Assembly: GCA_963744545.1 (NCBI GenBank)
Contig: CAVUUH010000036.1
Span: forward strand, 141,880-205,879
Reading direction: 5' to 3'
Source of the DNA: an uncultured delta proteobacterium
Lineage (GTDB): Bacteria; Desulfobacterota; Binatia; Binatales; Binataceae
Length of the DNA stretch: 64,000 nt
The notes beneath the pieces were generated by a model. The model did not search any database. It saw only the letters and a program-made list of their open reading frames with translations, and was not told the DNA's origin. Numbering within the stretch: the first letter of the stretch is position 1; every line of letters starts with the position of its first letter. Below are positions 1 through 64,000 of the stretch, piece after piece. The position numbers were made by a program, and so were the translations under genes.

Positions 1-644
1 AGCATCGGGATCAATTCGGCGCGAATCCGGTTGCGCAAAATATCGCGCGACGAATTCGACGAATCCTCGACGAACGGAATCCCTCGCGCATCCAGATATT
101 CACGAATCTCGGCCCGCGAAAGCGACAACATCGGACGAATTATTTTAGCAGGCCCGCGCTCGGCCATCGCCGCCATCCCGACGCGCACCGGCGCCGCGCA
201 TCAGACGCATCAGCACGGTTTCAGCCTGATCGTCGCGATGGTGCCCAAGCGCTACAAAATCAGCGTGGACGCGGTCGGCGACGCGCAACAGAAACTCGCG
301 GCGAGCATCGCGCGCCCGCTCCTCGAGGTTCGCGGTCGTAGTCGATGCGTCCAGCCCGTCGGCGCCCTCGACAATCAACTCAATCCCGAGCCGCGCGCAC
401 ATCGAGCGCACGAATTCTTCGTCGCGATCTGCCTCATCACCGCGAATCTGATGATTGAGATGCGCTGCGACGACGCGGAAGCTCAGTCGCTCGCGAAAAT
501 CGACCAGCGCGCAGGTAAGCGCGACAGAATCAGCGCCGCCGGATAGTCCGACGAGCATGGATGAGCCGCGACGCATCCCCGTCCGCAAGAGTGCGGCCTC
601 AATCGCCCTGATTACAGTCTCTTCAGCATCCCGAACCATCACGA
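1..644 (-). CDS. tilS: tRNA(Ile)-lysidine synthetase TilS, N-terminal part. The 5' end runs off the window and there is an apparent frameshift near 145-160.
   Basis: PP-loop motif LSGGADS in ORF 145..708. After its stop at 145 the TilS homology continues in another frame (IIRPMLSLSRAEIREYLDARGIPFVEDSSN...ILRNRIRAELIPML). The likely start is the ATG at 642-644 (MVRDAEE...); the upstream 'residues' are read-through of the adjacent repeat. Confidence 0.7.
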
Positions 645-655
645 CGAGATTACTC

Positions 656-832
656 TTACACCTCTCCCCTCGGGAGAGGTCGCGCATCAGGCGCGGGTGA
701 GGGCGCACGCATCCAGCTTGATTTGAGCGCCCTCACCCGCCCAACGATAAAAATATCGTCGGGCGACCTCTCCCGGTTTGCGCCTGTTCAACAAAGTCGC
801 CATCCGCGGGAGAAGTAATTCCAGCCGCGACG
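656..832. repeat. REP/MITE-like element copy 1 (~175 bp) with nested inverted repeats (cctctccc-N4-gggagagg; gggtgagggcgc...gcgccctcaccc; cgacgata...tatcgtcg; ggcgacctctcccgg...ccgcgggagaagt)
   Basis: About 88% identical to 1236..1396 in the same orientation. Internal palindromic modules are visible directly in the sequence. Confidence 0.7.
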
Positions 833-866
833 TTTGAGCAGTGCACCTTTCACCAAATCAATCGCG

Positions 867-1231
867 TCTTACCTGGTTAGATCGCCGTGAGTATCTCCGC
901 CACCACAAATTCGGAGCCCCTTAACACCTGGTCATTCCAGAACCGCAGAACACGAAATCCTTTTTGGCTCAGGAACCGGCTCCTCGATGCGTCCGCAACT
1001 TCCCTGTTCCGCGTGCTGACCGCCGTCCAACTCAACGATTAGTCGACGGTCGAGGCAGCAAAAGTCGGCGATATAATTCCCTATCGGCACTTGTCGCCTA
1101 AACTTCATGCCGAGCAAGGCACGATTTCGGAGGATGTTCCAGAGCTTAAGCTCGGGTTCAGTCATCTCTCGCCGCATGCGGCGGGCTCGATCGAGAATTA
1201 TGGGATCGATCGGCGGTTTAGTCTCCATCAT
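867..1231 (-). pseudogene. DUF559 endonuclease-domain protein (Vsr-like fold) with an apparent frameshift near 1010
   Basis: The N-terminal part (METKPPIDPIILDRARRMRREMTEPELKLWNILRNRALLGMKFRRQVPIGNYIADFCCLDRRLIVELDGGQHAEQ) is in one frame. The canonical C-terminus (DASRSRFLSQKGFRVLRFWNDQVLRGSEFVVAEILTAI*) is in another frame, with a stop at 867-869. Confidence 0.7.
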
Positions 1232-1235
1232 GGAA

Positions 1236-1396
1236 GTATACCTCTCCCACCGGGAGAGGTCGCGCCTCGCGGGTGAGGGCGCAAGCATCCAGCTGAATGC
1301 CAGCGCCCTCACCCGCCCGACGATATGAATATCGTCGGGCGACCTCTCCCGGTTTGCGGATGGCGACAAAGTCGCCATCCGCGGGAGAGGTAATTC
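1236..1396. repeat. REP/MITE-like element copy 2 (~160 bp); begins 5 bp upstream of the DUF559 start codon
   Basis: Same nested inverted-repeat architecture as 656..832. Confidence 0.7.
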
Positions 1397-1437
1397 GCGG
1401 CGTTGTTCATTTGTGTGTTGACCTCGCAGAATTTCCA

Positions 1438-1815
1438 TCAACTTTGATCGCTTGATTTTGCGACCCGCCGCAATCGCGGCGGATTCGGGAGCGCGCTGCC
1501 GTCCGCGTGGATTGCGATTTCTATAAATTGGCGCAGCTCGATGCGTAGTTCGCCGACTGCGAGGCCCATGTGCTCGTGCGGAATCGGATCGAGCTTGGCC
1601 GAGGCTTTGTCGTATAGAGACCGGGCGCCTTCGAGGTTTCCGCGCTGTGCGTGCAGGATCGCGACCGCGGCCTGGATTAATCCCTGGTAGAAGAGTTTCA
1701 GTTCACCGTCGGAGCGCTTCCAGATTTCCTCCCACGCCTCGTGACACTCGAAGAAGCGACCCTCATTGAAGAGATCGATGCCCTGTTCGTAGAAATCTGG
1801 GCGCGGATGCGTCAC
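1438..1815 (-). CDS. DUF309 domain protein
   Basis: Motif FNEGRFFECHEAWEEIW. A 4-nt ATGA overlap with the upstream EthD gene suggests translational coupling. Confidence 0.7.
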   Translation of the reverse strand: MTHPRPDFYEQGIDLFNEGRFFECHEAWEEIWKRSDGELKLFYQGLIQAAVAILHAQRGNLEGARSLYDKASAKLDPIPHEHMGLAVGELRIELRQFIEIAIHADGSALPNPPRLRRVAKSSDQS

Positions 1816-2477
1816 ACAATTCGGTGCTCGGACGTGATTAGGAATGGGAACGGCAGCGCGAGGAACTTTGGCTCGTCGAGGCGCACCGCACGGTACTCGT
1901 CGGTGTTGCCTGAATCCCGGACCGCGTCAAAATTGTCGAACCACAGCTCTGCGACGCCATCGTAGCGTGGCGATGCGCCGGCGGCGTATCCCGACGGTCG
2001 CACGTGGCATTGGATGTAGCGTCGCGCTTGCGGGATCTTCGCGGCGAGCGGGCCGTGATGCGTTCGCCAGTATGCCTGGAACGCGGCGACGTCGGTGCCG
2101 GGCTTGCGCGTGAGCATCGAGAACATTTTAACTGCGCCGTCGCCGGGCGTCCCCTCTTTCTGGATAATCTCGTTCACGATAATCGATCCGGCCTTCGACA
2201 TATCGACGAATTTCGCATCGTCGGCGTGTGCCGCTTGTCGCGGTGCCGAATCGGCGGTGGCGCGAATGACGGCTTCATCCTCGAACCATGCTTCCGAAAT
2301 CCCGTCGTACAAAGGTTCGTGGTTGCGGTATGCCGACGGCAGCGTGATCGACGCGACATACTTTCGCAGTTCGGGTATCGCGCGAATAATCGCGGCGTGT
2401 TGGTCTAGCCAGTAGTTGCGGAAGTCGTCGACGCTGAGGCCCGGCTTGCGCTTGAAGAAATTGAGAGCCTTGACCAT
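1812..2477 (-). CDS. tandem EthD-domain protein
   Basis: Two EthD-like repeats (…FRNYWLDQHAAI… / …FQAYWRTHHGPLAAKIP…). Confidence 0.6.
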   Translation of the reverse strand: MVKALNFFKRKPGLSVDDFRNYWLDQHAAIIRAIPELRKYVASITLPSAYRNHEPLYDGISEAWFEDEAVIRATADSAPRQAAHADDAKFVDMSKAGSIIVNEIIQKEGTPGDGAVKMFSMLTRKPGTDVAAFQAYWRTHHGPLAAKIPQARRYIQCHVRPSGYAAGASPRYDGVAELWFDNFDAVRDSGNTDEYRAVRLDEPKFLALPFPFLITSEHRIV

Positions 2478-2486
2478 GCCGCGCAG

Positions 2487-3032
2487 CTATTGCTTGGTGG
2501 TGCCGGGCTCCAGCTCGACGCCGACCGGGACCAGCACGCGGACGACCATGTTGTAGAAGGCGACGTTCTGCACCAGTTCCATCACGCGGCGCGTGTCGAG
2601 GAATGGCTTCAGCGCGTTCCAGGTGGCGTCGGTCACGCGGACGTTGTTGGTCGCCTCGACAGCATAGCGAATCACGGCGCGCTCGTTGTCGTTGAACGTC
2701 GGGGATTTCTCCCAGTCTGCCAGCGCTTCGAGCTGTTCGCGCGAGACGCCGACGCGCCGCGCGATATTCCAGTGATGCACGAACTCGTACTGCGCGTCGG
2801 TCAGGCGTCCAACCGTGCAGATCGCGAGTTCGCGGAGTTTTGGATCGAGTTCTGTTTTGTTGCGAAGCTCGCTGCCCATTTGACAGAAGCGGCGCAGCAG
2901 GTTGGGCGTATGTCCGAGCGCCTTGAAAATGTTGCCGACGGTGCCGCCGCGCTCGGCGGCGAGGTTGTCGTAGATGACGCGGTCGGCTTCGGGGAGATCT
3001 TCGCGATTCAGGTAAGGTACGCGGGCCGCCAT
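2487..3032 (-). CDS. carboxymuconolactone decarboxylase (CMD/AhpD-like) family protein
   Basis: CMD-family signature across the ORF (…ICTVGRLTDAQYEFVHHWNIARRVGVS…). Confidence 0.65.
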   Translation of the reverse strand: MAARVPYLNREDLPEADRVIYDNLAAERGGTVGNIFKALGHTPNLLRRFCQMGSELRNKTELDPKLRELAICTVGRLTDAQYEFVHHWNIARRVGVSREQLEALADWEKSPTFNDNERAVIRYAVEATNNVRVTDATWNALKPFLDTRRVMELVQNVAFYNMVVRVLVPVGVELEPGTTKQ

Positions 3033-3095
3033 GAGTGCACCTCCTCAGTACGCAGAGACGGAATCTTGAATCGCGCGCGACGCGCTGAACAAGGT

Positions 3096-3121
3096 CCCTC
3101 TCCTTAAATCCTCTCCCCGAG
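3096..3121 (-). terminator. GC-rich hairpin (cctctcccc gagg gagagggggg) just downstream of the ilvB stop
   Basis: A perfect 9-10 bp inverted repeat sits 15 bp after the ilvB stop. The same hairpin type recurs at 17028-17052 and inside the REP-like elements. Confidence 0.5.
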
Positions 3122-3136
3122 GGAGAGGGGGGAACC

Positions 3137-4834
3137 TCAGGCGAACAGCATTTCGGACATTGCGCCGCCGGGCGGGATCATCGGCATCACCGCTTCTTCC
3201 TTCGGGATCACGACGTCGATCAGAACCGGGCCGGGCGTTGCGAATGCTTCTTTCATCGTCGCGACCAGGTCTTTCGCTTTTTCAATTCGGAAACCGTGCA
3301 TGCCATACGCGTCGGCCAGCTTGACGAAGTTCGGCACCGACATTGCCGAGTAGGAATACCGCTCGGCGTAGAACTTCTCCTGCCACTGGCGAACCATCCC
3401 GAGGAAGTAGTTATTCAGAATGATCACTTTGATATCGACGTTGTATTGGACCGCCGTGCCCAGTTCCTGGATGTTCATCTGGATCGAGCCGTCGCCGGAC
3501 ACCACTACTACTTTCTTGTCGGGCGCGGCGAAGGTCGCACCGATTCCAGCCGGCAATCCGTAGCCCATCGTGCCCAGTCCGCCCGAGGTCAGCCATGAGC
3601 GCGGATTCTCGAACGGGAACATCTGCGCCACCCACATCTGATGCTGGCCGACGTCAGTTGCGATTATGCAGTCGCCCTTCGTGATGTTGTGCATCTCGGC
3701 GATAACGTCGAGCGGCGACACACTCTCGCCGCGATGATTGTTCTCGTAGAGCGGCTTATCCTTCTGCCACTGGAGGATCTGCTGATGCCACTTGGTCCAT
3801 TCGGCGCGACGCTGGCCGATACTCTCGCGGCCTTTGATCTGGGTCAGCATGTCGGTGAGCACCGACTTGATATCGCCGACGATCGGAATATCGACTTTGA
3901 CGTTCTTCGAAATCGACGACGGGTCGATATCGATATGGATAATCGTTTCGGCTTTCGGTGCGAATTGGGAAATCTTGCCGGTGACGCGATCGTCGAAGCG
4001 CGCGCCGACTGCGATCAGGCAGTCGGTGTTGCAGACCGCGGTGTTGGTGCCGTACGAACCATGCATCCCGAGCATCCCGAGCCGCAGTGAGTCGGACGCC
4101 GGGAACGATCCAAGTCCCATCAGCGTTTCGGTGATTGGAATACCCAGTCCTCTGACCAGTTCGCGCAGTTCGGACGCCGCGCCGGACCATTGCACGCCGC
4201 CGCCGACATAAAACAACGGCGTCGAGCTTTTTTCGATCGCTTCGATCGCGCGCTCTATTTGCCGCGGATTGCCGCGAATCGTCGGCTTGTAGCCGCGCAG
4301 CTCAATTTTTTCAGAAAGGTGAAAGGTATGCTCGGCCTGCTGCACGTCCTTGGGCAAATCGACGACGACTGGACCGGGACGTCCGCTGCCGGCGATATAA
4401 AATGCTTCCTTGATGATGCGCGAGATGTCCTTGACGTTCTTGACCAGGAAATTGTGCTTGGTGCATGGACGCGTGATGCCGACGAAGTCCGCTTCCTGGA
4501 AAGCGTCGTTGCCGATCATGGTGGTCGGAACCTGGCCGGACAGCACCACCATCGGGGTGGAATCCATGTAGGCGTCGGCGATTCCGGTGACGGTGTTGGT
4601 CGCACCGGGGCCGGAGGTAACGAGCACGACGCCGGGGCGTCCACTGACGCGAGCATAGCCCTCGGCCATATGAGTCGCGCCCTGTTCATGGCGGACGAGA
4701 ACGTGCTTGATTTTTGAGTCGAGCAGAGCGTCGTAGGTCGGCAGGATAGCGCCGCCGGGATAGCCGAAGATTACGTCGACGCCTTCGGCAATCAGGCTCT
4801 CGATAACGATTTGTGCTCCCGTGAGTTTTTTCAT
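3137..4834 (-). CDS. ilvB: acetolactate synthase, large (catalytic) subunit, biosynthetic type; no ilvN small-subunit gene is adjacent
   Basis: The 565-aa TPP enzyme aligns end to end with IlvB (…GYPGGAILP…GPGATN…; C-terminus IPPGGAMSEMLFA). Confidence 0.9.
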   Translation of the reverse strand: MKKLTGAQIVIESLIAEGVDVIFGYPGGAILPTYDALLDSKIKHVLVRHEQGATHMAEGYARVSGRPGVVLVTSGPGATNTVTGIADAYMDSTPMVVLSGQVPTTMIGNDAFQEADFVGITRPCTKHNFLVKNVKDISRIIKEAFYIAGSGRPGPVVVDLPKDVQQAEHTFHLSEKIELRGYKPTIRGNPRQIERAIEAIEKSSTPLFYVGGGVQWSGAASELRELVRGLGIPITETLMGLGSFPASDSLRLGMLGMHGSYGTNTAVCNTDCLIAVGARFDDRVTGKISQFAPKAETIIHIDIDPSSISKNVKVDIPIVGDIKSVLTDMLTQIKGRESIGQRRAEWTKWHQQILQWQKDKPLYENNHRGESVSPLDVIAEMHNITKGDCIIATDVGQHQMWVAQMFPFENPRSWLTSGGLGTMGYGLPAGIGATFAAPDKKVVVVSGDGSIQMNIQELGTAVQYNVDIKVIILNNYFLGMVRQWQEKFYAERYSYSAMSVPNFVKLADAYGMHGFRIEKAKDLVATMKEAFATPGPVLIDVVIPKEEAVMPMIPPGGAMSEMLFA

Positions 4835-5014
4835 TTCCCCGATTTTGTGCCGTTTTTCCCTCTGATTGAGCCTTCAAAGGTACACTACGCAAGGATATCG
4901 GTACAACTTGGGAGTGCTTCGGACGGGCTGGTGTTGGAACTTTCGTAAATCCCTGTCATTTTGAGCCGTCGCACGGGGGTTTTGCACCGATCGCGATGGG
5001 AGGAGGACAACTTT

Positions 5015-5512
5015 ATGAAGAGTCTGAAATTCAGCCTAATCGTAATGTTCCTTTTCGCGCTTGCAGCCGTCGCGCGTGGTGCGGGCGACGGAGCCGCGCC
5101 CTCTGCTGCGGATGTTCATCTGTTCGACTCGCCCAAGGATATAAAATGGGGGCCGGCGCCACCCGTGGTGCCGAAAGGCGCCCAGGCCGCGGTGCTGGAC
5201 GGAGATCCGTTCAAGGATGGGTCATCTTACACGCTCCGACTGAAGATGCCTGACGGCTACAAGATCCCACCTCACTGGCATCCGACCGATGAGAACGTAA
5301 CGGTATTGAGCGGCACTCTCGGCGCAGGAATGGGAGACCAATTCGATCCGGCCAAAGGTCAGCTGATGAAGCCGGGCGGGTTCGTGACGATGCCGCACGG
5401 CATGCACCATTTCGCGTGGGCCAAGGGTCCAACGGTCGTCCAGGTGCACGGGATCGGGCCGTTCGCCTTCACGTACGTGAATCCGGCTGACGATCCGCGA
5501 AATCAGCACTGA
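5015..5512 (+). CDS. secreted cupin-domain protein
   Basis: Strong SD (gggaggagga) precedes the ATG at 5015. A signal peptide MKSLKFSLIVMFLFALAAVARG is followed by a cupin core (…YKIPPHWHPTDENVTVLSG…). Confidence 0.65.
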   Translation: MKSLKFSLIVMFLFALAAVARGAGDGAAPSAADVHLFDSPKDIKWGPAPPVVPKGAQAAVLDGDPFKDGSSYTLRLKMPDGYKIPPHWHPTDENVTVLSGTLGAGMGDQFDPAKGQLMKPGGFVTMPHGMHHFAWAKGPTVVQVHGIGPFAFTYVNPADDPRNQH

Positions 5513-5552
5513 AAGAGGTCGAGAGACGAGGGTCGGCCAAACAATAGTAAGC

Positions 5553-6013
5553 ATGAAGATCCATACCCTCGAACGCACGCAGATCGTGCGGCGGCCGCTG
5601 GCTGAGACTTCGAATTTTTCTCGGATCCGCGAAATCTTCAGCGGCTGACTCCGGCGTTTCTGAATTTCAGATTTCTCGAGCCGCCGCCCGAAGTCATGCA
5701 TCCGGGAACGGCGATCGATTACCAGATTAGCCTGTATGGTGTGCCGGTGCATTGGCGGACGCGGATTGAAATCGTCGAGCCACCGAACAAGTTTGTCGAT
5801 GTGCAAGAGAAAGGGCCGTACGCCTTATGGCGCCATCGCCATACCTTCAGTGACGCCGGCAACGGAAGGACGGAGGTGAAGGATTTCGTGGAATACGCGC
5901 TGCCGCTGTGGCCGCTCGGCGAGGTTGCGTATTACCTGTTCGTCGCGCGCAGCCTCGAGCAGATATTTGAGTACCGCGAGCGGGAGCTAGAGGCGATTAT
6001 TGGGGGATCCTAA
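5553..6013 (+). pseudogene. SRPBCC-family protein (COG4276-like). There is a frameshift at the T5 run near 5607-5620, and the extreme C-terminus is replaced by read-through into the IS5 left inverted repeat.
   Basis: Frame 0 reads MKIHTLERTQIVRRPLAE, then the -1 frame reads FEFFSDPRNLQRLTPAFLNFRF…WRHRHTF…, matching this family. The last codons (…AIIGGS*) lie inside the IS inverted repeat. Confidence 0.6.
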
Positions 6014-7265
6014 CCTCTCCTTGTCCGAGAGAGCTTTGCACAACCGGCGCGGGTGTTCGGCAGTAACAGGTGGTGCTTTGATTCAGTTCGAAGCGCTGAG
6101 GTGAGGGAGGTGGAGTCCCCTGCAGAGTTGTTGGCTTCTTGTTTTTCGGGTGGCGGATGCGGTTCGGCCTCAGCGCCGCGCTTAAGCGGAGCGCAAGACG
6201 AGCGCCCGGCGCAGATTGAGAGCGACGCACATCAGGTGAAGCTGCAGCGCATTGCGCGTCAGTCCGCGATAACGTACCCGCCGGTATCCGTACCAGCGCT
6301 TCATCCAGGCGAAGCTACGCTCGACCGCGAAGCGGGTGCGGGTCAGACTTCGATTGCGCGCGACCAGCTCCGGATCAGGATTGCGGGCAGTGCCCCACCA
6401 TGCACGCCGCATGATGCCGTCGGCGATGCCCAACCGCGCCAGCAGCTCGCGCCGCGCCACACTATCGTAAGCCTTGTCGCCGTATACACATTGCTCGTCG
6501 CCGCAGATCAGATCGTCGGCCACCACGGTTTCATTGGTTTTGGCCCCGGTCAGGATCGCTTTGCGCACCAGCCCCGAACCGGCGTCCACTGCCACGTGCG
6601 CTTTGTAGCCGAAGTGATAGTGGCGCACCTTGCCGTCCTTGCGCGTGCTCCATTCGGCATCGGGATCCTGCGGAGCCTTGGTCCCCGGCGCAACCGTGCC
6701 CTTGGGCCCGCTGGGCGGATTGACCGCCCCCTGAACTACGGTCGCATCGATGATGGTGCCGCGCTTGAGGATCAATCCTTGCGCTGAAAGCTGGCGGTTA
6801 ACTTCGGCCATCAGCCGCTCGCCGAGACCGCGCCGCGACAGCTGCGCGCGAAAGCGGCTTATCGTGCTGTGATCGGGCAACCGCTGCTTAAATCCCAAGC
6901 CGACAAAACTCCGGAAGCGTGAAACGGTCCAGCGGCGCGTCTTCAAAGCCGGATCAGAGAGCTGATACCATTGCTGCAACAGCAATGCTTTGAACATCAA
7001 CAAGGGCCGATACGCCGGCCGTCCCTCGCCAGCCGCGTACACTTCACCGAGCTGCCCCTCAATCGCGCCCCAGTCCAGCAACTTCGCGATCTCAAGTAGC
7101 CGACGGTTGCCGCCCCCGCTGCCGTATATCTCCTGCTCCGCGAAACTCCTCTGCCGCTCCTCTTCATGCCACATCCGCCCCGCGCCTCCCGCGCACCTAT
7201 CCTTTGATCATACCGCGCGAGGTTATGCAAAGATTTCTCGGACAAGGAGAGGTTAAGATCCTCCA
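6001..7265 (-). mobile_element. IS5-family insertion sequence (~1.26 kb) with ~36-bp imperfect terminal inverted repeats (TGGGGGATCCTAACCTCTCCTTGTCCGAGAGAGCTTTGCA / the reverse complement of the right end TGGAGGATCTTAACCTCTCCTTGTCCGAGAAATCTTTGCA)
   Basis: The inverted repeats were read directly from the sequence. They enclose a single DDE transposase ORF. Confidence 0.8.
6182..7174 (-). CDS. IS5-family DDE transposase
   Basis: A 330-aa ORF with an IS5/IS4-family transposase-like C-terminal region (…DKAYDS…RTRFAVERSFAWMKRWYGYRRVRYRGL…). Confidence 0.85.
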   Translation of the reverse strand: MWHEEERQRSFAEQEIYGSGGGNRRLLEIAKLLDWGAIEGQLGEVYAAGEGRPAYRPLLMFKALLLQQWYQLSDPALKTRRWTVSRFRSFVGLGFKQRLPDHSTISRFRAQLSRRGLGERLMAEVNRQLSAQGLILKRGTIIDATVVQGAVNPPSGPKGTVAPGTKAPQDPDAEWSTRKDGKVRHYHFGYKAHVAVDAGSGLVRKAILTGAKTNETVVADDLICGDEQCVYGDKAYDSVARRELLARLGIADGIMRRAWWGTARNPDPELVARNRSLTRTRFAVERSFAWMKRWYGYRRVRYRGLTRNALQLHLMCVALNLRRALVLRSA

Positions 7266-7279
7266 TTCGCGCAATTGCT

Positions 7280-7726
7280 CTAATAATGCTGGGCGGGGGC
7301 GAAGCGGCCGCCGCCGGGTTCGGTGCCCATCACTTCGTAGGTTTGATTGTTGGGGGAGAACATCCCGCGCACCGTCAAGGTCTCGCCCGGCTGCATTTTC
7401 GCGAACGTGTCTTCGCCGAGGCCGGTGACATTGAAGTTGGGCTTGTACTGGCGGACCAACTGCCAAACGTCCGGCCAATGAACAATGCCGCGCGGGTCGT
7501 CGACGTAGGCGTCGTTGAGCACGAACTTGTAGGTTTTCGGGCCGACGCCCATCGTGACCACCTGCTTGTTGCCGAAGATCTCGCCGGGTGCGGGCTTGGT
7601 GATGACCATCGTGGTGGTCAGCGGAATCATCATTCCGCGCAACTGCGCGTCGGCGCCGGTTGTAATGCCTACGATCGCCGAAATTGCGATCGCGAATATG
7701 CTGATGCTGAAGATAGTTGGTTTCAT
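7280..7726 (-). CDS. hypothetical secreted protein
   Basis: Signal peptide MKPTIFSISIFAIAISAIVGITTGADA. No recognisable domain. Confidence 0.45.
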   Translation of the reverse strand: MKPTIFSISIFAIAISAIVGITTGADAQLRGMMIPLTTTMVITKPAPGEIFGNKQVVTMGVGPKTYKFVLNDAYVDDPRGIVHWPDVWQLVRQYKPNFNVTGLGEDTFAKMQPGETLTVRGMFSPNNQTYEVMGTEPGGGRFAPAQHY

Positions 7727-7868
7727 GCGAGTGACCTTGTCTGCTCCTTGCTGAATCATAAAGAGCGCGCCGACGAACGATCAAGCAGGAGCTTTTCGAC
7801 ACCAGCCTAACTACTGTAAGATTGCGGCCGACGCGCCAGAATCGGCGCCGCCGTGCCAGGGGAGGATT

Positions 7869-9224
7869 ATGAGACTGTCATCGCTTCCGATTGTGGCTGG
7901 AACCGTGTTGGCGATTCTGTGCGCGTTGGCTCCTGCACAAGCCGCGGTCAAGCCCGGCGACGTGATCACCAAGGACAACGCCGACAAGGTCATCGAGCTG
8001 CTGAGCCCCGGCAATTACATATTGGTGCAGGAGGGCATGCAGCTCAGGATCGTGCCGAGTGACAAGCTCGAATGGCCGCCGCCGTTCAAGGCCGCCACCG
8101 AGAAGTACTCGCCTCAAGTCCAGATCAACCCCGACGGCACGCTGAAGGGTTACGTCGCCGGGCTGCCGTTTCCGCTGCTCGATCCGAACGATCCGCAGAT
8201 GGCGACGAAGGTGATGTGGAATTTCAGCTTCCGGCCGCTGTATAGCGACGACATCGACATGCGTTTTCCCGAGGTTGCCAGCTTCGACAAGCACTCGACC
8301 GGATCGCCCCTGAGCTTCTATTCGGTCGGGCACTTCGCGTTCTACAACAATATCGGCCGGATCGAAGTGCCTCCGATACCGACCGATTCCGACGGCGCCG
8401 CCAGCGGCATTCGTTATCGCTTCGGCTTCTATCCGTTCCTGGAGCCGTCGGCATTGCGCGGCTATGGGATGGTGCGGCAGCGGCATATCGATCCCAAGAT
8501 CGAAGACAACGTCTGGGTGTACAATCCGGCGACGCGCAAACTGCGGCGGGAATCGGCAGACGTACTGTCGGACAGCATTGGGGCGTTGCCGGGATTTGGC
8601 GGAGGCGCCGGCGGGGGCGGCAGCTACGGGGGCGGAGCCGGGGGAATGGGAGCCAGTGGCGGTAGTGCCTATGCGAACACGCTCGATCCCGATTCGTATT
8701 TCGGGTTCTCGGCCAAAATCGAAGATTTCAACTACCGATACCTGGGCGAGAAGGAAATGCTCGCGTCGGTGCACGCTCAGCATTCGCCGGAGACGCAATG
8801 CCCATTCGATGGCGGCAAAACAATCTGCCCGGAAGACTGGGAGATGCGCCATCTGTACGTGATCGAAGCGATCTCGAAGCCGGGCCGCGATCTGACGATA
8901 CCCAAGCGTATTTTCTACATCGATTCAGAAGGATGGTTCATCACGGCGTCGGATCAGTACGATCGCCAGGGCAAGCTGTGGAAGACGATCGCGACCTTCA
9001 ATACTTATCGCGACCGGCCGGTCCCCGACGCCAGGATCGCAATCTATCCGTACAAGCGGATTTTCCAGCTGGGCCTGGTCGACGAGGATCTCGACACCGG
9101 CTACAGCTCGGTCGTTTATATGCCCGGGCCGACCGCGCCGGATCGCGAATGTTGGTATATCGACATGGGAACGGTCGACAATTCCTTCTTCGCGCCGCAA
9201 GCACTGGAGCGAGAGGGGCACTGA
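7869..9224 (+). CDS. DUF1329-family secreted protein (LolA-like fold) with an internal Gly-rich low-complexity insertion
   Basis: Signal peptide, then family motifs (…GLPFPLLDPNDPQMATKVMWNFSFRP…, …VWVYNPATRKLRRES…). The insertion is GFGGGAGGGGSYGGGAGGMGASGGSAYAN. Confidence 0.65.
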   Translation: MRLSSLPIVAGTVLAILCALAPAQAAVKPGDVITKDNADKVIELLSPGNYILVQEGMQLRIVPSDKLEWPPPFKAATEKYSPQVQINPDGTLKGYVAGLPFPLLDPNDPQMATKVMWNFSFRPLYSDDIDMRFPEVASFDKHSTGSPLSFYSVGHFAFYNNIGRIEVPPIPTDSDGAASGIRYRFGFYPFLEPSALRGYGMVRQRHIDPKIEDNVWVYNPATRKLRRESADVLSDSIGALPGFGGGAGGGGSYGGGAGGMGASGGSAYANTLDPDSYFGFSAKIEDFNYRYLGEKEMLASVHAQHSPETQCPFDGGKTICPEDWEMRHLYVIEAISKPGRDLTIPKRIFYIDSEGWFITASDQYDRQGKLWKTIATFNTYRDRPVPDARIAIYPYKRIFQLGLVDEDLDTGYSSVVYMPGPTAPDRECWYIDMGTVDNSFFAPQALEREGH

Positions 9225-9370
9225 GCGGATAATCGCCTGCGCGGCGGGCGGCAGGGGTGACCCCTGCACCTCAGTGGGAAGCGCAAAGTTGCGCGCGCAC
9301 GCGCTCACTTTGCTCTCGCGGCTCGGGTGACTCGACGGCGTGCATCCGATGGTTTCTGCGGGAATCCCGG

Positions 9371-11023
9371 CTACAGCTGCAGGACGAAACGGATGTCGCC
9401 CAGGCGGACCTGGCTGCCTGAGCTCAGGAAGGCGGAGCCGCGGATTTGGCGGTCATCGACGTAGCTGCCGTTGGTCGAGTTCAGATCCATCAGCTCGAAG
9501 CCGCCGTCGCGGCGCATCAGGCGCGCGTGCTGTCGCGAGACGCTCGCGTGCGGAATGACGACGTCGTTGTCCTCGCCACGCCCGATCGAGATCTCGTCCT
9601 TCATCAACGAGTACTCGGCCGGTACCGGATCGATGCGATCGACGGCCACCAGCCGCGCGCCTTGGGTAATCCCGGCGCCACGCGGTGCCGTAATCGGTGA
9701 TTGCGACGGCGTTGGTCGCGCGGGTGCGCGCTGCGCCGTACGCGCCGCGGGCGGAGGTGCCGCCGACGGCATCCGAAGCGAGGGTGCGCCCTGCGCCTCG
9801 ACAATAGCCTTGAGTTCGTCGGCCGGCATCCCGAACCTCATTCGCGAGAGTCCGAACAGACCGAGAATCGCGATCAGCGGCACGGCGCCGTTCCACCAAT
9901 TGAATGAGAGTTGCTTCAGCCCGGTGCCGGTCGCGTTTCCGCCGGGCGTGCCTTCATCTTCGGGGACGTTAATCGCAGCGCCGCCAAGGCCGCGCACCTG
10001 GTACGCAGTGTCCGCTTCGCCATCGGAGCCGTTGTAGTCGATCTTCAGCTGGACGCTGCGATTGGTGCCGTCTTCGATTGGCCGCGGCGTTCGATAGGTC
10101 AGCGAATACTCAGTCGCGATCGAATGCCCAATCTCGCGCACCAGCGATGCGAACCGCCCTTCCTCCGTGATGATGTTGTACGAGCGGCCGTGGGTCGCGT
10201 CGACGATTTCCTGGTACTCGGGCGCGATGAATGGCGGCGGAACCACGCCATACAGAGTGAGTCCATTTTTCTTGAGCAGGTCGGCGACCTTAGTCCCCGT
10301 CAGATCCGTCACCTGCACGCCGCGAGTATGATGATCCCAGAACGCCTGATCGTGCGCCGAGTCGGCCGAGCCGTCGCCATCATGATGAGGCGGCGCGTCG
10401 GTGACGATAATGATGATGCCTTCGGCCTCGGGCCGGAACGGAAACTTCGCGGCATAGGCGAGAGCGTCGAGCTGATCCTCGGGGATGTCGCCGCCGCCGC
10501 CGGCATGCAGGGTGCCGACCCAGTCGCTGAACTGCTTGACGTCGGAGGTGAACGAGTTGCGATAGGCGCAATTGCAGTCGGGGTACGCCGAGACCACGTA
10601 GTCCTCGAACGTCACCAGCCCGAGGCGGTAGTCGCGGCTGTTGGATTGCAAATCCTGCGCAAAGGAGATCACGTTCTGCTTGACGGCGTCGATATAAGGC
10701 TGCATCGACTCCGTGACATCGAGCACGAAGACGATATCAACCGGACGGCCCTGGCCGACGCCGCGAAAATCAAGAATCTTGGCCTCTTTGCCATCCTCGA
10801 AAACTTTCACATTGTCGGGACGAAGGTTGCCGACCGGATTACCGTTCTGATCGGTCAGACCGAAGTCGAGCTGAACACCGCCGTCGGCATCGAAATGCTC
10901 GAGGCCCGGATTTCCGGTGGTGATTTTCAGGCTCGCATCGGCGGCTGTCACGCGAGCGCCGAAGCAGAACAGAAGAACTAATATGAACAGGCAGCGACAG
11001 GCGTTTCGATTGGACGATTTCAT
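9371..11023 (-). CDS. membrane protein with a periplasmic von Willebrand factor A domain, a single TM helix and a cytoplasmic C-terminal FHA domain
   Basis: Signal peptide; MIDAS region DIVFVLDVTESM; TM helix AVPLIAILGLFGL; Pro-rich linker; FHA (…ISIGRGEDNDVVIPHASVSRQHARLMRRDGGFELMDLNSTNGSYVDDRQI…). Confidence 0.7.
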   Translation of the reverse strand: MKSSNRNACRCLFILVLLFCFGARVTAADASLKITTGNPGLEHFDADGGVQLDFGLTDQNGNPVGNLRPDNVKVFEDGKEAKILDFRGVGQGRPVDIVFVLDVTESMQPYIDAVKQNVISFAQDLQSNSRDYRLGLVTFEDYVVSAYPDCNCAYRNSFTSDVKQFSDWVGTLHAGGGGDIPEDQLDALAYAAKFPFRPEAEGIIIIVTDAPPHHDGDGSADSAHDQAFWDHHTRGVQVTDLTGTKVADLLKKNGLTLYGVVPPPFIAPEYQEIVDATHGRSYNIITEEGRFASLVREIGHSIATEYSLTYRTPRPIEDGTNRSVQLKIDYNGSDGEADTAYQVRGLGGAAINVPEDEGTPGGNATGTGLKQLSFNWWNGAVPLIAILGLFGLSRMRFGMPADELKAIVEAQGAPSLRMPSAAPPPAARTAQRAPARPTPSQSPITAPRGAGITQGARLVAVDRIDPVPAEYSLMKDEISIGRGEDNDVVIPHASVSRQHARLMRRDGGFELMDLNSTNGSYVDDRQIRGSAFLSSGSQVRLGDIRFVLQL

Positions 11024-11230
11024 CGATGGCAGTAGTAATTCTCCGGATCGGGAAGGCGATCAGTCAAGACTCCGTAATCTATTTGACGCTCGCGCGCTTG
11101 AATGTATTCTTGCCTTCGCTCACTGGTTAGGTTATCCCAAACGCTGACCGAATTCTTCTGTGATGGATTCCGAGTGAAAGATTTTTTGGTGCATCGGACT
11201 GCCCTCCGCCCGACTCTGCCCTCAATTATC

Positions 11231-13423
11231 ATGGTTTGCCTGCTGCTGGTTTTAGCCGTGCCGGCCCGGGCCGCCAAGAACGCAAGGGTTCAGATAGGAT
11301 TTGTCGGCACGCAACCTGTGGCCGGAAATCCTCCAATGCCGCTGACGTTTCAAAACGTCCAGCTCAACGTGGTTGCGATCCGGCTCAATTCGCACGTGGG
11401 CGCGGCGCCGAACTCCAGCGGGTGGCAGAAAATTCCGGCGCCTCCCGGGATTGGCGGCAGTTCCTCGAACGGGGAATTGCAAATCGATCTCAACTCTTCG
11501 CAGAACATTCCGCAGCTCTTCAACACCGCGGCCGTGCGGGTCGACAACTACAAAATCGTCCAGCTCCAGCTCGATACATCCAACCCGGGCAGCTTGATTC
11601 CCACCTGCCCGGCTTCACCGCCAGCCGACGGATGTATCGTTTACCCCATCCAGATAAATAACCCCAACGGCATTACCTTCTCGAATCCCGACAAGAGCGT
11701 GGTCCTCTCCACGAAAACGAAAACGCTGGTATCGTTTGTCATGCAGGTGTCGATATCGATCACCAAGATACCGACGGCGCCAGGCGGCGCGTACACGGCA
11801 ACGATCTCGATCACGCCCATGACAAATCCTTCGACAGGTACGATCACCGGACAAGTGAATGTGGCGACGGGCACCGGCACGGGCACGTCGCCATCGGGAA
11901 AGGTCCGCAAATTGTCGGTGTCCGCCGAAACGATCGGAACCAACACGATTATCGCATCGGCGCCAATCACGCCCACTGCGAACACGGCGGGTGGTCAGAC
12001 TAACTGCCCACCTTCCCCAGGGGGATGCTTCACCCTTACACTTCCGGCGGCAGGGCCGCCGGCCTCAATGCCGTTTGGAACATTATATGACCTCGCAGTG
12101 TCAGGGGGCGCGGTTAATTACGCCGCCGCGCGGTTGCAGCCGCTGAACCCGGGCGAATTTATTTCCGTGCCCAGTTTCAAAGTCACCGGGAACCAGACAC
12201 TGGGGAATATCACCGGGTCGATCGGTGATGGTTGCGTTGCGAACAAACCTATTATCGGGGCCACGCTGCAGTTGTTGATTCCACCGAACGGCGGCACTGA
12301 CAACAGCGTGTGCTTGAGTCCGGCGACGGTAGGCCAATGCGTCACTGTTGCCAGCGCAAATACCGACAACGCCGGCAACTTCCCGCTGCCGGGTACGGTC
12401 TCGACCCCGGCGGCGTTCGCGAACGTTCCTACCCTGCCAAAAAAATCCGACAGCTACGCGATGGAGGTAACCGCGCCGGGCTACGACCCGTTATTCGTCC
12501 AGGTGACTCCGGGATCGGGCAGCAACAAGAAGGGCGGCGGCACCTGCAGCGTCAACGGCGGCGCGGCCGGAGCCTGTAATCTGCTGATGCAGACGGGATA
12601 CATCACAGGATCGATTCCGATAATACCGCCGAATCCCGGGGAAACCGCGTTAATCCAGGTGTTCGCCGAGGATCACAACACCAACAATATCGAAAGCGCG
12701 CTGCCGATGCCGAAGACGGTTGGCAGCAACCCGAATATCACTGACGTAACCTTCACCTTGAACGTTCCTCCCTCAATTCCGATTGGCTTTTTCGATTTGT
12801 TTGCTTCGACGATCGACTTTTATCAAGGCGTCGTCGATCCTTATCAGGGGCATAGTATTGTGGCGATAAGCCACGTCCCGGCTCCTGCGGCGTGCGCTAC
12901 AGTGACGGCTCCCACGCCCACTGACCCGACCCAGGTGATCTCATGCGTAGGTCACGGCAGTATTACCGGAACCGTCGCGAACCCCAATCTCGGTTCGTCG
13001 GTCGTCCTGGAAAAAATCGATCCGGATGCGCCGCCAATGGACGACACCGACGAAGTACAGTTAACGAATTCGCTCGTGCAGAATCAGCCGCCGAATCCAA
13101 CTGCGAGCAGTAACTACTCGTTCTGCGCCCCTGCAGATACTTACCAGGTCCAGGAGTTTCAACTTCCATCACCCACGCAGAGCGAGACGCCTATCGCCGC
13201 GGCTTCGCCCAGCCCGGTTCCGGACAGCTTTGCGACCGTCGTCATTCCGCCGCCGCCGACCGCGGGCGGACCCAGCCCGACTCCGACGCCGGCGATCAAA
13301 TGCCCGACCAACTGCTCGTTCCCCGGTGGCGGATGCCCCGGCATCTGTAACAACGCAGTCCAAGGTTTGCCACCAAGTCCAACAACATTAGTGAAAACGC
13401 CGATCGCGGCACCGACACCATGA
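11231..13423 (+). CDS. large secreted Thr/Pro/Gly/Asn-rich cell-surface protein with paired cysteines
   Basis: ATG at 11231 followed by signal MVCLLLVLAVPARA. The intact ~730-aa low-complexity ORF is divergent from the VWA-FHA gene. Confidence 0.5.
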   Translation: MVCLLLVLAVPARAAKNARVQIGFVGTQPVAGNPPMPLTFQNVQLNVVAIRLNSHVGAAPNSSGWQKIPAPPGIGGSSSNGELQIDLNSSQNIPQLFNTAAVRVDNYKIVQLQLDTSNPGSLIPTCPASPPADGCIVYPIQINNPNGITFSNPDKSVVLSTKTKTLVSFVMQVSISITKIPTAPGGAYTATISITPMTNPSTGTITGQVNVATGTGTGTSPSGKVRKLSVSAETIGTNTIIASAPITPTANTAGGQTNCPPSPGGCFTLTLPAAGPPASMPFGTLYDLAVSGGAVNYAAARLQPLNPGEFISVPSFKVTGNQTLGNITGSIGDGCVANKPIIGATLQLLIPPNGGTDNSVCLSPATVGQCVTVASANTDNAGNFPLPGTVSTPAAFANVPTLPKKSDSYAMEVTAPGYDPLFVQVTPGSGSNKKGGGTCSVNGGAAGACNLLMQTGYITGSIPIIPPNPGETALIQVFAEDHNTNNIESALPMPKTVGSNPNITDVTFTLNVPPSIPIGFFDLFASTIDFYQGVVDPYQGHSIVAISHVPAPAACATVTAPTPTDPTQVISCVGHGSITGTVANPNLGSSVVLEKIDPDAPPMDDTDEVQLTNSLVQNQPPNPTASSNYSFCAPADTYQVQEFQLPSPTQSETPIAAASPSPVPDSFATVVIPPPPTAGGPSPTPTPAIKCPTNCSFPGGGCPGICNNAVQGLPPSPTTLVKTPIAAPTP

Positions 13424-14115
13424 AAAACACGGCAAAGCTGGCGATGCGGAACTTCGCGCGAATGTTAGCGACAGGCGCGCTCGGCGCGATGCTCGCCGTT
13501 TCGATCGGAGCGTGCAACAACCAAACTGGATTTTCCGGCAGCGTCGGCAGTACCCCCAACGGTCCGAAGCTGCCTTCGTATCAAATCCTTGGCACGGTCG
13601 GGACGCCGTTCACTGCGACCATCTCGGACAATCGATCGTTTTGGACGCTGCAGGGAAACGTCCCGCTCAGCATCGCGATCTGCAACCCTCCTTCGGCGGA
13701 CGCGCAACTCGTCGTTACCAAGACGACTTCCGACGACAGCCTGTTGAGCGCCGAGATAATAACCGCCAATCACGTCAAGGATCTTCAATCGACGACGGCG
13801 CCCTTTGGTACCGTACAAGTGCAGATCGGTACGCAGACCTCGGCTCCAGGGGCTGCGGATCCTGATCTCCGAATATTCCTGAGCGGTCCGCTTAACGTGA
13901 AGTACCAGGCACTGGTCGAGGACATCGACACTGGATTCATAATCCAGGCGCGCGCGCCGACGCTGATAGTGTTCGACACCCCCAATGGCAAGGTGGACGC
14001 GACCTTCTTCGGACCCAACAACCACACCACCTTCACCGCCAACATGACGTTCAACGGAGAGGTGGTAGTCCCGACCTTCAGCCACGGTCCCAACCTGACG
14101 ATTCGCCAGCCATGA
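13420..14115 (+). CDS. lipoprotein of unknown function, translationally coupled to the upstream surface-protein gene
   Basis: An ATGA overlap with the upstream gene. Signal peptide plus lipobox (…LAVSIGAC). Confidence 0.55.
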   Translation: MKNTAKLAMRNFARMLATGALGAMLAVSIGACNNQTGFSGSVGSTPNGPKLPSYQILGTVGTPFTATISDNRSFWTLQGNVPLSIAICNPPSADAQLVVTKTTSDDSLLSAEIITANHVKDLQSTTAPFGTVQVQIGTQTSAPGAADPDLRIFLSGPLNVKYQALVEDIDTGFIIQARAPTLIVFDTPNGKVDATFFGPNNHTTFTANMTFNGEVVVPTFSHGPNLTIRQP

Positions 14116-14282
14116 CCGGCGCACAGAGTTGAGTCAGCGCTAGTAGTACCAATGAGTTTCGATTCGTTGAGCCGTTTCAGCCCGATACGTTTGACAGCCT
14201 CCCGCATTCGTCATACTTAGCCTCTGTAGCAGTGAGCGATTCGACAAACGCATCTGAGTCTCCCCGCCTCTGAAATCATTCT

Positions 14283-15400
14283 ATGAACTCGCAGCTCGTG
14301 CGCCGGGTAGTTTTAGTTGTCGTGATCATTGCAATCGCCGTCGCTGCGATTCCCGCTTATCGCTACTACCGCTTCCTCGAAAGTCACGTCAGCACTGACG
14401 ACGCCTATGTTGACGGTACCGTCGCGCTGGTGTCGTCGCGTGTCGCCGGCACCGTCACCAACGTTTACGTCGAGGACAACTGGGCGGTTAAGGAAGGGCA
14501 GTTGCTGCTGACGCTCGATCCGCGCGACTTCGAGGTCAAGGTCGAGCAGGCCGAGGCTCAGCTCGAGCGCGCAAAGCAATCGGTCGACGAGATGTACGCA
14601 GGAGTGCAGGCGGCCAGGTCGGGTGTGTCATTGGTACAGTCGCAGCTCAAGCAGGCGAAGATCGATTTCGATCGCGCCAAATCCTTGAAGGAACAAGGCG
14701 TCGTCTCGACCGAACAATACGATCAGGCCGACACCGGATTGCGCATCGCGCAGGCCGATGAAGCGTTGGCGGAGCATCAGTTGACCCAGGCACAAGCGGC
14801 CCTCGGAACTCAAACCGACGACCAGTCGCGCTACGAACGACCGATCGTCAAGCAGGCCGAGGCCGCTCTGGAAGCCGCCAAGCTCGATCTGAGCTATACC
14901 AAGATCACGGCGCCGTTCACCGGCGTCATCACTCACAAAACGGCGCACGTCGGCAATCGCGTGCAGGTCGGGGAGCCGCTGCTGGCGATCGTCCCGCTCG
15001 GCAAGCTCTACGTCACAGCGAATTTCAAGGAGACTCAGCTGACGGACGTGCGGGTTGGACAGAAAGCAGAGATCGTCGCCGACATCTATCCCGGCTTTAC
15101 CTATCAGGGACATGTCGATTCGATCAGCATGGGCACCGGCGCTGCCTTCTCGCTGCTGCCGCCCGAAAACGCCACCGGCAACTGGGTCAAAGTCGTGCAG
15201 CGGGTGCCGGTCAAGATTGTTATCGACGGACCGCGTCCCGAAGACAAGCCGCTCCGCCTTGGGCTGTCGGTTGAAGTGTCAATCGATCTGAGCGATCGCA
15301 GCGGACCGCTGCTGTCCTCGATGGTGCAGCAGCACTACCAGAAAGACGGCCAGACGCTGCCCAATGAGACCCTCGAGATGGCGCCCGAGTCTCAGCCGTC
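14283..15400 (+). CDS. HlyD/EmrA-family membrane-fusion (periplasmic adaptor) protein; the 3' end is uncertain because the ORF reads through into the next gene
   Basis: N-terminal TM segment, coiled-coil region and the typical β-barrel/MPD segment (…YTKITAPFTGVITHKTAHVGNRVQVGEPLLAIVPL…). No cognate transporter gene is adjacent. Confidence 0.7.
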
Positions 15401-15558
15401 GTCAGAGCCGCCGCCCGAACACCGGAACGCAGCAACATTTCATGAACCCCCTGCATTAGCCGTGCGCCACTCCACACCTGACACGCGTGTCAGGTCAATT
15501 GCGCCCGATTTCTGCGTGTACTACTCTGCGGTTCGCGTGGAATCTCCGCCCGCGTTTT

Positions 15559-16649
15559 GTCCAGATGCTCGACCCTCGCGACATTGCACAACGTCTATCC
15601 GCTTATCTCGGCGCGCCGGTTGCGCGCCTGAGCGTCCTCGCCAGCGGATGGGAAACCACGGTCTTCGAATTCACGCTGGAAGCGCGTCGCAGCGGTTTGC
15701 GTCAATCCCGGTCGGCGTACCGATGGTTTTGCGCTTCTATCAAGGCTCCGCCGCCGACGCCAAAGGCGCGCGCGAACACACCACCATCGATCGCCTATTC
15801 GGCGCGGGCTACCCAGTCCCGCGTCCGTACGCGTTCGAGGCCGACCATGGCGCGCTCGGCGCACCGTTCCTCATCATGCAGAAGCTGGCGGGCGGACAGC
15901 TGTTCGCGGTCCGCAGCTTTCCGAATGCCTTCAGGACCTTCTCGATGGCATTTTTTTCATTCGTCCGCACACAATCGAGACTCCACAAACTGGATCCGGT
16001 GAGCGCAGGCCTGCGCGAGATTCCCCGCGCGTATGCGGCCGTCGGTAACGCCCGCGATGACTCGCCGCTGCTCGATCGAGTGCTCGCGATCATCGCCAAT
16101 CGGGTCGAGAACGGTCCGCTCCCCGGCCTTCGCGAGGCGCTCAATCTCGTCACCGAGCGCGCGCCGAAATTCCGCCGCAGCCCGGATTCTCTCGTGCACA
16201 TGGACTACCACCCGCTCAACGTGATGGTGCAGGGAGTGCGCGTGACCGGCGTGATCGACTGGGTGAATACGGACGTCGGCGATCGCCATCTCGACGCCGC
16301 GATGACGGCGGTGATTTTGTCGTCGTCGGCGCTCGAGAACCCGCGATGGATGCGCGACAACCTGGTCGGCAACGGGCTTCGCGCGAGCTTCGCGGCGCTG
16401 TACATGCCGCTCTACCATGCGATGGCGCCGATGGACTTCGAGCGTTTCCGCTACTGCCAGGCGGTCGCGGCACTGCTGCGGCTCTCGATGATGGGGATGA
16501 TGCGCGCGCGCGGCCCGGAAATCGTGGGCTTCCGCCGCGAAGCGATCGACGAAGTCACGCCCGCCGTCGTACGACTGCTGAGCCGCTACGCAACCCGCAA
16601 GAGCGGCGCGTCGGTGCGCCTGGATGCGCCCGCGCCGCAACCGGCGTGA
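15559..16649 (+). pseudogene. aminoglycoside/choline-kinase-like phosphotransferase (APH family) with an apparent frameshift near 15715
   Basis: The N-terminus is in frame +1 (MLDPRDIAQRLSAYLGAPVARLSVLASGWETTVFEFTLE). The remainder is in frame 0 (…GYPVPRPYAFEAD…LIMQKLAGGQL…SLVHMDYHPLNVMV…GVIDWVNTDVGDRHLD…). Confidence 0.65.
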
Positions 16650-16697
16650 GTCGCGCTCGCGCGCCTATCGCATTCAGCTAAAAAAATCTGTAACTGA

Positions 16698-17012
16698 ATG
16701 GGCATGCGAAAGTGTTATGTGACCTCGCTGGTGTTGATCTCCTGGTTCCTGTTGATGCCGCCGCCGGTTTTTCCGCCGGTGAAGAGCGCGTCAGGTGATT
16801 ACAAGATGAATACCACGGCGCCGATTTCCCAATGGCTTAAATTTAAAACGCTCAAGTCCGAGCAGGCCTGCAAGGCGCAATTGAAAAAAGTGCAGCCCTA
16901 CTTCAAATGCGTTGCGAGCGACGACCCCGCGCTCGTGCAGCATGCCCCAGCCCCCGCCAGCGCCCCGAGTGTCTCGACAATCTCCGGCGCCGCCGGCGCT
17001 CACATGCAATAG
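16698..17012 (+). CDS. small secreted hypothetical protein
   Basis: A 104-aa ORF with an N-terminal hydrophobic segment. Confidence 0.3.
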   Translation: MGMRKCYVTSLVLISWFLLMPPPVFPPVKSASGDYKMNTTAPISQWLKFKTLKSEQACKAQLKKVQPYFKCVASDDPALVQHAPAPASAPSVSTISGAAGAHMQ

Positions 17013-17027
17013 GCGCGCTCTCTGTTT

Positions 17028-17052
17028 TTCCCCTCTCCCGCGGGGAGAGGGG
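17028..17052. terminator. bidirectional hairpin cccctctccc gcgg ggagagggg between convergent genes
   Basis: A perfect 10-bp inverted repeat between the stops at 17012 (+) and 17064 (-). Confidence 0.5.
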
Positions 17053-17063
17053 AAGAAGTCGCG

Positions 17064-17749
17064 TCAGATCGTTTTGCGGAGGGCGGCGCGCGTGAGAATG
17101 CGCGTCGAGTCGAGAACGGGCAACGGAGAATCGGCGGGACTTATCAGCAACGGAATCTCGGTGCAGGCCAACGCGACCGCGTCGCAGCCGTCAGTGGCGA
17201 GATTGCGGATTACATTTTGAAAGTATGCGCGGGACTCCGGAAGGATGCGCGCATTCACCAACTCTTCGTAAATGATCTGATTGATACGCTCGCGCTGTTC
17301 GAGGTTCGGAACGCGGTACTCGATACCTGCCGGCGCCAGCTTCGACGGATATACGGGTCCCTCCATCAGGTAGCGCGTTCCCAGAATTCCGAGCCGCTTG
17401 AAGCCATGCCGCCGAGCCTCGCCTGCAACTTCCTCGGCGATGTGGATCCACGGCGCGGGTGAACGCTCATGGACCAGATCGAGCCCCTGGTGAACAGTAT
17501 TGTCAGGACAAATCAGCAGTTGCGCGCCAGACTGGACGAGCTTCGCCGCCGACTCGAGCATCATCTCACCGACTGCGTCCCAACGGTCCTCCTCGATGGG
17601 CGCTGATAGCTGCCGAGCGAGAAACCGTGCAGCGTGATCTCCGGATGCTCATGCGGCCCCAGAAATTCCGCACCTTCGAGACAGATCGTGCGGTAACAGA
17701 GAGCGGCACCTTCGGAACTGACCGCGACGATGCCGATATGCTTCGTCAC
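17064..17749 (-). pseudogene. aspartate/glutamate racemase family protein with an apparent 1-nt frameshift in a CCC run near 17590
   Basis: N-terminus MTKHIGIVAVSSEGAALCYRTI…HPEITLHGFS, then +1 frame IEEDRWDAVGEMMLESAAKLVQSGAQLLICPDNTVH…. Confidence 0.7.
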
Positions 17750-20505
17750 GCAATCAATTCGCGCAGCACGAACGGCAGGATTCCGCCGTGCCGGACGTAC
17801 TCGACTTCCTCAGGCGTGTCCGCGCGCATCGTCACCTCGAACTCTGTCGTCTTGCCGCCGAATTCAGCACGCACCTTTAACGTCTGGCGCGGCTTGATCC
17901 CGGCTTTGAGTCCGGTGATCGAAAACAATTCCTTACCGATGAGCCCGAGTGTCTGCCGATTTTCGCCGGGCTTGAACTCGAGCGCGAGCACGCCCATCCC
18001 AATCAGATTGCTGCGATGGATTCGCTCGAAGTTTTCCGCGATCACGGCGCGCACGCCGAGCAGTTGCACACCCTTGGCGGCCCAATCGCGCGACGAGCCG
18101 GTGCCGTATTCCTTGCCCGCGATCACGATCAGCGGAACGCCCTCTTTGCGATAGCGCTCCGACGCGTCGAAAATCGTCATCTTCTCGCCGTCCGGCTGAT
18201 GCGCCGTGAACCCGCCCTCGACCCCCGGCACCATCAGGTTCTTGAGCCGGATATTCGCGAGCGTCCCGCGCATCATCACCTCATGATTCCCGCGCCGCGC
18301 GCCGTACGAGTTGAAATCCTTGGGCTGCACGCCGTGCTCGATCAGGTACTTGCCCGCGGGACTGTCGGGTGCGATCGAGCCCGCCGGCGAAATATGATCG
18401 GTCGTCACGCTGTCGCCGAGAACCGCGAGCGCCCTCGCGCCGTTGATGTCGGTGAACTCTCCAACTTTCGCGGTCACGCCCTCGAAGAACGGCGGCGCCT
18501 TCACATAGAGCGAATCTTCCGCCCATCGGAACAGGTTGCCCTCGGGAACTTTGAGACTCTTCCATCTTTCGTCGCCTTCAAACACCTGCCCGTACTCGCT
18601 CTTGAACATCTCGGCGTGAACCGAGCCGGTCACTGCAGCCGCGACTTCTTCCTGCGACGGCCAGATGTCGCGCAAAAACACCGGACGCCCGTCGGAACCG
18701 GTGCCGAGCGGCTGATGCTCGACGTCGATATCCATCGTGCCGGCAATCGCGTACGCGACCACCAGCGGCGGCGACGCGAGGTAGTTGAATCGCACGACGG
18801 GATTGATGCGCCCCTCGAAATTGCGATTGCCGCTCAGGATCGCGCACGCCACCAGGTTGCCATTCTTGATCGCGCCGGCGATCGCCTCGTCAACCGGCCC
18901 GCTGTTGCCGATACAAGTCGTGCATCCGTAACCAACCAGGTTGAAGCGTAGTTTTTCCAGTGACTCGATCAGTCCCGCGCGCTTGAGGTACTGCGTGACG
19001 ACCTTCGATCCTGGCGCCAGGCTGGTCTTCACGAATGGCTTGACGGTCAGCCCGCGTGCGACCGCTTTCTTCGCGAGAATCCCCGCCGCCAGCATCACCG
19101 ACGGATTCGAGGTGTTGGTGCAGCTCGTGATAGCGGCGATCACGATCGAGCCATGCGTCAGCCGAAACTTCCCAGCCTCGGAATGCACCTCGACCTTATG
19201 CGCGATATGCCCGAGCTTCGTTTCGAGGATGGTTCCCTCGCCGGCAACCGCGCCGTTGCCGCCTTCGGCGACCCACTTCGCCAGCTCGTCGCGATCGACG
19301 CTCGGATGCTCCTCGAACTCCTTGCCGAGCTCGCGACGAAAATCGCTCTTGGCCTGCGTCAGCGCGACTCGATCCTGCGGACGTCGCGGACCCGCCATGC
19401 TCGGCACGACGCTGCCGAGATCGAGTTCGAGCGTGTCGGAAAATTTCGGCTCGGGCGCGTCGGGCGAATTGAAAAGTCCTTGCGCCTTGCAGTACGCCTC
19501 GATCAATTTGATCTGGCTGTCGCTGCGGCCAGTCAGCCGCAGATACGTGAGCGTCTGTTCGTCGACCGGAAAATATCCCATCGTTGCGCCGTACTCGGGC
19601 GACATGTTGCCGAGCGTCGCGCGATCCGCGACCGGCAGCGATGCGAGCCCCGGCCCGAAGTACTCGACGAACTTGCCGACCACGCCTTTCTTGCGCAGCA
19701 TCTGGGTGACAGTCAGCACCAGGTCGGTCGCCGTCGCGCCGGGACGCAGACTGCCCGAGAGGCGAAAGCCGATCACTTCGGGAATCAGCATCGGCATCGA
19801 GCGCCCGAGCATCGCGGCTTCGGCCTCGATTCCGCCGACGCCCCATCCCACGACGCCGAGCCCGTTGATCATCGTGGTGTGCGAGTCGGTGCCGATGACA
19901 GTGTCGGGATACGCCTCGCCCTTCTCCGACGCGAAAACCACCGGCGCGAGATATTCGAGATTGACCTGGTGAACGATTCCGGTGTCAGGCGGCACGACGC
20001 GAAAATTGTCGAACGCGCCCTGGCCCCATCGCAGGAAAAGATAGCGTTCCTGGTTGCGCTCGAACTCGAGTTGCGCGTTGGCGGCGAAGGCGTTGGCGGT
20101 TCCGAACGAATCGACCTGCACAGAATGATCGATCACCAAATCGACCGGCTGCAGGGGACTTATCTTGTCGGGATTGCCGCCGAGCTTCTTGATGGCGTCG
20201 CGCATCACCGCCAAATCCGCGACCACCGGCACGCCGGTAAAGTCCTGCAAGAGCACGCGCGCCGGCATGAACGAGACTTCGCGCTCGCCGCCCTTGCCGT
20301 TCCATCGGGCCAGCGCTTCTATCTGACCCTTCGTCACGATCACTCCGTCCTCGCGCCGCAACACGTTCTCGATCATCACCTTGATCGAATACGGCATTCG
20401 CGCGAGCGAGAACCCCCGCTTCTCGAGCGCATCGAGTTTGTAAATCGTGTAGCTCTTGCCATCAACCGTGAGGGTTGAACGAGCACCAAAACTGTTTGTC
20501 GTCAT
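17746..20505 (-). CDS. acnA: aconitate hydratase AcnA
   Basis: Full-length match to aconitase A (MTTNSFGARSTL…SIKVMIENVLRREDG…). The likely start is the ATG at 20505. Confidence 0.9.
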   Translation of the reverse strand: MTTNSFGARSTLTVDGKSYTIYKLDALEKRGFSLARMPYSIKVMIENVLRREDGVIVTKGQIEALARWNGKGGEREVSFMPARVLLQDFTGVPVVADLAVMRDAIKKLGGNPDKISPLQPVDLVIDHSVQVDSFGTANAFAANAQLEFERNQERYLFLRWGQGAFDNFRVVPPDTGIVHQVNLEYLAPVVFASEKGEAYPDTVIGTDSHTTMINGLGVVGWGVGGIEAEAAMLGRSMPMLIPEVIGFRLSGSLRPGATATDLVLTVTQMLRKKGVVGKFVEYFGPGLASLPVADRATLGNMSPEYGATMGYFPVDEQTLTYLRLTGRSDSQIKLIEAYCKAQGLFNSPDAPEPKFSDTLELDLGSVVPSMAGPRRPQDRVALTQAKSDFRRELGKEFEEHPSVDRDELAKWVAEGGNGAVAGEGTILETKLGHIAHKVEVHSEAGKFRLTHGSIVIAAITSCTNTSNPSVMLAAGILAKKAVARGLTVKPFVKTSLAPGSKVVTQYLKRAGLIESLEKLRFNLVGYGCTTCIGNSGPVDEAIAGAIKNGNLVACAILSGNRNFEGRINPVVRFNYLASPPLVVAYAIAGTMDIDVEHQPLGTGSDGRPVFLRDIWPSQEEVAAAVTGSVHAEMFKSEYGQVFEGDERWKSLKVPEGNLFRWAEDSLYVKAPPFFEGVTAKVGEFTDINGARALAVLGDSVTTDHISPAGSIAPDSPAGKYLIEHGVQPKDFNSYGARRGNHEVMMRGTLANIRLKNLMVPGVEGGFTAHQPDGEKMTIFDASERYRKEGVPLIVIAGKEYGTGSSRDWAAKGVQLLGVRAVIAENFERIHRSNLIGMGVLALEFKPGENRQTLGLIGKELFSITGLKAGIKPRQTLKVRAEFGGKTTEFEVTMRADTPEEVEYVRHGGILPFVLRELIA

Positions 20506-20573
20506 GCGTTCAGAATAGCGCGCGAGCGCGGCCAATCAACCAGTGATAAAGTGAAAAATGAAAAATGAAAAAA

Positions 20574-23500
20574 CTAATTTGAAGATCTGCGGCGCGAGGC
20601 ACGCGCGGGCGCCGGCCCATGCAAGCCGTCGAAGACCAGCGAGCGGCCGTCGGAATGGAAACGCATCGCGGCGAGGATTCCGACTCGCGGGGACTCGAGC
20701 GCGGGGACGCCGTCGATTGAATCGATCGTGATCCGCGGCTTCAACGTCATGAGAGCCGCGACGGCTGCGCTGAAACTCTCGTCGTCCACTTCGCCCTCAC
20801 CAGTGATCATCGCGCGTCCTTGCAGTCCGGCAATCACGCGTCCGGCGCGTACAACGATGACGTTGCCAGCCTCGCGCGCGATACCGCATCCGGGAATCAC
20901 GGCGCCGTAAGGATTGGCCGGATCGATCGCGCTGAGAGCGATCGGCTTCTCGCGCGCCGCGATGAGATTGCGGGCGGCATGCAGCATCTCGACCGCTTCG
21001 GGCAGCGCGTACTGCTCGCCGGAAAGCGAGCGCACGAACCATCCGCGGCGAATCGCGCCACCATATTCGAGCCGGCGAAGCGCGAAGGAGATTTCGTTCC
21101 ATGAGATATGCGTCGATTCGATTCCGAGCATCTCGCGCGCGAGGATTCCGTGGCGTTCGAGCAACTTGAGCGCGAGGTCGCGCGTTTCATCGGCGCCAAC
21201 CACGGGAGTTTCGGCCGCGCGAATCAATGACCATCGTCCTGCCAGGCTCGACTTCAGTCGCGCGCGAACCGCGGCGTCGTGACGAGTCGTCGGACGACGT
21301 GCGACCGACTCAAGCGCACGCTCGGCGGCGCGATCGTCGGAAAACATCCGCAGTGGCGCGAAGTTGTCGTTGCTGACGCGTCCCGCCGCCGCCATCCTCC
21401 ACAGGGCCGACAACGCGTCGCGCTCGGAGATGTTCGCGCGCTCAGCTACCTCGTCGAGATACTGAGCGCCGGCGGCTCCCAGAGCCGTCAGCACCGCTTG
21501 CTCCTTCGCGTCTTCGGTTGCGGAGGCGTCGCCTTGAGCAAAGAGACTCGCTTTGCGCGCGACGAACGTGACTCGCGACGGTGTGTTCGCGGGACGCGCA
21601 CCTTCGACGGCTTCTCCGGGTTCGGCAAGCCACTTCATCTGACCGCTCATGCAAACCAGGTCGAGCATCTCGGGGCGATAGCCTTCGATGCGCGCCGGCA
21701 GGATCGCATGCTCCCAATTTTCGGGCGTCGCCGCGATTCCTGAAAGCTGATCGAGCACCGCGGCGACTCCGGTCTGGTCCGCGGGAAGCTCGGTGCTGCC
21801 GACGTGCATCCACTTCAGCCGGAAAGCTGCGTACTCATGATCGGCGCACGGCTCGATTTCGGCGCGCACACGCGCCAGCGTCATCCGATGGATCCGTTCG
21901 AGGTTGTAGCGATCGCACCATTGAATCGTGTCGGAGCGGGTGAAGTGTCCGCGGAAAATCGCGCCCTGCCCTTCCAGCGCCGCGAGATTCTGATCGATGT
22001 CCGATTGTATGAGATGCAGTCGCGCGGCGATCTCGGCGGCTGTCGTCGGTCCGCAAGTTTTTAATGCTCGCCGCACAAGTTCGACGCGAGCCGCGTCGCC
22101 ATCTGATGAACCGCCGGCGTACGCTGCATCGAACAGCGGCTTGTCCTCGCTGGCAATCATTCTTTCGGGTGATTCGCCGTTCAAGCTGACGCGTGCGATT
22201 CGGCCTTCCGCGTCCAGCTCCGAGATCATTGCGCGGGCACCCTCGCCTAGTCGTTCTTCGACTTCGGCCAGCGTCAGCGAGCCGTGCGCGCGAATCAGTT
22301 CGAAGAGTTCGTCGCGCGAGCGCGGCTTGCGCCCTGCGGCGCGGCCCGTCACTTCGGCAACGACGCTTTCGACCGCATCGGCGGAGAGCAGATCGGATAG
22401 ATCCTCTTTGCGGAACACGTCCTCGGCCATGCCGCGATTCATCGTGACAGTCCGCGAACGGCGGTTGGCCCGCTCGCCATCGTCGAGGAACGAATAATCC
22501 CACGCGAGTAACAGGCGATGCGCGAACACCGACGGCGCGATTGCGTCGACGGTGACGGTGCGAATCGCGCCGCTCTCGATTCCTTCGAGCAATTGGACGA
22601 TGCGCGGCAGGTCGGTGGATTCCTCGAGACATTCGCGAATCGTTTCTTCGATCACGAAATGGTCCGGCAGTTCGATCGCGCCCGGCCGGTTCTCGAAGCA
22701 TGCTTGCTGGCCTGGAAAAATCGACGACAGCAATTCCTGCGAGCGCAGGCGCTGGATCCAGGCGGGAACTTTTTTGCCGCGCGACGATCGCATGATCGCA
22801 AGCGCGCGGGTCGCGACATGACGGAAGCGCACTTCGAACATCGGGGCGGCGAGCAATGCCTGCACCAGCACGTCGCGGGCGTTGCGCGCCTTCAACATGC
22901 TGAAGAGAGTGTCGAGCGGAAAGCTGTGGCGCGAATTCAGCGCGAGCAGCACGCCGTCGTCGATAGCAGACGCCTGGATTTCGAAATCGAACGACTGGCA
23001 CAGGCGCTTTCGAATCGCGAGGCCGAGTCCGCGATTGAGACGGATACCGAACGGAGTGTGGATGACGAGTTGGGTACCGCCGAGGCCGTCGAAGAAGCGC
23101 TCGATGACGACGGTCTTCTCGTCGGGAATCGCGCCGAGCGCCTCGACGCCTCGACGTACATAGTCGGCGGCTTGGGTCGCGGCGCGCTCCGACATCGCGC
23201 ATTCGCTCATCAGCCACTCTTCGGGCGATTGTTTGCGCTCGATGCGATCCCAAATTTCGTGGCGCAGGTCGCTGATCTCCGCCGACATCGCAGGCGAGCG
23301 GCCGCCCGCCTCGGTCAACCAGAATGGGAGCGTCGGCGCCATCCCGGGAGCAGCCTCGACCATCAGGCGTCCGCGCGAGCTGCGCTGGATCTGCCAGGGC
23401 ATCGAGCCCAGTGAAAAAACGTCGCCGCGCGAGGATTCCTGCGCGAAGTCTTCTTCGACGTCACCGATTTTGCGGCCTTCGGATTCGATCACGACGTCGT

Positions 23501-25058
23501 AGTTGCCGGCTTCGGGAATCGTTCCGCCCGAAGTGATGACAGACAACCGCGCAGAACGGCGCGGGCGGACACGGGCGTTGACTCGATCGAAGAAAATTTT
23601 CGGCGCTGCGCCCATAATTTTTTCAGGTAAATCATTGGCCAACTGCTCAAGGAGATGACGCAGTTTGGTGGCGTCGAGATGGCTGAAGTTGTACGCGTTG
23701 CGAATGACACGCAGCAGATCGGTCTCGGAGATTTCGTCTTCCTCGGCGGCGATCGCGACGATTTGCTGCGCCACGATATCGACGCATCCCATCGGGATTT
23801 CAACTTCGTCGAGGTGGCCGTGACGAATTGCGCGCACTGCCGCACCGCATTCGAGCAAATCGTCGGTAGTGAGCGCGAAGAAACGGCCCTTGGGCGTAGC
23901 GCCGAGGCTGTGTCCCGATCGGCCGATGCGCTGAATCGCGGCCGAAATGGATTTGGGCGTATCGAGCTGGCATACGAGGTCGACTGCGCCAACATCGATG
24001 CCGAGTTCGAGCGACGCGGTCGCGACGATCGCCTTCAGCTCTCCGCGCTTGAGACGTTGCTCGGCGAGCAGACGCTCGGCGCGTGCGAGGCTGCCATGAT
24101 GCGCCATCACGGCGTCGGTGCCGAGGCGCTTCTGCAGGTTGATCGCGACGCGCTCGGCGTGGCGGCGGCTGAGCGTGAAGACGAGCGTCGTGCGATGCTC
24201 GCCGATGAGTCGCGCGACCTCGTCGTACATCGCCTCCCAATGCGGATGGGTCGCGAGCGGGCCGAGTTCGGGGCCGGGCGCGATGACCTGGAGATCCATT
24301 TCACGGACGCGATCGTCAGCGCGAACTATTTTGATTGGACGCGGCGTGCGAGCGCCGTCGCGAGTCACGTCGTAGCCGGCGAGGAATCCGGCGAGCTTTT
24401 CGATTGGATTCAGCGTCGCCGACAAGCCGATTCGATTCGGGCGCGCGTTGCCGCGACTGGTCACGAAGCGTTCGAGGCGTTCGAGCGTCAGCGCGAGATG
24501 CGCACCGCGCTTGTTGCCGGCGAGTGCGTGGAGTTCATCGACGATCACGTGGCGGACGGCGGCGAGCTTCTCGCGAAACTTCGGCGAGGTCAGCAGGATG
24601 AACAGCGACTCGGGCGTCGTGACGAGAATATGCGGCGGCCGACGGAGCATCGCAGTGCGCTCGCTGGCGGAGGTGTCACCCGTGCGAAGCCCGGCGCGGA
24701 TGCGTGAAAGATCGAGTCCCGATTCGGCGCCGACATCGCTCACGCCGTGGAGCGGTTCTTCGAGATTCAGGCGGATGTCGTTGGCAAGCGCCTTGAGCGG
24801 AGAAACGTAGAGGACGGAGACTTCGTCGCGGAGAAGATTGTTCGCCGCATCAAGCACGAGGCCGTTGATCGCCCACATGAAAGCCGCGAGCGTCTTGCCG
24901 CTGCCGGTTGGTGCGCAGAGGAGGACGTCGAAGCCGGGGGCATCGTTGGCGGCACCGATGATGGGCCATCCGAGTTCCTGCGCGCGCGAGGGCGCATCGA
25001 AGCGCCGATTGAACCAGGCGCGAACTGCAGGATGGAAGTCGTCGAGGGCGGTGGGCAT
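20574..25058 (-). CDS. lhr: Lhr-family ATP-dependent helicase (DEAD/DEAH box), 1494 aa
   Basis: N-terminus FHPAVRAWFNRRF…APTGSGKTLAAF and helicase motifs throughout. Intact. Confidence 0.85.
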   Translation of the reverse strand: MPTALDDFHPAVRAWFNRRFDAPSRAQELGWPIIGAANDAPGFDVLLCAPTGSGKTLAAFMWAINGLVLDAANNLLRDEVSVLYVSPLKALANDIRLNLEEPLHGVSDVGAESGLDLSRIRAGLRTGDTSASERTAMLRRPPHILVTTPESLFILLTSPKFREKLAAVRHVIVDELHALAGNKRGAHLALTLERLERFVTSRGNARPNRIGLSATLNPIEKLAGFLAGYDVTRDGARTPRPIKIVRADDRVREMDLQVIAPGPELGPLATHPHWEAMYDEVARLIGEHRTTLVFTLSRRHAERVAINLQKRLGTDAVMAHHGSLARAERLLAEQRLKRGELKAIVATASLELGIDVGAVDLVCQLDTPKSISAAIQRIGRSGHSLGATPKGRFFALTTDDLLECGAAVRAIRHGHLDEVEIPMGCVDIVAQQIVAIAAEEDEISETDLLRVIRNAYNFSHLDATKLRHLLEQLANDLPEKIMGAAPKIFFDRVNARVRPRRSARLSVITSGGTIPEAGNYDVVIESEGRKIGDVEEDFAQESSRGDVFSLGSMPWQIQRSSRGRLMVEAAPGMAPTLPFWLTEAGGRSPAMSAEISDLRHEIWDRIERKQSPEEWLMSECAMSERAATQAADYVRRGVEALGAIPDEKTVVIERFFDGLGGTQLVIHTPFGIRLNRGLGLAIRKRLCQSFDFEIQASAIDDGVLLALNSRHSFPLDTLFSMLKARNARDVLVQALLAAPMFEVRFRHVATRALAIMRSSRGKKVPAWIQRLRSQELLSSIFPGQQACFENRPGAIELPDHFVIEETIRECLEESTDLPRIVQLLEGIESGAIRTVTVDAIAPSVFAHRLLLAWDYSFLDDGERANRRSRTVTMNRGMAEDVFRKEDLSDLLSADAVESVVAEVTGRAAGRKPRSRDELFELIRAHGSLTLAEVEERLGEGARAMISELDAEGRIARVSLNGESPERMIASEDKPLFDAAYAGGSSDGDAARVELVRRALKTCGPTTAAEIAARLHLIQSDIDQNLAALEGQGAIFRGHFTRSDTIQWCDRYNLERIHRMTLARVRAEIEPCADHEYAAFRLKWMHVGSTELPADQTGVAAVLDQLSGIAATPENWEHAILPARIEGYRPEMLDLVCMSGQMKWLAEPGEAVEGARPANTPSRVTFVARKASLFAQGDASATEDAKEQAVLTALGAAGAQYLDEVAERANISERDALSALWRMAAAGRVSNDNFAPLRMFSDDRAAERALESVARRPTTRHDAAVRARLKSSLAGRWSLIRAAETPVVGADETRDLALKLLERHGILAREMLGIESTHISWNEISFALRRLEYGGAIRRGWFVRSLSGEQYALPEAVEMLHAARNLIAAREKPIALSAIDPANPYGAVIPGCGIAREAGNVIVVRAGRVIAGLQGRAMITGEGEVDDESFSAAVAALMTLKPRITIDSIDGVPALESPRVGILAAMRFHSDGRSLVFDGLHGPAPARASRRRSSN

Positions 25059-25162
25059 TTATAAAACTATAGTCACTGCGGGGCGACCTTACAAAAAAAG
25101 ATGCTGACAATGGGGTGGCAGGAGATCTTAAGGGCATCGCGAGAGTGCCACGCAACCCAACC

Positions 25163-25187
25163 CCTAACCCCTTCCCGAGCGAGAAGG
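25163..25187. terminator. hairpin ccccttc ccgagcga gaagggg in the lhr-upstream / DUF1111-downstream spacer
   Basis: An inverted repeat flanked by T- and A-runs on opposite sides. Confidence 0.35.
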
Positions 25188-25246
25188 GGAACCAAAAAAT
25201 CAATTTGGATGTGGGCGCGCGAGGGCGAATGGGCCCTCGCGTGATG

Positions 25247-26671
25247 TTAGAGGGTGTTCAGGAAATTCACCACATCCTGCTGCTGCGAGGTAGATAGGGC
25301 CTGGAAGGCTTGCGAGGCGGGTTTGCCCTGGCCGTCGTGCAGCGAGATTGCGGTGGGCAAATCGAGGGCGCGGCCGTCGTGCAGGAAGATTGATTTGGCG
25401 CGCAATCCCCAGAGCGGCGCCGTGCGCATCATCGTCGGACCCGCGGCGCCTGACGTTATCCCGTCGCCGAGCGCGCCCATGTCGTGCAGCAGGAAATCGC
25501 CGTACGGATGGAAGGTCTGCTGCGCCAGCGCGTGGTTGACGGTCGAGCTCATCGGAGTGCCTCCCGTGGCAGCCGGAATGAACGATGCGGGATTCGAGGC
25601 GGTAGTCAGCGACGGCGCGTGGCATCCGGCGCATCCCAACTGCGAGAACATAAACTTGCCTCGGAGCGCCGACGAGTTTTGCGGAATCGTGGGCGGCGGC
25701 GCGAGCGCGCGCATGAAATCGGAGAAGCGGTCGATGTCGGCGCGACCGTCGGGATCAATCGTATCTTCGATGCCGGTGTCTTCGAGCGTGATGCCGTACT
25801 GAGTCACGCCAATCGCACAACTGCTGGTGTCGGTCGGGTTGTCGGGATTCGTGATTCCCATTTCGTTGAGATAGGCGTCGCCGGCAAACCCGCGCAGCAA
25901 CGCATGATCGTTTTTCCATCCGAAACGTCCGACGTGCGCGGTATTCAGAAAATTCTCGGTGACCATCTTGACGGTGCCGCGGATTGACTGAGGCTCGTTT
26001 TGCGCCAACTGGATCAACGTTTGATCCGGTACCGCCTCGACCAGTCCGTCGCCGAACAAGGCAAGCGCGGCGCGTCCCGCAACGCAATCGCCGCCGCTGG
26101 TGAAATTCGCACTGGTTGGATCGCATGTGGGCAGCTCGGTGCTGAACGTGGTCTTCATCGCCTCCTCCTGCTGGCATGCGGAGAGTTGGCATCCGGGGAC
26201 AGTTATCTGGCATCCGAGCGGCTCGGCCGTCACACCACCGGCGAAAATTGGCGTGGCGCCCTGCGACTGCGGGCCGTTGCGGAGCATATTATCCACCGCG
26301 AAGATGTGGACCGGGCCGGGGTCGGTGTTGTTGCGGACGCGAATCTCGTTGATGAAGAGACCGCCGCCGCCGGTCGCAGGCTGCGAATGGCATCCGGTGC
26401 ACGTGGTGCCATTGAAGAGCGGTCCCAGTTGCGGCATCTCTTCGATTTCCTTGAAGTTGATCTGGCCGGTGGCGAAGGTCGACAGGTCGGCGAGGCTATT
26501 GGCGACCGCCGGCAGCGGCGCGCCGAAACCGTCGAGGTTGATGGGATAGCTGGGCTGCGACTGAGTCGAGGCGCGGCGATTGGCGGGGCCGGCGTATGCG
26601 TTGTGAGGCGTCGCGAGCGCGAGCGCGCAGAGAATTAATCCCACAGATCCGAGTGCGGTCTGAGTCTTCAC
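25247..26671 (-). CDS. di-haem c-type oxidoreductase of the DUF1111 family (COG3488 'thiol oxidoreductase')
   Basis: Signal peptide and two CxxCH motifs (CTGCH, CAGCH) with family-typical spacing. Confidence 0.65.
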   Translation of the reverse strand: MKTQTALGSVGLILCALALATPHNAYAGPANRRASTQSQPSYPINLDGFGAPLPAVANSLADLSTFATGQINFKEIEEMPQLGPLFNGTTCTGCHSQPATGGGGLFINEIRVRNNTDPGPVHIFAVDNMLRNGPQSQGATPIFAGGVTAEPLGCQITVPGCQLSACQQEEAMKTTFSTELPTCDPTSANFTSGGDCVAGRAALALFGDGLVEAVPDQTLIQLAQNEPQSIRGTVKMVTENFLNTAHVGRFGWKNDHALLRGFAGDAYLNEMGITNPDNPTDTSSCAIGVTQYGITLEDTGIEDTIDPDGRADIDRFSDFMRALAPPPTIPQNSSALRGKFMFSQLGCAGCHAPSLTTASNPASFIPAATGGTPMSSTVNHALAQQTFHPYGDFLLHDMGALGDGITSGAAGPTMMRTAPLWGLRAKSIFLHDGRALDLPTAISLHDGQGKPASQAFQALSTSQQQDVVNFLNTL

Positions 26672-27144
26672 AATCCTGACTCCTTCGCCCGGGCGCGCGA
26701 TTTTCGAAATCGCGAGCGAGGCTGTTCCGCGGCGTCCGCGCAGGTGACATCACGCGGGCACACATTCACACCTAACTGTCGGTCGCGCTTTGAGGATTTT
26801 CCGGGCGTCGCGAGCTCCCCCGAGCAGTCACTTCATCGAAAACGGGTATGTCGTTGGCTCATTGGAGGTCGTTGCGACCTCGGAAAAGATACAGATGTGG
26901 ATGAACCGAGAGAGTACTTAGCAATGTCGCTATGTTAATACAAGACTATCAGAAATAACGTTGTTCTCTCTTTTATTGTCACATCTATGCAAACAAATGC
27001 TGTCATGGACTTTAAATGCGGAATTCCTGCTGATTGATGCGCGCTCGAACTCCTGGAGCGCCACGACAGGAAGTCATCGCGAAGATGCCATGAGCAAGAC
27101 CGGGAGGTGGGGGACGTCTTCACCGACGGCGAGCAACGCGACCA

Positions 27145-28407
27145 TTGCGAGTGAGAATGGGCCAGCCGCGACGCACGACGCCATCAATTTCGGCCTCATC
27201 GCCACGCGAGCACGCTCTCTTGACCCTCGGGCAGCACTACCCGGCTTCTGCTAGAATCGCGCGCGTGCAATCGCTCGACGACTACATCCCGCGCCCAGGC
27301 CTCTCCGTTCCCATCGTTACGATTCTCGACGCTCGCGGCCGCGTCCTCGAAGACCAGCAGCGCGCCGTCGTTCGCTTCGCGCTGCAGGACGGCGCCGGCG
27401 CCGACATCATCTTCGCCGCAGGCACCACCGGCGAATGGGATCGTATCGACAACTCACGCCGCCAGGCCGTCGCGCGAATCGCGATCGAGGAATGCCGCCG
27501 CGTGCGCGAGTCCGTCGCCAAGAAGATCGAAGCATGGGCCGGCATCACCGCGCACACCCGCGCCGACACGCTCGACAACCTCACTCATGCGCTCCACGCT
27601 GGCGCCGACGCAGTGGTGGTCGCGCCGCTGTCGATCAAGGACGTCGAGAATCCAGCCGAATTCGTTGAGCGCGACATCGGCGCCGTATTCAATCGCGCGG
27701 GCCGGATGCTCCCGCTGTTTCTCTACGACAACGCCGACATCGCCGCTCCCGGCAAGGCGCCGCATCTGCATACGCGCGACGTCAAGGCGATGGCGCGGCT
27801 GCCGTACGTGCGCGGAATAAAAGTCACCGCGAGCAAGACCGTCATTGGCAACTACACGCGCGCCGCGTCGCATTTCAAAGCGGGTCACGAGTTCGCGATC
27901 TATGCCGGCAACGCGTACCTCATCTTCGATTTGTTCGCCCCGCCTGAAGGCGTCGGCGATCGCATGCGCCATTACTGGAATCGTTACCTGACTCAGCGCA
28001 CGCGCCCTTACGGCGTCGTCGCGGGGCCTGCCAATGCGATGCCGCGCGAATGGCAGCGCGGATGGCAGGTCTGCCGTTCAGGCGACATCGAGCTGATGCG
28101 CTTGTATGCTGACGCGATCGAGGAATTTCGCATCACCTGTACGTTCAAGCGCGGCGCCAAGTCCTATCGCCCGACGATTGCGACGATCAAGGCGTCGCTC
28201 AAGGAAATGGGCGTCATCGAGAGCGACGCAGTCGGCGCGGGCACGCCGCCGATGAGCGATACCGAGCGCCGCGAATTCTCGACGCGATTCGCCGCACTAC
28301 GCGATCGCAACGCCGAGATGCTTGAGCGCGGATGGGTCAGCGAATACGATTCGCCCGCCGGCCTCGCGCCGGCAACCGAACGAAAATCTGCGGGGCGCAA
28401 TGGCTGA
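27145..28407 (+). CDS. dihydrodipicolinate synthase/N-acetylneuraminate lyase family protein; the true start is probably internal
   Basis: …PIVTILDARGRVLEDQQRAVVRFALQDGAGADIIFAAGTTGEW… resembles the DapA/NAL family. Confidence 0.55.
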   Translation: MRVRMGQPRRTTPSISASSPREHALLTLGQHYPASARIARVQSLDDYIPRPGLSVPIVTILDARGRVLEDQQRAVVRFALQDGAGADIIFAAGTTGEWDRIDNSRRQAVARIAIEECRRVRESVAKKIEAWAGITAHTRADTLDNLTHALHAGADAVVVAPLSIKDVENPAEFVERDIGAVFNRAGRMLPLFLYDNADIAAPGKAPHLHTRDVKAMARLPYVRGIKVTASKTVIGNYTRAASHFKAGHEFAIYAGNAYLIFDLFAPPEGVGDRMRHYWNRYLTQRTRPYGVVAGPANAMPREWQRGWQVCRSGDIELMRLYADAIEEFRITCTFKRGAKSYRPTIATIKASLKEMGVIESDAVGAGTPPMSDTERREFSTRFAALRDRNAEMLERGWVSEYDSPAGLAPATERKSAGRNG

Positions 28408-30055
28408 AGAAAAACTCGACGTCGTCGGATGCGGCAGCATGGTCGTCGACCTGTTCTACCGCACGCCGCGGATCATCCGCGCCGACGAAAAGATTTTACT
28501 GCGCGCGCATACCGCGAGCGCCGCGATTGAACGCACCCAGGTCGGCGGCCTCGTCCTGAATCACGTCGGATGGGGCCGAATCCTCGGCCTTAAGACCGGC
28601 ATCTTCGGCAAGATGGGCGACGACCGCAACGGCGAGTTCTTGCGCGACGGGATGGACCGCCTCGGGATCCGACATCACCTGACCTTCGACGGCACCGCGA
28701 CCGCGTTCGCAACCATCTTCGTCGACGCCGCCGGCGATCGCGCTATCTACATGGCGCGCGGCGCGACCGGCGAGCTCACTCCCGCCGAGGTCCGCAATCG
28801 TCACGGCGCATTCATCCGCCGCGCCAATCTCGTCTCAACCGAAATTTCGCAGCTCCCGCTCCGCACCGTGATCGCGATCCTGCTTTTCGCGCGTACCCAT
28901 TCGATTCCGACGATTCTCGACGTCGACGTGCCACCCTCCGACGCCATCGGATCGCTCGGCACGCGCGCCGAACTCGAGCGCGCATTGAAACTCGCGACCT
29001 TCCTCAAGCCCTCGAAGGCTGCAGCGCGCGAGATCGCCGGCAACGGCCGCGATCCTCTGAAAATTGCCGACGCAATTCGCGCGAAGTACGGCAATCGCGC
29101 CGTCATCATCACTGAGGGCGACAAGGGATGCTCGATCGCGGCGCGCGACACTTCGGTTCGCGTGCCCGCGTTCAAGGTCAAGCAGGTCGACTCGACCGGG
29201 GCCGGCGACGCGTTCCTCGCCGGCATCTGCGCCGGCCTCCGCCTCGGCCTGCCATGGGAAAAGATCGGACGTCTCGCCAATGCCGCGGGCGCTGTCGCCG
29301 TCACGCGACTCGGTGCGTTCCCGTCAGGCTTCGAAGTGCGCGAGGAAATTCTCGACGTCTACGCGGAGCCGCTCGCGCTGCCGACTCCGCGCCTCGACGC
29401 CGAGCCGCGCGAGGCCGCGATCGGCGACTCGACCGGCGAGGTAGGGAAATTCTTCGACCTCGCACTCACCGAGCTCGCCGCGCTGCGCGGCGGCTTGAAC
29501 ATCGCGGCCATCTCGCGCACCGTCGAGATAATTCGCACCGCGCTCGGCCGCGGCGGCCGCGTGCACGTGACCGGAGTCGGCAAGCCCGAGCACGTCGCGC
29601 GCTACGCCGCCAGCGTGTTCTGCTCGGTCGGCACGCCCGCGACTTTTCTGCACGCGACCGAGACCCTGCACGGCAGCCTCGGCCAGGTGCATCCGCGCGA
29701 CATCGTAATCGCGATTTCCAACAGCGGCAGCACCGACGAATTGCTCTCGACCGCTACCGCCATCCGCGAGCAAGGCGCGCAGCTGATCGCAATCACCGGC
29801 AACAAAGACTCGAGCCTCGCGCAACTCGCCGACCTGGTGATCCACGTCCCCGTCCCCAACGAAGGCGGCGGGCTCGGCCTCGCCCCGCGCATCAGCGTGC
29901 TCGGCGAAGTCTTCGTGCTCGCGGGACTGTCCGTCGCGTTGGAACTAGCCCACGGCCTGACGGTCGAGGAATATTCCCGATGGCACAGAGCAGGCGCAAT
30001 CGGCGAAGCCGCCCGCCGCCTCGCCGAAACCCGGACCACCAGCCGCCGCGCGTAA
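28400..30055 (+). CDS. bifunctional PfkB-family sugar kinase / SIS (sugar isomerase, KpsF/GutQ-like) domain protein
   Basis: Ribokinase-like N-half (…DSTGAGDAF…) and SIS C-half (…GVGKPEHVARY…ISNSGSTDELL…). The start overlaps the stop of the upstream gene (ATGGCTGA). Confidence 0.65.
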   Translation: MAEEKLDVVGCGSMVVDLFYRTPRIIRADEKILLRAHTASAAIERTQVGGLVLNHVGWGRILGLKTGIFGKMGDDRNGEFLRDGMDRLGIRHHLTFDGTATAFATIFVDAAGDRAIYMARGATGELTPAEVRNRHGAFIRRANLVSTEISQLPLRTVIAILLFARTHSIPTILDVDVPPSDAIGSLGTRAELERALKLATFLKPSKAAAREIAGNGRDPLKIADAIRAKYGNRAVIITEGDKGCSIAARDTSVRVPAFKVKQVDSTGAGDAFLAGICAGLRLGLPWEKIGRLANAAGAVAVTRLGAFPSGFEVREEILDVYAEPLALPTPRLDAEPREAAIGDSTGEVGKFFDLALTELAALRGGLNIAAISRTVEIIRTALGRGGRVHVTGVGKPEHVARYAASVFCSVGTPATFLHATETLHGSLGQVHPRDIVIAISNSGSTDELLSTATAIREQGAQLIAITGNKDSSLAQLADLVIHVPVPNEGGGLGLAPRISVLGEVFVLAGLSVALELAHGLTVEEYSRWHRAGAIGEAARRLAETRTTSRRA

Positions 30056-30164
30056 CGCCTGCAGCGCACGGCGCTCGAAGAGAGCTAACACTTTGCGACT
30101 TCATCGTGGACCGCTTGAAATGTTAGCGTCGAGTTTTCAAGCCTGAGAAGGAAGTTACGCGAGC

Positions 30165-31148
30165 ATGAAAGTCCTGGTCACGGGAAGTTCCGGCCATCTC
30201 GGCGAGGCGCTCGTCCGTACTTTGAGGGACTTGCAGCACGAGGTTGTCGGCCTCGACATCCTCGAGTCGCCGTTCACGACTTGCATCGGCTCGATCAACG
30301 ATCGCGAATGCGTCAGGCGCTGCATGACCGGCGTGCAAGCAGTGTTTCACGCAGCCACGCTGCACAAGCCTCATGTCGCCACACACAGCACTCAGGACTT
30401 CGTCGACACCAATATCACCGGCACGCTCAATCTGCTCGAAGCGGCAGTGACGACAGGTGTCGAGTCGTTTGTCTTCACTAGCTCAACCAGCGTGCTTGGC
30501 GACGCGCTGGTGCCGCCGGCCGGCGCACCGGCCGCATGGGTGACCGAGGACATCACGCCAATTCCCAAGAACATCTACGGGGTCAGCAAGTCGGCGGCAG
30601 AGGATCTTTGCCAGTTGTTTCATCGAAACAAAGGTCTTGCATGCGTCGTGCTGAGAACGTCGCGATTTTTCCCGGAAGACGACGACAACAAGGCTGTGCA
30701 GGACGCTTACGCGGACGACAACATCAAGCTGAACGAATATCTCTACCGGCGAGTGGACCTGGAAGACGTCGTGAGCGCGCACTTGTTAGCCGCTAAGTGC
30801 GCACCGGCGATCGGTTTCCGCCGGTACATCATCAGTGCTACGACGCCCTTCTCTCCCGCCGATTTACCGGAATTGCGTGTTGATGCTGCGCAGGTGGTGC
30901 GGCGTTACTTTCCTGACTATGAGGCGGAATATACGCGGCGAGCCTGGAGAATGGTTCCAGGCATCGACCGCGTTTACGTCAACGATCGGGCTCGAAAGGA
31001 ACTCGGTTGGCAACCGCGATATAGTTTCAAGTTCATCATTGATCGTCTGCGGGCGGGCGAGGACATCAGGAGTCCACTGGCCCGGTTGGTTGGGTCAAAG
31101 GGATATCACACCGAGAAGTTTGCCGAAGGGCCCTATCCAGTGGAATGA
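30165..31148 (+). CDS. NAD-dependent epimerase/dehydratase (extended SDR) family protein
   Basis: MKVLVTGSSGHLGEAL… Rossmann N-terminus; YxxxK present (YGVSK). Confidence 0.75.
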   Translation: MKVLVTGSSGHLGEALVRTLRDLQHEVVGLDILESPFTTCIGSINDRECVRRCMTGVQAVFHAATLHKPHVATHSTQDFVDTNITGTLNLLEAAVTTGVESFVFTSSTSVLGDALVPPAGAPAAWVTEDITPIPKNIYGVSKSAAEDLCQLFHRNKGLACVVLRTSRFFPEDDDNKAVQDAYADDNIKLNEYLYRRVDLEDVVSAHLLAAKCAPAIGFRRYIISATTPFSPADLPELRVDAAQVVRRYFPDYEAEYTRRAWRMVPGIDRVYVNDRARKELGWQPRYSFKFIIDRLRAGEDIRSPLARLVGSKGYHTEKFAEGPYPVE

Positions 31149-31195
31149 AGGCCGGTTCATCCACGCTGGAACTTTCGCCTCGGCCTGCGTAGCCC

Positions 31196-31900
31196 CTACT
31201 TTCGCGACGCGGGTTTGAGTGCGACGGACGCTTCCGACGTCAACAGGAGGAAGGTCATCGATTCCTGGAGGTACAGGCCCACGTTTTTGTCGTCGTGGCG
31301 CAGATACCCAATCGAGACGTCCTGGCCGAGATGCAACTCGAAGTCGCCGCCGCGTGTCGTCAACACGAACGCTCCAGCGATCGCAGGCGCGAAGATGATC
31401 TCGTCGTTGACCAGCCGCTGGATGTGCTGGATAACGGGATAGCCGTGATCGCTGGCCTCGCTCAGCGCCGTGTACGCATCCGCGCCCATCACCACCGAAT
31501 ACGGCCCGTTGACGCCCGCGAGGCGCAGTTGGCTCAGCGCCTCGGCAACGGCGTCCGGATAATGAGCCGGGTCGCCGGGCAGCGCCGCGATTTTGTTGCT
31601 GGTCCCTTGCCGAATGCCTTCGATTCCGGCGGCGGCGTATCCTTCGAAGATCGCGCGGTCTTCGGCGAACGCTATCCGCTTCGCCGCATCTTTCAGCGGT
31701 TGCCAGTCCGAATCATTCGCGCCGCGATCGACGTCATCGATCGCCTGCCGATCCAGTTGGAATGGAGCGCGGATCGGATGTGTCAGGTTGCGGCGGCGGG
31801 CGGGGTCAGGCCGGGTTCGGCCGCCGTAGGGGGCCGTCCACCCCAACATGAACACCGGCCTGCGGAACCAATGGAATGGCCGGCGTTCAGGAATTCCGGG
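31196..31900 (-). pseudogene. family-1 encapsulin (Linocin M18) shell protein, 5'-truncated remnant lacking about 25 N-terminal residues
   Basis: The C-terminal ~220 aa align closely to M. tuberculosis Cfp29/encapsulin (…DDVDRGANDSDWQPLKDAAKRIAFAEDRAIFEGYAAAGIEGIR…GPYSVVMGADAYTALSEASDHGYPV…TTRGGDFELHLGQDVSIGYL…). Homology stops where the tcuA stop (31929) is reached. Confidence 0.75.
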
Positions 31901-31928
31901 CCCGGCCCTGCGCGCCGTCCCGGAATGG

Positions 31929-33431
31929 CTAGCCGGGGGCGACCTGCTTGCCGGCGCTGGTGCCGGCGATCTTGCCGAACACCGAGCCCGACACCAGGCC
32001 CGGTGCCGCCCGGGTAGTTGTGATAGAACAGCCCGCCGACCAGCTCGCCGGCCGCATAGAGCCCGGCGATCGGCTTCTGCGCGGTGTCGAGCACGCGGCC
32101 GTCGGTGTCGATCCGCACCCCGCCAAAGGTGAAGGTGACGCCGCAGGTCGTGCAGATACGCCTCGTAGGGCGGCTTTTCGAGCGGCATCGCCCAGTTGGT
32201 CTTGTCGATCGCGAGGCCCTTGGTGGTGCGCCCGTCCTTGACCGTCGGGTTGTAGGGGATGTCGCGTTGGACCGCCGCGTTGTAGTCGGCGATCGTCTTG
32301 AGGAACGCCGCTTTGTCGACCGGCGCGTACTCGGCCATCTTGTCGGCCAGCTCCTCGATCGTGTCGGCGGTCACCTTGGTCACCTGGCGGATGCGGTATT
32401 CGTCGCGCTGCAGATGCACGACCTGCTGGTCGAAGATCTGCCAGGCGAACTGGTGCGGCTGGTTCAGGATCTCGCGGCCGTATTTGGCGTAGGTGTAGTT
32501 GCGGAAATCGGCGCCCTCGTCGCAGAACCGCTCGCCGTCGGCGTTGACCATGATGGCGAACGGGTAGGAGTGCTTCTGGAAATTGTCGCCGACCGCGAGG
32601 TCGCCGAATTCCGGCGCGTTGTAGTCCCAGCCGACCGCATGGCAGCCCGACCAGTTGCCGTACGGCATCGCGCCGATCTCCAGCGCCATCTTGATGCCGT
32701 CGCCGGTGTTGAAGCGGGTGCCGCGCACCTTGGCGAGGTCCCAGCCGGGGCCGAGATAGCGGGTGCGCATCTCGGCATTGGCCTCGAACCCGCCGCAGGC
32801 CAGCACCACCGCCTTGGCCGCGGATCTCGGTGGTCTTGCCCTCGACATTGGCGACGACGCCGTGGACGCCGTCATCGTCGGCGATCAGCTTCTCGCCGCG
32901 CGCCTCATAGGCGACCTCGATGCCGCGGTCCTCGGCCGATTTGAACAGGCCCTCGACCAGCCCCGGCCCGCCGCCCCAGGCTTCCAGCGCGAGCCCGCCC
33001 CAGAACACGAACTTGCCGTCGTGCTTGAAGGCCTGGCGCGAATACATCGGCGCGAAGCGGATGCCCTTGCCGCGCATCCACAGCAGCGTCTCCTGGCTCT
33101 AGGTGATCAGCAGCTCGGCCATGTCGGGGTTCGACTGCGGTAGTCGGTCAGCCGGCCGAGATCGTCGTAATACTTGTCCTGCGTGTAGGTGCCGAAATCG
33201 CTGGTCGCCATCTCGGTCTCGGTGAGGTCGCAGAGCTTCAGCAGATCGTCGACGCCGTTATAGACAAAGCGCAGCGCGCCCGGCGGTGTAGCGGCTGTTG
33301 CCGCCGCGCTCGTCGAACGGCGCCGCTTCCAGCACCAGCACCCGCGCGCCCTTCTCCTGCGCCGCCAGCGCCGCGCACATGCCGGCATTCCCCGCGCCGA
33401 CCACGACGACATCGTATTCGCCCGAAATCAT
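31929..33431 (-). pseudogene. tcuA: tricarballylate dehydrogenase TcuA-like FAD flavoprotein with at least 5 frameshifts
   Basis: The N-terminus is MISGEYDVVVVGAGNAGMCAALAAQEKG. Successive segments fall in different frames (…GALRFVYNGVDDLL…; …RGIRFAPMYSRQAFKHDGKFVFWGG…; …VVLACGGFEANAEMRTRYLGPGWDLAKVRGTRFNTGDGIKMALE…; …IDTDGRVLDTAQKPIAGLYAAGELVGGLFYHNYPGGTG…; …GLVSGSVFGKIAGTSAGKQVAPG*). Confidence 0.75.
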
Positions 33432-33811
33432 CCCGCTTCCTCCGCTTTGGCTCTCGCCGCGAACGAGTAGCGCGGCGAGCGCGGCCGAGGCAAGCCCCGC
33501 CCCGGCTACGGCGCGATCCGCACCAGCACTCGCGAGTTTTCGCAGATGCGCGGGTTGACGGTGCCGTCCGAGAACGTGACGGTCTCGACATCCGGCTCGG
33601 TGGTGGCGAGAACCAATGTTCGGTTGTCCGCGGACAGGGTGCCCGCCAGACGCACCAGGTCGATCGTGAAGGTCTGGCCGGTCCGAGGCCCGGTCAGCAC
33701 CGTCCCGGCGACATTGGCCGCCCTGGTTTTTACCTGGTTGTTGGGGCCGACCGAACCGGCGCGGCCCGGGCACGGGCTTGCGCGAGCCCGGGGCGGTGCA
33801 CAGCTTAGCGG

Positions 33812-34598
33812 CATGACGCTCTCGGCGACCGATCTGCAGACCCTCGCGGCCGCGGTGCGGCGGCTCGAAAGCCCAAGTTTTGCCGGGCGCCTGGCGGCAT
33901 TCGCCGGCAAGCCCGTCGCCTGGGTCGGACGGGCCTTGCCGGCGGCGGCCTCGGCGGTCGTGGCGCGGGCCGCGACGCGGGCGCTCGACCGTGCGCTCGA
34001 GGTCGCGCTCTACAGCCTGCGGACGCGGCGATTCGCCGGCGGGCGCCGGGTTCACTCCGCCCTCGCGTCGGCCTCGGGGGCAGTCGGCGGCGCCTTCGGG
34101 CTGCCGGCGCTGGCGCTCGAGCTGCCGGTGTCGACGACGATCATATTGCGGGCGATCGCGGCGATCGCCAGCGAAGAAGGCGAGGACCTCGGCGATCCGC
34201 GCACCGGGCTCGCCTGCCTGGAGGTGTTCGCGCTCGGCGGCGCGGCGCCCGGCGCCGAGGCGGCGGAGACCAGCTATTTCGCGGTTCGCGGCCTGTTGAC
34301 GCGAGCCCTCGCCGAGGCCGCCGACATCGTCGTCGACAAGGGTATGGTGCGCCAGGGCGCGCCGCTGCTGGCGCGTTTTTTCGGGCCTCATCGCCGCGCG
34401 TTTCGGCGTCGTCGTCTCCAAAAGGCGGCAGCGCAGGCGGTCGCGGTCGTCGGCGCGTTCGGCGGGGCGGCGATCAATCTGTTGTTCATCGAGCATTTCC
34501 AGGAGCTGGCGCGCGGCCACTTCACGATGCGCCGGCTCGAACGCGCCTACGGCGCCGAGACCGTGCGCGCCGAGTACGACAGGCTCAGATCGGCATAA
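33812..34598 (+). CDS. EcsC-family protein
   Basis: MTLSATDLQTLAAAVRRLESPSF…GLPALALELPVSTTIILRAIAAIASEEGEDL…VFALGG…ETSYFAVRG…FQELARGHFTMRRLERAYG matches EcsC. Confidence 0.7.
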
Positions 34599-34778
34599 AG
34601 ACACACGTCACCGCAGAGGGCGCGGCGGATGCGCAGAGGGCGCCGATGCCTCCGCGTCCTCTGCGAAGCCTGGCGGCGCGTGCGGTAAGGCGTTATCTTT
34701 GCTCGCGATGACGACCACCGCCTTCTTCGGAGCAGAGCACCGGACCGTCGCGATGATCGCGGCAGCGCATCTGCGCCG

Positions 34779-35381
34779 ATGACCGATCCCCGCATCGCCG
34801 AGTTGCTGGCGGCGCGGCTGTGCCACGAGCTGGTCGGGCCGATCGGCGCGATCGGCAACGGTGTCGAATTGCTGACCGAGGACGGCGCCGATTTCGCGGC
34901 CGACGCCGTCGCGCTGATCGGCGACAGCGCCCGCCAGGCGGCAAGCCGGCTGCAGTTCTACCGCTTCGCGTACGGCTTCGACCGCGCCCACGGCGCCGCC
35001 GGGCCGGTGCCATACGAACTGGCCGCCGCGTTCTTTCAGGGGACGCGGGTCGCCTGCAATTACCATGACGGTGTGCGGGCGCTGCCGCTCGACCAGCAGA
35101 AGCTCGCCTGCAACATGCTGCTGTGCGCCGCCGAGGCGTTGCCGCGCGGCGGGAAATTGCTGGTCGCGGCGAGCGCCGCCGGTCCGCAGATCGAGGCGGG
35201 CGGCGACGGCGCCGCGCTGTCGCCGGAAACGCGCGCCGGGCTGGCGCTGGCAACGCCGTTCGGCGAGCTCAGCTCGCGCACCGTGCAGGCGTATTTCACC
35301 GGCCTGCTGGCGCAAGCCATCGGCCGCCGCATCGCGGTCGAGGCGCAGACCGGGTGTCTGCGCCTGACCCTCAGCCCTTGA
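34779..35381 (+). CDS. chpT: ChpT-family histidine phosphotransferase
   Basis: LAARLCHELVGPIGAIGNGVELL HPT-like helix and C-terminal HATPase-like remnant, as in alphaproteobacterial ChpT. Confidence 0.65.
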   Translation: MTDPRIAELLAARLCHELVGPIGAIGNGVELLTEDGADFAADAVALIGDSARQAASRLQFYRFAYGFDRAHGAAGPVPYELAAAFFQGTRVACNYHDGVRALPLDQQKLACNMLLCAAEALPRGGKLLVAASAAGPQIEAGGDGAALSPETRAGLALATPFGELSSRTVQAYFTGLLAQAIGRRIAVEAQTGCLRLTLSP

Positions 35382-36885
35382 GTACGAGCGTTATATCGGT
35401 GCCGCCGGCGCCGTCGCGCGACAGCGCGAACGCGGAGGCGCCGGGGTAGGTCGTCGACACGTGCAATTGCGTCACCGGCGTGCCGGCGTTGGTCAGGCTC
35501 AGCACCCCGTAGGAATAGCTGTAGCCGGTCGCCCGCACCCGCGCGAGGTCGATCGTATCGCCGGGCTGGAAGCCGAAGACCGCACCGGCAAATTGGCGTG
35601 GCCGGTCGAGCTTCAGCGTCTCGTAGGCGGCGGTGAAGACGACGCCGACGCCGCTGCCGACCGGGCCGCGGAATTCTGCCGAGGCGTAGCTGCCGATGTA
35701 GATCCCGATATAGGCGCTGGGGGCGACCGCCCGGAACACCCAGGCGGCCCCCGGATCGATACTGACGGCGCCGAAATTGGTGAAGCTGACGCCGAGCCAA
35801 CTAAGCGTGCCCGGATTGTACCCCGCCGCCAGCTCCAGGGTGCTGCCGTAGCCGGCGACGACGCCGACGAACACCGCCCCCGGGTCGACGACCAAGAGGT
35901 CGGCGCTGCTGGCGAACGACAGCGCAGTCCCGCCGTAGCCGATGACCGTGCCGGCATTGGTGACGACCGCGCCGGCGCCGGGCGCCGAGATGCCGACATA
36001 GCCCATGATCGTCCCGTAATTGACGACCGCGGGATAGGCCGCGCCCGACGAGGCGTTCATGACGACGCCCGTCTGGGTGCCCGCGATCAGCCCGTAGCCG
36101 CCGTTCACCAGGGCGCCGCCAGGCGAGACCGAGACAGCGGTGTAGAGGGTGGCCTCGATTGTCCCGTAATTGTTTAGATTGGCGCCGCCGACGCCCTGGA
36201 CGAGGACGCCCGAGGAGGCGATCAGACCGTAATTGGCGGCGGTCGCGAAACTGACCAGCCCGGCATAGATCATGCCCGAATTGACGAGGCTCGTGCCGGA
36301 GATGTTGTCCGACGTCGCGATCGAGCCCGAGTTGGAGAGGGTTCGGGCCGAGAAGAAGCTCGGATAGGAGCCGCTGCTGACCGCGATCGCGCCGGAATTG
36401 GTCAGCGCCTCGACCCGGATTCCATATGCCGTGCTGTCGATCGCGCCGCTGTTGGTCACCGTGGCGACCGCGACGCCGCCGGTCAACATGCCGAAATTCA
36501 CCAATGCGCTGGTCGGACCCGGCAGTGAAACGCCGTAATTGCCGCCGGTGACAACGCCGTAATTGACCACGCTGCCGGCGATGCCGCCGGTTGCGACACC
36601 GACGCTGCCGCCCGTGATCACGCCGCCGCCGCCGTTGACGACGAGCCCGCCCGCCGCCAGGTCGACACCGACGCCGGATGCGCCGTTGCCCTCGACCGTG
36701 CCCAGATTGGTGACGGTCCATTGCGCTATCGCGGTGCCGAAAACCGCTGTACCGATATTGACGACGGGGATCCCGGCGGCGATCGTCGTCGGGTTCTGCG
36801 TCGCTGGGTAGTTCAGAACGATGCCCGCCACCCGCCGCTCCGCGATGTTACGGTTCCCCTCGGACCGTCCCGCCAATCGCCTCAT
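35371..36885 (-). CDS. Gly-rich repeat protein of about 504 aa with ~20-residue periodic repeats (…NYGTI…, …NSGAI…, …NAGTV…) suggesting a β-helix, and no obvious signal peptide
   Basis: An intact long ORF in a 70% GC background with internal periodicity. It is convergent with chpT and overlaps it by 10 nt. Confidence 0.4.
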   Translation of the reverse strand: MRRLAGRSEGNRNIAERRVAGIVLNYPATQNPTTIAAGIPVVNIGTAVFGTAIAQWTVTNLGTVEGNGASGVGVDLAAGGLVVNGGGGVITGGSVGVATGGIAGSVVNYGVVTGGNYGVSLPGPTSALVNFGMLTGGVAVATVTNSGAIDSTAYGIRVEALTNSGAIAVSSGSYPSFFSARTLSNSGSIATSDNISGTSLVNSGMIYAGLVSFATAANYGLIASSGVLVQGVGGANLNNYGTIEATLYTAVSVSPGGALVNGGYGLIAGTQTGVVMNASSGAAYPAVVNYGTIMGYVGISAPGAGAVVTNAGTVIGYGGTALSFASSADLLVVDPGAVFVGVVAGYGSTLELAAGYNPGTLSWLGVSFTNFGAVSIDPGAAWVFRAVAPSAYIGIYIGSYASAEFRGPVGSGVGVVFTAAYETLKLDRPRQFAGAVFGFQPGDTIDLARVRATGYSYSYGVLSLTNAGTPVTQLHVSTTYPGASAFALSRDGAGGTDITLVLKG

Positions 36886-36921
36886 AGTAAAGGATTCGGG
36901 GTAGCTTCCAATTAACGGGGA

Positions 36922-38168
36922 TCAGGCGGGCGCCCGAGCAGCTGCTGGCGGAGGTCCGGTTCGCGCAGCAGCTGGCCCACCGGTGCAGGCGACGCGTTGA
37001 CGGCGTCGGCATATCTCTTCGGGCCGCCAAAGCGCTCCAGCGTTTCCGGCGGCACAAATTTGATCAGCAGATCGCGGTGCCCGGCGGCACCCGACGAAAT
37101 GCACCATCAGCATGTCGTGGTCGCGAGCAGCAGCATCGACAGCGCCGCGGACGGCTTCGTAGGGCACGACCGGCGGCCCGCTCGAGCCGCCCCGCTCCAT
37201 CGCGATCTCGAGGATGTCGTCGGCCGGGATCTGCACCGTCGTCGGCGTCTCGCGCAGGCGGTTGCCGAGCAGCGGGCGCAATTCGGCGGCGATTGTCTTG
37301 GTCGTGGCGATCAGCGCCTGCACCCGCGCCGGATCGTATTCCTCGAGGGTCCGCACGACGGCCGGATACAGCGCCTGCCGGGCTTCCATGCCGAATTCGA
37401 AGCCCTTGGCGCGGATCCGGCCGACCAGGTCGTTGCGGCCGGCGAGCAGGCCGAAGCGCGGGCCTTGCGTGCCGTATTTGTCGAGCCCGGTGGCGCCGAT
37501 ATCGCCACCGAGCTGCAGCATGCGCGGCTGCCCGAAAGCGGCGGGGCCGACCCGCGCGCCGCCGGCGTCGTCGACATAGACGAGCGCGCCCTTGTCGTGC
37601 GCCAGGCGGACGATCGTGCGGATTGCCTCGAACGGCATCAGATCGTAGGTGACGGCGAGCCGGGTCAGCACGACGAGCGCCACCTTTCGCTCGCTCGCGA
37701 TCGCGTCGCGGAAGGCGGCGAGGCCGGCGGTGTCGATAAAGCGCGTCTGGGCCTGCGCGGCGGCACGCACGACCGAGGGATGGCTGTGCGATTCCGACAC
37801 CCCGATCACGACCTCGCCCGGCTTGACCAAAGTCAGATGCGTCGCCATCGTCGCCCCGGTCAGGCGGTTGAACACGGCAACGTCGTCGCGGTCGGGCGAC
37901 CCGCCCAGATGTTCGAGGGTCAGCGTTTTCAGCCGCTCCAGCACAGGGCCGGGGCGATCTCGTCGTCGGCGAACTCCAGCTCCGCCGGCGCCAGCGGCAG
38001 CCCATGCTCGAGGCCGGTGAAGATGTAGACGGCCTCGGGCCCGCTCTCACGGATCAGCCCCCAAGCCCGCTGCAGTTTGCGGAAATCATCCTCGGTGCCC
38101 TTCAGGATGTCGCCGCGCGCATAGGACAGGCTCGGCGCATGGGTGTTGCCGAAGCGATCGACGGTCAT
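36922..38168 (-). pseudogene. SelA-like PLP-dependent enzyme family protein with frameshifts near 37940 and 37080
   Basis: The N-terminal piece MTVDRFGNTHAPSLSYARGDILKGTEDDFRKLQRAWGLIRESGPEAVYIFTGLEHG is in one frame. The core is in another (…VVIGVSESHSHPSVVRAA…GGDIGATGLDKYGTQGPRFGLLAGRNDLVGRIRAKGFEFGMEA…), resembling the SelA-type GDKLLGGPQAG segment. Confidence 0.4.
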
Positions 38169-38282
38169 GCGAACTCTCCCTATGCGGTCATCGCGAGCGC
38201 AGCGAAGCAATCCCGAAGATCAGAGTACCGCCTGATCGAGATTGCTTCGCCGCTGCGCGCCTCGCAATGGCACGGTGTGCCC

Positions 38283-39273
38283 CTACGCCACGTCGCGCTG
38301 CAGTTTCGGGTCGTAATTGGCGTCGTACCAGTAGTCCTGCCACTGGGCGTAGGTAATCGGCGCCCAGCGCGGCGGGTCGCCGGGACCGGTGCAGGTCGGC
38401 AGGCACTCGATCATCTGGTCGAAGCGGGGCCCGAAGAAGAACGGGATCGCGTAGCGGTCGCGCCCGACCGGCGGCACGGCGCGGTGCGGCGTCGATATGA
38501 GGCGGCCGTTGGTCCAGCGATGCAGCATGTCGCCCGAATTGACCGCGAACGAACCCGGGATAAAGGGCACGTCGGCCCAGTCCCCCGATGGCAGGCGTAC
38601 CTGCAGTCCCGGCACCTCGGTCTGCGCCAGAAAGGTCATGAAGTTGCTGTCGGTGTGCGGGGCGATGCCGAATTGGTTGGGCTCGGCGGTGACCGGCGGG
38701 TAATGCGACAGGCGCAACGTGAACTGGCTGTCGGTGAAGGCCTCGTCGAACCAGTCGGGCGGCGAGGTCGAGCGCTGCCGCGACGACCGGCAGAAAGCGC
38801 CGGGCAAACCGTCCATCGCCTCGGCATAGTCGAGCACATAGGCGCGGAAGCCGGGCAGATCGCCCTCCGCCGGCCACAAATTGGGGCCGACAAAGCGGCG
38901 CCCCGACAGGCAGCAGCGGGTCGTCGGGCGGCCGCTCGCGCTTGATGAAAAAGGCCTCGTTGAGGTCGCCCTTGTCGTTGTCGTTGATCTGCGAGGTGCG
39001 CACCGCGTAGCGGCCCATCACCATGTAGCCGTTGTTGTGCTCGTTGAGCTTCAGGGCGAGCTTCTTGTCCATCGGCAACAGGTGAAAGCGCCTCGCCTCG
39101 GCGAAGGTGCGCGCGATCAGCGGCTGCGGCACATCGTGCCCGGTCAGCACGAAGAATCCGACCGTGGTCAGCGCCTCATGCACCGCCCGCGCGGTCGCCG
39201 CCAGAGCGCCCGCCCGGCCGCGCAGCCAGTCGCCGGCATCGATGACGGGAATGGTTGTGGTCATGCTCGACAC
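38283..39273 (-). pseudogene. 2OG-Fe(II) oxygenase (isopenicillin-N-synthase-like) with an apparent frameshift near 38880
   Basis: N-half MSSMTTTIPVIDAGDWLRGRAGALAATARAVHEALTTVGFFVLTGHDVP… is in one frame. C-half …LRLSHYPPV…HTDSNFMTFLAQ…VNSGDMLHRWTNGRLISTPHRAV… is in another. Confidence 0.65.
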
Positions 39274-40128
39274 CTAGCGCGCGATCTGGTGAATCAGCTC
39301 CGCCCAGCGGTCGAGTCGCGGCAGTATTTCGTCGCGCGCCGCCGAGGGCAGCATCACCACGACGCGCGCGATCCCCAGATCGCGGTAACGCGCGAGGCGG
39401 TCGGGTTCCGGAGTGACGCCGAACAGGGTGATCGGCACCGATGCCGGATCGCGGCCGGCTTCCGCCAGCATCTGCCGGAATTTGGGAAGGTATTCGTCGA
39501 TGTCGCCGTAGGGGGCGCGGCCGGTGAACGGCCCCCAGCCGTCGCCGTAGCGGACAGCGCGGCGCGCGGCATGCGGGAAGGCGCCGCCGACGAGGATCGG
39601 CGGGTGCGGCGTCTGCACCGGCTTCGGCCACGCCTTCATCGCCGGGAAATCGACCATTTCGCCGTGATATTCGGCCGTCTCCTTGGTCCAGATTTCCTTC
39701 ATCGCCTCGATGCGTTCGCGCATCAGTTTGAAGCGGCTTTTGAACTCGGTGCCGTGATCGGCCATCTCCTCGGCGTTCCAGCCGCCGCCGACGCCGAACA
39801 GGAAGCGCCCTCCCGAGACCTGGTCGAGCGAGGCCACCAGCTTCGCCGTCTGGATCGGGTCGCGCTGCTGCACCAGGCAGACGCCGGTCGCCAGCCGCAA
39901 TTTCTCGGTCGCGACCGCGGCCGCGGTCAGGCTGACGAATGGGTCCATCGCCTCGTAATAGACCTTCGGCAATTCGCCGCCGCCCGGCCACGGCGAGGCG
40001 CGCGACACCGGGATGTGCGAGTGCTCGGGCGCCCAGACCGACTCGAACCCGCGCGCCTCCAACGCGCGGGCGAGGTCGACCGCCGAGATCGCATAATCGG
40101 TGAAGAACATCAAAGCGCCGAAATCCAT
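39274..40128 (-). CDS. LLM-class (luciferase-like) flavin/F420-dependent oxidoreductase
   Basis: MDFGALMFFTDY…VWAPEHSHIP…RFLFGVGGGWN…. Confidence 0.7.
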   Translation of the reverse strand: MDFGALMFFTDYAISAVDLARALEARGFESVWAPEHSHIPVSRASPWPGGGELPKVYYEAMDPFVSLTAAAVATEKLRLATGVCLVQQRDPIQTAKLVASLDQVSGGRFLFGVGGGWNAEEMADHGTEFKSRFKLMRERIEAMKEIWTKETAEYHGEMVDFPAMKAWPKPVQTPHPPILVGGAFPHAARRAVRYGDGWGPFTGRAPYGDIDEYLPKFRQMLAEAGRDPASVPITLFGVTPEPDRLARYRDLGIARVVVMLPSAARDEILPRLDRWAELIHQIAR

Positions 40129-40633
40129 CCGAACCTCCCGCGTCCGCAACTTCCGGCGGCAGTTTATCGGGTTCGGCGGCGGCGTGGCATCGCTATCTGC
40201 CAAAGGAGCGGTGCGAGGCCGCGTTGCTTCCGGTTTGCGCGGTCGGGTCGGCGCCTTGCGATAGCGCGCATGTCGGATCGCGGCAGAGGACGCCGTTTCC
40301 CGGTTCGGGATCGCCGGCGGGCGGATCGTCGGGCTCCTCCCACGGCTGCATCACCGCCTCGACCGCGTGGTCGCGCGGACCATCGGCGCGAAAAGCGAGG
40401 AGGAACAGCCCGAGCGCCAGCGCGAGCAACAGGACAATCCACGAGGCCAACACCTCGCGGATGGCCGTGCTCGCGAAAAGCGGCCCGGGCTCTCGATCTC
40501 CGGCCATTGGATATACGGCTCCGAAGCGTCCGACGCGGACGGCGGGATACCGTGCATATATGCTGGTTGGGCGGCAGCCGATTGTGAGGTACTTCACGGT
40601 CGGACCCGATCGACATGGAGCGAGGAGGCGGCG

Positions 40634-41445
40634 ATGGGGCAGGTGGACGGCAAGGTCGCGATCGTGACCGGCGGCGCCTCGGGCATCGGCGCGGCCTGCG
40701 CCGCGACCTTGGCGCGCGAGGGCGCCAAGGTGGTGGTGACCGACCTCGACGAGGCGCGCGGCCGGGCCGTGGTCGAGGCGATCGGCGGGGCCGGCGGGAG
40801 GCCCTCTACCTGCAGCAGGACGTGACCCACGAGGAGGGCTGGCCGGGGGTGATCGAAGCGGCCGAGCGGCAGTTCGGGCGTCTCGACGTGATGGTCGCGA
40901 ATGCCGGCATCGGCATCCTGTGCCCGGCCATCGAGATGTCGCTGGCCGACTGGCGGCGGCAGATCGCGGTCAACCTCGACGGCGTGTTCCTGTCGGTCAA
41001 ATACGCGGTGCCGGCCTTGAGCCGCGCCGGCGGCGGCTCGATCGTGATCATGTCGTCGGTCGCCGGGTTGCGCGGGTCGGCCGGCCTCGCCGGCTATTGC
41101 GCGACCAAGGGCGGCGTGCGCCTGTTCGCCAAGGCGGTCGCGATGGAGCACGCGGCCGACCAGATCCGGGTCAACACCGTCCATCCCGGCGTCATCGACA
41201 CGCCGATCTGGACCAAGCTGCCGGCCTCGGCCGGGCACAACGCGCCGATCGATCCGGTCGAGATCGCGCGCGCCGGGGTGCCGCTGGTCCGCGTCGGACA
41301 GGCGCAGGACATCGCCAACGGCGTCCTGTTCCTCGCCTCCGACGCCTCGAATTACATGACCGGCTCGGAACTGGTCATCGACGGCGGCATGACCGGCGGC
41401 GCGCGCTCGCGCTGGGCCGAAACCGGGCGCGCCCGACGAGGCTGA
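40634..41445 (+). pseudogene. SDR-family oxidoreductase with an apparent frameshift near 40800
   Basis: MGQVDGKVAIVTGGASGIGAA… in one frame and …NAGIG…SSVAGL…YCATKGGVRLFAK… in the next. Confidence 0.7.
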
Positions 41446-41746
41446 GGATCACTCACAGAGCCCCCTCCCCGGCCTTCTCCCCGCGTGCGGGAAGAGGGAG
41501 GTCAGTGCTATCATCATCCGGTCAGGGAGAGCGCACGATGCAGCAGGGCCGCGGAGGGTTGGGGAGCCGCAAGCACGGGGTCTCCGGGCATGCCTCGCAG
41601 AGCCCGCGCCTGCGGCTGGCGAAGAAGCTGGCCGCCGAGCGCGGCGAGTATGACAGCGGCAAGCCGCGCCGCCCGCGGCGGCTCGCCTTCGCGACCGTGC
41701 GCGAGGCCTTGCGCGGCGAGGCAAAACCCCGAGGAGGAGGATTTCG

Positions 41747-42430
41747 ATGACGGAGCCGATCTGGAACCAGTTTCTGACCGAGCGCGACAAGGCGGTGTTC
41801 GCCGCCGGCGGGTTCGGCGCCCGCGCCGGCTTCGGCAAGCGGCCGGCGTTGCTCGTCATCGACGTCAACTGGGCGTTCTGCGGCGAGCGGCCGGAGCCGA
41901 TCCTCGAAGTCGATCAAGCGCTGGCACACCTCGTGCGGCGAGGAGGCCTGGACCGCGCTCGAATACATCAAGTGGCTGATCGACCGGGCGCATGCGAAGG
42001 GGCTGCCGGTCATCTACACCACCGGCGAGCGGCGCGCCGACAATTGGGACGGCGGCAGCTGGCGGTGGAAGAGCACGCGCGGCGACGAGGCGGCGAGCAC
42101 CTTCAACCCCGGCATCGACGGCAACGAGATCGTCGCGATGATCGCGCCGGGCCCGCAAGGACATCGTGATCAAGAAGCAGAAGCCCTCGGGCTTCTTCGG
42201 GACCACCCTCGCCTCGTTCCTGACCCTCCTGGGCTGCGACAGCGTCATCGTCGTCGGCACCACCACCTCGGGCTGCGTGCGCGCCACCGCGGTCGACGCG
42301 TTCAGCCACAACTACCGCGTGGTCCTGGCCGAAGAGGGCTGCTTCGACCGCAGCCAGGCGAGCCATGCGCTCAGCCTCTGCGACATGCACGCCAAATACG
42401 CCGACGTCGCTGCCGACGGCCGAGGTGCTC
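41747..42430 (+). pseudogene. isochorismatase-family cysteine hydrolase with at least 3 frameshifts
   Basis: …GKRPALLVIDVNWAF…; …GLPVIYTTG…; …KQKPSGFFGTTLASFLTLLGCDSVIVVGTTTSGCVRATAVDAF… lie in three frames. Confidence 0.6.
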
Positions 42431-42699
42431 GCCTATTTCGACGGGCTGCAGCCCGGACCTCTTCGAGCTGCCGGCGGGGGCGGCGGATCCGCTCAGGCGC
42501 GCCGCCGAATAGCCGGGCGAGGCAGCGCTAAACCGAGGGGCCGAACTCTGAACGGTGATGGCGATCGCCCTGCCGTTGACGGCGCAAGCCTGCTCGAGAT
42601 GAGCGGCGAGATCCTCGAACGTGGTGCCCGCGGGCAGCGCGAACGACAGCGCGCCCGCCTTGAACAACGCCGTAACGCGGCTCGCGGACGGGGCTTTGG

Positions 42700-44833
42700 G
42701 GTTCTCGCGCATCTTTACGCACCATAATGGTTGAAGCACTTCGGAAACGAATCACCGTTTGCGAAGGTTCCCCACCGTGGAAGCGCTCGAACGTTCTCAG
42801 GCCGGGCCGACCTCGACCGGGGTGTCGTTGAAGCAGGCGCCGGTGGCGAGGTCGGCCTTCAGGTCGGCGTCGACCAGGGCCGAGATCGTCTGCCCGGTGC
42901 GGCTGGTCGACAGCCACGCCCCCTTCTCGCTGGCGACGACGCCCGGGCGGCACCGCGTCGGTGACCTGCAGCCGCAGCACGACCTCGCCGCGGTCGTTCC
43001 ACAGCCGCACCTCGGCGCCGGCTTCGAGGCGGCGCTGCGCCGCGTCCTGCGGGTGCATCAGCAGCGGCGGCGCCCGGCGCGAGCCGGCGAGGTGGCCGAG
43101 GGTCGAGGAGATGCGCTTGTCGGAAGCCGGCGAGATCAGCTTCAAGGGATAGGGGGCCGGGCTGTCGCGCCAGGTCGGCAGCAGCGCCGCCTCGCCCCAG
43201 CGCTCGGCCAACACCTCCGATTTCAGCTCGACCTTGCCCGACGGCGTCGACGGGAAGACGTTGTCGAACAGGACCAGCGGCTTGCCGTCCGGCGCCGTCA
43301 TCGGCACGGCCTTGCGGGTCGGGATCTGGCTCGGCCTGAGGCCGCCGAGCCGCGGGTCGGCGCCGTCGACGGCGTCGTCCATCAGCTCGGCGTCGGTCGC
43401 CCGGAAGCACGGCTCGGTGAAGCCGAACCGCGCCGCGAGGCGGCGGAAAATCTCGGTGTTCGGCAACGACTTGCCGACCGGCGGGATGACCGGCTCGGCC
43501 CGCTGCAGCCAGTGATGGCCGTAGGACGGATAGAGCTCGTCGTACTCGAAATGGCTGGCCGCCGGCAGCACGACATCGCAATAAGCCATGCTCTCGGTCA
43601 TCGTCAGCTCGATGCCGACGGCGAACAAATCCTCGCGCGCGAGGCCGCGGCGCATGCGGTTCTGGTCGGGGTGCACGACGATCGGGTTGTGGTTGTAGAT
43701 GAACAGGGCGCGCAATGGCGGGTCGACATCGTCCTCGGCGAGATGCCGGCCGATGTCGTTGATGGTCAGGGTGCGGGTGCCGGCCGGCAGCAGATCCGGC
43801 CGCTGCAGCTTGTCGGGGGTCTTCGGAAAGGCGTTGCCGGCGGCCAGCGCGATGCCGTTGCCCTGGCCGAGCTTGCCGAGCAGCGCCGGCAAGGCGATCG
43901 CGGCGCGGATGCCGCTGCCGCCGTTGCGGCCGCGCTCGAGCCCGTTGCCGGGCGCCAGCACCAGCGGGTCGGCCTCGGCCAGCCAGCGCGCCAGGGTCAG
44001 GATCTGCTCCGGCGGCAGCCCGCAGGCCGCGGCCGCCCGCGCCGCCGGCCATTCCGGGCCCGCGCCATGAACTCGTCGAAACCCAGCACATGGGCGGCGA
44101 TGAAGGCGTCGTCGAGCGCGCCCGGCGCTCGAGCTCGGCGGCAAGCGACCAGGCGAGCAGGACGTCGGTGCCGGGCCGCAATTGCAGGTGCAGATCGGCC
44201 TGCTCGGCGATCTTGGTGCGCAGCGGGTCGATCACGACGAGCCGGCCGCCGGCGCGCTTCGCCTTGCGGATGCTGCGCACCAGATGCAGATTCGCGACCG
44301 TCGCGTTGTTGCCCCAGACGACGTTGAGCTTGGCCTGCTCGGCGAATTCGGGCGGGCAGCCGGGCGCCGCGCCGTAGGTCCCGGCCCAGGCCTCGCTGCG
44401 CACCCCGCCGCACAGGGCGCGCCGGTAGAGCTGGGTGGCGCCGAGCCGGTGGAAGAAGCGCAGCGACATGCTGTCGTAGGCGAGAAGGCCGTGCGGGCCG
44501 GCGTAGTTGAGCGGCATCACCGCCTGCGGCCCCCAGCGGCCGATGACTTCCCCGACCCGCTCGTGGACCACGTCCAGCGCGGCATCCCAGGCGATGCGCT
44601 CGAACTGCCCCGAGCCCTTCGGCCCGGTGCGGCGCAGCGGATGCAACAGGCGCTGCGGTCCGTGCACGAAGGCGGCATGTCGCGCGCCACCTTGCTGCAG
44701 ATGACGCCGGCGGTGTACGGCACCGCGCGCGAGCCGCGCACCTTGACGATCTGGCCGTCATCGACCTAACGCTCAGGCTGCAGGCGTCGGGGCAATCGAA
44801 GGTGCAGACGCTCGGCCGTTCTTCCAGGGCCAT
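42700..44833 (-). pseudogene. molybdopterin-dependent oxidoreductase with an N-terminal 4Fe-4S domain and multiple frameshifts
   Basis: The N-terminus is MALEERPSVCTFDCPDACSLSV. Later segments (…VMPLNYAGPHG…VVWGNNATVANLHL…; …IYNHNPIVVHPDQNRM…TMTESMAYCDVVLPAASHFEYD…LISPASDKRISSTLG…) fall in different frames. Confidence 0.65.
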
Positions 44834-44845
44834 GGGATCCTCCTC

Positions 44846-45277
44846 GCGGCATTCTAGCCGATAAGCCCGGCCGGATGGTACCCATGCCGGAAACCCCTCG
44901 CTTCGGGGCGGAGGAGCGAGCCATTGTCAGCGTCGTTCACGACTCGCCGTCGGCAAGGCCTCGGCCAGCCGCGTCGCTTGGTTGCGCAACCCGTAGGCCA
45001 GCCGGCCGGATCGCCGGAATACCCTTTCTCGAACGGCCGCCCGCGCGGCTTCCCCCGCTTTTGCTGATTCTGCAGCGAATTATCAGCTACCAAGCCCCTC
45101 TCTATTGCGCAAAAATGAACGACTGCGCACCCTTCGGCCTCAATGCCTACCTCCCGCATCAGCAGACGGTGCCGATGCGCGAACTGAACCTTCGATGCGG
45201 CGCCATTATGATAATATACAATTGTTATTAAATCAAGAGGGATCGAGGTCAATTGGTCATCCGCTTCGGTGCAGAGC
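44846..45277. repeat. ~430-bp repeat, copy A; it contains an anomalously AT-rich core (gattatgataatatacaattgttattaaatcaagaggga)
   Basis: About 85% identical to 51838..52268 in direct orientation. It lies between the cfa stop and the Mo-oxidoreductase start. Confidence 0.75.
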
Positions 45278-45382
45278 ACGCGTCACGGTTGGCGGCGGCG
45301 AAGCGCATTCAAATGGCGCTCGATTCAATCAAGCCGGACATCGCGCACAGCTGCGTCAACATCGCCACGATGTGTGCTAAGG

Positions 45383-46681
45383 CTATTTACCCTGCGCGTC
45401 AGCTCCGCAAGGTTCTTCCCGGTTGCCCAGGAAGCTGTTGTTTGCCGAGCTTGGTGGTGCGCTCGATACGCCCGCCCTCGCCTGTACTGGGATCATATCG
45501 CGCACGATCGGCACGGCGTCGTTTCTGGTCGACAAGAGCAGTTGGAAGACCATGTTCGAGCCATTCAGAAAGCCGACTTCGACCGCAGCGAGATAGTATT
45601 CCCACATGCGGCAGAAGCGCTCGTCGGCGAGAGCGGCGACCCGCTCACGGTTGGCGGCGAAGCGCATCCGCCAGTGTCGCAGCGTATGGTAGTAGTGCAA
45701 CCGCAGTACCTCCATATCCGCTACCCATAGCGCAGTACGCTCGGTTGCTGCGAACACCTCGGAGAGCGAGGGGACGTAGGCGCCGGGGAAGATGTATTTG
45801 CGGATGAATGGTCCTGTCGTGCCAGGAGGCAGCATGCGCCCGATGCAATGGACGAAGGCATAACCGTCGTCCTTGAGGAGCGTGCGGATGGTGCCGAAAT
45901 ATTCGTCGAAGTGCCCGATCCCGACATGCTCCATCATGCCGACCGAGACCACGCGATCGAAGCGTCCGGTCAATGCCCGGTAATCCATCTCACGGAATTC
46001 GACGCGGTCCCCCACGCCCGCCTGCTGGGCCCGTTCGCGGGCGACGCGGATCTGTTCTGGCGACACGTTCACCGCCGTGACCCGGGCGCCGGTCGTCGTA
46101 GCGATGTGGATGGCGAACGACCCCCAGCCAGATCCGATCTCAGCCACCGTCATCTCCGGCTGCAGACGCAGCTTCAGCGTTGCACGGCGCAGCTTGTTGG
46201 ATTGCGCCTGTTCCAGGGTGTCGTGCTCGGGGTCTTCGAAAAACGCGCAGGAATAGTTTAGGCCGTCATCGAGAAAGAGACGGTAGATGGCTGTCGAGAT
46301 GTCGTAGTGATGCCGCGCGTTGGCGGCGGCAACTCCTACCGGATTGGCCTGATGCCACCGCTTCGCCGCGCGCCACCAACGACGCAGCAATTTCTGCGTG
46401 CCGTACGCGGCCAGACCGCCACGGTTGAGCGAGAACAGATATATCAGATCGCCGATGCCCGATCCGTCCTCGAAGGTGAGCGTCCCGTTCATGTAGGCCT
46501 CGCCGGCGTGGAGCTCGGGGTTGAGGGCCATCTTGGTATGGAGCGCTCGATCATGAAGTCGAAGCGCCACGAAAGGCCCCGGGCTTTTGCCGTCAAAGAC
46601 GTGTACTCGACCGCCGGCATCGACCAGCCGCAGCGCGCCGACTCGGATGAACTTGGTCAGCAGACTCGAGAGCAGTCGCAT
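45383..46681 (-). CDS. cfa: cyclopropane-fatty-acyl-phospholipid synthase family SAM-dependent methyltransferase
   Basis: Intact 432-aa ORF with the CFA-synthase SAM motif (…VAEIGSGWGSFAIH…) and conserved C-terminal half. Confidence 0.8.
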   Translation of the reverse strand: MRLLSSLLTKFIRVGALRLVDAGGRVHVFDGKSPGPFVALRLHDRALHTKMALNPELHAGEAYMNGTLTFEDGSGIGDLIYLFSLNRGGLAAYGTQKLLRRWWRAAKRWHQANPVGVAAANARHHYDISTAIYRLFLDDGLNYSCAFFEDPEHDTLEQAQSNKLRRATLKLRLQPEMTVAEIGSGWGSFAIHIATTTGARVTAVNVSPEQIRVARERAQQAGVGDRVEFREMDYRALTGRFDRVVSVGMMEHVGIGHFDEYFGTIRTLLKDDGYAFVHCIGRMLPPGTTGPFIRKYIFPGAYVPSLSEVFAATERTALWVADMEVLRLHYYHTLRHWRMRFAANRERVAALADERFCRMWEYYLAAVEVGFLNGSNMVFQLLLSTRNDAVPIVRDMIPVQARAGVSSAPPSSANNSFLGNREEPCGADAQGK

Positions 46682-47779
46682 CGGGTCAAGCGCCGTCGTG
46701 CCATTGGGTCATCGACATCAGATCGTCAGTGACGGGCGACACCGGCACTGGTAGAGCCAACCCAGACCTCTTGAAGGGGCGCCTTATTCCAACATGGGAC
46801 CCCTCCGCTTTCGCCGTGGCAGGTCGGTTGCGCGCACTCCTACCTGTCGACTGCCCGCCACGGAATAAAAGAGCGGAGGTGACGGTCTGGGTGAGCGTGG
46901 AGGTGGTGAACTTTCAGACCACCGAACTCATTCGGCTCGGCTGACCGCATGACGGCGGCCGGATGATCGGCTCGACGGTTCCCCACGCAACTCGGAGACC
47001 GAGATGAAGACGTTATCACCCAAGCCCCGTTAAGGTTCCCTTCCCCGCCGGACAGCTTCAATTGCGTGCAAACGGTAGGCTGAAAACGCGCGTGTCTATC
47101 GTGCAAGGAACGCATAAGATTTACGGGCAAGACGAGGCAGGCCGAGTGACTTGGGTCGAGCACGAGCGGCTCCCTTGGGGATTAGCAGTCCTCGCTGTCA
47201 CTGGTCTGTCGCTGGTCGGCTGGTGGGTGATCCTGATGCCGTTCGCGCGGTGATGCGGCGCCGGCGTCGTTAGTGCCTGATCGGCCCGTCGGTCAGGTTG
47301 GAGCGCCCCCCTCACCCAGCTTCGGGTAAGGCTCGGCTGCACCCAATCCGATGCAACATGATCGGAAACCATTCTAAACCCTAGGGGCGGCCAGTTCGGC
47401 ACTCTCTCGGCTCTACCGACCAGAAGGTGCGGATCGGCGGGCCCCCCGAGGACGAGAGCCGCCCTTGGGGTAAATCTTTCTGATCGGTTTATCTAAGTAT
47501 GGCGTCACCAACACGGCTGCCGAAAGGCTGGCGGACGCGCGCACTGGCCTCACCGGAACGGAAAATCGCCCTCGAAAGCCCGGGGAATCTCGGGAATGTC
47601 GGTTCAGGAATATCCGGGTCGATCCAACGGTCTGCATAGGAGCTAGAAGCGTCTGTCCTGCATCGATGCGTTTTTGGCTGACCGCCTGGGTGTCGCCTTG
47701 GGGACTCGGTTGGTCCTGCTGCTGCACCGTCTGCCACCCAACCACCCAACCAGTGACCCCGCCGCGCAGGTCATCGTCA

Positions 47780-49344
47780 ATGCTCTTCAACGATCCGTTC
47801 TTCCTATTTTGCTTCCTGCCTGCAGTCGGGTGCATTTACGCGGTGGTTGGTCGCCTTGGTGGTGCGCGGACGGTCCTTAGTTTCTTGGTATTTACCTCGG
47901 CCGTGTTCTATGGATGGTGGAATCCGATCTATCTTCCGCTCCTCGGTGGGCTTGCCGTGTTCAATTATGGGCTCGCCCGCAGGATCATGACAGAACGCGA
48001 GCGTCAGCGCGCCCCTTGGGTGCGCTCTCTCCTGACGATCGGCATTGCAGGCGACTTGTCGGTGCTGGCGTATTTCAAATACACGGATTTCTTCATCGAT
48101 ACGGCTAACTCGGTGATCGCCGAGCCGATCCCACTTCAGCACATCGTATTGCCGCTCGGCATTTCGTTCTTCACCTTTCAGAAGATCGCCTACCTGGTGG
48201 ACGCCAGCCGAGGCGAGGTCGAAGATCATGACTTCCTCGAATACTGCTTCTTCGTGATGTTCTTCCCGCAGCTGATTGCTGGCCCGATCGTGCATCACCG
48301 CGAGATCTTCTCGCAAATTCATCGGCCCCACGCTTTTTGCCGGCACCTGGGCCATCTTTCGATCGGCCTGACCATCCTGATGATCGGCTTGTTCAAGAAG
48401 GTGGTTATCGCGGACCGCCTGGCGCCGGTCGTGTCCGAAGTCTTCAGCGCGGCTGCAGTCGGCGAGCCGCTGGACGTCTCTTCGCCTGGCGGGGCGCGGT
48501 CGCGTACTCACTCCAGCTCTATTTCGATTTTTCCGGCTACTCCGACATGGCGATCGGAGCGGCGCGTCTGTTCGGAATTCGCCTGCCCGCTCAATTTCAA
48601 CTCGCCTTATCAGTCGACGAGCATCATCGAGTTCTGGCGGCGCTGGCACATGACCCTGTCGCGCTTCCTGCGCGACTACCTCTACATTCCGCTCGGTGGC
48701 AATCGTCAAGGGAAGCGACGCGCCGCTACGTCAACCTGATGCTCACCATGACGATCGGCGGGCTGTGGCACGGCGCGGCATGGACCTTCGTGTTGTGGGG
48801 GTTCCTGCACGGCATCTACCTCGTCACCAATCACATCTGGCGCCTGGTATGGGTCCCGATTGACCGGTGGTGGTCGCGCGCGGTCGCGCGTCTCGTGACC
48901 CTGGTTGCGGTCGTCATCGCGTTCGTGGTCTTCCGCGCACCCGACCTCCCGACGGCCATGCGCATGTATTACGGGATGGTCGGGCTGCCGCAAAGCATTG
49001 CGTTCGAACCGTCTTTCACGTCGATGCAGCGACTTGCGGCCAATCTCGGCAGCGTCGCTGATCCGAGCGAGTTTGCCCGAACGGTCCTTTGGGCGGTCCT
49101 CGGATTGGCGGTGCTTTGGCTGACGCCCAACACGCAACAACTAATGGCGCTATTTGGGCCGGCTTTCGGCTATGGCCGTCCGAACTTGGAGCGTCAGCCG
49201 CCGGTTCTTGCGAGAATCGGGGCGCTTCAGCCTCTGCTCTGCTGGCGGCCGACGGTGGTTGGGGCGGCGATCATCGGCATTTTGGCAGGGCTCGCCTGTC
49301 TAACCCTCCAGCGCGTCAGCGAATTTATTTATTTCAGTTTTTGA
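47780..49344 (+). pseudogene. MBOAT-family membrane O-acyltransferase (AlgI/DltB-like) with at least 2 frameshifts
   Basis: MLFNDPFFLFCFLP…FKYTDFF…LPLGISFFTFQKIAYLVD…; then other frames carry …YSLQLYFDFSGYSDMAIG…, …FNSPYQSTSIIEFWRRWHMTLSRFLRDYLYIPLGG…, …LTMTIGGLWHGAAW…. Confidence 0.7.
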
Positions 49345-50332
49345 ATGATGGGCCGCCCGCATCAGTTGCTTCGGCGATACCTTGTGATGCTCTTCGCCGT
49401 AATCATCGCAATCGTCGGGGCCTGTCTCGCAATCAACGTGCTGGTCGATCCATTGTGGTATTTCGGTGGCAACGTGGTCACCGGCACCAACTACGCATTC
49501 AACGAGCGCCTCGCGAAGGTGAACCGGTTGCTGCCTCGGTTGAGGCAATACGATTGCCTCATTCTCGGTAGTTCGACCGCCGCGCTTCTCCCCGAAAAGC
49601 GGATCCCGGGGCAGCGCTGCTTCAACCTGCGGATTCTCGGCCGGCGTCGTGTCCGAACTCCTTCTATATGCGAAGTACCTCCGTGCCCGCGGTTTTGGCC
49701 CCGAGCTGTTGATCGTCGGCGTGGATGAGTTCGATTTCGAGGGTCCGACGACCACCCCCAATGTTCCCGAGTTCATCATCGCCGGGAAGGAGCCGCCGCC
49801 CTTCTGGCGCACCTATGTGTCGCTCGATGTTCTCGATTTCTCCTATCGGACTCTGCGAGGCGACTATCCCAATCATCGAATGTTCGGCCGAGATCTGCAG
49901 TCCCACATCATCCCGCGGCGGCGCCCCTACAAGCCGCCAGCACAGCTCGCGGCCGAGGCCAAGCCGACCGAATTCCACCCGGAGCGCGCCGATATGTACA
50001 TCGATCTACGAAGGCTGTTCCCAGAGGCGCGCGCGCTTGGGTTCGTCGCCCCGACCGCAGCCTGGACCATTGCTCAGCTCAGGTTGGACGGGCAGCTCGC
50101 CGCCTATCTCGACGCCCTTCACCGGGTGTCGACGGCATTCGACGAGTTCCTCGACTTCGGCGTCCCGTCCGATATCACGGTCGACACGACGAACACCTTT
50201 GACGGCTTGCATTATATCGATGCGGTGAACGCACACACTCTCGCGGCCCTGCTTTCTGGACAGCCGGCGCCTGGCGTCGATTGGATCGGCAACCGTTTAG
50301 GGAGATTTCAACCGTCTACCAAGACCGAATAG
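49345..50332 (+). pseudogene. MBOAT-partner protein (AlgJ/DltD-like, SGNH/DHHW-type) with an N-terminal TM anchor and a frameshift near 49640
   Basis: Start overlaps the MBOAT stop. TM anchor LVMLFAVIIAIVGACLAINVLV, then …YDCLILGSSTAALLP… (a GDS-like block), with continuation in another frame. Confidence 0.45.
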
Positions 50333-50470
50333 ACCGGCTCGTCTTGGGTCCGAAGCTGCCGTTCAATTGAAGCGCTTTATCTCCCGCCGCAACGTGGCTT
50401 GAACGAGGGAAATGACACCCGGTTGACCGTATTGCTCAGCGAAGACGAAGAGCGGGCTGTACACTTCTGT

Positions 50471-51412
50471 CTATCGGTTGGGCGATGGATGAGCTGCAGC
50501 CAGCGCATGAAGTTCATCGGGCGTGAGTGTCAGTGTGAGCGCGACCGCGTTCTCCTTTACATGCTCCGCCAGCCGGAATTCGGGAATTGCGATGACATTG
50601 CCATTGCGGATGGTCCAGGCCAGCGCAACAGCCGCCGCCGAGCAATCATGTGCAGCGCCGATGCGCGCAAGCGTGGGATCACGCAGCAGGCTGGCGCCGG
50701 CGCCGCCGAGCGGTGAATAGGCCATCACCGGCACGCCATGTTGCTCGCACCATGGCAGCAGGTCATGCTCGATGCCGCGATTGCTGAGGTTGTAGAGCAC
50801 TTGATTGGTCGCGCAACGATCGCCGTGGGGAACACGGAAGAGGTCTTCCATGTCGCCGACCGTGAAGTTGGACACGCCCCAAGCGCGGGCCTTCCCGGCC
50901 GCGCGCAGACCTTCGAACGCCGCGACAACGCCGGAGAGGTCAATGTCCTGCCTAGGCCAGTGCAGCAGGTATAGATCGAAATGATCAGTGCCGAGACGGG
51001 CGAGGCTCGCATCGCAAGCCTGCGCGATGCCGTTACCTGTCACGTGGTCGGGCCACACTTTGGAGACTAGGAATACGCGGTCGCGCTGACCGGCAATCGC
51101 GCCACCGATCAATTTCTCGGAGCGGCCGCCGCCATAAATCTCCGCCGTGTCGATCAGGGTCATCCCGAGCGCAACGCCTGTGCGCAGCGCTTCCTCCTCA
51201 GCGGCCTCCGGACGTCGCCCCTGTGCGAGATTGGCAGAGCCCTGACCGAGCGCCGGGACAATTCTCCCATCCGGAAACTTTACCGTGAGGGAAGCAGTGC
51301 GAGCCGATGCACGCGATGCCGCCACCATCATTGTGCCGACCGAAAAGACCGATGCACCAAGCGCCACCCAAAGCCGATTGAATTCACGCCGGTTCAGCAG
51401 CTGTTCGTTCAT
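50471..51412 (-). CDS. aldo/keto reductase with a twin-arginine (Tat) signal peptide
   Basis: MNEQLLNRREFNRLWVALGASVFSVGTMMVAASRASA, followed by the AKR core (…GMTLIDTAEIYGGG…LGTDHFDLYLLHWP…). Confidence 0.75.
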   Translation of the reverse strand: MNEQLLNRREFNRLWVALGASVFSVGTMMVAASRASARTASLTVKFPDGRIVPALGQGSANLAQGRRPEAAEEEALRTGVALGMTLIDTAEIYGGGRSEKLIGGAIAGQRDRVFLVSKVWPDHVTGNGIAQACDASLARLGTDHFDLYLLHWPRQDIDLSGVVAAFEGLRAAGKARAWGVSNFTVGDMEDLFRVPHGDRCATNQVLYNLSNRGIEHDLLPWCEQHGVPVMAYSPLGGAGASLLRDPTLARIGAAHDCSAAAVALAWTIRNGNVIAIPEFRLAEHVKENAVALTLTLTPDELHALAAAHPSPNR

Positions 51413-51837
51413 GCCGCACTCCCGCATCCCGTTGCCGGTCGTCTTGACGATATGGCCTCCATGCCTTGAACCTGTCGGGGGTATCATTTTGCGGCGTAGC
51501 GTTCTGAGCTGCACCCTCGCTTTGATCAATCGCATGGAGCTTGCGTCGGCCGTATCAGACCGGAGGCTGCTTATCGCCGCACAGCGACGACGGCAAGGGA
51601 CTGCGACAGGTTGAGCCCGCCGGGCTTGAAGTTGGGTGTTGGCGAGTGGCTCATAGGCGCAAAGTGTGACCCGCGCGGTGAGCCCTTCCGATGCGCCTCC
51701 AGCCCTTCTCCCGGCAGCGGAAGTTGCCCACCGTCTGGCCCCGCGAGCGCTTCTCCCCGCCCCTCGCGCGCCGACCGCCATGCGTCCTTTCCCTTTGACG
51801 ACTATGCCGACCTCCGCACGGAGGGTCTGCTCCTGGC

Positions 51838-52268
51838 GCGCATTCTAGCCGATAAGCCCGGCCGGATGGTACCCATGCGGGAAACCCCTCGCTTCGGGGC
51901 GGGAGAGACGAGCCATGCGGCAGCGTCATTCACGACTTGCCGTGAGCAAGGCCTCGGCCAGGCGCGTCGCCTGGTTGCGCAACCCAGGCCAGCCGGCCGG
52001 ATCGCCGGAACGCCCTTACTCGAACGGCCGCCCGCGCGGCTTCCCCCGCTTTTGTTCGTTCCTTGCAGCGAATTATCAGCTACCAAGAACTTTCTCCATT
52101 GCGCAAAAATGAACGACTGCGCACCCTTCGGCCTCGATACCCACCTCCCGCACCAGCGGACGGGGGTCTACTTGCAACCTGAACCTTCGATGCGGCGCGA
52201 TTATGATAATATACAATTGTTATTAAATCAAGAGGGAATTGAGGTCGAATTGGTCGTCCGCTTCGGTG
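51838..52268. repeat. ~430-bp repeat, copy B
   Basis: Direct repeat of 44846..45277 with the same AT-rich core (gattatgataatatacaattgttattaaatcaagaggga). Confidence 0.75.
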
Positions 52269-53302
52269 CAAGAGCAGGAACTGCCACTCGGATAGGGTGG
52301 CGGGCGGCGGAGCCCAGCTTAGCTAAAGATTTGGGCGCGGCCAGAAGATCGAATAGCGATAAGGTGACCAACCGCGCTTGTCCGGCGACCAGGTCAAGCC
52401 CAACCTCACCAACCAAGTCCGTTTTGGCGCGCTCGCATTCAGAAACGCACCAGGCCCGCAGTCCATCTGACACGCCGCGCGCCCGGCCGAGCAACCTTGG
52501 AAAGCTGGCCTTGACCCCCTGGCGAGGCTTGCCCCGACAAGCGCCCTTGCATGGCTGTACAAATCTCGTCATCACTTTGGATGCGGCGGATTATGTTCGG
52601 AAATCCGAGTAGGGATTGGCCTCCCAAAGATCGCCGACGAATTCGGTCGCACCCCGGGCAAGCGCATCCGTGAGCGTATCGGCAGACGACGAGATCGAAG
52701 CAACCTTGTAGTACAAGGGGATCGGGAGTTGGGGGCTTTGTCCCAGCTGCGATCTTAGCGCTTCGAACGTTGAGGTATTCGGCCATCCTTCACAGATGGC
52801 GGCAATCAACCCGGGCGACCTATTTCGGGCTAGTGCCTAGCCGCGCTAGCAGCTCCCGTCTCGGTTTGTTGGTCGCCAGCAAAGTTACGGCCGAGTATTT
52901 CGCCGGCAGTTAGCGCCGCGGTATACGATCCCCAGTTTGTCGGGCCATCGTATCCGAAGCTCTTGATACACATTTCGCGTAAATACCCCGTCCCAGGACG
53001 GGCGCGCTCTATTAGACGGAGTGCTTCGATGACGCCCCATTATGAAACTTCTCTTCGACGATGCGAAGTGCGAGTGCCCTGAACTCGGGCGCACCCTCGA
53101 CATAGCTCGGGAAAATATCAAATACGTCCGGCGGATTGATCTTGAGGGCGGCAAGCGCTTGATCGTCGCCGCCGAAGTGAGCCGCCAAGGCAGGCCATTC
53201 GCTGGCGACGAGCCGTAGCACCTCGTTGTGGTGTCGGAGCCATATGCGTCCGACGCCAGACGACGCGTCGGCGTGATCGAGAAATCGGCAACCGGTTGGT
53301 AA

Positions 53303-56300
53303 TTACCGAAACTGCGAACGCAGCTTGCCGGCGCGAAGTCGAGTTGGGGCCCGATCGCGTTGAGCTCGCAGACGAACCTCGTCAAGGTACTCCTCGCTGA
53401 TTTGGTCTGTCTGCCTGTTGATCCGGGCCAGAGCCATGGACGCCTCAACCGCGATCTGGCCGTCATCCTCAAACCGTGCAGTCGTGATTAACGAGCGGCA
53501 ACTAGGGTCTTGGACGCCACGGCGTGAAAGCTGGCGCAGGACGGAGGACCGCATCTCGACGTCAAGGGGAGCTACAACGGCGAGTACTTTGCGCCGCATA
53601 TCTCCGTTATTGGCAAAAACATCAGCCACGGTCCCCACCTGGCCCCAGCCGCGGCGCAACTGTCGCTCAGCCAGCGCAACCGCGCGAGGATCGCCGCTGA
53701 AGTGCCTTAAAAACCTGCCTGACCTCATTCTCCAGGACGAAACGCTCGCCATCGTAACCGCGGGAAAACACGCGATCCGCCGCCTCGATGTCCGAAGCAT
53801 CAATGCTCAGTTGCCCCAAGCCCTGAAGTGCAAAATCGGCACGAACTTCGTCTCCAGCATCAACTACTTCGAGCAGCAGCTCGCGGCACTGTCGTTTGTC
53901 GTCCATGACAAGTGGCAAGACGTGCGCAACGTCTCGCCGCCGCCTTACAGGAAGCGTCGAAGCTTTTGAAAGAGCGGCAAGCACTTCCGAGTTGTCGGCC
54001 CCCCAGATGTCGATGAGCGCGGAAGCGGCCCAGAAAGCCAAGCTTTGGGGATTGTCGAGGGATTTGAGAAGCAGAGACTTCAGCAAGGGCGTTGGCGCAA
54101 CGTGAGCAATGCCCGCAAAGCCATACGCGTCATCGCGATCTTGCTTCGATGCCCATGCTTCCATCGCCAGACAACGGTGGCATTTCCCTTGAAATGTTTT
54201 GCGAGGGCGGCCAATTCGCCCCGTTCATGGGCGCAGTGAGGATATTGCTGAGAGAAATCCTGAGCCACTAAGGCCGCTACCTCTGTATCGCCCGGGAAAC
54301 CATTGATAAGAAGCCAGTAATCGGGACGACTCCGGCGCGGTCTCAGTCCGTGAATATCGGGTCGCTGACCGGTAGCGTAGGCCTTTAACCGCGGGTCGCC
54401 AGACCAGCCGGAGAGAGGCGCTGCGTTACCGGGACCATTGAACTGATAATCATCTCGGTCGCCAATCTTGGTCAAATAGGCAAAATCATCATCTCCATGC
54501 ACTTTACGGTGAATAGCCACCGATGTCGCCGCCAACCCGATGAGGGGGTGTGCGGAGCGCCGACCATGATCGAGAATCTCATGCAGCTCGGGGAGATCGG
54601 GCCAACCCCGCCAAAGGGCCTCAATCCCAGCCGCGGCGGAGTTGAAGCTTGGAGGCGCCAATACTAAAGCGGATAAGCGCTTGCCGTATTCGGGTTGACC
54701 GCCGTATCGAGTAGCCAATGCTATACCGGCCGCGCGGCTGCCTTCGTAAAATTCGTCATGCAGGCCGCGCCATAGCACGGGCGCAATCCCTTCATCTTAA
54801 GGCTGCCTACCCGGCGATCGCCGCGAAGGCATCTACCAGGCTATAGCTGTGCCAGCGGGGAAACCATTCGGTGAGCTTCTCGCTTACACGCTGCGCCAGT
54901 ACAGTCGATGAAAAGTCCCTCTATCGCATAAGATACTAAGGCATAGCGAGTTGGTGGCAGCCACTTGCTGGTTTCTATCCGGTCGAACGTATCCTCGGCA
55001 AGTTGCTTAAGCTAGCCCCGGCGTCCGCTTGAACTCGCCGAAGGCGATTTCCGCGAGCATACGGTCGCGCATCATCACGACTTCCGGGCCACCATCCATC
55101 TCGTCAATGATCGCGATGAGGCGGTCAATCTCATTCGGCCGCTGCAACTGATACAAAAGGCACAGGACGACCTCGTGCCATCGCGGGTCAGCCGAGCGAG
55201 CCTTAACAAACTCGACTTGCGCATCAAACGAGAGACGGGCCAGATGCTGGGCTGCTAGATATTCCTGGAAGAATCCCGATGAAAAAATCCAATCTCACGC
55301 GGCGATTTCCGCACGAGAATCCCAATTTCTTCCTCGACCAGAGTAACGAGGGAGCGCGCCGTTTGTCGGGCTTCCTGTTCACTCAATCCAACCTGTTGCT
55401 TGAGAACTCTGGCTCACGACATGTGCAGCGCGATCGCTCTCAATGGCGTCTTGCGATGAGGACTCCTCACCGGCTTGTATTGCATTAGCCAGAGCTGCGA
55501 GAAGCCGTCTGCCGTGTGAAGTTGTCCAGTTCATGACGTGGCGACCCTGCCAAAGCCGCCCGATCGCGCGATACCGGGTGTGTCTCGAGTAGAAGCTTGG
55601 TCAGTTCGGCGTAGGCCAGAAAGCGGTTTCGTGGCAGCTGGAGGTTCGCGAGCCTCAGTGCGATAAGTCCCGTGAGCAGGAGTGGAGTGCCACCCAGTTG
55701 GGCAATCGCGCCATTACCCTGGAGTTCCGCAACGAAATCGGCCGCCTGCCGTCGGCTTTGACTGTCGGAGGCTTCACTAGGCGAGCCGTCCAGAATCTGA
55801 ACCATGCCGTCGCCAGATCAATTTGCTGCCTGACCGTCAGAGGAGCGATTTCGGACACCCGCCACGAGCCGTCGAGACCCCCCATTAGTCGATATCCGTG
55901 AGGCCGGCTGGATATAATGACGGGTATGGAACGGCGTGCGGCGAATGCCTGGAGGAGCGTAAGCGCAGTACCAGCCGCCGTCTCATTCTCCCATTCGTCG
56001 ATGCCATCTATGAGCAACAGGAGCCGCTTGTCGTCGAGCGCCTTACGCACCAATACAACCAGCTCGGGCTCGTCCTGTCTCTTGAACCACGCTTTAATAG
56101 CGTCGATAAAGAGAGCTAGGGGTTCCGGTCGCGATCAATTTCGTCCAAAAGGAAAACGACACCCAGACCGGAATGAAGTCCGGCCGGAGGCGGCGCAACC
56201 CGACAAGCTTCGGATCGGCTGACAACATGTCGAGCGCGAGGTATCGAAGGAGCGTGCTCTTCCCACTACCGGCAGGCCCCAACACAACCTCGCGGCTTGT

Positions 56301-57218
56301 GTCGCCGAGCCAGATTTCGAGGGATACTCGCTCGCGTTCCTGACGGAGCCGAGGCTCAGGTCTTGCCGTTCCGACCATTGGCGTCTCAGCGCCTGTTCTC
56401 GGATCGGTTGTGCGAGACGGTGCTTCAGCTTCCTGGCTTGGCGGGACCACATCTCGCGACAGCCAGAAATCGGGAGCCACGTAACGGTCGGCAAGCTGTA
56501 CCGAGATTTTACCGCCGCTCGAAGGCGGCAACCGGCTCAGAACCCCAGGATCGACGCTCGCAAAATGCGACGCGTACAAAGTCCGTGGGAGGTGGCCTTC
56601 AGTTTTTCAGATTTCGATGGGCCGCAGTCGTTCCGCAAGAATTTTGACCGCGTCCGGGCCGCAAAACCGCAGTGCCCATTCGCGTCCGAAAAAATCATCG
56701 ACGATCTCGGGCAGCTCTTTGAGGCGAAGCGAAAGTTCTTCGCCGTCGAGCGGCTCAAATTGAATGGCACGGCCATGAAGCCGGGCACGACATTGCTCTA
56801 TTTTCTCGTCGATATCGGTGGCGCGTAGACTCGCCTGAACGCAGAGCACAAAGCGGTCGCTTTTGGAAGCCCAACGGCCATACCAGAAATTCTGTTACCG
56901 CGGATTCGACCTGCGACGCGAGAATCTCTTGTGGCGCTTGCTTTGCCAGACGGCGTATTTCGGCGTGGATTTACGGCTGACATAGATGTCAATACCGCCC
57001 TGCGCCTGACCCTGGGTACCGTAGAGCCGACACCGCTCGATATCGCCGTCGGTGCGCGCCAGCCTGTGGCAGAGGCGTTCAAAGTTTTGCCAGCTGAGCT
57101 TGCCGAAAGGCAATTCCTGCTCACGCGTCTCAACCGGAGGCGCAATGTGGTCGTCATCGGGAACGTCGAATATCCATGTCGGATCGTCGGTATGGTCCAG
57201 AGCCTTGTCGTCGCTCAT
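53303..57218 (-). pseudogene. bacterial NLR-like STAND NTPase (NACHT domain) with an N-terminal Mrr-type PD-(D/E)xK nuclease domain and a C-terminal repeat region; it is disrupted by at least 8 frameshifts or stops
   Basis: Mrr-like segment …FERLCHRLART…YGTQGQAQGGIDIYVSRKSTPKYAVWQSKRHK. Walker A VVLGPAGSGKSTLLRYLALDM. Walker B LLLIDGIDEW. GTPLLLTGLIAL. Winged-helix signature FFHR(D)FFQEYLAAQHL. The fragments are spread over all three minus-strand frames, and the region has lower GC than its flanks. Confidence 0.7.
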
Positions 57219-57401
57219 GGATTGCGAGCCCTGATTGATCCGGTATATCTCGGATTATGGCCGAGGCGGGCCGACTTGCCCATCTCAAGGCTCACTCTGA
57301 GCGTCGGCTCTGGGGCGAATCCTGCGGTTTGCGACTGGCGCAGCGCGATCCGCCGATCACATGGTCGAGCCGCCTCGCTGGCGCCGCGCCGCGGCGCTTG
57401 C

Positions 57402-58027
57402 TCAATCCATCAGGTGCAGGTTCATGCCGCCGCCGTGCACCTCGGCGAGGTAACCCTTGACCAGGCCCAGTTCGGTGTCGAACTCCATGCGCACCGGCGC
57501 CATCAGCTCGCCGCCGTTCACCAGCGCGTACCAGATCTTGCCGCGGTAGGCGCCTTCGCTGTGGTCCTCGGAGGCGTAGCCGTCGAGGTCCTGGCGGTTC
57601 ACCTCGCACACCCGCACCGGACCGAGAACAGGCGGGCGGCGTCCTCGGGGAGCGGTACCGGCGGGGCATCGGCGAAGCGCAGATCGTAGCGGCGGCGGCC
57701 GTCGAAGACCGGGATCGCGCGCGCACAGCTGCCGCCGCGCGCCAGCGCGCGCTCGAGGATGAAATAGGCCGTCAGCTGATCGACGGTGCCGCGGGTGTGG
57801 TCCGCGGCAACCAATGTCGGACGCTCGGGCGACGGCGAACTGACGGCGCTCAGCACCGCGCCATCGGGGCCGTATTCCACCCGGTTGCGGCGCTCGGCGC
57901 CGTTGCGGCGGGCCGCCCCGGTGTATTCCTCCGGGCGCACCGTGTCGCCGATCAGCTTGCCATGCACCTCGGAGTGGGTTTCCAGGTTGACAAAGACGCT
58001 GGCGAGGCCGCGCGTCGTCAAATCCAT
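57402..58027 (-). pseudogene. conserved hypothetical protein (possibly DUF3108-like) with a frameshift near 57600
   Basis: Two adjacent minus-strand ORF pieces with coherent non-Arg-rich composition (MDLTTRGLASVFVNLETHSEVHGKL… / …YRGKIWYALVNGGELMAPVRMEFDTELGLVKGYLAEVHGGGMNLHLMD). Confidence 0.3.
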
Positions 58028-58372
58028 CGCGATCGAATAGCGGCCCGGTGTGGTCTCGACACGGGTGCGATCGGAGACCAGGTGCAGCCCGGCGAACCCG
58101 AAGATCTCGAACCGGGTGTCGACGCGTTCCGCCTGGCCCGTCGGCGCCGCCCCGGAGCGCGGGCCGAGCAGGAACGGGCGAGGATCCCCGAGAGAAGGGT
58201 AATGTACGCGATCCTCACTATGGCTCCCCTCCGATGTCGATCGGCGCCCCGCCGGAAGTCAAACGCTTCGGCGGCGCGCTGTCAACGCGCTCGGAAGAGC
58301 GAGGCGAAGGCGCGCTTGACCCGGGCCCGGCCGGCAAGCGAGAACTGAAAGCCGGCAAGGAGGAGAGATCGC

Positions 58373-59683
58373 GTGACCATCGAGGCCGAAGAGGCGGCCC
58401 AACAGGGCCTGGTGAACACCGCCAAGCGCGTGCTGCCCGGCGGCACGTTCGGCAATTTCGCCGGCCGAGGTGGTGATCCGCGAAGGGCAAGGGCGGCCGC
58501 GTCTGGGACGAGGACGGCAAGGAATACGTCGATTTCCTGCTCGGCTCGGGGCCGATGCTGGTCGGCCATGCCCATCCCGAGGTGACCGAGGCGGCGCAGG
58601 CGCAGATCGCCCAGGGCACGACCTTCTTCGCCAACAACCGCTGCGGCATCGAGCTCGCCGAGGCGATCGTCGAGGCGGTGCCGTGCGCCGAGCAGGTGCG
58701 CTTCGTCTCGTCCGGGACCGAGGCCGATCTCTACGCGATGCGCGCCGCCCGCGCCTTCACCAGGCGCGACAAGATCCTGAAATTCGAGGGCGGCTATCAC
58801 GGCATGAGCGATTATTCGCTGATGAGCCTGGCGCCGAAGCGCTCGGGCAATTTCCCGCGCCGGTGCCGGATTCGGCCGGCATCCCGAAGAGCGTGCGCGA
58901 CGAGATGCTGATCGCGCCGTTCAACGATGTCGAGGCGGTCGCCGGCCTGGTGCGCGAGCACAGGGACGAGCTGGCCGGGGTCATCGTCGAGCCGTTCCAG
59001 CGCATCATCCCGCCGGCGCCCGGCTTTCTCGCGGCGCTGCGCAAGATCACCGCGGAAAACGGCATCCCGCTGATCTTCGACGAGGTGGTGACCGGCTTCC
59101 GCCTCGCCTATGGCGGCGCGCAGGAATATTACGGCGTCGTGCCCGACCTCTGCACCCTCGGCAAGGTGATCGGCGGCGGCTTCCCGCTGGCGGCGATCGC
59201 CGGGCGGGCCGAGATCATGGCGCATTTCGACCAAGCGCCAAGGTCGGCGACGAGGATTTCCTGATGCAGATCGGCACGCTGTCGGGCAACCCGGTCGCCG
59301 CCGCGGCCGGGCTCGCGACGCTCGACGATCCTGCGGCGCCCGGGCGCCTACGAGCAGATCCATCGCCACCGGCCGCGAGCTGATGGCGGCGCTTGGCGAG
59401 CTGCTGACGCGAGGCCGGCATCGCCGGCGCAGGTGATCGGCGAGCCGCCGCTGTTCGACGTCGTGTTCACGCGACCGAGCCGATGCGCGACTATCGCGGC
59501 ACGCTCGCGCGGCGACGCCGACTATGCGCACGCTTCAACGCGCTGTTGCGCGAGCGCGGCATCCTGAAGGGCGAGCAGAAATACTACGTCTCGCTCGCCC
59601 ACACGCCGGACGACATCCGCCACACGAGCGACGCCTGGGAATCGGCGATCGCGCAGCTGGCCGCGGCAAACGGCGGCCGTTGA
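58373..59683 (+). pseudogene. class-III (ornithine/GABA/GSA-type) PLP aminotransferase with about 5-6 frameshifts
   Basis: …RVLPGGTFGNFAG…; …LGSGPMLVGHAHPEVTEAAQAQIAQGTTFFANN…SSGTEADLYAMRAARAFT…; …IFDEVVTGFRLAYGGAQEYYGVVPDLCTLGKVIGGGFPLAAIAGRAEIM…; …TLSGNPVAAAAGLATL… lie in different frames. Confidence 0.65.
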
Positions 59684-60162
59684 CGGAAATCTACGTCGAT
59701 GGCGATGCGTGCCCGGTGCGCGAGGAAGTGTATCGGGTCGCGGCCCGGCTCGGGGTCGGCGTCCTCGTTGTCGCCAACGGGTCGCGCCCGATCCGCCCGC
59801 CGGCGAGCGGCCAGGTGCGGCTGGTCTTCGTCGACAACAAGGCCGATGCGGCCGACGACTGGATCGCCGAGCATATCGGCCGCGGTGACGTCTGCGTCAC
59901 CGCCGACATCCCGCTGGCCTCGCGCGCCTTGAAGAAGGGTGCGCAGGCCGTATCGCCGAAGGGCACCCGGTGGACCGACGCGAATATCGGCAATGCCCTC
60001 GCCGGCCGCGAGCTGGCGCGGCATTTGCGCGAGCTCGGCGACAACCGCCACGGCCCCGCCCCGATGACCCGGCAGGACCGCTCGCGCTTTCTCGGCGCGC
60101 TCGACGCCGCCTTGCAGGCGGCCGTGCGCGATCGGCGCGAAACTGACAAACGCGTTAATTGA
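59680..60162 (+). CDS. YaiI/YqgE (DUF188, UPF0178) family protein; the TTG start overlaps the upstream stop
   Basis: …IYVDGDACPVREEVYRVAARLGVGVLVVAN…VRLVFVDNKADAADDWIAEHIGRGDVCVTADIPLASR…. Confidence 0.65.
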   Translation: MTEIYVDGDACPVREEVYRVAARLGVGVLVVANGSRPIRPPASGQVRLVFVDNKADAADDWIAEHIGRGDVCVTADIPLASRALKKGAQAVSPKGTRWTDANIGNALAGRELARHLRELGDNRHGPAPMTRQDRSRFLGALDAALQAAVRDRRETDKRVN

Positions 60163-60232
60163 GGCGCCGAACCGTCCGATTTACAATTTCGGGCGCGGTC
60201 GCCAGGACCGCCATGTCAGGAAAGGCGCTCCC

Positions 60233-60673
60233 GTGCCCGATCTCGCCACCCTGCGGCTCGCCTGGGAGCCGCGCGTCCTCAGTATCCTGCGCATCATGGT
60301 CGGCCTGCTCTATTTCGAGCACGGGCTGAACAAGGTGTTCGACTTCCCGCATCTGGACCGGCGGGCGCCCTATGTGCTGATGACCTTGGTGCCGGGGCTC
60401 GCGGGCCTGCTCGAGCTGGTCGGCGGCGCACTGCTCGCGGCCGGCATCTGGACGCGCGCGGTCGCGTTCATCCTGTCCGGCGAGATGGCCGTGGCCTATT
60501 TCATGGTCTACGCAGCGCGCAGCTTCTTCCCGCTCGTCAACGGCGGTGAGACGGCGACCCTCTATTGCTTCATCTTCTTCTATATTTTTATCGCCGGCGG
60601 CGGCAGCTGGAGCCTCGATCGGCTGCTTGCGCGATCGGCTTCCGTCGGAGCCGCCGCCGGCGCGCGGGTCTGA
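60233..60673 (+). CDS. DoxX-family membrane protein
   Basis: …ILRIMVGLLYFEHGLNKVFDFP… and four hydrophobic segments. Confidence 0.65.
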   Translation: MPDLATLRLAWEPRVLSILRIMVGLLYFEHGLNKVFDFPHLDRRAPYVLMTLVPGLAGLLELVGGALLAAGIWTRAVAFILSGEMAVAYFMVYAARSFFPLVNGGETATLYCFIFFYIFIAGGGSWSLDRLLARSASVGAAAGARV

Positions 60674-60771
60674 CCCCGTCAGCCGGGCAATTTGTCGCCG
60701 TCGGGCGGGGCGGCGACCTCGAACGGCGTTGACCATGCCGGACAGCATCGCGAAGTAGTCGCCGACCGCGG

Positions 60772-61236
60772 TCAGCTCGACCAGCCACGCGCGCCATGCC
60801 GGTGCAAGAGCGCGTCGAACAGCGCCTGGTCGACCCGGTTGGTGCGCAGCAGCTGGCGTGATATAGGTCGACGATGTCGCGCTCGTCCTCGGGCGCGAGC
60901 GCCGCGGGGTCGCCTTTGGCGCGCAGCAGGTCGATCGTCGACTCCGGCACGCCGGCGCGCCGCGCCGCGCCGACCTGCGCCGCCCAGACATAGGCGGCCT
61001 CGCTCTCGCGCACCGAGGCGAGGATCGCGATGCGAGCGCAATTGCGGCTCGACGACGGTGCCGTCGCGGTTGAACTTGACGAGCTGCAGCATCCGCTCGG
61101 CGAGCGCCGGGCTGTGCAGCAGCATGCTGAACGGTCCGCGGACGCTGGCCGAAGACGCCGAGCACGTCGTCGACGACGGCATGGTGCTGCGGCCGGCGAC
61201 GTCGTCTTTGCTGGTGATCGGTGGGATTCTCGGCAT
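60772..61236 (-). pseudogene. carboxymuconolactone decarboxylase family protein with 2 frameshifts
   Basis: MPRIPPITSKDD…MLLHSPALAERMLQLVKFNRDGTVVEPQLR; …NCARIAILASVRESEAAYVWAAQVGAARRAGVPESTIDLLRAKGDPAALAPEDERDIVDLY…; …QLLRTNRVDQALFDALLHRHGARGWSS* in three frames. Confidence 0.55.
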
Positions 61237-61255
61237 CGTCTCCCTCCTTCTGTTC

Positions 61256-61906
61256 TTACAGGCCCGGGTAGGGCTGGCCCCAATGGTCGCCATAGACGAC
61301 GTCCTTCAACGGCCCGCGGCCGAGCGGGCCGAAGCGGCCCATCGGCCAGCCGATCGGCAGGATCGCATAGGAATGGTACGCCGGGCGGCAGGCCGAAGAT
61401 CGCATCGACCTCCTTGCCGTAGCTGGATGTGCCGCGTCGTCAGCGTCGTGCCGAGGCCGAGGGCGCGCGTCGCCAGGCAGCATGTTCTGCACCGCCGGGT
61501 AGATCGAGGAGCCGGCTGAGCGTGCGGCCCGGAGATCGTCGCCGTCTTCGAGGCAGGCGACGATCCACACCGGCGCCTCGTGGTAATGGTCGGTCAGGTA
61601 CTCGACCGCGGCATGCTGGCGCTTGTAGCGCTCCGGGTCGGAGCCCGGCGGCGGCGGGCTCGATCGCGTAGCGCGGGCCGACGATCTCGTCGAAGGCGCG
61701 CTTGTAGTAGACCTGCACCTTCTTCTTGCGCTCCGGGTCCTTGACCACCAGGAAGCGCCAGCGCTGGGTGTTGCCGCCGCTGGCGGCGCCCATTGGCCGG
61801 CCTGCAGGATCTTGTGGATCAGCGCGTCGGGCACCGGGTCGGGCTTCAGCCGCCGCATCGCCCGCATCGTGCTCATGATCTCGAAGACGTCTGTACCTTC
61901 CGGCAT
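61256..61906 (-). pseudogene. nitroreductase-family protein with at least 3 frameshifts
   Basis: …MSTMRAMRRLKPDPVPDALIHKILQAGQWAP…; …GGNTQRWRFLVVKDPERKKKV…; …YAILPIGWPMGRFGPLGRGPLKDVVYGDHWGQPY… in different frames. Confidence 0.55.
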
Positions 61907-62021
61907 CCCGTTCCTCCTTCAGCTATAATTCGTCACCCCCGCGCCAAGCGGGGGTCCACGGCGACCATCGCGGCCTTGGCCCCGGATTCCCGCCTTCGCG
62001 GGGTGACAGAAAGCGTCTACC

Positions 62022-62372
62022 GCCGGGCCGGCGGCACCTCGATCCGGACCGCGACGGCGGCGCTGGCGATCACCGCGGTGTCGCCGGCCTCCTCGTCGGG
62101 GACATCGAGCCCGCCTTTCACTACCTTGACCGTCACGGTGCCGTGCGGCAATGCCGCCTTGACGCGCTCGGCGTCGACCCGCTCGGGGCGCTGCACGCCG
62201 ATCGTGACCTCGACCTGCATCGCCCGCGCCTCGATCCCGAGGGTGCGGATGAAGGTCAGCGAGCTGTGGTGGATCGCGTCCTCGACCGCGCGGATCGCCG
62301 CCTTTGTGTAGTCGCCGCCGTGCAGGTCGTTGCCGCTGCCCATCTCGAGGATCGCGCGCTTCGCCGCCATCG
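62022..62372 (-). CDS. Lin0512-family small conserved protein, paralog B (intact, 117 aa)
   Basis: MAAKRAILEMGSGNDLHGGDYTKAAIRAVEDAIHH…VTIGVQRPERVD…LPHGTVTVKVVKGGLDVPDEE…. Confidence 0.5.
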
Positions 62373-62381
62373 CCCTTCTCC

Positions 62382-62724
62382 TTACGGGATGTCGAGCCGC
62401 ACCACCGCGGCGGCGTTGGCGATGACCGTCGAGCCGGTGCCGGCGTCGTTGACGATCTCGAGCCGCCTTCGACGATTTCGACCGTGCCGGTGCCGTGCGG
62501 CAATACCGCCAGCACCGCCGCCTGGTCCACGCGGTCGGGGCGCGGCACCCCGATCCTGACCGCGACCTGCATCGCATCGACCGGCAAACCGACCGCATCG
62601 GCGATGCCGAGCCCGTTGTGCCACAAGGCGTCGCGCAAGGCGCGCACCGCCGCCTTGGTGTAGTCGGTCCCGCGGATGTCGGTGCCCATGCCGATCTGCA
62701 AGACCATCCGCTTCAACGCCATTT
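62382..62724 (-). pseudogene. Lin0512-family small conserved protein, paralog A (tandem), with a frameshift near 62470
   Basis: MALKRMVLQIGMGTDIRGTDYTKAAVRALRDALWH…LPHGTGTVEIVEGG, then another frame LEIVNDAGTGSTVIANAAAVVRLDIP*. Confidence 0.5.
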
Positions 62725-62749
62725 CGCGATTCCCCAAGACCTGCCGGGC

Positions 62750-64000
62750 TCACTCTAGCGGCTGCGCCGGCCGCCGTCTCGGCCGATATGCGGCGAGCGC
62801 GGCGACGGCGGCGAGCAGCGACAGCACGACAAAACCCTGCAACGGGCGCTGGTAGCTGCCGGTCCAGTCGCGCAGCGCGCCGGAATAGAGCGGGCCCGCC
62901 GCCTGCGCCAGCACCTGCGCCGACAGCGCGACGCTGCGCACCGCGCCGAAATTGGCGCGGCCGAAATAATCGGCCCAGGCGATCGGCAGCAGGGTCAACA
63001 GGCCGCCGATGCCGAACCCGAACAGCGAGCCGGCGAGGTAGCCCTCGGCCGCCGATGAGACAGCGGCCAAGGCCAGCGTCCCGGCGGCGATGATCACCGC
63101 GCTCAGCGCCAACGGCCAGCGGATCGGCAGCCGCCGCGGCAGCAGGGCGCAAGCGGCGCTGGCAACGGCGGACATCAGCGAGAAGGTGCTGACGATCATC
63201 GCCGCCACGGTCGCATCGATGCCGCGCTCGATCAGGTGCGGCGCCTGGTGCAGGCTGACCCCGGCCTGCGCCGGGTAGACCAGCACCGTGTACAGCAGCA
63301 GCAGCCAGAAGCCCGGGGTGCGCATCGCCTCGCGGCGCGAGAAAGCGGGTTCGGCTTCCGGCGGCGGGCCGGCGCGCGGCACCGGCCGGTCGGGGACGAG
63401 CCCCAGATCCTCGGGCCGGCGCACCAGCAGCAGCCAGTTCGGGACAAAGCCGATCACGAGCACCGTCGCGCCGATCGCCAGCCAGCCGGCGCGCCAGCCG
63501 TCATGCACGATCGCCAGCTGGGCGATCAGCGGCATCGCCACCAGCCCGGCCATCTGCGACAGCGTGGCCATCGAATTGGCGAAGGCGCGGCGGGCGACGA
63601 ACCAGTTGTTGACGGCGCCGTAGATGCCGAGATCGTAGGGCGCCGCCCAGCTCAGCCGCGCCAGGCAGAACAGCAGGTAGAAGACGAGGAGCGACGAGGT
63701 CAGCGACAGCAGCATCGTCGCCGTGCCGGTCACCAGCACCGCCAGGCACAGCACCAGCCGCGAACCGTGGCGGTCGAGCAACGGGCCGAGCCAGGGCGCG
63801 GCGATCGCCGCCAGCACGCCGCCCAACGACACCGCCCCCGACAGCGCGGTGCGCGACCAGCCGAACTCGCCCGTCAGCGGCGCGACGAAGATCGACAGGG
63901 TGGCGACCGCCGCCCCCTGCCGCGAGAACCCGGCGCAGCAGATGCAGCCGAGCACGACCCAGCCGTAGAAAAACGGCAGCCGCGCGCTGAGCCGCCGCGG
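62750..64000 (-). CDS. MFS transporter; the 5' end lies beyond the window
   Basis: More than 400 aa of 12-TM-type hydrophobic profile, including …VSLGGVLAAIAAPWLGPLLDRHGSRLV…. Confidence 0.7.
   Translation of the reverse strand, partial: PRRLSARLPFFYGWVVLGCICCAGFSRQGAAVATLSIFVAPLTGEFGWSRTALSGAVSLGGVLAAIAAPWLGPLLDRHGSRLVLCLAVLVTGTATMLLSLTSSLLVFYLLFCLARLSWAAPYDLGIYGAVNNWFVARRAFANSMATLSQMAGLVAMPLIAQLAIVHDGWRAGWLAIGATVLVIGFVPNWLLLVRRPEDLGLVPDRPVPRAGPPPEAEPAFSRREAMRTPGFWLLLLYTVLVYPAQAGVSLHQAPHLIERGIDATVAAMIVSTFSLMSAVASAACALLPRRLPIRWPLALSAVIIAAGTLALAAVSSAAEGYLAGSLFGFGIGGLLTLLPIAWADYFGRANFGAVRSVALSAQVLAQAAGPLYSGALRDWTGSYQRPLQGFVVLSLLAAVAALAAYRPRRRPAQPLE

Follow-up and report, generated by a model that had tools for sequence, protein, structure and literature searches.

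Introduction

Among uncharacterised nuclease families, DUF559 is one of the most common. REP sequences are imperfect palindromes of 20-40 nt with a conserved head tetranucleotide (GTAG or CGTC). BoxC, PIT and intrastrand-triplex-motif (TM) repeats have been described in Escherichia coli and in more than 260 other genomes (Bachellier et al. in the 1990s; Hoyne et al. 2000; Holder et al. 2015, PMC4666352). Local genome instability has been associated with these repeats, which have been known since the 1990s, but their function, origin and mechanism of spread have not been established (PMC4666352). A TM is defined by three consecutive blocks of 6-15 nt, namely a pyrimidine block, the purine block complementary to it and another purine block that can act as third strand (PMC4666352), with loops of 1-6 nt (Holder) or 0-10 nt (Hoyne) allowed between them. 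The E. coli TM sequence is CCCTCTCCC-N3-GGGAGAGGG-N3-GGGTGAGGG, and inverted doublets are known in the family; the published TM work does not mention DUF559 or ycjD (PMC4666352). The Vsr/DUF559 group includes the homing endonuclease I-Bth0305I, as stated in PMC3424549.

Here we describe two palindromic elements on either side of a DUF559 gene. The best explanation of the locus as a whole (probability about 0.6) is that repeats of the BoxC/PIT/TM class spread locally by segmental duplication and bracket DUF559, with which they may form a functional pair.

Two palindromic elements beside a DUF559 gene

The window, as we call the whole 64-kb stretch of DNA analysed here, contains two co-oriented elements of ~165 nt each, which are 85-90% identical. 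They lie among the following features:

1-639, minus strand: 5' part of tilS, with the conserved ATG at 639-637 and a frameshift near 180-190
658-822, minus strand: copy 1 of the element, the downstream doublet, between DUF559 and tilS
823-873, minus strand: duplicated spacer, diverged from its original at 1399-1450 (DUF309 stop region plus spacer)
877-1231, minus strand: gene of DUF559 (Vsr-like PD-(D/E)XK endonuclease), with one frameshift
1237-1398, minus strand: copy 2 of the element, the upstream doublet in gene sense, between the DUF309 stop and the DUF559 start
1438-1815, minus strand: DUF309 gene, of which the last ~12-15 coding nt and the spacer are co-duplicated with the element
3096-3132, minus strand: isolated three-block BoxC/TM-type motif, just 3' of an ilvB-like stop codon
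17030-17052, strand not assigned: isolated simple hairpin CCCCTCTCCC-GC-GGGGAGAGGGG, between convergent ORFs

The initial annotation had described two co-oriented copies of ~170 bp, about 88% identical, and these are real: BLAST aligns copy 1 and copy 2 with 86% identity over 162 nt, the mean column identity over a wider stretch is also 86%, and a 91-nt core reaches 90%. No third full copy of the ~165-nt element was found by BLAST within the window. Both copies are built from the same modules, given here with the plus-strand positions of copy 2 first:

1240-1260 (copy 1, 660-680): hairpin A, arms ACCTCTCCC/GGGAGAGGT
1261-1270 (copy 1, 681-695): short palindromic linker
1269-1316 (copy 1, 693-740): palindrome B, arms GGGTGAGGGCGC.../...GCGCCCTCACCC
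1314-1341 (copy 1, about 740-765): palindrome C, arms CGCCCGACGATAT/ATATCGTCGGGCG in copy 2
1342-1391 (copy 1, 766-816): hairpin D, arms ACCTCTCCCG/CGGGAGAGGT
1356-1382 (degenerate in copy 1): inner palindrome of D, GCGGATGGCGAC/GTCGCCATCCGC
1239-1248 with 1383-1392 (copy 2): outer stem, TACCTCTCCC with GGGAGAGGTA
1249-1263 with 1339-1353 (copy 2): second long-range pairing, ACCGGGAGAGGTCGC/GCGACCTCTCCCGGT

Every inverted-repeat module listed initially is present, while both long-range pairings of copy 2 had been missed; through them the entire unit folds as a single structure. The ends TACCTCTCCC...GGGAGAGGTA are terminal inverted repeats, as in a MITE.

The repaired DUF559 protein matches Pfam PF04480 (E 8e-42) and PDB 3HRL (E 5e-28). 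Its intact orthologue P0001 has 122 aa and 96% identity, and relative to it the frameshift is an extra G in the run 1002-1004. The initial annotation had called DUF559 frameshifted, but this does not seem to be real biology: the essential tilS is also frameshifted, here and in a sister assembly, so both frameshifts are likely to be assembly indel errors. The DUF559 ATG at 1231 (orthologue-conserved ATG at 1228) lies 7-10 nt from copy 2, in agreement with the proposal that the elements abut start codons. For tilS the proposed start at 644 is not the conserved one, which lies at 639, 20 nt from the last hairpin. The leader GTAAGAGTAATCTCGTCGTG (640-659) before tilS is kept in the orthologues, and hairpin A together with the leader is conserved in all seven genomes that share the locus. 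A naive ORF list does read through the elements, as had been observed. The idea that they replace the normal promoter/RBS region is not supported, since the genes from 1 to 4834 are all co-directional, the promoter scan gave no promoter-like site in or near the elements, and the hairpin and GTAAGAGTAATCTCGT leader before tilS are kept even where most of copy 1 is missing. The terminator scan made a single terminator-like call near the elements, at 1379-1400 on the plus strand, which is the noncoding strand here. As for the isolated hairpins at 3096 and 17028, they exist, but neither has a T tract nor was called by the terminator scan, and we do not retain them as terminators.

The elements belong to the BoxC/PIT/TM class

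The elements are noncoding palindromic repeat DNA of the BoxC/PIT/TM class, arranged as an inverted doublet. Each half-element reads CCTCTCCC-loop-GGGAGAGG, a palindromic linker and GGGTGAGGGCGC, and the two GGGTGAGGGCGC blocks face each other to form palindrome B. The three blocks are found in both halves of both copies. Of the initial REP/MITE-like label, the palindromic repeat element remains and the classical REP does not; the repeat class is BoxC/PIT/TM.

The loops separate the doublets from the published TM. On the A side, 3 nt lie between blocks 1 and 2 and a palindromic linker of 11-15 nt between blocks 2 and 3. On the D side, the first loop has 32 nt and holds the 27-nt inner hairpin, and the palindromic linker before block 3 has 27 nt; the loops of published TM have 1-6 nt. 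With such long linkers and loops the published triplex geometry is not reached and the unit grows to ~165 nt; by loop length, the doublets are thus not strict triplex motifs. The isolated motif at 3096-3132 (minus strand), CCCTCTCCC-TCG-GGGAGAGG-ATTTAA-GGAGAGGG, has loops of 3 and 6 nt and conforms to the full TM definition.

Sequence comparison revealed related elements at unrelated loci and in other gene contexts of other assemblies, and the concern raised initially that the element could be unique to this locus is thereby removed. Exact 21-mer matches in one related MAG were only two. A 21-mer match in L002 (Acidimicrobiaceae) falls inside a coding region with no element around it and was dismissed as chance. 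No Rfam family matches at gathering score in the whole window, and none at threshold in the element region, L001 and L003; the best sub-threshold scores belong to Rhizobiales-2 (24.7 bits, threshold 40) and whalefall-1 (21.4 bits, threshold 37).

Local duplication at a stable locus

The pair arose by one segmental duplication, in which the DUF309 stop region, the spacer and the doublet were copied to the far side of DUF559. Copy 1 is a duplicate of copy 2 plus ~50 nt of flank from the DUF309 stop region, and this homology shows best in L018 and L019, in which the duplication took in ~50 nt upstream of the element as well. In the window, the duplicated spacer is preceded by GGTAAGA, a remnant of a lost half-element. 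The two-copy arrangement is also found in three other independent assemblies (L014, L018 and L019), with related states in three more. The event dates to the ancestor of one clade (four syntenic genomes), in which it is fixed. In the sister clade only a half-element (the 3' arm of B, linker and hairpin A) follows DUF559, fused in frame to its 3' end, and the gene tree has two clades that match these two locus states. L019 is an intermediate, in which the half-element and the full copy occur together. Of 56 DUF559 orthologues, 41 have the in-frame tail RAPSPVARGARRPLPRGEV, which the half-element encodes.

The two copies have evolved at different rates. Compared with the L014 orthologues, copy 2 is 99% identical and copy 1 only 87%, the latter diverging faster than the flanking genes (91.6%). 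DUF559 lies between DUF309 and tilS in all seven genomes, without presence/absence variation at this locus and always in the same orientation. The initial annotation had suspected a small composite element; with the gene syntenic in seven genomes, it is not recent composite-transposon cargo here. DUF559 is vertically inherited at the tilS locus, and the second doublet comes from ordinary segmental duplication. We also considered another origin, suggested by L016 and L017, in which DUF559 entered one ancestral element at its palindrome B loop, but the L016/L017 state is not ancestral at the tilS locus, since the gene tree indicates that it derives from a full upstream doublet by a ~55-nt deletion.

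Folding, covariation and a possible role in RNA

With a model restricted to Watson-Crick pairing, each element folds into one multi-branch palindrome. The minus-strand RNA of copy 1 reaches -103 kcal/mol (z -8.6). For copy 2 the values are -133 kcal/mol (z -16.1) for minus-strand RNA, -127 kcal/mol (z -12.6) for plus-strand RNA and -78 kcal/mol (z -13.7) for DNA. Across 14 copies, 94.6% of pair cells hold standard base pairs, and 11 pairs are altered on both sides, compared with 4.2 +/- 1.2 in shuffles (0 of 500 reach 11) and 1-3 in slid controls. With two exceptions, these double changes lie inside the variable palindromes: the BoxC blocks are invariant, and the linker and loop palindromes (C and inner D) vary in sequence yet remain self-complementary. 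The RNA folding proposed initially as a check thus gives a strong fold, with a structure conserved through compensatory changes.

These results invite an RNA reading, in which the doublets are structured cis-acting RNA of the operon transcript, stabilising or processing the mRNA or regulating the translation of DUF559 and tilS, and their behaviour as DNA repeats is secondary. The extreme stability on the transcribed strand and the covariation would be expected from it, as would the conservation of copy 2 above that of its neighbouring genes and the retention of hairpin A and the tilS leader in seven genomes. The GGGAGAGG block situated 8-12 nt ahead of the DUF559 ATG also fits. However, both strands and the DNA fold almost equally, as DNA palindromes should, the family has members in unrelated contexts, no match attains an Rfam threshold and copy 1 diverges faster than the genes. 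Furthermore, the work of Maher and colleagues, as it is summarised in PMC4666352, revealed neither promoter nor terminator activity of BoxC/PIT elements, which also left RNA polymerase unaffected. We consider a primarily RNA-level explanation rather unlikely. An RNA role and a DNA-repeat role are not mutually exclusive.

DUF559 genes are bracketed by palindromes in several phyla

DUF559 genes are bracketed by pyrimidine-block/purine-block palindromes far above chance in several phyla. A flanking inverted-repeat score of at least 20 was obtained for 12 of 22 plasmid or chromid DUF559 loci from Alphaproteobacteria, Deinococcota and Cyanobacteriota, a sample that is not random among all DUF559 genes and in which some Deinococcus loci are mutually related, compared with 0 of 753 control placements in the same loci and 0 of 1464 random placements in the window. 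The longest repeat (110/114 nt) was found in Sinorhizobium meliloti, and the remaining 10 loci, for example those of Neisseria, P. aeruginosa and Photobacterium, have none. The association between DUF559 and palindromic repeats is therefore stronger than was stated at first. A search of the openly accessible literature returned no paper describing a link of DUF559 or ycjD with BoxC or inverted repeats.

Binatia paralogues at unrelated loci also have flanking inverted repeats: the arms of L020 are 93 nt long (86% complementary), and L021 and L022 have 22-nt arms. The complete arm-gene-arm unit of L021 is absent in L043, where only a 30-nt gap is left between the same kinase and regulator neighbours. 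The layout with inverted arms does hold at L020, L021 and L034. In Sinorhizobium K101, two co-oriented doublets surround another DUF559. Matches to the S. meliloti arm occur at 19 places in its own replicon and, across 105 rhizobial plasmids, at 265 places, so the rhizobial bracketing arms belong to a dispersed repeat family. In E. coli, the end of ycjD falls within a CCCTCTCCC hairpin, and there is a BoxC copy 168 nt downstream. Read-through tails of the PHPxPLPxGER type end about 27 of 59 distant DUF559 homologues in a manual count, that is, the C-terminal tails of about half of the homologues examined are repeat read-through.

The main reading of the initial annotation was an ordinary non-autonomous MITE/REP-type element inserted independently in two neighbouring intergenic sites, with DUF559 as a bystander. 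Terminal inverted repeats, the intergenic position and the dispersal of the family in other genomes are all compatible with it. Nevertheless, the duplicated segment runs ~50 nt past the element into the DUF309 stop region, and this flank homology largely refutes an independent insertion of copy 1. No consistent target-site duplication was seen at the ends of the copies inspected, and the sister clade has only a half-element, on the tilS side. No transposase-like gene is linked to the element at any of the loci examined, where only DUF559, a gene not known as a transposase, lies between matching arms, and the flanking of DUF559 recurs at unrelated loci at the frequency given above, with no instance among the 753 controls. 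Such independent insertions seem quite unlikely to us.

Flanking repeats could also be the sites at which recombination inverts or excises a DUF559 cassette, as a programmed switch. Predicted targets of programmed inversion, meaning inverted repeats that touch coding sequence, are enriched in the labels 'DUF559 domain-containing protein', 14-fold, and 'endonuclease domain-containing protein' (PMC9881135). Long inverted repeats surround the gene in L020 and L034, and the direct repeats of the window could mediate excision. On the other hand, the loci examined have no neighbouring recombinase or invertase, the window doublets are co-oriented and the orientation of DUF559 is constant in the seven syntenic genomes, which makes a switch very unlikely. 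The predicted 'programmed inversions' at DUF559 genes may merely reflect flanking palindromes.

An assembly artefact, or a purely local duplication without a wider family, could be suspected from the frameshifts in tilS and DUF559 and from the presence of only two copies in 64 kb, but it is already refuted by the independent assemblies with the same or related states and by the family members at unrelated loci.

A proposed partnership of nuclease and repeat

The reading that we prefer joins repeats, segmental duplication and DUF559 bracketing. The recurrent pairing in distant bacteria suggests, without proving it, that the DUF559 family is the partner enzyme of BoxC-type repeats. More specifically, we put forward, as a tentative idea that is possible rather than probable, that DUF559 proteins (YcjD-like, Vsr-fold) are cognate enzymes of BoxC/PIT/TM repeats in the way RAYTs are for REPs. 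In this view, the nuclease gene lies between inverted or direct copies of its repeat, whose palindromes the enzyme would recognise and nick, thereby leading to their duplication, dispersal and the reported 'genomic instability'. The doublet-DUF559-doublet of the window would be one such unit, in a Binatia-like soil bacterium.

DUF559 and the repeats would then be a functional pair analogous to RAYT and REP/REPIN. A Vsr-like nicking nuclease might recognise and cut the palindromic arms in an extruded or mispaired form, after which break repair and template switching could copy, duplicate, delete or symmetrise the repeats, mostly beside the gene. A PD-(D/E)XK nickase alone is not a transposase. 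This nuclease-plus-repair model would account for the local duplication, the half-elements, the fast turnover of copy 1 and the doublets found elsewhere without a gene. In this operon the elements are probably co-transcribed, and they put a Shine-Dalgarno-like GGGAGAGG block 8-12 nt ahead of the DUF559 start. Judging from the sequence, a 9-bp hairpin would mask this block and hold expression of the nuclease at a low level. The repeats could be ends of the unit, insertion targets or by-products of the nuclease, and the half-element read-through could equally be a repeat that simply supplies the 3' end of the gene. The association, found in Binatia, Alphaproteobacteria, Deinococcota and Cyanobacteriota and, as traces, also in E. 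coli, leads to one testable question: does the nuclease act on the repeat?

Comparison with known systems

The window elements share with BoxC/PIT/TM repeats the blocks CCCTCTCCC, GGGAGAGGG and GGGTGAGGG(C), the intergenic location and the inverted doublets, as well as local rearrangements, small deletions and fast turnover. They are likewise comparable to REP/REPIN as short palindromic repeats in inverted doublets, but in contrast to REPs their units are longer, lack the conserved GTAG/CGTC head and are composed of pyrimidine-only and purine-only blocks. The mosaic of palindromic modules, the differing module subsets carried by family members, the size of 100-200 nt and the expected co-transcription with strong RNA folding recall BIME/RIME and ERIC/Correia-type MITEs, to which the elements have no sequence relationship and from which they differ in having no linked transposase and, at the ends inspected, no consistent target-site duplication.

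As for the bracketed gene, it resembles the homing endonuclease genes of the Vsr/DUF559 fold in belonging to the same superfamily, in being a small free-standing gene in intergenic sites within operons and in the presence or absence of the whole unit at one locus (L021 versus L043). Unlike them, DUF559 lies outside any intron or intein, is flanked by long palindromic repeats and has stable synteny at the tilS locus. In comparison with REP/REPIN-RAYT, the enzyme is another one: no Y1 transposase was found in any locus examined, and the bracketed gene encodes a PD-(D/E)XK Vsr-like endonuclease (PF04480) and not a Y1 transposase of the IS200/IS605 type. What both systems have in common is a nuclease-type gene that is mostly single-copy and vertically inherited and lies between copies of a repeat dispersed in the same genome (S. 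meliloti), together with the logic of an enzyme and its cognate repeat, which is proposed here as a model.

Structure of the two repeats flanking DUF559

All genes in positions 1-4834 of the window are on the minus strand, transcribed in the order ilvB-like, CMD-family, EthD, DUF309, DUF559 and tilS. Two co-oriented repeats, delimited by BLAST and alignment, lie on either side of DUF559, and two isolated motifs are found farther along:

~658-822: copy 1, in the DUF559/tilS gap
~1237-1398: copy 2, in the DUF309/DUF559 gap, co-oriented with copy 1
3096-3132: complete three-block BoxC/TM motif (3-nt and 6-nt loops)
17030-17052: simple hairpin

The copies are 86% identical over 162 nt by BLAST and 90% identical in a 91-nt core, and no third full copy was found by BLAST in the 64-kb window. 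The initial annotation had described a pair of REP/MITE-like elements; their repeated and palindromic nature was confirmed, and all of the inverted-repeat modules that it listed were recovered. We have found two further long-range pairings, one joining the outer ends (TACCTCTCCC/GGGAGAGGTA) and one more internal (ACCGGGAGAGGTCGC/GCGACCTCTCCCGGT), so that the entire unit forms a single multi-branch fold. In RNA folding, which had been proposed as a check, both copies fell far below the shuffles (z -8.6 to -16.1), and no shuffle matched the native stability in any of the four tests.

Predicted folding of the two repeats
Copy 2, + strand RNA: -127 kcal/mol, z -12.6
Copy 2, - strand RNA: -133 kcal/mol, z -16.1
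Copy 2, + strand DNA: -78 kcal/mol, z -13.7
Copy 1, - strand RNA: -103 kcal/mol, z -8.6

Other early readings fared less well. The isolated motifs had been taken for copies of the first hairpin acting as terminators. The one at 17030-17052 is a simple hairpin, whereas that at 3096-3132 has all three blocks; neither has a T tract or was called by the terminator scan. The elements were also thought to replace the promoter and RBS regions of tilS and DUF559. This is not supported: the scan found no promoter-like site, and hairpin A and the GTAAGAGTAATCTCGT leader ahead of tilS are conserved in 7 of 7 genomes; tilS itself starts at 639, not 644. The frameshift reported in DUF559 does correspond to one additional G at 1002-1004 when compared with the sister assembly L014, but a pseudogene is no more likely than an indel error. 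The essential tilS is also frameshifted (~180-190), single-base frameshifts thus being present in two adjacent genes, and the gene calls of L014 have tilS split and EthD fused to DUF309, which suggests the indel errors typical of long-read assemblies.

Two other repeats were observed in the window. An intergenic stretch of ~400 nt occurs twice, ~7 kb apart (44849-45242 and 51840-52237, 91-96% identity), both copies ending with the AT-rich ATTATGATAATATACAATTGTTATTAAATCAAGAGGGA directly ahead of an ORF; it may be a duplicated regulatory region. A 113-nt direct repeat (62111-62223 and 62463-62575, 77% identity) has its copies 352 nt apart.

Origin of the pair

Close homologues were found by searching with the repaired DUF559 protein. 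Judging by the names that related proteins and loci carry, the window probably comes from a Binatia-like lineage. The gene order ilvB-like, CMD, EthD, DUF309, DUF559, tilS, ftsH, folP and onward is common to six other assemblies (L014-L019), which indicates that DUF559 is resident at the DUF309/tilS position. The repeats around it differ, being either full doublets of two inverted halves or half-elements. The half-element, made up of the 3' arm of palindrome B, a linker and hairpin A, is joined in frame to the 3' end of DUF559 and ends 17-18 nt 5' of the tilS ATG.

Repeats around DUF559 at the syntenic locus (upstream; downstream)
L015: full doublet; half-element only
L016, L017: doublet ~55 nt shorter; half-element only
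Window, L014, L018: full doublet; duplicated flank, then second full doublet
L019: full doublet; half-element, then duplicated flank and second full doublet

An independent insertion of the two copies is contradicted by three observations. Wherever the second doublet is present, the ~50 nt ahead of it duplicate the DUF309 stop region and spacer; L019 carries both the half-element and the full copy and is therefore an intermediate; and the neighbour-joining tree of the adjacent genes has two groups exactly matching the two locus states. Copy 1 is thus explained by a single segmental duplication in the common ancestor of the clade to which the window belongs, and the upstream copy of L016 and L017 was shortened secondarily, by deletion. 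Compared with L014, the window has an unusually conserved copy 2 (99% identity) and an unusually unstable copy 1 (87%), against 91.6% in the flanking genes. The half-element also encodes an in-frame tail, RAPSPVARGARRPLPRGEV, found in 41 of 56 DUF559 orthologues, whose variable residues follow the palindromic linker.

Relatives and repeat class

Relatives came to light in a genome scan and a metagenome scan: two loci of a single MAG labelled 'uncultured delta proteobacterium' (L001 and L003) and ten metagenome contigs (L004-L013). Their neighbours are unrelated (hydrolase and glyoxalase; MacB and aldo-keto reductase; ABC transporters; glucanotransferase) and their module subsets differ. A further candidate, L002, was rejected as a chance match within a coding region. 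In an alignment of 14 copies, considering the local-hairpin structure, standard pairs occupy 94.6% of pair cells. Both partners have changed in 11 pairs; shuffles give 4.2 +/- 1.2 such pairs, none of 500 reaching 11, and slid controls give 1-3. Palindromes C and inner D, the variable ones, contain nine of the 11 and hairpin A the remaining two, with none in the outer D stem (helix 1) or palindrome B. The elements are therefore neither unique to this locus nor devoid of conserved structure.

In L001 (5790-5905, - strand) and L003 (4225-4335), a shared second module of ~110 nt, reading ttctaacagggacgaag...aaggtgcaggggttacccctgcc...gtgaaacccacNgcgggtttcac and with no Rfam match, directly adjoins the doublet. 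In L007 (5466-5715, - strand), two canonical BoxC units (CCTCTCCCCTCGGGAGAGGGCTGGGGTGAGGGTG) lie in tandem beside a reduced family member.

Read from either end, each half of the element is CCTCTCCC-loop-GGGAGAGG, then a palindromic linker, then GGGTGAGGGCGC, and palindrome B is formed by two facing GGGTGAGGGCGC blocks. These three blocks are those of the BoxC/PIT/TM repeat, CCCTCTCCC-N3-5-GGGAGAGGG-N3-GGGTGAGGG, known from 23 copies and five inverted doublets in E. coli K-12, found in more than 260 genomes and associated with local genomic instability (PMC4666352); BoxC is also listed in PMC2267715. No threshold-level match to the elements was found in Rfam.

DUF559 genes bracketed by repeats at other loci

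In a Binatia paralogue from Candidatus Binatus (L020), DUF559 lies in the uvrB/NAD synthase gap, flanked by 93-nt arms that are 86% complementary. In two other Binatia paralogues (L021 and L022), DUF559 separates a sensor kinase from the cognate sigma-54 regulator; one flank carries CCCTCGCCC...GGGAGAGGGcaaGGGTGAGGG and the opposite flank its complement. In a relative whose kinase is 76% identical (L043), the kinase-regulator gap has 30 nt and no element, so the arm-gene-arm unit is wholly present in one genome and absent from the other.

Using tblastn, we sampled 22 DUF559 loci on plasmids and chromids, a modest and partly phylogenetically clustered set, in which 12 have a flanking inverted repeat scoring at least 20. 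No such score was obtained at any of 753 other placements in the same loci or of 1464 chosen at random in the window (maximum 14 in both). DUF559 and the repeats are thus statistically associated, which bears out the connection drawn in the initial annotation.

Inverted repeats flanking DUF559 in the plasmid and chromid sample (matching positions, or arm length only)
S. meliloti: 110/114 nt, including canonical BoxC
D. psychrotolerans: 55/56 nt
Pseudanabaena sp. ABRG5-3: 40/40 nt
Sphingobium sp. RAC03: 32/36 nt
Azospirillum lipoferum: 24/24 nt
Sphingomonas parapaucimobilis: 23/23 nt
Deinococcus sp. NW-56: 22/23 nt
Arm length only: Novosphingobium 66 nt; D. proteolyticus 53; Pseudanabaena galeata 52; Qipengyuania 35; D. 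aetherius 23

The arm in S. meliloti is repeated in dispersed fashion, at 19 places in its own replicon and 265 in 105 rhizobial plasmids. At a second Sinorhizobium DUF559 (L044), two co-oriented BoxC doublets with 81% identity bracket the gene, the same architecture as in the window, independently reached. About 27 of 59 distant DUF559 homologues, by our count, have a C-terminal tail of the PHPxPLPxGER type, which is a read-through of CCTCACCC...CCTCTCCC...GGGAGAGG, and the DUF559 gene ycjD of E. coli has its 3' end within a CCCTCTCCC hairpin. DUF559 proteins are also 14-fold enriched among predicted inversion targets in a published survey of inverted repeats that touch coding sequences (PMC9881135). 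Our literature search, covering sources outside subscription, found no paper linking DUF559 to BoxC-type repeats, and this association is the part that deserves follow-up.

Some of these loci have further peculiarities. In E. coli K-12 (NC_000913.3, 1351200-1351800), the ycjD terminus (...RRSPSP, then stop) lies inside CCCTCTCCCtgaaagaGCGAGGG and is followed by a 42-nt duplicate of the gene's own 3' end, with BoxC/TM copy 9 in the same orientation 168 nt past the stop codon. On plasmids of three Deinococcus species (L030, L045, L046), the palindrome-flanked DUF559 is antisense within the hpa (4-hydroxyphenylacetate) operon, its intergenic position differing in each. In P. galeata pPg_02 (L050), the DUF559 match and its 52-nt inverted repeat (1924-1975/2352-2403) both lie within one very long 'DUF559 domain-containing protein' CDS (912-4282, running beyond the stretch shown), the result of a fusion or of insertion within a different gene.

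Possible mechanism and comparison with known systems

DUF559 is probably a Vsr-fold PD-(D/E)XK endonuclease, considering its matches to PF04480 (E 8e-42) and PDB 3HRL (E 5e-28) and the presence of a homing endonuclease in its superfamily group. We suggest that it could recognise and nick the palindromic arms; through the ensuing repair and template switching, repeats would be duplicated, lost or made symmetrical, chiefly near the gene. Such a process would explain the local duplication and the half-elements, as well as the rapid turnover of copy 1 and the instability reported around BoxC. The repeats themselves may be unit ends, insertion targets or by-products of the nuclease. Those within the operon are probably co-transcribed, and the GGGAGAGG block 8-12 nt ahead of the DUF559 start, held in a 9-bp hairpin, may keep nuclease expression low.

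The closest analogy is RAYT with REP/REPIN, to which the DUF559 system does not belong, since the enzyme family is different and there is no GTAG head. Compared with published BoxC/TM repeats, the linkers here are palindromes of 11-15 nt or 27 nt and one loop bears an inner hairpin, which exceeds the published loop limits of 1-6 or 0-10 nt (PMC4666352). We therefore file the elements as a variant of BoxC/PIT/TM rather than as canonical members, a new and elaborated form within a known repeat class.

Follow-up and report, generated by a model that had tools for sequence, protein, structure and literature searches.

A conserved four-gene cell-envelope cluster of Binataceae joins a VWA-TM-FHA protein and an EmrA-like adaptor to a variable exported protein and lipoprotein

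Do consecutive genes for exported and membrane proteins in a Candidatus Binatus genome (Binataceae; uncultured soil bacterium) form one unit, and, if so, what might that unit do? An initial annotation of a 64-kb window, that is, the whole stretch of DNA that was analysed, had grouped six such genes into one module bounded by an IS5 element. All six are present, each with export or membrane signals; a further, APH-like gene 3' of the adaptor gene had been missed. We compared the window with 134 related loci (45 GTDB, 80 metagenome, 9 further; here L001, L011 and so on), all from one family, Binataceae, such that locus counts are not counts of independent events. The features of the window are:

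6001..7265, minus strand: IS5-family insertion sequence (transposase ORF 6182-7174; Pfam DDE_Tnp_1, DUF772)
7280-7759, minus strand: small secreted protein (159-codon ORF, signal peptide)
7869-9224, plus strand: DUF1329/LolA-like periplasmic protein (PF07044, 154 bits; PF17131; signal peptide)
9371..11023, minus strand: VWA-TM-FHA protein, core gene 1 (Pfam FHA, VWA_4, Integrin_beta, VWA)
11024..11173: divergent regulatory region (predicted back-to-back sigma-70-like promoters)
11067-11038, minus strand: predicted promoter, sigma-70-like hexamers TTGACT-18-GAGAAT
11083-11110, plus strand: predicted promoter, sigma-70-like hexamers TTGACG-16-TATTCT
11127-11138: invariant 12-mer TTAGGTTATCCC in the predicted BIG leader
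11174..13423, plus strand: BIG, large secreted protein of 749 aa, core gene 2 (GTG start 11174; ORF itself 11102-13423)
13420..14115, plus strand: lipoprotein, core gene 3 (lipobox ...IGAC, Cys32 invariant; two-beta-sandwich body)
14283..15459, plus strand: EmrA-like membrane-fusion adaptor, core gene 4 (Pfam HlyD_D23, HlyD_3, Biotin_lipoyl_2; N-terminal TM helix)
15565..16649, plus strand: APH-fold (kinase-like) phosphotransferase gene (PF01636), frameshifted here by a 1-bp deletion near 15678

Co-conservation had been set beforehand as a test of the grouping, and the genes are kept together in other genomes: a four-gene core, consisting of VWA-TM-FHA, divergent from it BIG (DUF4382-like), then the lipoprotein, then the EmrA-like adaptor, is invariant across the 134 related loci. 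VWA-TM-FHA and BIG lie side by side in divergent orientation in 108 of 112 loci, the lipoprotein gene follows BIG in 88 of 96, and the adaptor gene lies within 1.5 kb after the lipoprotein gene in 75 of 75. The adaptor gene is followed by the APH-like gene and usually then by aconitase. The APH-like gene, which lies within 3 kb of the adaptor gene in 40 of 40 testable loci (3-4 nt 3' of it in L050 and L052) and is absent in L053 and L113, is a frequent fifth member. The core is kept at breakpoints on the left, where the flank consists of Usp/CBS, acetyl-CoA synthetase and acetate kinase genes (L057) or of the TPP enzyme gene directly (L052 and about nine further loci), and at breakpoints on the right, in L113 and in L050 and L053, where an opposite-strand DUF1329-like gene stands in place of aconitase. 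Toxin-antitoxin and IS insertions are common at junctions near the core, and insertions occur at every junction except VWA-FHA/BIG and BIG/lipoprotein.

The conserved unit is smaller than the six genes proposed, the DUF1329 and small secreted protein genes being separable from it. The DUF1329 protein is LolA-like, as had been suggested, by its Pfam match, and only half of the loci (46 of 92) have its gene within 300 nt of VWA-FHA. It is absent or relocated in L039, L052, L057, L104, L105, L111, L113, L114, L118, L124, L128, L132 and L135, and at least 14 loci retain the core without it. Together with the small secreted protein gene it has moved as a pair in L104, is absent from L052 and L057, and is missing in at least nine loci in which VWA-FHA abuts the TPP enzyme gene. 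The small secreted protein (no Pfam, NCBIfam or PADLOC match) goes with the DUF1329 or TPP side, apart from the core, and 21 of 69 loci have insertions of 0.8-4.4 kb between it and DUF1329; its start is probably at 7726 (148 aa), because relatives are 148-149 aa long. The IS5 element is real, with 45-nt inverted repeats (6001-6045 and 7221-7265) that are 89% complementary, but is a neighbour outside the cluster, with no counterpart in relatives (L001 compared).

The VWA-TM-FHA protein comprises a signal peptide, a periplasmic integrin-beta-like VWA domain, one TM helix (approximately residues 375-395), a Pro/Ala-rich cytoplasmic linker in which a T-A-P-R motif is semi-conserved, and an FHA domain at the C-terminus. 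The VWA domain matches Pfam Integrin_beta at 41 bits and carries the motif series DxTxS...PE...TDAPPH; the FHA domain carries the canonical GR...SxxH...NG residues. PDB sequence searches matched GarA/OdhI, Rv1747, ArnA (with the FHA region) and integrin beta-8, the closest solved relatives of the FHA domain being the self-binding regulators GarA/OdhI and Rv1747. Identity over all loci is 67-98%, with long invariant stretches in the ectodomain. A motif scan for a Ser/Thr kinase that could partner the FHA domain, as had been envisaged, detected no Hanks-type kinase or PP2C motifs in the window.

The large protein had been described as a 773-aa, low-complexity, Thr/Pro-rich protein with regularly spaced Cys pairs. 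The conserved GTG start gives the shorter length listed above; the upstream ATG, at 11102, falls within the -10 box of the promoter and lacks conservation. The richness holds (Pro 12.8%, Thr 10.5%; charged residues only 8.6%), but the low complexity does not: only 3 of approximately 72 30-residue windows have low entropy, and AlphaFold predicts a folded, all-beta, multi-domain array. BIG comprises a Sec signal peptide, a divergent DUF4382 N-terminal domain, approximately four transthyretin-like/CnaB-like beta-sandwich domains, and a Pro/Thr linker. The Cys pairs are real, with one in each beta-sandwich domain and 14 Cys invariant, and a C-terminal four-Cys motif, CPTNCSFPGGGCPGIC, is present at 13301. 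Structure searches gave generic beta-sandwich matches only (transthyretin-like and CnaB domains, Gram-positive pilins, S-layer SlaB), the window copy has no Pfam match, and the family is small, with only 172 clusters (at 50% identity) among the 1.84 billion representatives of the library searched. The lipoprotein start is either the ATG at 13420, which gives the ATGA overlap reported initially, or a conserved Met at 13444; the overlap is present in the window and L001, but most relatives have a 3-50 nt gap instead. The divergent arrangement with a shared regulatory region also stands, but at a length of 150 bp rather than 200 bp. This region is 80-94% identical at the nucleotide level genus-wide, above the BIG coding region (BIG, 50-86% amino acid identity), and its invariant blocks fall on the hexamers of the two predicted promoters; it has no Rfam match and no covarying RNA structure.

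The adaptor gene, taken initially to end near 15400, reads through into its APH-like neighbour: its frame is broken near 15417 and the ORF continues to 16649, because the window carries a 1-bp insertion near 15417 and a 1-bp deletion near 15678 relative to relatives (mapped against L001), in which the genes for the adaptor (391 aa) and the APH-like protein (361 aa) stay separate. The best NCBIfam match of the adaptor is TIGR00998 EmrA/EmrK (304.9 bits, E 6e-91; below the cut-off of 390.8). As first noted, the adaptor lacks a nearby ABC, MFS or RND partner (none within 10 kb; nearest MFS gene, 62750-63955), and a transporter encoded just outside the window in orthologous loci does not account for this, since no transporter, outer-membrane factor or FUSC partner adjoins the adaptor in the window or in any orthologous locus with flank beyond it. 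The APH-like protein has the catalytic motif HxDxxxxN (at 16197) and matches small-molecule kinase families weakly.

Evolutionary rates divide the core into two pairs. Values of dN/dS are 0.24-0.33 for BIG and 0.17-0.32 for the lipoprotein, vs. 0.06-0.08 for VWA-FHA within the genus (the most divergent comparison reaching 0.23) and 0.03-0.11 for the adaptor; that is, they are 3-10 times higher for BIG and the lipoprotein, for which dS is also raised in some pairs. The VWA-FHA protein and adaptor are constrained at housekeeping level. Mirror-tree partial correlations, controlled for aconitase, are 0.64 for BIG-lipoprotein, 0.54 for BIG-adaptor, and at most 0.43 for all other pairs.

We tentatively favour the reading that this is a Binataceae-specific cell-envelope cluster in which conserved inner-membrane machinery handles or senses a variable exported BIG-lipoprotein pair, the mechanism of which we infer as follows. 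BIG would leave the cytoplasm by the Sec route, and one disulfide in each beta-sandwich domain, together with a C-terminal four-Cys knot, would stabilise it. BIG and its lipoprotein partner would be held at or beyond the outer membrane as an exposed, diversifying structure, such as an adhesin, a coat or a pilin-like structure. The machinery would consist of two conserved inner-membrane-anchored proteins, the VWA-TM-FHA receptor and the adaptor, with the adaptor serving as a strut or conduit in the periplasm. The integrin-beta-like VWA ectodomain may bind a conserved acidic feature of the BIG-lipoprotein pair through its metal site and may be connected through the membrane with the FHA domain, the putative reader of a phospho-threonine; this phospho-threonine may sit in the receptor's own linker (T-A-P-R), and its writer may be the APH-fold kinase. 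The outcome would be outside-in or inside-out control, as in integrins or LapD. The surface-display or adhesin-export unit with an FHA signalling arm that had been hypothesised at the outset would agree with the rate pattern and with the pilin/CnaB-like fold. Counting against the favoured reading, the VWA ectodomain is near-invariant and BIG hypervariable, the BIG-VWA partial rate correlation is only 0.30, Hanks-type kinase and PP2C motifs are missing from the window, the APH-like protein matches small-molecule kinase families only weakly, and the structure matches are generic.

The main competing explanation, which we consider unlikely though to be taken seriously, is synteny without shared function on a slowly rearranging stretch of chromosome, with BIG and the lipoprotein as a bicistronic operon of their own that encodes a protein of the periplasm or surface, VWA-TM-FHA signalling alone, and the adaptor serving an efflux pump encoded elsewhere. 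The flanking TPP enzyme, aconitase and Lhr helicase genes are conserved in order in most loci, and adjacency within the core is partly phylogenetic inertia, because aconitase and Lhr helicase are also syntenic on the right in most loci; moreover, the adaptor gene has its own 160-190 nt gap before it, with insertions of 0.65-1.3 kb there in three loci (L011, L043, L046). Against this explanation, loci with altered flanks on both sides still carry the core unbroken, spacing and sequence are better preserved in the divergent promoter region than in BIG itself, the two highest rate correlations after aconitase control both involve BIG, and the VWA-FHA/BIG and BIG/lipoprotein junctions are never split, unlike neighbouring junctions.

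Three further explanations assign the cluster other functions. A dedicated trans-envelope export or assembly machine, with VWA-TM-FHA as FHA scaffold (cf. YscD, TagH, GltG), the adaptor as periplasmic channel to an outer-membrane factor, BIG as displayed cargo and the lipoprotein as pilot or anchor, is improbable: BIG reaches the periplasm without the adaptor because it has a classical N-terminal Sec signal peptide; the locus is without energising ATPase, transporter or outer-membrane factor; a single-pass protein cannot form a conduit; and the NCBIfam matches are domain-level and far under family cut-offs. Handling of hydrophobic substrates, in which DUF1329, BIG and the lipoprotein would bind or shuttle lipids or alkane-type substrates and the adaptor would belong to an export or uptake route, is more doubtful again. 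It draws on three arrangements of DUF1329-like genes near BIG (upstream and convergent with VWA-FHA in the window; directly upstream of a BIG paralogue, after P450 and TetR genes, in L027; downstream on the opposite strand in L050 and L053), on a DUF1329-BIG partial correlation of 0.42, and on its fit to the alkane/methylotroph lifestyle proposed for Binatota, for which alkane degradation capacity has been reported (PMC8262859). However, many loci keep the core without DUF1329, the DUF1329-BIG adjacency may be chance, the beta-sandwich arrays of BIG and the lipoprotein have neither a predicted hydrophobic cavity nor a match to a lipid-binding fold, and the BIG paralogue locus lacks lipoprotein, VWA-FHA and adaptor. 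A phage-defence or conflict system of the vWA/FHA/kinase type is very improbable and already disfavoured: although vWA, FHA and APH-like kinase domains recur in ternary conflict systems (PMC7159879), and although BIG and the lipoprotein diversify quickly, PADLOC gave no match for seven proteins, no MoxR ATPase, Hanks kinase, PP2C or effector domain is present, the VWA domain is extracytoplasmic (signal peptide before, TM helix after), and the locus is not patchy but keeps one set place in the chromosome of every genome.

The cluster is new as a combination: undescribed, lineage-restricted and made of known domains. The adaptor shares with EmrA, AaeA and MdtN an N-terminal TM anchor, a lipoyl/barrel-sandwich domain, an alpha-hairpin and a beta-barrel, but scores below the family cut-off and lacks an adjoining MFS, FUSC or ABC partner or outer-membrane factor. 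The window's DUF1329 gene, outside the conserved core, is a clear DUF1329/LolA-like member as in the DUF1302/DUF1329 outer-membrane pairs of Pseudomonas, with no DUF1302 partner among the ORFs scanned. BIG resembles DUF4382 (PF14321) proteins and CnaB/transthyretin-like arrays (Gram-positive pilins, the B. anthracis TIE protein, SlaB), but is without LPXTG or sortase and has a family-specific C-terminal four-Cys motif. The likeness to LapA/LapD/LapG is a functional analogy only, with no sequence homology found: in both, what becomes of a large beta-rich surface protein would depend on a cytoplasmic signal relayed by a transmembrane receptor, and the locus includes an MFP gene, but LapA lacks a Sec signal and leaves the cell by type I secretion, the signal sensed by LapD is c-di-GMP, and the cluster has no LapG-like protease, ABC or OMF gene. 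With YscD/EscD (T3SS), TagH (T6SS) and GltG (Agl-Glt) the receptor shares a cytoplasmic FHA domain, one TM helix and a periplasmic domain (Pfam Yop-YscD_cpl, E 3e-13; NCBIfam TagH and GltG weakly), but its order is reversed, with FHA C-terminal, its periplasmic domain is VWA, and the partner genes of those machines are absent. With integrin beta it shares a betaI-type VWA ectodomain (MIDAS-like DxTxS, D-I-P-E, TDAPPH), one TM helix and a signalling tail in the cytoplasm; it lacks an alpha subunit as well as hybrid, PSI and EGF domains, its cytoplasmic part is FHA, and homology extends only to the VWA fold. In Sulfolobus ArnA/ArnB, FHA and vWA likewise act together beside surface-structure genes (PMC6509490); no ArnC/D-type kinase is near the cluster, and, whereas ArnA and ArnB are separate, soluble proteins of the cytoplasm, the cluster receptor carries both domains in a single chain, one on either side of the membrane.

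Open-reading-frame (ORF) listing and domain scans recover all six genes that the initial annotation had grouped as an envelope module, together with the insertion sequence (IS) placed beside them, and we conclude that its gene list is correct:

6182-7174, minus strand: IS5-family transposase (ORF listing and domain scan)
7280-7759, minus strand: small secreted protein, 159-codon ORF (signal peptide)
7869-9224, plus strand: DUF1329/LolA-like protein (domain scan)
9371-11023, minus strand: VWA-TM-FHA protein, 550 aa (signal peptide, VWA/Integrin_beta, one TM helix, C-terminal FHA)
11102-13423, plus strand: BIG, the large secreted protein, 773-codon ORF (without Pfam match)
13420-14115, plus strand: lipoprotein, 231 aa (ORF listing and domain scan)
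from 14283, plus strand: EmrA-like membrane-fusion protein, the adaptor (domain scan)

The IS shows all the features of IS5 membership, that is, a DDE_Tnp_1 transposase with DUF772 (PF01609 at 88.9 bits; PF05598, DUF772, at 69.9 bits) and terminal inverted repeats of 45 nt (6001-6045 and 7221-7265; 89% complementary), and is without a counterpart in the closest relative. The DUF1329 protein belongs to its family (PF07044 at 154 bits, cut-off 23.1; LolA_like at 42 bits), and a scan of roughly 29 ORFs, part of those in the window, found no DUF1302 outer-membrane partner.

Comparison with related loci bears out the co-conservation of these genes in other genomes and redefines the unit. We collected 45 loci from GTDB species representatives, 80 loci from metagenomes (scanned with exact peptide patterns, which yielded the same family, at least 67% identical) and 12 loci through exact-protein look-ups, removed 3 duplicates, and scored the 134 distinct loci with tblastn. 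BIG is divergent from the VWA-TM-FHA receptor gene (VWA-FHA) in 108 of 112 testable loci and is followed by the lipoprotein gene in 88 of 96; the lipoprotein gene is followed by the adaptor gene within 1.5 kb in all 75 testable loci, and the adaptor gene by an APH-like gene within 3 kb in all 40. Of the four BIG/VWA-FHA misses, two have BIG duplicated in tandem, one is a paralogue locus and one is degraded; the BIG-lipoprotein misses are mostly frameshift-split HSPs; and the loci lacking the APH-like gene, L053 and L113, have too little flank and so stand outside the 40/40 count. DUF1329, in contrast, lies within 300 nt of VWA-FHA in just 46 of 92 loci. In nine loci VWA-FHA directly adjoins the TPP enzyme gene, without DUF1329 and the small secreted protein; at locus L104 both have moved 5.5 kb off and are inverted; and L052 and L057 have neither. 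Inserted genes (toxin-antitoxin, a transposase, LanC-like, Kelch) occur at the secreted protein/DUF1329, DUF1329/VWA-FHA, lipoprotein/adaptor and adaptor/APH-like junctions, and never at the VWA-FHA/BIG or BIG/lipoprotein junctions of the loci examined; junctions outside the core are insertion hot spots. The insertions by species at L002:7623-7892, L003:2846-4548 and 4670-5890, and L052:1389-1631 comprise HicB-like, HigB plus HTH, MazE, DDE_3 transposase and LanC-like genes. We conclude that the initial annotation is largely right but that the proposed six-gene unit reduces to a core of four (VWA-FHA, BIG, lipoprotein, adaptor), often joined by an APH-fold gene; DUF1329 and the small secreted protein are neighbours that can part from it.

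The VWA ectodomain of the receptor matches PF00362 (Integrin_beta; 41.4 bits, cut-off 24.8), VWA_4 (49.4 bits, cut-off 27) and integrin beta-8 chains in the PDB. Its MIDAS-type residues, D102-x-T104-x-S106, P181-E182 and D209, show little or no variation, and the invariant motif set reads DxTxS...D-I-P-E...TDAPPH. The Pfam scores and the MIDAS motif identify a betaI-like VWA, with a variant MIDAS metal site, since the first Ser is replaced by Thr. The FHA domain (PF00498 at 70 bits, cut-off 20.7) has the phospho-threonine (pThr)-binding residues of its family, G481-R482, S496-x-x-H499 and N518-G519, all invariant in the alignment, and its nearest solved relatives, by PDB sequence matches, are GarA/OdhI, Rv1747 and ArnA. 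The FHA domains of GarA/OdhI and Rv1747 bind pThr of the same protein; in the receptor, the cytoplasmic linker is variable and contains, about 20 residues before the FHA domain, a semi-conserved T-A-P-R that is a putative phospho-site. The 120 matches listed in a VWA-FHA homologue search are all at least 88% identical, so that this search stops short of other phyla. Locus L065 (7892-8314), and likewise L060, L063, L068, L069 and L070, carries just downstream of the intact VWA-FHA gene a degenerate duplicate of its 3' end, roughly 140 codons long, nearly identical over the final 60 FHA residues and with stop codons upstream; it looks like a rearrangement scar.

For BIG, an alignment of 30 homologues places the conserved start at GTG 11174, which gives 749 aa in place of the 773 aa first assigned; the ATG at 11102 is unconserved and falls inside a predicted -10 box. 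The description of BIG as a Thr/Pro-rich low-complexity protein holds for composition (Pro- and Thr-rich, with just 8.6% charged residues) but not for complexity: the AlphaFold model is all-beta and multi-domain (pLDDT 64.5). The regularly spaced Cys pairs are real, with 14 invariant Cys, mostly a single pair in each domain, plus CxxxC-x6-CxxxC at the C terminus. This four-Cys motif (13301-13348) is present in all BIG homologues as CPxxC-x5-8-CPGxC (CxxIC...CLLC in distant members), after a Pro/Thr linker and 7-28 residues ahead of the stop. A shared sorting tag is rejected for now, the motif being confined to the BIG end within about 1 Mb of related DNA. At its N terminus BIG has a Sec signal peptide ending in AxA. 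DUF4382 (PF14321) matches the N-terminal domain in 23 of 30 aligned relatives (best E 1.1e-6), and PF14321 is among the precomputed matches of many database relatives; the window BIG gives none even at E 10, and the literature on 'DUF4382' yielded a single incidental mention. Among 1.84 billion representative proteins, a profile search retrieved just 172 BIG-family clusters, indicating that BIG is lineage-restricted; for BIG, the lipoprotein and VWA-FHA alike, every homologue bears a Candidatus Binatus or Binataceae annotation. A second BIG paralogue, at L027:6373-12196 (SPRUCE 224), follows P450, TetR and DUF1329 genes and has no lipoprotein, VWA-FHA or adaptor gene nearby; L099:3571-7760 and L137:19-3819 show a tandem BIG duplication, in two divergent lineages.

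VWA-FHA and BIG share an intergenic regulatory region of 150 bp, not 200 bp as initially estimated, with 80-94% nucleotide identity genus-wide, above that of BIG itself; its invariant blocks coincide with two predicted back-to-back sigma-70-like promoters. Within the predicted BIG 5' leader, the 12-mer TTAGGTTATCCC (11127-11138) is invariant in 32 of 32 aligned loci, the most divergent included, matches no Rfam family and shows no covarying structure; it is a candidate operator or atypical promoter element. RNA structure in the conserved leader is rejected: RNAalifold returns 5 pairs, no compensatory change and -2.55 kcal/mol, and we conclude that the leader is conserved as primary sequence or promoter. 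An Rfam scan of 5000-18000 at E<=1 gave no match.

Downstream of BIG, core gene 3 encodes a predicted lipoprotein, with a signal peptide and lipobox (...AVSIGAC-NNQ) whose Cys32, the predicted acylation site, is invariant in 38 of 38 sequences. Its model consists of two beta-sandwiches (pLDDT 81) with generic matches only, and a search returned 223 matches, every named one from Binatus. The ATGA overlap that had suggested translational coupling to BIG is present in the window and in the related locus L001, but most relatives have a gap of 3-50 nt, and the conserved lipoprotein Met maps to 13444.

The adaptor contains the barrel-sandwich/lipoyl, hairpin and beta-barrel elements of HlyD/EmrA-type proteins (HlyD_D23, 64.1 bits, cut-off 30; HlyD_3, 61.2, cut-off 22.2; Biotin_lipoyl_2, 35.6, cut-off 29.8) and is EmrA-like but under the NCBIfam EmrA/EmrK (TIGR00998) cut-off (304.9 vs. 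390.8 bits). As initially reported, it has no transporter nearby: no MFS EmrB, FUSC AaeB/MdtO or ABC partner lies within 10 kb in the window, none is among the called genes of seven related loci (L001-L003, L050, L052, L053, L057), and what lies downstream, in 40 of 40 loci, is the APH-like gene and aconitase. The initial annotation had named two findings that would speak against a module, a lack of co-conservation and a transporter encoded just outside the window; neither was found.

The adaptor ORF does not end near 15400, as had been assumed, but runs through to 16649, as a 788-codon ORF (14283-16649) that fuses adaptor and APH-like coding sequences in one frame. A real 788-aa HlyD-APH fusion is rejected: relatives have a separate 391-aa adaptor and 361-aa APH-fold gene, and alignment with L001 locates two 1-bp indels, seen relative to all relatives: an insertion near 15417 and a deletion near 15678. 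Either the assembly is wrong here or both frameshifts are genuine; a look-up of the window's exact VWA-FHA protein, for a second assembly of the locus, gave no record. The APH-like gene has the catalytic HxDxxxxN motif and matches small-molecule kinase families weakly; no Hanks kinase or PP2C motif occurs in the 64-kb window. Elsewhere in the window, a 577-codon ORF (28322-30055) contains both PfkB kinase and SIS domains, which, with the indels at 15417 and 15678, suggests that further single-base errors merging or splitting genes may exist. The ORF at 31196-32875 couples an N-terminal FAD_binding_2 match to an encapsulin shell domain at the C terminus (Linocin_M18, E 5e-66), and the adjoining ORF at 33258-34604 has an FAD-binding motif at its extreme C terminus; the two are either a frameshift-split flavoprotein beside an encapsulin or a fused cargo-shell gene.

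Nine within-genus comparisons split the genes into two rate classes: dN/dS is 0.06-0.08 for VWA-FHA and 0.03-0.11 for the adaptor, alongside 0.01-0.10 for the TPP enzyme and 0.03-0.10 for aconitase, vs. 0.24-0.33 for BIG and 0.17-0.32 for the lipoprotein. In the deepest lineages identity is 25-29% for BIG, 66% for VWA-FHA and 65-68% for the adaptor. Aconitase-controlled mirror-tree partial correlations are highest for BIG-lipoprotein (0.64) and BIG-adaptor (0.54), with other pairs at or below 0.43 (VWA-FHA/BIG, 0.30). In several pairs (window 11174-14115 vs. L007, L013 and L003), dS of BIG and the lipoprotein (0.64-1.05) exceeds that of flanking genes (0.3-0.67), which could reflect older alleles, or exchange of a BIG-lipoprotein cassette by recombination.

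According to the reading that we tentatively prefer, the cluster is a four-gene envelope module, usually with the APH-fold gene, in which receptor and adaptor, both anchored in the inner membrane and under strong constraint, would handle or sense a rapidly diversifying Sec-exported pair, BIG and its lipoprotein partner. The main rival, possible though doubtful, holds that a stable part of the chromosome keeps unrelated genes side by side and that the adaptor's pump is encoded elsewhere. The TPP-enzyme, aconitase and Lhr-helicase flanks are likewise syntenic in most loci, so that adjacency alone is weak evidence and locus counts are non-independent; however, the core outlives flank changes, being kept in L057 despite a completely different left flank, and in L050 and L053, where an opposite-strand DUF1329-like gene replaces aconitase. 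This survival, the conserved intergenic region and the two rate classes together argue that the core is more than phylogenetic inertia. A dedicated export machine ranks below the main rival and is unlikely. Hydrophobic-substrate handling with DUF1329, for which three independent DUF1329-BIG adjacencies speak, also ranks below it and is very improbable, and a conflict system is scarcely credible, given that PADLOC finds no match at the locus, that no adjacent MoxR ATPase, Hanks kinase or PP2C is present in it, and that the VWA domain is extracytoplasmic.

For the preferred four-gene module, the gene set, its persistence through rearrangements, the shared regulatory region and the rate classes are observed; beyond these, we infer that BIG is surface-exposed, that the VWA domain binds a ligand and that the FHA domain acts as a pThr switch, as well as any role of the APH-fold protein. 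A more elaborate, and quite improbable, joint reading is an integrin-like bidirectional signalling and adhesion device, in which the betaI-type VWA would hold BIG, as a disulfide-stapled surface protein, and its lipoprotein anchor and be wired through the TM helix to an FHA domain reading pThr written by the APH-fold kinase, with the orphan adaptor as a transporter-independent periplasmic strut; if true, it would define a new kind of machine spanning the envelope and give a membrane-fusion protein a function outside efflux.

The uncultured Binataceae are abundant in soil and peat, and to our knowledge nothing is known of their cell envelope. In this uncultured family the cluster is robustly conserved, functionally opaque and lineage-restricted. 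It occupies one and the same position in all genomes examined, and the constraint on two of its genes equals that on central-metabolism genes, so that it probably serves these cells in some important way. If the four genes cooperate, they would provide a membrane-fusion protein with a role not involving an adjacent pump, a bacterial integrin-type ectodomain coupled to phospho-threonine signalling, and a fast-diversifying exported pair that could mark strain-level surface variation, for example at a phage or predator interface; if they do not, the cluster is ordinary conserved synteny with several hypothetical exported proteins.

The initial annotation held that the combination is not a described system, and we likewise found no described system with this gene combination; a Binatota genome paper makes no mention of S-layer, secretion, efflux or outer membrane (PMC8262859). 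The component domains of the cluster are all of known families (MFP, FHA, betaI-like VWA, DUF4382, DUF1329, IS5). Its combination of FHA and vWA recalls the archaeal pair ArnA (FHA)/ArnB (vWA) (PMC6509490), its logic of a bidirectional receptor that crosses the membrane once recalls integrins and LapD, and its FHA-bearing inner-membrane scaffold recalls YscD/TagH/GltG, but the cluster fails the defining features of each. Unlike full integrin beta subunits, the receptor has no hybrid, PSI or EGF Pfam matches, and there is no alpha-subunit partner among its neighbours. LapA-like type I adhesin loci have ABC, MFP and OMF components and cargo without an N-terminal signal peptide, whereas here there is an MFP only and BIG has a Sec signal peptide. 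With sortase-assembled pilins BIG shares a CnaB-type fold likeness only: these need LPXTG and a sortase, whereas BIG ends in the four-Cys motif and has no sortase among its neighbours. Finally, in the vWA-MoxR and vWA/STK/PP2C/FHA systems, including the MoxR-linked ternary systems described as cytoplasmic (PMC7159879), the vWA domain is cytoplasmic, whereas the VWA domain of the window receptor is extracytoplasmic.

Follow-up and report, generated by a model that had tools for sequence, protein, structure and literature searches.

A conserved VWA-TM-FHA membrane protein of Candidatus Binatus, most likely a receptor or adaptor in Ser/Thr phospho-signalling

The locus and the encoded protein

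The 64-kb window analysed here (the whole stretch of DNA under study, from the uncultured soil bacterium Candidatus Binatus) carries on its minus strand, at positions 9371-11023, an open reading frame with an ATG start whose 550-aa product is composed of a signal-type N-terminus, a β-rich segment, an integrin-β-type VWA domain, a TM helix, a Pro/Ala linker and an FHA domain, in that order. An initial annotation had proposed the series signal peptide, VWA, single TM, Pro/Ala linker and C-terminal FHA, and had called it uncommon and poorly characterised. The order was borne out by Pfam profiles, hydropathy and an AF2 model; both descriptions are apt, in that no more than a few 50%-identity clusters show the full architecture and a literature search turned up no paper on it. 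The gene encodes a genuine conserved membrane protein of Candidatus Binatus, which is present in at least 80 Binataceae genomes at 65-96% identity. Upstream of it lie two genes of opposite orientation for fast-evolving surface proteins, here named big773 and sec231. The features of the locus are as follows.

9374..9658, minus strand: FHA domain, residues 456-550, with G481-R482, S496-R497, H499 and T517-N518-G519
9659..9835, minus strand: juxtamembrane helix 401-411 and disordered Pro/Ala/Arg-rich cytoplasmic linker, residues 397-455
9836..9904, minus strand: single TM helix FNWWNGAVPLIAILGLFGLSRMR, residues 374-396 (hydropathy; AF2 helix 375-394)
9905..9988, minus strand: Gly/Thr-rich, low-confidence stalk from ectodomain to membrane, residues 346-373 (pLDDT <50 over 355-374)
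9989..10114, minus strand: C-terminal β-strand segment beginning YSLTYRTPRPIEDGT, residues 304-345 (AF2 strands 305-311, 321-330, 333-342)
10115..10741, minus strand: VWA domain, integrin-β I-like, residues 95-303, with D102xT104xS106, D179xP181E182 and T208D209
10742..10942, minus strand: N-terminal β-strand segment, residues 28-94 (AF2 strands 33-36, 49-57, 72-76, 79-87)
10943..11023, minus strand: putative Sec-type signal peptide, residues 1-27 (hydropathy, charge, AF2 helix 4-22)
11024..11173: region separating the divergent genes VWA-TM-FHA and big773, with σ70-like promoter matches in both directions
11174..13423, plus strand: big773, a ~750-aa Pro/Thr-rich putative secreted protein or lipoprotein with many paired Cys
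13420..14115, plus strand: sec231, a 231-aa lipoprotein with the lipobox ...SIGA-C32, its start overlapping the big773 stop (ATGA)

The AF2 model of the 550-aa protein places a helix at residues 4-22, strands over 33-87, an α/β domain at 95-303, further strands over 305-342, a helix at 375-394, a disordered stretch at 412-453 and the FHA domain at 456-549 (pLDDT >90); with a pTM of 0.50 its geometry between domains is unreliable. Hydropathy identifies only two hydrophobic segments, residues ~11-27 and ~374-394, the latter reading FNWWNGAVPLIAILGLFGL and followed by RMR. At the N-terminus an n-region with K2, R6 and R10 precedes the hydrophobic core at ~11-27 and a junction of VTA with AD that matches the -3/-1 rule, at which cleavage of the signal peptide is predicted. 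Among 79 Binataceae orthologs the conservation pattern points to clear constraint on the ectodomain (87%), on the TM helix (87%, equal to the VWA domain) and on the FHA domain (79%), as opposed to the signal peptide (32% identity) and the linker (just 48%). The fast variation of residues 1-27, set against the conservation of the internal TM segment, is in keeping with the former being a cleaved signal peptide and the latter a functional TM helix. The linker (pLDDT <50 over 412-453, preceded by the helix 401-411) is of biased composition, with 15 Ala, 12 Pro and 7 Arg among the 65 residues 406-470. An autoinhibitory pThr site within it, as in GarA/OdhI, was considered and dropped because the two clades have no conserved Thr in common.

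The proposal that the VWA domain lies outside and the FHA domain inside the cell gains support from a helix count that is independent of any topology predictor. Homologues of 775-903 aa carry an extra N-terminal FHA domain, exactly one hydrophobic helix, the VWA module, one more helix and a C-terminal FHA domain; since exactly two hydrophobic helices flank the VWA module, both FHA domains should share one face of the membrane, with the VWA domain on the other. As the Thr phosphorylation that FHA domains recognise depends on ATP, their side would be the cytoplasm. The positive-inside rule agrees weakly with this orientation: across 46 family members K+R amounts to 1.48 after the TM helix vs 0.63 before it, with more after the helix in 27 sequences, equal numbers in 16 and fewer in 3.

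The FHA domain itself was recovered by PF00498 over residues 478-542 along the full profile (1-67/67; E=2.4e-19; 70 bits vs a cutoff of 20.7), as the initial annotation had anticipated, and it has the 11-stranded β-sandwich fold. All 57 family members share G481-R482, S496-R497-x-H499 and N518-G519, and 79-80 of 80 orthologs keep them; the domain thus carries the complete set of canonical phosphothreonine-binding residues and is a predicted pThr reader. These residues bear on the idea of a phospho-independent scaffold of a secretion machine (YscD/PrgH in T3SS, TagH/Fha in T6SS, EssC in T7SS), for which one might cite Yop-YscD_cpl (PF16697; 50.4 bits, cutoff 33.2) and TIGR03354 VI_FHA (42.7 bits). 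Both profiles fall on the stretch that the generic FHA profile recognises, PF16697 with a weaker match than FHA itself, and TIGR03354 stays far short of its cutoff of 120. The pThr-binding residues are intact here, whereas FHA folds of the YscD type typically lack them, and no T3SS, T6SS or T7SS genes were found among the 48 window ORFs (Pfam) or in two of the orthologous loci (L001 and L002). We regard a scaffold of this kind as very improbable.

The ectodomain and its likeness to integrin β

Pfam profiles recovered the VWA domain at residues 92-222, with VWA_4 (PF25106; 49.4 bits, cutoff 27), Integrin_beta (PF00362; 41.4, cutoff 24.8) and the VWA family PF00092 itself (34.3, cutoff 23.8) all above their cutoffs, in agreement with the initial annotation; VWA_2 fell marginally short (26.6 bits, cutoff 27). 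The TIGR03436 acidobact_VWFA model gave a partial match to residues 50-169 below its cutoff (56.8 vs 81.25 bits), spanning positions 10-130 alone of a 324-position model. The MIDAS, D102-V-T104-E-S106, is a DxTxS variant of the canonical DxSxS with Thr in place of the first Ser. D102-x-T104-x-S106, D179-x-P181-E182 and T208-D209 are invariant in a 57-sequence family alignment that includes both clades, and these MIDAS-type residues are kept in 78-80 of 80 Binataceae orthologs, N replacing D at position 102 in two of them. The predicted MIDAS, with E182 and D209 as its distal residues, aligns with the DVSAS, DTPE and TD motifs of integrin β8. On either side of the VWA domain are β-strand segments: residues 28-94 are 87% conserved among Binataceae orthologs and probably make up one half of a β-sandwich that has the VWA domain as an insertion, while the motif of residues 304-345 is a hallmark of the ectodomain, kept in all ecto-VWA relatives including variants with a zinc-ribbon tail. 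The stalk that follows (346-373) retains 72% identity among Binataceae orthologs.

The resemblance of this ectodomain to integrin β is specific. In a profile comparison 59 integrin β chains outrank every other PDB protein, the top 50 Foldseek matches of the model are all integrin β (50/50), and the MIDAS, the SyMBS-equivalent residues and the TDxxxH strand can be aligned. The profile alignments to integrins β7 and β2 begin ~30 residues upstream of the βI domain, and both proteins have β-strands on the two flanks of the βI domain, then one TM helix and, inside the cell, a tail which in integrins engages adaptors. The differences are nevertheless considerable. A counterpart of the integrin hybrid domain is only partly supported. 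Identity is just 13-21%, a Pfam scan of the protein found no PSI domain, EGF repeats, β-tail domain or NPxY motif, and the cytoplasmic part consists here of the linker and the FHA domain. The acidic pair of the ADMIDAS is not conserved, Q108-P109 standing at what we take to be its position. No integrin α-subunit, FG-GAP β-propeller partner or other integrin-type domain was found by Pfam among the 48 window ORFs. Bacterial integrin-β-like sequences have been reported earlier, e.g., in cyanobacteria (PMC3192720, PMC2651865). A likeness to integrin β, and not to VWA domains in general, has a bearing on how integrin-type adhesion receptors arose.

The Binataceae VWA domains contain in addition two inserts, a CxC motif (C150 and C152, kept in 79/80 orthologs) and the His/Asp-rich stretch 213-235, HHDGDGSADSAHDQAFWDHHTRG, in which H213 and H231 are present in 80/80 orthologs and H232 in 79/80. 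Near-invariant residues of this kind, together with the conserved MIDAS/SyMBS-like residues, could be read as a periplasmic metal-ion sensor in which occupancy of the MIDAS and of the inserts by Mg, Mn, Ca, Zn or Cu would itself be the signal, with no protein ligand. Neither insert was found in the sister clade, which has the identical architecture, and the inserts therefore cannot be the core mechanism. No metal-homeostasis genes were found adjacent to the gene and, in characterised VWA domains, the MIDAS ion acts as a cofactor in the binding of an acidic ligand residue (PMC6509490). Metal sensing as the primary function is in our view quite improbable.

Gene context in Binataceae and in relatives

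The gene big773, for which GTG at 11174 is the likely start, is divergent from and adjacent to the VWA-TM-FHA gene in 82 of 83 Binataceae loci (29-86% identity), and sec231 occupies the same position in 78 of the 83; the opposite flank varies among these loci. Within the intergenic region promoter-like sites lie at 11067-11038 on the minus and at 11083-11110 on the plus strand, three being seen against a chance expectation of 0.6, as consensus matches only. The window copy of big773 has no Pfam match and no sequence relative in the PDB; its orthologs match DUF4382 in 9 of 17 cases and CarboxypepD_reg in 3 of 17. Sec231 likewise has no Pfam match, a PDB search with it gave chance-level matches only, and its Cys32 is invariant across 19 orthologs. 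These two proteins are the best candidates for an extracytoplasmic partner or ligand of the VWA domain; the functional link is drawn from conserved adjacency only, within one bacterial family of high general synteny in which aconitase, Lhr and ALS are also often near. An EmrA/HlyD-like adaptor was rejected as a member of the system: it matches the generic EmrA family (310 bits), is missing in part of the loci where big773 and sec231 are retained, and is probably merely syntenic.

The statement that no kinase, phosphatase or T6SS components are nearby holds for the window. A six-frame scan of all 64 kb found no Hanks kinase, PP2C, second FHA or second VWA, Pfam found no Hanks kinase, PP2C or T6SS gene among the 48 ORFs, and in 83 Binataceae loci no kinase, PP2C, FHA or VWA module partner was found within ±10 kb of the gene. 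One qualifier is an APH-fold (PF01636) phosphotransferase ORF at 3.3 kb, which is kept in 68 of the 83 orthologous loci and is frameshifted in this window. It is unlikely to be a cognate kinase, as it gives weak matches to small-molecule phosphotransferases only, besides the frameshift, and its match to a Hanks probe is marginal (E=0.031). It should be noted, as a separate observation, that purifying selection on the VWA-TM-FHA protein persists in Binataceae despite the lack of a linked kinase.

It is the relatives that connect this architecture with Ser/Thr-kinase signalling, a link suggested in the initial annotation from topology and here supported by gene neighbourhood. In five loci (L084-L088) genes for Pkinase, FHA and cytoplasmic VWA proteins form a run with the homologue on one strand; four of these runs include PP2C, and the fifth, L088, has kinases, FHA and a cytoplasmic VWA with no PP2C match. 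The order in three sister-clade genomes is VWA429, ZnR-FHA217, Pkinase/PP2C568, TM-Pkinase791 and multi-TM-FHA285, followed by the homologue itself, and in L085 the FHA285 is fused to it. The best 120 listed relatives of the kinase-PP2C fusion are all of the sister clade. The operon association recurs in two other, unrelated lineages, the zinc-ribbon-tail variant included. The ecto-VWA-TM cassette joins swappable small cytoplasmic adaptor domains, either FHA or a double zinc ribbon. Adjacency of vWA, FHA, PP2C and Hanks kinase is found for the L084-L087 homologues and is absent from the window and the 83 Binataceae loci, and we therefore describe the Binataceae gene as descended from such a module, with which it probably still works, and not as located in one. 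It has left the kinase operon.

Combinations of vWA proteins with FHA and kinases are also known from conflict systems (PMC7159879), and the sister-operon kinases do match PADLOC kinase models, so that a vWA-associated anti-phage system had to be weighed. The PADLOC kinase matches reflect generic Pkinase similarity, no MoxR ATPase or effector domain was found, and the gene is core and syntenic across the whole family and not patchy in distribution. As PADLOC gave no match for the VWA-TM-FHA protein, for its neighbours big773 and sec231, or for the module's ArnA-like and ArnB-like proteins, membership of a defence system was rejected; of all the alternatives it is the hardest to credit.

A structural role deserves more attention. 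The protein may be an integrin-like adhesion or anchor, its VWA domain holding an envelope or surface assembly (big773, sec231, perhaps the EmrA-like periplasmic adaptor) and its FHA domain tethering this assembly to a phosphorylated cytoplasmic or cytoskeletal partner, for inside-out control or localisation and with no inward relay. Consistent with this are the integrin-β type of the VWA domain, the fixed adjacency to two surface proteins in Binataceae, where the gene is detached from the kinase operon, and the highly conserved TM helix, which suggests helix-helix packing within a complex. A precedent exists in the focal adhesions of Myxococcus, with the VWA adhesin CglD and the FHA-TM protein GltG (PMC11761067, bioRxiv 10.1101/2023.10.19.562135). 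The CglD and GltG models did give weak, domain-level matches to our protein, but at 22 and 17 bits these are far under the cutoffs of 400 and 650. The 48 window ORFs scanned with Pfam include no gene for motility, pili or secretion, and relatives embed the gene among kinases and phosphatases and not among envelope-structure genes. We consider a primarily structural role unlikely. It overlaps with the signalling model, from which it is set apart chiefly by which way the coupling runs and what it serves.

Proposed mode of action and comparison with known systems

The most likely role of the VWA-TM-FHA protein is that of an uncharacterised receptor or adaptor in a Ser/Thr kinase/phosphatase signalling system. 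Specifically, we think it rather probable that this predicted bitopic inner-membrane protein belongs to a Hanks-kinase/PP2C phospho-signalling module, in which it would act as a kinase-less co-receptor; module membership is inferred from the gene context in relatives. In this signalling model the integrin-β-type VWA domain, flanked by its β-strands, would be exported to the periplasm or cell surface and tied by the conserved TM helix and the flexible Pro/Ala linker to the cytoplasmic FHA domain, and the protein would belong to a module type composed of cytoplasmic VWA, zinc-ribbon-FHA, PP2C and receptor kinase. The MIDAS would bind an extracytoplasmic protein ligand by way of an acidic residue of that ligand, while the FHA domain would dock on pThr made by a kinase, most plausibly on an autophosphorylated receptor kinase or on a membrane kinase substrate, so that ligand binding or clustering outside may be coupled to phospho-dependent complex assembly inside. 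In Binataceae the kinase feeding the FHA domain would be encoded elsewhere in the genome, and big773 and sec231 may serve as the extracytoplasmic partners.

The closest known analogues are PpkA, the ArnA/ArnB-type modules and the integrin β headpiece. PpkA of the Pseudomonas aeruginosa H1-T6SS is a transmembrane protein with an extracellular VWA sensor domain which phosphorylates the FHA protein Fha1 (PMC3224232; PMC1262709). The PpkA/Fha1/PppA system shares with our protein the bitopic inner-membrane arrangement, an extracytoplasmic VWA domain, one TM helix, and Ser/Thr signalling that involves FHA and PP2C. PpkA differs in bearing its own kinase domain, N-terminal to the TM helix, its FHA domain residing on another polypeptide; our protein has the opposite order (VWA, TM, FHA), Pfam found no Pkinase match in the protein, the VWA domain is of integrin-β type, and no PppA/Fha/TagR-type T6SS cluster was found in the window or the orthologous loci. 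The co-receptor would then be an analogue of PpkA with a pThr reader in place of the kinase domain, and would extend the PpkA paradigm to a kinase-less co-receptor.

ArnA (FHA) and ArnB (vWA) form a phosphorylation-dependent complex (PMC6509490), and a vWA-STPK-FHA-PP2C operon has been described in Deinococcus (bioRxiv 10.64898/2026.01.23.701218). The modules compared were Sulfolobus ArnA (zinc-finger and FHA)/ArnB with the ArnC/D kinases and phosphatase, Deinococcus DRA0331-0334, and TscD/E/F of T7SSc. In ArnA/ArnB-type modules VWA and FHA are separate soluble cytoplasmic proteins, whereas here they form one membrane-spanning polypeptide with the VWA domain outside, and none of the other module genes is linked to it in the window; such FHA-VWA modules would thereby gain a membrane-spanning member. 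FhaB/FipA (Rv0019c) and FhaA of Mycobacterium tuberculosis are likewise membrane-associated FHA adaptors which dock on kinase-phosphorylated membrane partners, but FipA has no ectodomain and its division/cell-wall cluster context is absent here. The NF049868 (FhaB/FipA) model matches the linker and FHA domain (residues 430-543) with 61.9 bits against a cutoff of 125, and our protein is therefore not an FhaB/FipA ortholog.

With regard to the integrin β headpiece, a bolder reading would make the family its prokaryotic counterpart, with a βI-type MIDAS domain set into a hybrid-like β-sandwich, one TM helix and an FHA or zinc-ribbon tail tied to Ser/Thr phospho-signalling, coupled bidirectionally with receptor Hanks kinases and re-purposed in Binataceae as a receptor for a dedicated, fast-evolving pair of surface proteins. 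We put this forward as a tentative and somewhat doubtful proposal. If true, it would provide a bacterial model of integrin-like transmembrane coupling and would be informative on the prokaryotic ancestry of the integrin β subunit.

Bacteria possess many Hanks-type kinase systems, and for few of these is the extracellular input known. The VWA-TM-FHA family offers a defined and testable input device, in which a MIDAS domain outside is joined to a predicted pThr reader inside and which recurs in a conserved kinase/PP2C/FHA/VWA operon, with natural fusions in some genomes. In Binataceae, where the gene is detached from the kinases and locked to those of two fast-evolving surface proteins, it points to candidate ligand-receptor pairs within an uncultured soil phylum of global distribution.

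Domain architecture and integrin-β likeness

The initial annotation had described a VWA domain joined through one transmembrane (TM) helix and a Pro/Ala-rich linker to an FHA domain, and an ORF of this composition is indeed present. It runs on the minus strand (9371..11023, ATG start, 550 aa), is intact and the same as the public copies, and has a 100% identical counterpart in public MAG assemblies (225-kb contig); its named relatives carry the annotation 'FHA domain-containing protein [Candidatus Binatus sp.]'. Pfam matched FHA at residues 478-542 (E=2.4e-19, 70 bits vs a cutoff of 20.7), while residues 92-222 matched VWA_4 (49.4 bits), Integrin_beta (41.4) and VWA (34.3), each above its cutoff. 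Hydropathy analysis found only two hydrophobic segments, one at ~11-27, with three basic residues in front of it and VTA|AD at its end, and one at ~374-394, followed by RMR; Ala, Pro and Arg are abundant in residues 406-470. An AF2 model built from a 57-sequence alignment (mean pLDDT 74.8; pTM 0.50) gave the following elements.

Elements of the AF2 model (residues)
4-22: N-terminal helix
33-87: four β-strands
95-303: α/β VWA domain
305-342: three β-strands
355-374: stalk, low confidence
375-394: TM helix
401-411: short helix
412-453: disordered linker
456-549: FHA β-sandwich, pLDDT >90

The VWA domain is specifically of the integrin-β type: 59 integrin β chains (E 1e-13 to 4.5e-7) outranked all other PDB proteins with the ectodomain profile, and all 50 of the 50 best Foldseek matches were integrin β headpieces. 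When aligned with integrin β8, PVDIVFVLDVTESM of the target pairs with PVDLYYLVDVSASM; further integrin alignment pairs are GGGDIPEDQLDAL with GNIDTPEGGFDAM and IIIVTDAPPH with LLVMTDQTSH. Judged by these pairs, the predicted MIDAS carries the variant motif DxTxS along with E182 and D209, and the DxPE loop is presumably the counterpart of the integrin SyMBS/MIDAS loop. Two inserts lie within the VWA domain.

10319-10387, minus: His/Asp-rich insert HHDGDGSADSAHDQAFWDHHTRG, residues 213-235
10568-10576, minus: CxC insert, C150-N-C152

H213 and H231 occur in 80/80 orthologs, and both H232 and the CxC motif in 79/80. In the alignment to β8 the CxC motif falls on a Cys-rich loop, a position which we take to be roughly that of the integrin specificity loop. 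Both inserts are Binataceae-specific, neither being found in the sister Binatia clade, and they may form an extra metal site; the reading of the target as a metal sensor was considered.

Topology and constraint

The proposed placement of VWA outside and FHA inside the cell is upheld by homologues of 775-903 aa (library representatives P0127 and P0152, and the protein of sister-clade locus L085), which are composed of an N-terminal multi-TM region, FHA, a hydrophobic helix, the VWA module, a second hydrophobic helix and FHA. Because exactly two helices separate the FHA domains, both should face one side of the membrane and the VWA the other; since FHA domains read kinase-made pThr, we infer that the FHA side is the cytoplasm. 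Positive-inside statistics weakly favour this orientation. Conservation within Binataceae is 32% for residues 1-27, 87% for the internal TM, 87% for the ectodomain and 79% for FHA, and the key residues are all still constrained; a 32% N-terminus against an 87% TM fits a signal peptide predicted to be cleaved and a helix under functional constraint. The target was also considered as a purely structural integrin-like anchor. The TM helix (residues 374-396; window 9836-9904, minus) has 87% identity over 79 orthologs, equal to the VWA. Helices that anchor a protein passively are not usually so conserved, which hints at specific contacts between helices. Sequence and model together describe a predicted exported integrin-β-type MIDAS domain, a conserved TM helix, a flexible linker and a putatively pThr-competent FHA.

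Distribution and association with kinase signalling

Scanning one genome from each species gave 240 relatives, the best 80 of which were all from Binataceae (65-96% identity). The architecture is uncommon, as had been proposed: in the 50%-identity representative library the ectodomain on its own has many relatives and the full form is confined to a few clusters (P0121, P0126, P0127, P0150, P0152 and some fragments). The recurrent cassette consists of a signal peptide, β-strands, VWA (DxTxS...GGGDxPE...TDAPxH), YxLxYxSPRPxxDGT strands and TM. Since it also bears other cytoplasmic tails, most commonly double zinc ribbons (P0148, P0149, P0159-P0161, P0168, P0169) and elsewhere multi-pass regions (P0153, P0166), the ecto-VWA-TM part is a modular unit with swappable small adaptor domains. 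The more distant ecto-VWA-TM protein P0150 (551 aa) ends in two FHA-like domains without the GR arginine and SxxH serine; these are probably phospho-independent FHA folds, so that the cytoplasmic reader would not always be pThr-competent in the superfamily.

Sister-clade homologues (42-46% identical to the window protein) are encoded by the last gene of a same-strand cluster.

Gene order of the sister-clade cluster
1: cytoplasmic VWA, 429 aa
2: zinc-ribbon + FHA protein, ArnA architecture, 217 aa
3: zinc-ribbon, kinase-like, PP2C fusion, 568 aa
4: receptor-type Hanks kinase, one TM helix, 791 aa
5: multi-TM FHA protein, 285 aa
6: ecto-VWA-TM-FHA gene

In L085 the last two products form one fused protein, a Rosetta-stone link. 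Many relatives of the kinase-PP2C fusion lie on contigs equal in size to the sister-clade target contigs, which is consistent with the operon being kept across the clade. The order in L087, from another lineage, is Pkinase, VWA, DZR-FHA, PP2C, Pkinase-DZR-FHA, target; in L088, from a further lineage, the genes flanking a zinc-ribbon-tail variant comprise six for kinases, one for a VWA and one for an FHA protein, and no PP2C match was found in its neighbourhood. The suggested link to Ser/Thr-kinase signalling thus gains support from all three settings. Genes downstream of the sister-clade VWA-TM-FHA gene vary: L084 (11850-21554) encodes very large surface proteins without Pfam match, of 1665 aa (with repeats resembling Calx-β and LRR) and 1801 aa (LRR/Calx-β), and in L086 (11594-14917) the opposite strand encodes coiled-coil/TPR-like proteins of 687 and 418 aa.

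The target would be a membrane-spanning member of a Hanks-kinase/PP2C/FHA/VWA module, a kinase-less co-receptor in which an extracytoplasmic protein bound via the MIDAS would be coupled to FHA docking on a phosphorylated partner, either a kinase or a substrate. The nearest characterised logic is that of PpkA, in which a TM helix connects a VWA sensor outside the cell to a kinase in the cytoplasm; PpkA phosphorylates the FHA protein Fha1 and is opposed by PppA (PMC3224232). The individual domains, vWA-STPK-FHA-PP2C operons (Deinococcus preprint; ArnA/ArnB; T7SSc TscD/E/F), the periplasmic VWA of PpkA and bacterial integrin-β-like sequences are already known. Our literature search found no account of one polypeptide that has an extracytoplasmic VWA of the integrin-β type together with a cytoplasmic FHA, and none that places it in such operons, in line with the architecture having been called poorly characterised.

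Neighbourhood and sequence quality of the window

The target is monocistronic in the window, convergent with a DUF1329 gene and divergent from big773.

Neighbouring genes and their presence in the 83 Binataceae loci
11174-13423, plus: big773, predicted Pro/Thr/Cys-rich secreted protein, ~750 aa; 82/83, adjacent and divergent, 29-86% identity, fast-evolving
13420-14115, plus: sec231, predicted 231-aa lipoprotein; 78/83, position unchanged
Beyond sec231: EmrA-like adaptor; 74/83
Next: APH-fold gene; 68/83
Other flank: DUF1329 gene; 52/83, distance varies

The mechanical big773 ORF opens with an ATG at 11102. Its leader (11102-11173, plus) has an in-frame stop in locus L005, and the orthologs begin at a conserved GTG (VK[DQK]...) corresponding to 11174, which is probably the true start and would leave a divergent intergenic region of ~150 bp. 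Orthologs of big773 match DUF4382 and CarboxypepD_reg-like domains, sec231 overlaps big773 by ATGA, and its lipobox Cys is invariant. These two are the best candidates for extracytoplasmic partners; conserved gene order in a single family is poor evidence of function. No big773-like proteins occur downstream of the target in L084 or L086.

As initially noted, kinases and phosphatases are absent nearby: neither the 64-kb window nor any of the 83 Binataceae loci has a Hanks kinase, PP2C or further FHA/VWA. Because ectodomain, TM, FHA and key residues are constrained despite the unlinked kinases, the Binataceae protein probably keeps a phospho-dependent function, with the kinase encoded elsewhere. 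A secretion-machine FHA scaffold was considered; the 48 Pfam-scanned window ORFs are housekeeping and metabolic genes only, in agreement with the reported lack of T6SS components. Membership of a defence system was likewise considered, but the target and its partners have no PADLOC match.

Several frameshift-type indels and truncated Pfam matches in the window make ORF boundaries outside the target unreliable. The 788-aa ORF at 14283-16649 (plus) artefactually joins two genes that stand apart in orthologous loci, one for an EmrA/HlyD-like periplasmic adaptor (388-391 aa) and one for an APH-fold phosphotransferase (361 aa). Comparison with L005, L004 and L006 shows 1-nt indels in the window, two of which fall within short base runs; through these indels the adaptor loses its in-frame stop codon and the APH gene is frameshifted. 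Either sequencing/assembly error or pseudogenisation would account for this. GC rises from ~0.60 to 0.68-0.72 at 32000-44000 and 58000-64000, and many ORFs past ~26 kb have truncated matches.

Truncated Pfam matches past ~26 kb
Linocin_M18: 78-253/253, after partial FAD_binding_2
Molybdopterin: 180-352/353
Aminotran_3: 177-282/403
Asp_Glu_race: 56-211/211

The GC jumps and truncated matches suggest frameshifts, fragmented genes, or a region that is mosaic or mis-assembled. An IS5-like DDE transposase (DDE_Tnp_1 + DUF772; 6182-7174, minus) follows the DUF1329 gene ~2 kb further downstream and, being present in none of the 83 orthologous Binataceae loci, is a recent insertion in this genome.

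Follow-up and report, generated by a model that had tools for sequence, protein, structure and literature searches.

Long-read metagenome assemblers have documented failures in the form of contigs that combine several phyla and carry unsupported indels, which are recognised by shifts in GC content and gene taxonomy (10.1101/2025.04.22.649783). The window, which is the whole 64,000-nucleotide stretch of DNA analysed here, resembles the multi-phylum chimeras of Trigodet et al. (10.1101/2025.04.22.649783) in showing a shift of both GC content and gene taxonomy at a single position, together with indels that corrupt open reading frames (ORFs). It differs in that those chimeras were diagnosed from read clipping and coverage, whereas the present case is made from sequence, and in that they came from PacBio HiFi data, whereas the error profile seen here resembles that of a lower-accuracy long-read consensus.

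A genomic island would likewise appear as a compositionally deviant block, tens of kilobases long, with a best-hit taxon unlike that of its neighbour. Unlike such an island, the right-hand part of the window has no tRNA gene, no integrase in the ORFs tested and no flanking direct repeats, and no return to host sequence was found in the window; it is approximately 100% identical, indels aside, to a free-standing contig of the donor type, and the host gene is cut at an arbitrary position.

DyP peroxidases are the classic cargo of family 1 encapsulins, and the intact arrangement of the locus in Candidatus Binatus (contig L087; RefSeq Binatus MAG) follows the encapsulin/DyP operon in having a DyP-type peroxidase gene before the shell gene. 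Unlike that operon, the window has a shell gene short of its first 77 codons and no DyP gene at all, since DNA of another organism takes over. Beyond the switch, a 200-residue protein with an HPTransfase domain (PF10090) recalls the CckA–ChpT–CtrA phosphorelay of Alphaproteobacteria; this ChpT-like gene serves here as a taxonomic marker only.

Architecture of the window

The window is very probably an inter-phylum chimeric contig from a long-read metagenome assembly, and is almost certainly a data-quality problem, not a biological discovery. It can be divided into the following blocks:

1–31773: block A, chromosomal DNA of Candidatus Binatus (phylum Binatota), approximately 61% GC, high-quality consensus
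31773–31774: breakpoint, the probable chimeric join, inside the encapsulin gene on the Binatus side
31774–45055: block B, alphaproteobacterial DNA, approximately 70% GC, indel-rich consensus
45056–51430: block C1, approximately 60% GC, same alphaproteobacterial genome (CMAS methyltransferase, MBOAT, aldo/keto reductase)
51431–57300: block C2, putative extra segment of approximately 5.9 kb, approximately 59% GC, with a frameshifted Mrr-nuclease/STAND-NTPase gene on the minus strand
57301–64000: block D, alphaproteobacterial, approximately 70% GC, heavily frameshifted consensus

The Binatus side

Overall, block A proteins are exact or 88–97% matches to Candidatus Binatus sp.; the ALS large subunit, Lhr/AlkZ and others match RefSeq Candidatus Binatus sp. 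proteins exactly, and the aconitase is 88–92% identical to proteins of that taxon. Three independent assemblies match the block at 99.4–100% identity: L087, a 249,913-bp Binatus contig in ENA (99.4% over 10574–31771), L088 (99.97% over 18789–27502, with 3 mismatches and 0 gaps in 8.7 kb) and L001, from Logan SRR28012342 (100% over 30053–31773). Between 16 and 27 kb, comparison with L087 gave 0 mismatches and 1 homopolymer indel. The genes on this side had been described as mostly intact, which agrees with a nearly error-free consensus, with the exception of one ORF fused by two indels:

14283–16649, plus strand: artefactual 788-residue HlyD+APH fusion ORF, block A

The indels, at 15413 (+1) and 15682 (−1), lie inside a patch of clustered mismatches, and HlyD and APH are encoded by separate genes (391 and 383 residues) in L087 and in RefSeq Binatus.

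A short hairpin is a further property of this block:

661–679, 1241–1259, 3110–3128 and 17032–17050: hairpin CCTCTCCC-N3-GGGAGAGG, block A only

Two of the four copies sit within a 165-bp repeat, and 1.35 Mb of other loci, nearly all alphaproteobacterial, contain 1 match. The original prediction had rightly confined the hairpin to the left-hand block, where all copies begin (at 661, 1241, 3110 and 17032), but had given it a four-nucleotide loop, which is in fact 3 nt long, and a role as a terminator. That role is not supported by an intrinsic-terminator scan, in which 0 of the 4 copies scored, the T-tract being absent.

A join within the encapsulin gene

Block A ends in a pair of convergent genes, the second of which is incomplete and is continued by an ORF that crosses the join:

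30165–31148, plus strand: NAD-dependent epimerase/dehydratase gene, intact, native to Binatus, convergent with the encapsulin gene
31196–31773, minus strand: 3′ portion of a family 1 encapsulin shell gene (last 191 codons and the stop codon)
31196–32875, minus strand: artefactual 559-residue ORF across the join, with N-terminal FAD_binding_2 and C-terminal Linocin_M18 (Pfam)

An abrupt discontinuity had been proposed near 31.2 kb, with the switch in the 47-bp spacer between the two convergent stops (31148–31196). A sharp change of composition and taxonomy at 31–32 kb is upheld; its proposed position, and its description as a single simple step, are not. The spacer is native: the exact epimerase protein adjoins encapsulin on independent Logan contigs, and independent contigs match the window well beyond the spacer, up to 31773 in L001, which is 100% identical to that position with zero similarity past it, and up to 31771 in L087. 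The proposed breakpoint was thus off by about 580–620 bp and had been put at a native convergent gene pair.

The join removes the 5′ 232 nt of the encapsulin gene, which is cut at codon 78. Accordingly, the Linocin_M18 profile is matched at positions 78–253 of 253 in the window (Pfam), where the full-length domain is absent. Both L001 and L087 read through the break into the remaining encapsulin. In L001 the rest of the gene, which completes a 269-residue protein identical to WP_422292006.1, is followed by an upstream gene; in L087 the encapsulin is followed by genes for a DyP peroxidase, an LLM oxidoreductase and ECH. No DyP peroxidase gene was found within the 64-kb window, and the remainder of L001 (nt 1722–3059) has no match anywhere in it. 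Exact copies of the full-length encapsulin are recorded only on contigs of up to 46 kb and not on the 225,089-bp source contig, in an exact-sequence look-up that would overlook a slightly different copy elsewhere on that contig; Binatus sequence therefore does not appear simply to resume after an insert. A model of insertion with Binatus sequence resuming later was rejected on these two observations, the absence of the L001 remainder and of a recorded full encapsulin. The exact 559-residue FAD_binding_2/Linocin_M18 product has no record elsewhere.

The composition of the window changes at nearly the same point. The GC fraction is 0.610 at 1–27100, within the 58–62% attributed to the left-hand side, but 0.638 at 27101–31790, and reaches 0.696 at 31791–45055; the maximum-likelihood change point, at approximately 31790, lies at most 20 nt from the homology break at 31773, and the profile is that of a step, not of a smooth transition. 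Neither a run of N nor a linker separates the two sides at 31773/31774, and no repeat longer than 15 nt is present at the junction, where only chance matches of up to 15 nt occur. A shared repeat or microhomology that would account for the join was not found on the Binatus side, the side tested. By coordinate bookkeeping against a 36-kb JGI contig (see below), the alphaproteobacterial side of the join would lie in the tcuA/ABC-permease intergenic region.

The alphaproteobacterial side

The same strain as block B is represented, with its genes intact, by a 36,170-bp contig of JGI 3300050821 that carries the exact ChpT and the exact CMAS. To the left of tcuA, the gene table of this contig lists four ABC-transporter genes, GMC oxidoreductase, MazE, CBS and GPP34. 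The comparison within this strain draws on the gene tables of JGI contigs, on look-ups of exact proteins and on two cluster representatives. The taxonomic marker of the block is:

34779–35381, plus strand: ChpT-type histidine phosphotransferase gene, 200 residues, intact (PF10090)

The HPTransfase match (5.8e-26) scores 91.1 bits against a gathering cut-off of 22.9. Among the matches listed, 79 of 80 relatives are alphaproteobacterial or unclassified Proteobacteria/Pseudomonadota MAGs, and 1 is labelled Thiohalocapsa; they are 45–60% identical and come from Stellaceae, Rhodospirillales and other alphaproteobacterial MAGs. An alphaproteobacterial ChpT on the right-hand side, as the original prediction had it, is borne out. 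A second candidate marker, tcuA, was set aside, as its homologues, at approximately 75% identity in several phyla, gave no resolution, and the intact 498-residue JGI protein was not among them. Contig L006 was also rejected as a witness for the junction; it has only tcuA in common with the window, at 91.5% identity, in another gene context.

Taken separately, the two halves thus give different taxa, Candidatus Binatus on the left and alphaproteobacterial on the right, and the protein matches show that the sides belong to different phyla, Binatota on the left and Alphaproteobacteria on the right. The independent assemblies show both 'parental' arrangements uninterrupted.

Consensus errors in the right half

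The join halves a gene on one side, and consensus quality differs sharply between the two sides. Same-strand frame switches occur at 0.16 per kb in block A, 0.90 per kb in block B and 1.79 per kb in block D, and 6 of 13 block B genes are frame-broken. Two genes close to the join illustrate the errors:

31929–33431, minus strand: tcuA-like FAD-dependent dehydrogenase gene in at least four frame segments (ORF translations, Pfam fragments)
33546–34598, plus strand: EcsC-family gene, frame open, with compensated +1/−1 indels at 34382 and 34417

The tcuA gene, whose homologues are annotated as tricarballylate dehydrogenase, is intact on the JGI contig (498 residues). Also broken in the window and intact on JGI contigs are a 417-residue gene and those for a 2OG dioxygenase, an SDR, an isochorismatase, the molybdopterin oxidoreductase, MBOAT, DUF3108, an aminotransferase and a nitroreductase. 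The claim that nearly every sizeable gene on this side is frameshifted nevertheless goes too far: many are broken, but ChpT, a 486-residue protein, a 284-residue LLM oxidoreductase, a 104-residue protein, CMAS, DoxX and DUF188 are open. In the EcsC-family gene the two indels, 35 nt apart at short G/A runs, scramble 12 residues; the protein agrees with its same-strain JGI counterpart at 339 of 350 positions, with differences confined to residues 279–291, and the same two indels were seen against L002.

Compared with their same-strain JGI counterparts, the ChpT, CMAS, 284-residue and 104-residue proteins are exact, and the 486-residue protein is identical at 483 of 486 positions. Across approximately 1,856 comparable right-side residues there are 3 substitutions and one +1/−1 indel pair, and the remaining genes have many frameshifts. 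In natural decay, substitutions dominate over indels. The large excess of indels over substitutions against same-strain contigs therefore argues for sequencing-consensus error and against pseudogene decay, and indicates that the right-half indels are probably consensus errors at low coverage, a coverage difference that is deduced from consensus quality alone.

Origin of the join

In the favoured explanation, an assembler would have fused two sequences of unequal coverage at 31773/31774: the end of one from Candidatus Binatus, which was well covered, and one from an alphaproteobacterium, which was poorly covered. The input was probably error-prone long reads, and the join may have arisen from a chimeric read or from a wrong path taken through the graph where a contig end varies between strains. 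The source may be data of the Nanopore/Flye type, a Nanopore/metaFlye attribution suggested by the names of contigs in sister assemblies and by the kind of errors seen.

It is very unlikely that the fusion arose after assembly, with two contigs of one bin concatenated or scaffolded gaplessly at the stage of binning, 'genome finishing' or processing for a database. This account would fit the entirely clean break, with zero overlap or microhomology, and a difference in quality of the kind expected if the two sides had been separate contigs sequenced to different depths; against it, an N run or linker is absent at the join, and the Binatus side stops in the middle of a gene, in a region through which other assemblies carry on, as is more usual for the end of an assembly path than for a contig boundary. 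The practical consequence would be identical to that of a chimera made by the assembler.

The original prediction offered two readings, a chimeric join in a metagenome-derived contig and a large horizontally acquired block; the evidence supports the former and opposes the latter. Transfer would mean that a stretch of alphaproteobacterial chromosome, at least 32 kb long and with chpT on it, had recently entered the encapsulin gene of a Binatus cell, and that the acquired DNA is now decaying into pseudogenes. The abrupt change of both composition and taxonomy, the disruption of many genes on the foreign side, as expected of non-functional acquired DNA, and the presence of both parts on one deposited contig are all consistent with such an event. 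It is nonetheless highly improbable, as the foreign DNA is almost free of substitutions relative to a free-standing alphaproteobacterial contig yet contains dozens of indels, including the compensated pair in the EcsC-family gene; the window shows no return to Binatus sequence, the contig has no record of the full encapsulin, and the unbroken Binatus arrangement exists in another sample at 100% identity. The putative insert also consists of ChpT and ordinary metabolic genes; none of the ORFs tested suggests a mobile element, and flanking repeats are absent. Searches found no tRNA gene in the 64 kb and, among the ORFs of blocks B–D that were tested, none with an integrase, transposase or conjugation domain. 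Rfam gave no match in the window. If true, the transfer would be unusual in its size and recency for one between phyla, with no recognisable mobile element, and its indel load would have to come either from a sequencing artefact by coincidence or from a decay process with an unusual bias towards indels. Assembly chimerism is preferred over transfer on the grounds of taxonomy, the differing continuations in other assemblies, the truncated encapsulin, the step in quality, the lack of mobile-element hallmarks and the lack of a recorded full encapsulin on the contig.

The deposited 225-kb contig (NCBI/ENA) thus appears to fuse two phyla, so that any MAG that includes it would be contaminated, and indels corrupt the gene calls on its alphaproteobacterial side. 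Contigs of this kind can yield false evidence for inter-phylum transfer, false pseudogenes and false gene fusions, here the 559-residue FAD-oxidoreductase/encapsulin ORF and the 788-residue HlyD/kinase ORF.

Native GC heterogeneity and a putative extra segment

A GC content of 68–72% had been attributed to the whole right-hand side, and values of approximately 70% are indeed found at 31.8–45.05 kb and 57301–64000, but the interval 45056–57300 is at approximately 60%. As this 60%-GC region at 45–57 kb is still alphaproteobacterial, GC content alone does not mark a boundary between foreign and native DNA. The named relatives of the block C1 CMAS are all Alphaproteobacteria (70–82% identity), and the exact CMAS is found together with ChpT on one JGI contig, where the distances across the GC switch equal those in the window. 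The 45.05-kb switch is thereby confirmed by an independent contig as a genuine feature of the alphaproteobacterial genome. The MBOAT gene of C1 is split in the window. A direct repeat of approximately 440 bp, whose copies are 88.9% identical over 449 nt (self-blast), is found at this switch and again in C2:

44848–45280, plus strand: direct repeat copy 1 (approximately 440 bp), upstream of the molybdopterin oxidoreductase gene, straddling the B/C GC switch
51838–52280, plus strand: direct repeat copy 2 (approximately 440 bp), upstream of the aldo/keto reductase gene, at the start of C2

Tetranucleotide (TETRA) correlations tie block D to block B (r = 0.77–0.78) and make C2 an outlier (≤0.33 with every other block), but do not cleanly split block A from blocks B and D at these lengths (0.41–0.59, compared with 0.56–0.67 within A), and they were kept out of the primary evidence. 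That both halves belong to one real genome with a strongly mosaic GC content is barely credible: although the right half does alternate between 70% and 60% GC in a single genome on the JGI contig, so that GC swings are no proof by themselves, and the TETRA values between A and B/D are little below those within A, the aconitase, ALS and Lhr are exact or near-exact Binatus proteins and the relatives of the B/C genes are alphaproteobacterial, the junction is at odds with independent assemblies on either side of it, and the right half lacks the hairpin that is enriched in Binatus.

With the window read as a probable chimera, the GC changes at 45.05 and 57.3 kb reflect native heterogeneity separate from the join, with C2 as a putative segment. 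GC shifts alone would have misled, as of the three switches that at 31.77 kb is an artefact, that at 45.05 kb is genuine and that at 57.3 kb borders the putative segment. The gene in C2 has domain matches to Mrr_cat and nSTAND_NTPase5; PADLOC gave weak P-loop matches alone for this gene, and a repeat search found no convincing target-site duplication around C2. The gene order of block D is the same, and intact, on a 9,404-bp contig of JGI 3300050821 from a related strain (L089 was also compared). On that contig C2 is missing between AKR and DUF3108, and the 57.3-kb GC switch marks the edge of this putative segment.

Composition and taxonomy of the two sides

Sliding-window GC, combined with likelihood change-point analysis, resolved the window into four blocks rather than two.

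Compositional blocks of the window
Block A: 1 to ~31.8 kb; GC 0.610 to 27.1 kb, 0.638 from 27.1 to 31.79 kb
Block B: 31.79–45.06 kb; GC 0.696
Block C: 45.06–57.30 kb; GC 0.601
Block D: 57.30–64.0 kb; GC 0.702

The original prediction, a contrast of 58–62% against 68–72% GC, describes the first switch but not the sequence beyond it, where the right half returns, unreported, to ~60% for 12 kb. The tetranucleotide signature of D matches that of B (r = 0.77–0.78).

Block A belongs with Candidatus Binatus (phylum Candidatus Binatota). Its aconitase is 88–92% identical to Candidatus Binatus sp. proteins and 75–79% identical to Binataceae proteins, its acetolactate synthase and Lhr/AlkZ helicase each match a RefSeq Ca. 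Binatus sp. entry exactly (WP_422293165.1 and WP_422292653.1), and the full-length encapsulin of L001, an independent Logan contig (SRR28012342), is WP_422292006.1, also from Ca. Binatus sp. Block B encodes a 200-aa HPTransfase (ChpT-type) protein, whose best 80 relatives among 185,579 species-representative genomes (45–60% identity) all come, bar one Thiohalocapsa-labelled MAG, from Stellaceae, Rhodospirillales or unclassified alphaproteobacterial or Proteobacteria/Pseudomonadota MAGs. The intact CMAS-type methyltransferase of block C has named relatives in Alphaproteobacteria only (Acetobacteraceae MAGs, 82%; Limobrevibacterium, 81%; Rhodospirillales and Chelatococcus, 70–75%). Because of these matches and the likeness of B to D, the predicted compositional and phylogenetic discontinuity is real in the sequence and of phylum level, dividing A from B, C and D together, and not low from high GC.

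The single exception, the ‘Thiohalocapsa sp.’ MAG (JBLMXS010000119.1), is the one record of the 80 ChpT-relative loci that clearly falls outside Alphaproteobacteria; the presence of chpT in this gammaproteobacterial MAG suggests bin contamination of that record. Beside chpT in the window lies a gene for a 486-aa glycine/valine-rich repetitive protein without a Pfam domain (35371–36831, minus strand), kept at 98–99% identity in three other metagenome contigs.

Position of the break

Two features flank or span the switch, which had been predicted to fall in the 47-bp spacer between the epimerase and encapsulin genes.

30165–31148, plus strand: epimerase
31196–32875, minus strand: 559-aa ORF in which Linocin_M18 profile positions 78–253 are fused with a FAD_binding_2 fragment (Pfam)

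An exact-sequence look-up found the epimerase on L001, followed there by a convergent, complete 269-aa Linocin_M18 encapsulin gene and then by another upstream gene. Window positions 30053–31773 are 100% identical to L001, and past 31773 the similarity ends. A further independent Binatus assembly, L087 (ENA ERZ25039553 contig_23759, 249,913 bp), aligns with 10574–31771 at 99.4% identity, stops at the same place, and continues with the remaining encapsulin gene, a DyP-type peroxidase, an LLM-class oxidoreductase and an enoyl-CoA hydratase. Since both contigs match the window through the spacer, the spacer is native, and the alignments place the breakpoint inside the encapsulin gene, at 31773/31774, 578 nt from its 3′ end; the window copy lacks the first 232 nt. 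The Pfam content of the 559-aa ORF agrees with this position, and the ORF itself is an artefact of reading through the join.

The right-hand side was compared with a 36,170-bp contig of JGI metagenome 3300050821, which encodes proteins exactly matching the window's ChpT and CMAS and whose gene table gives the same order as the window from tcuA to MBOAT. Left of tcuA, this contig carries four ABC-transporter genes, a GMC oxidoreductase, MazE, a CBS protein and GPP34, with no encapsulin continuation. Independent contigs thus contradict the A|B junction on its left and on its right. From coordinate bookkeeping against the same contig, the B-side break probably lies in the 252-nt intergenic stretch between tcuA and the permease gene, ~155 nt downstream of where tcuA stops. 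The B|C junction is confirmed: the molybdopterin oxidoreductase start (44833) and the CMAS gene (45383–46681) are exactly as far apart in one contig as in the other, so the GC switch at ~45.05 kb genuinely belongs to the alphaproteobacterial genome.

Frameshifts and consensus quality

Same-strand frame switches, counted by a codon-phase HMM on GC3 periodicity that models block C poorly, occur at 0.16 per kb in A, 0.90 per kb in B and 1.79 per kb in D. Genes listed as intact in the JGI gene tables are spread across frames in the window or left there with only part of their Pfam domains.

Genes broken in the window, with intact length in the JGI tables
tcuA: 498 aa
unnamed gene: 417 aa
2OG dioxygenase: 326 aa
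SDR: 270 aa
isochorismatase: 253 aa
molybdopterin oxidoreductase: 679 aa
MBOAT: 520 aa
DUF3108: 272 aa
aminotransferase: 433 aa
nitroreductase: 215 aa

Comparable same-strain proteins show almost no substitutions: ChpT, CMAS, a 284-aa and a 104-aa protein are exact, 483 of the 486 residues of the glycine/valine-rich protein are the same, and EcsC differs at residues 279–291 only. Indels of +1 (34382) and −1 (34417) bound this scrambled stretch exactly and recur in the comparison with L002, a 97%-identical contig, so that two independent short-read assemblies, JGI and L002, share a reading that differs from the window. Relative to the JGI contig, the cumulative offsets of window coordinates are 0, −7, −14, −13, −14, −15 and back to −7, a series that falls and then rises, and therefore contains both insertions and deletions.

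Block A is nearly clean: against L087 it shows 0 mismatches and a single homopolymer indel at 16–27 kb, against L088 (another independent Binatus assembly) 3 mismatches and 0 gaps over 8.7 kb, and against L001 0 differences over 1.7 kb. Its sole visible defect is a noisy patch at 15.4–15.7 kb, where a 788-aa HlyD+APH ORF (14283–16649) is a false fusion created by a +1/−1 indel pair (15413 and 15682) amid 16 clustered mismatches against L087, probably reflecting consensus collapse of strain variation. Indels right of the join number in the dozens, with almost no substitutions, and are confined to that side. On this sequence pattern the right-side frameshifts are consensus errors, as in a low-depth long-read consensus and unlike natural pseudogene decay.

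A 577-aa ORF with PfkB-kinase and SIS domains (28322–30055) corresponds to two L087 genes (225 and 269 aa), with single-base indels at 29055 and 29259. The two sister long-read contigs have split genes as well: the epimerase of L087 is divided into 188 + 65 aa, and L006 (ENA ERZ25039564 contig_40827) has SecD/F pieces and a seryl-tRNA synthetase of 275 + 89 aa. Leftover indel errors thus seem to be common in this assembly family.

Origin of the join

The discontinuity is very probably an assembly artefact at 31773/31774. Between the two readings originally offered, a chimeric join agrees with a junction contradicted by independent assemblies and with differences that are almost all indels, whereas signs of integration expected of a horizontally acquired block are absent. 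The 64-kb window has no tRNA genes, the junction no repeats longer than 15 nt, and Pfam scans of the B–D ORFs returned metabolic and regulatory domains instead of integrase, transposase or conjugation functions. The remainder of L001 past the break has no match anywhere in the window, and an exact-sequence look-up located the exact full-length encapsulin on contigs of at most 46 kb only, not on the 225,089-bp source contig. Post-assembly concatenation, a minor variant of the artefact conclusion, is improbable; genuine inter-phylum transfer, poorly supported, is less probable again, and a single mosaic genome, likewise poorly supported, is scarcely credible.

The source contig, deposited in NCBI and ENA with no protein accessions, was probably a Nanopore/Flye product. 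The sister assemblies behind L006 and L087 have Flye-style ‘contig_N’ names and fragmented genes, and many ChpT relatives derive from the Microflora Danica long-read MAG set, which consists of Nanopore-only metaFlye assemblies with one Medaka polishing round (PMC12313526). According to a recent benchmark, long-read metagenome assemblers yield cross-phylum contigs, which can be recognised where GC, coverage and gene taxonomy shift suddenly; it also describes ORF-corrupting indels without read support (10.1101/2025.04.22.649783). Divergence of the window from L087 climbs steadily towards the break between 27 and 31.8 kb, from 0 mismatches per kb at 16–27 kb to 53 in the last 770 nt; L001 stays 100% identical over its overlap (30053–31773). 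The join thus lies at a strain-variable region, a plausible site for a path break. The Binatus assembly path may have ended within this region and then been extended into low-coverage alphaproteobacterial sequence through a chimeric read or a wrong graph traversal. Biological interest is low, and the practical value lies in flagging a contaminated public contig with its spurious fusion ORFs and pseudogenes.

Segment C2 and repeat elements

A second JGI 3300050821 contig (9,404 bp) has the block D gene order with intact genes. On it an aldo/keto reductase directly adjoins DUF3108, and the same reductase lies ~6 kb further left in the window, so that C2 (~51431–57300, ~5.9 kb) is an extra segment relative to that strain. 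Its tetranucleotide signature is unlike that of all other blocks (r ≤ 0.33). On its minus strand is a long, heavily frameshifted gene that looks related to defence, with a Mrr-type nuclease domain at the N-terminus and a STAND/NACHT-like NTPase; PADLOC gave no system match, and a flanking target duplication was not found. C2 may be an island specific to this strain, or else a second artefact of assembly.

A ~440-bp direct repeat (88.9% identity; no match in Rfam) occurs at 44848–45280, spanning the B|C GC switch, and at 51838–52280, at the start of C2. Each copy contains the AT-rich element ATTATGATAATATACAATTGTTATTAAATCAAGAGGG and lies directly upstream of a minus-strand gene, the molybdopterin oxidoreductase (copy 1) or the aldo/keto reductase (copy 2). 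Duplication of a leader or regulatory region could explain the repeat, as could a scar left by recombination.

The hairpin CCTCTCCC-NNN-GGGAGAGG has four copies (661, 1241, 3110 and 17032), all in block A, against 1 copy in 1.35 Mb of other loci, nearly all alphaproteobacterial; that is, 4 in 31.8 kb of Binatus DNA. Its predicted left-side location holds, but the loop is 3 nt, not 4, and a consensus scan did not identify the copies as intrinsic terminators; lacking a T-tract, the hairpin looks closer to a REP/MITE-type intergenic repeat than to a canonical terminator. Two of the four lie in a 165-bp direct repeat (86% identity; 657–821 and 1237–1396). The Binatus block also holds an apparently complete IS element (6001–7265), with a 330-aa DDE_Tnp_1/DUF772 (IS5-type) transposase ORF (6182–7174, minus strand) between 52-nt imperfect inverted repeats (6001–6052 and 7213–7265).
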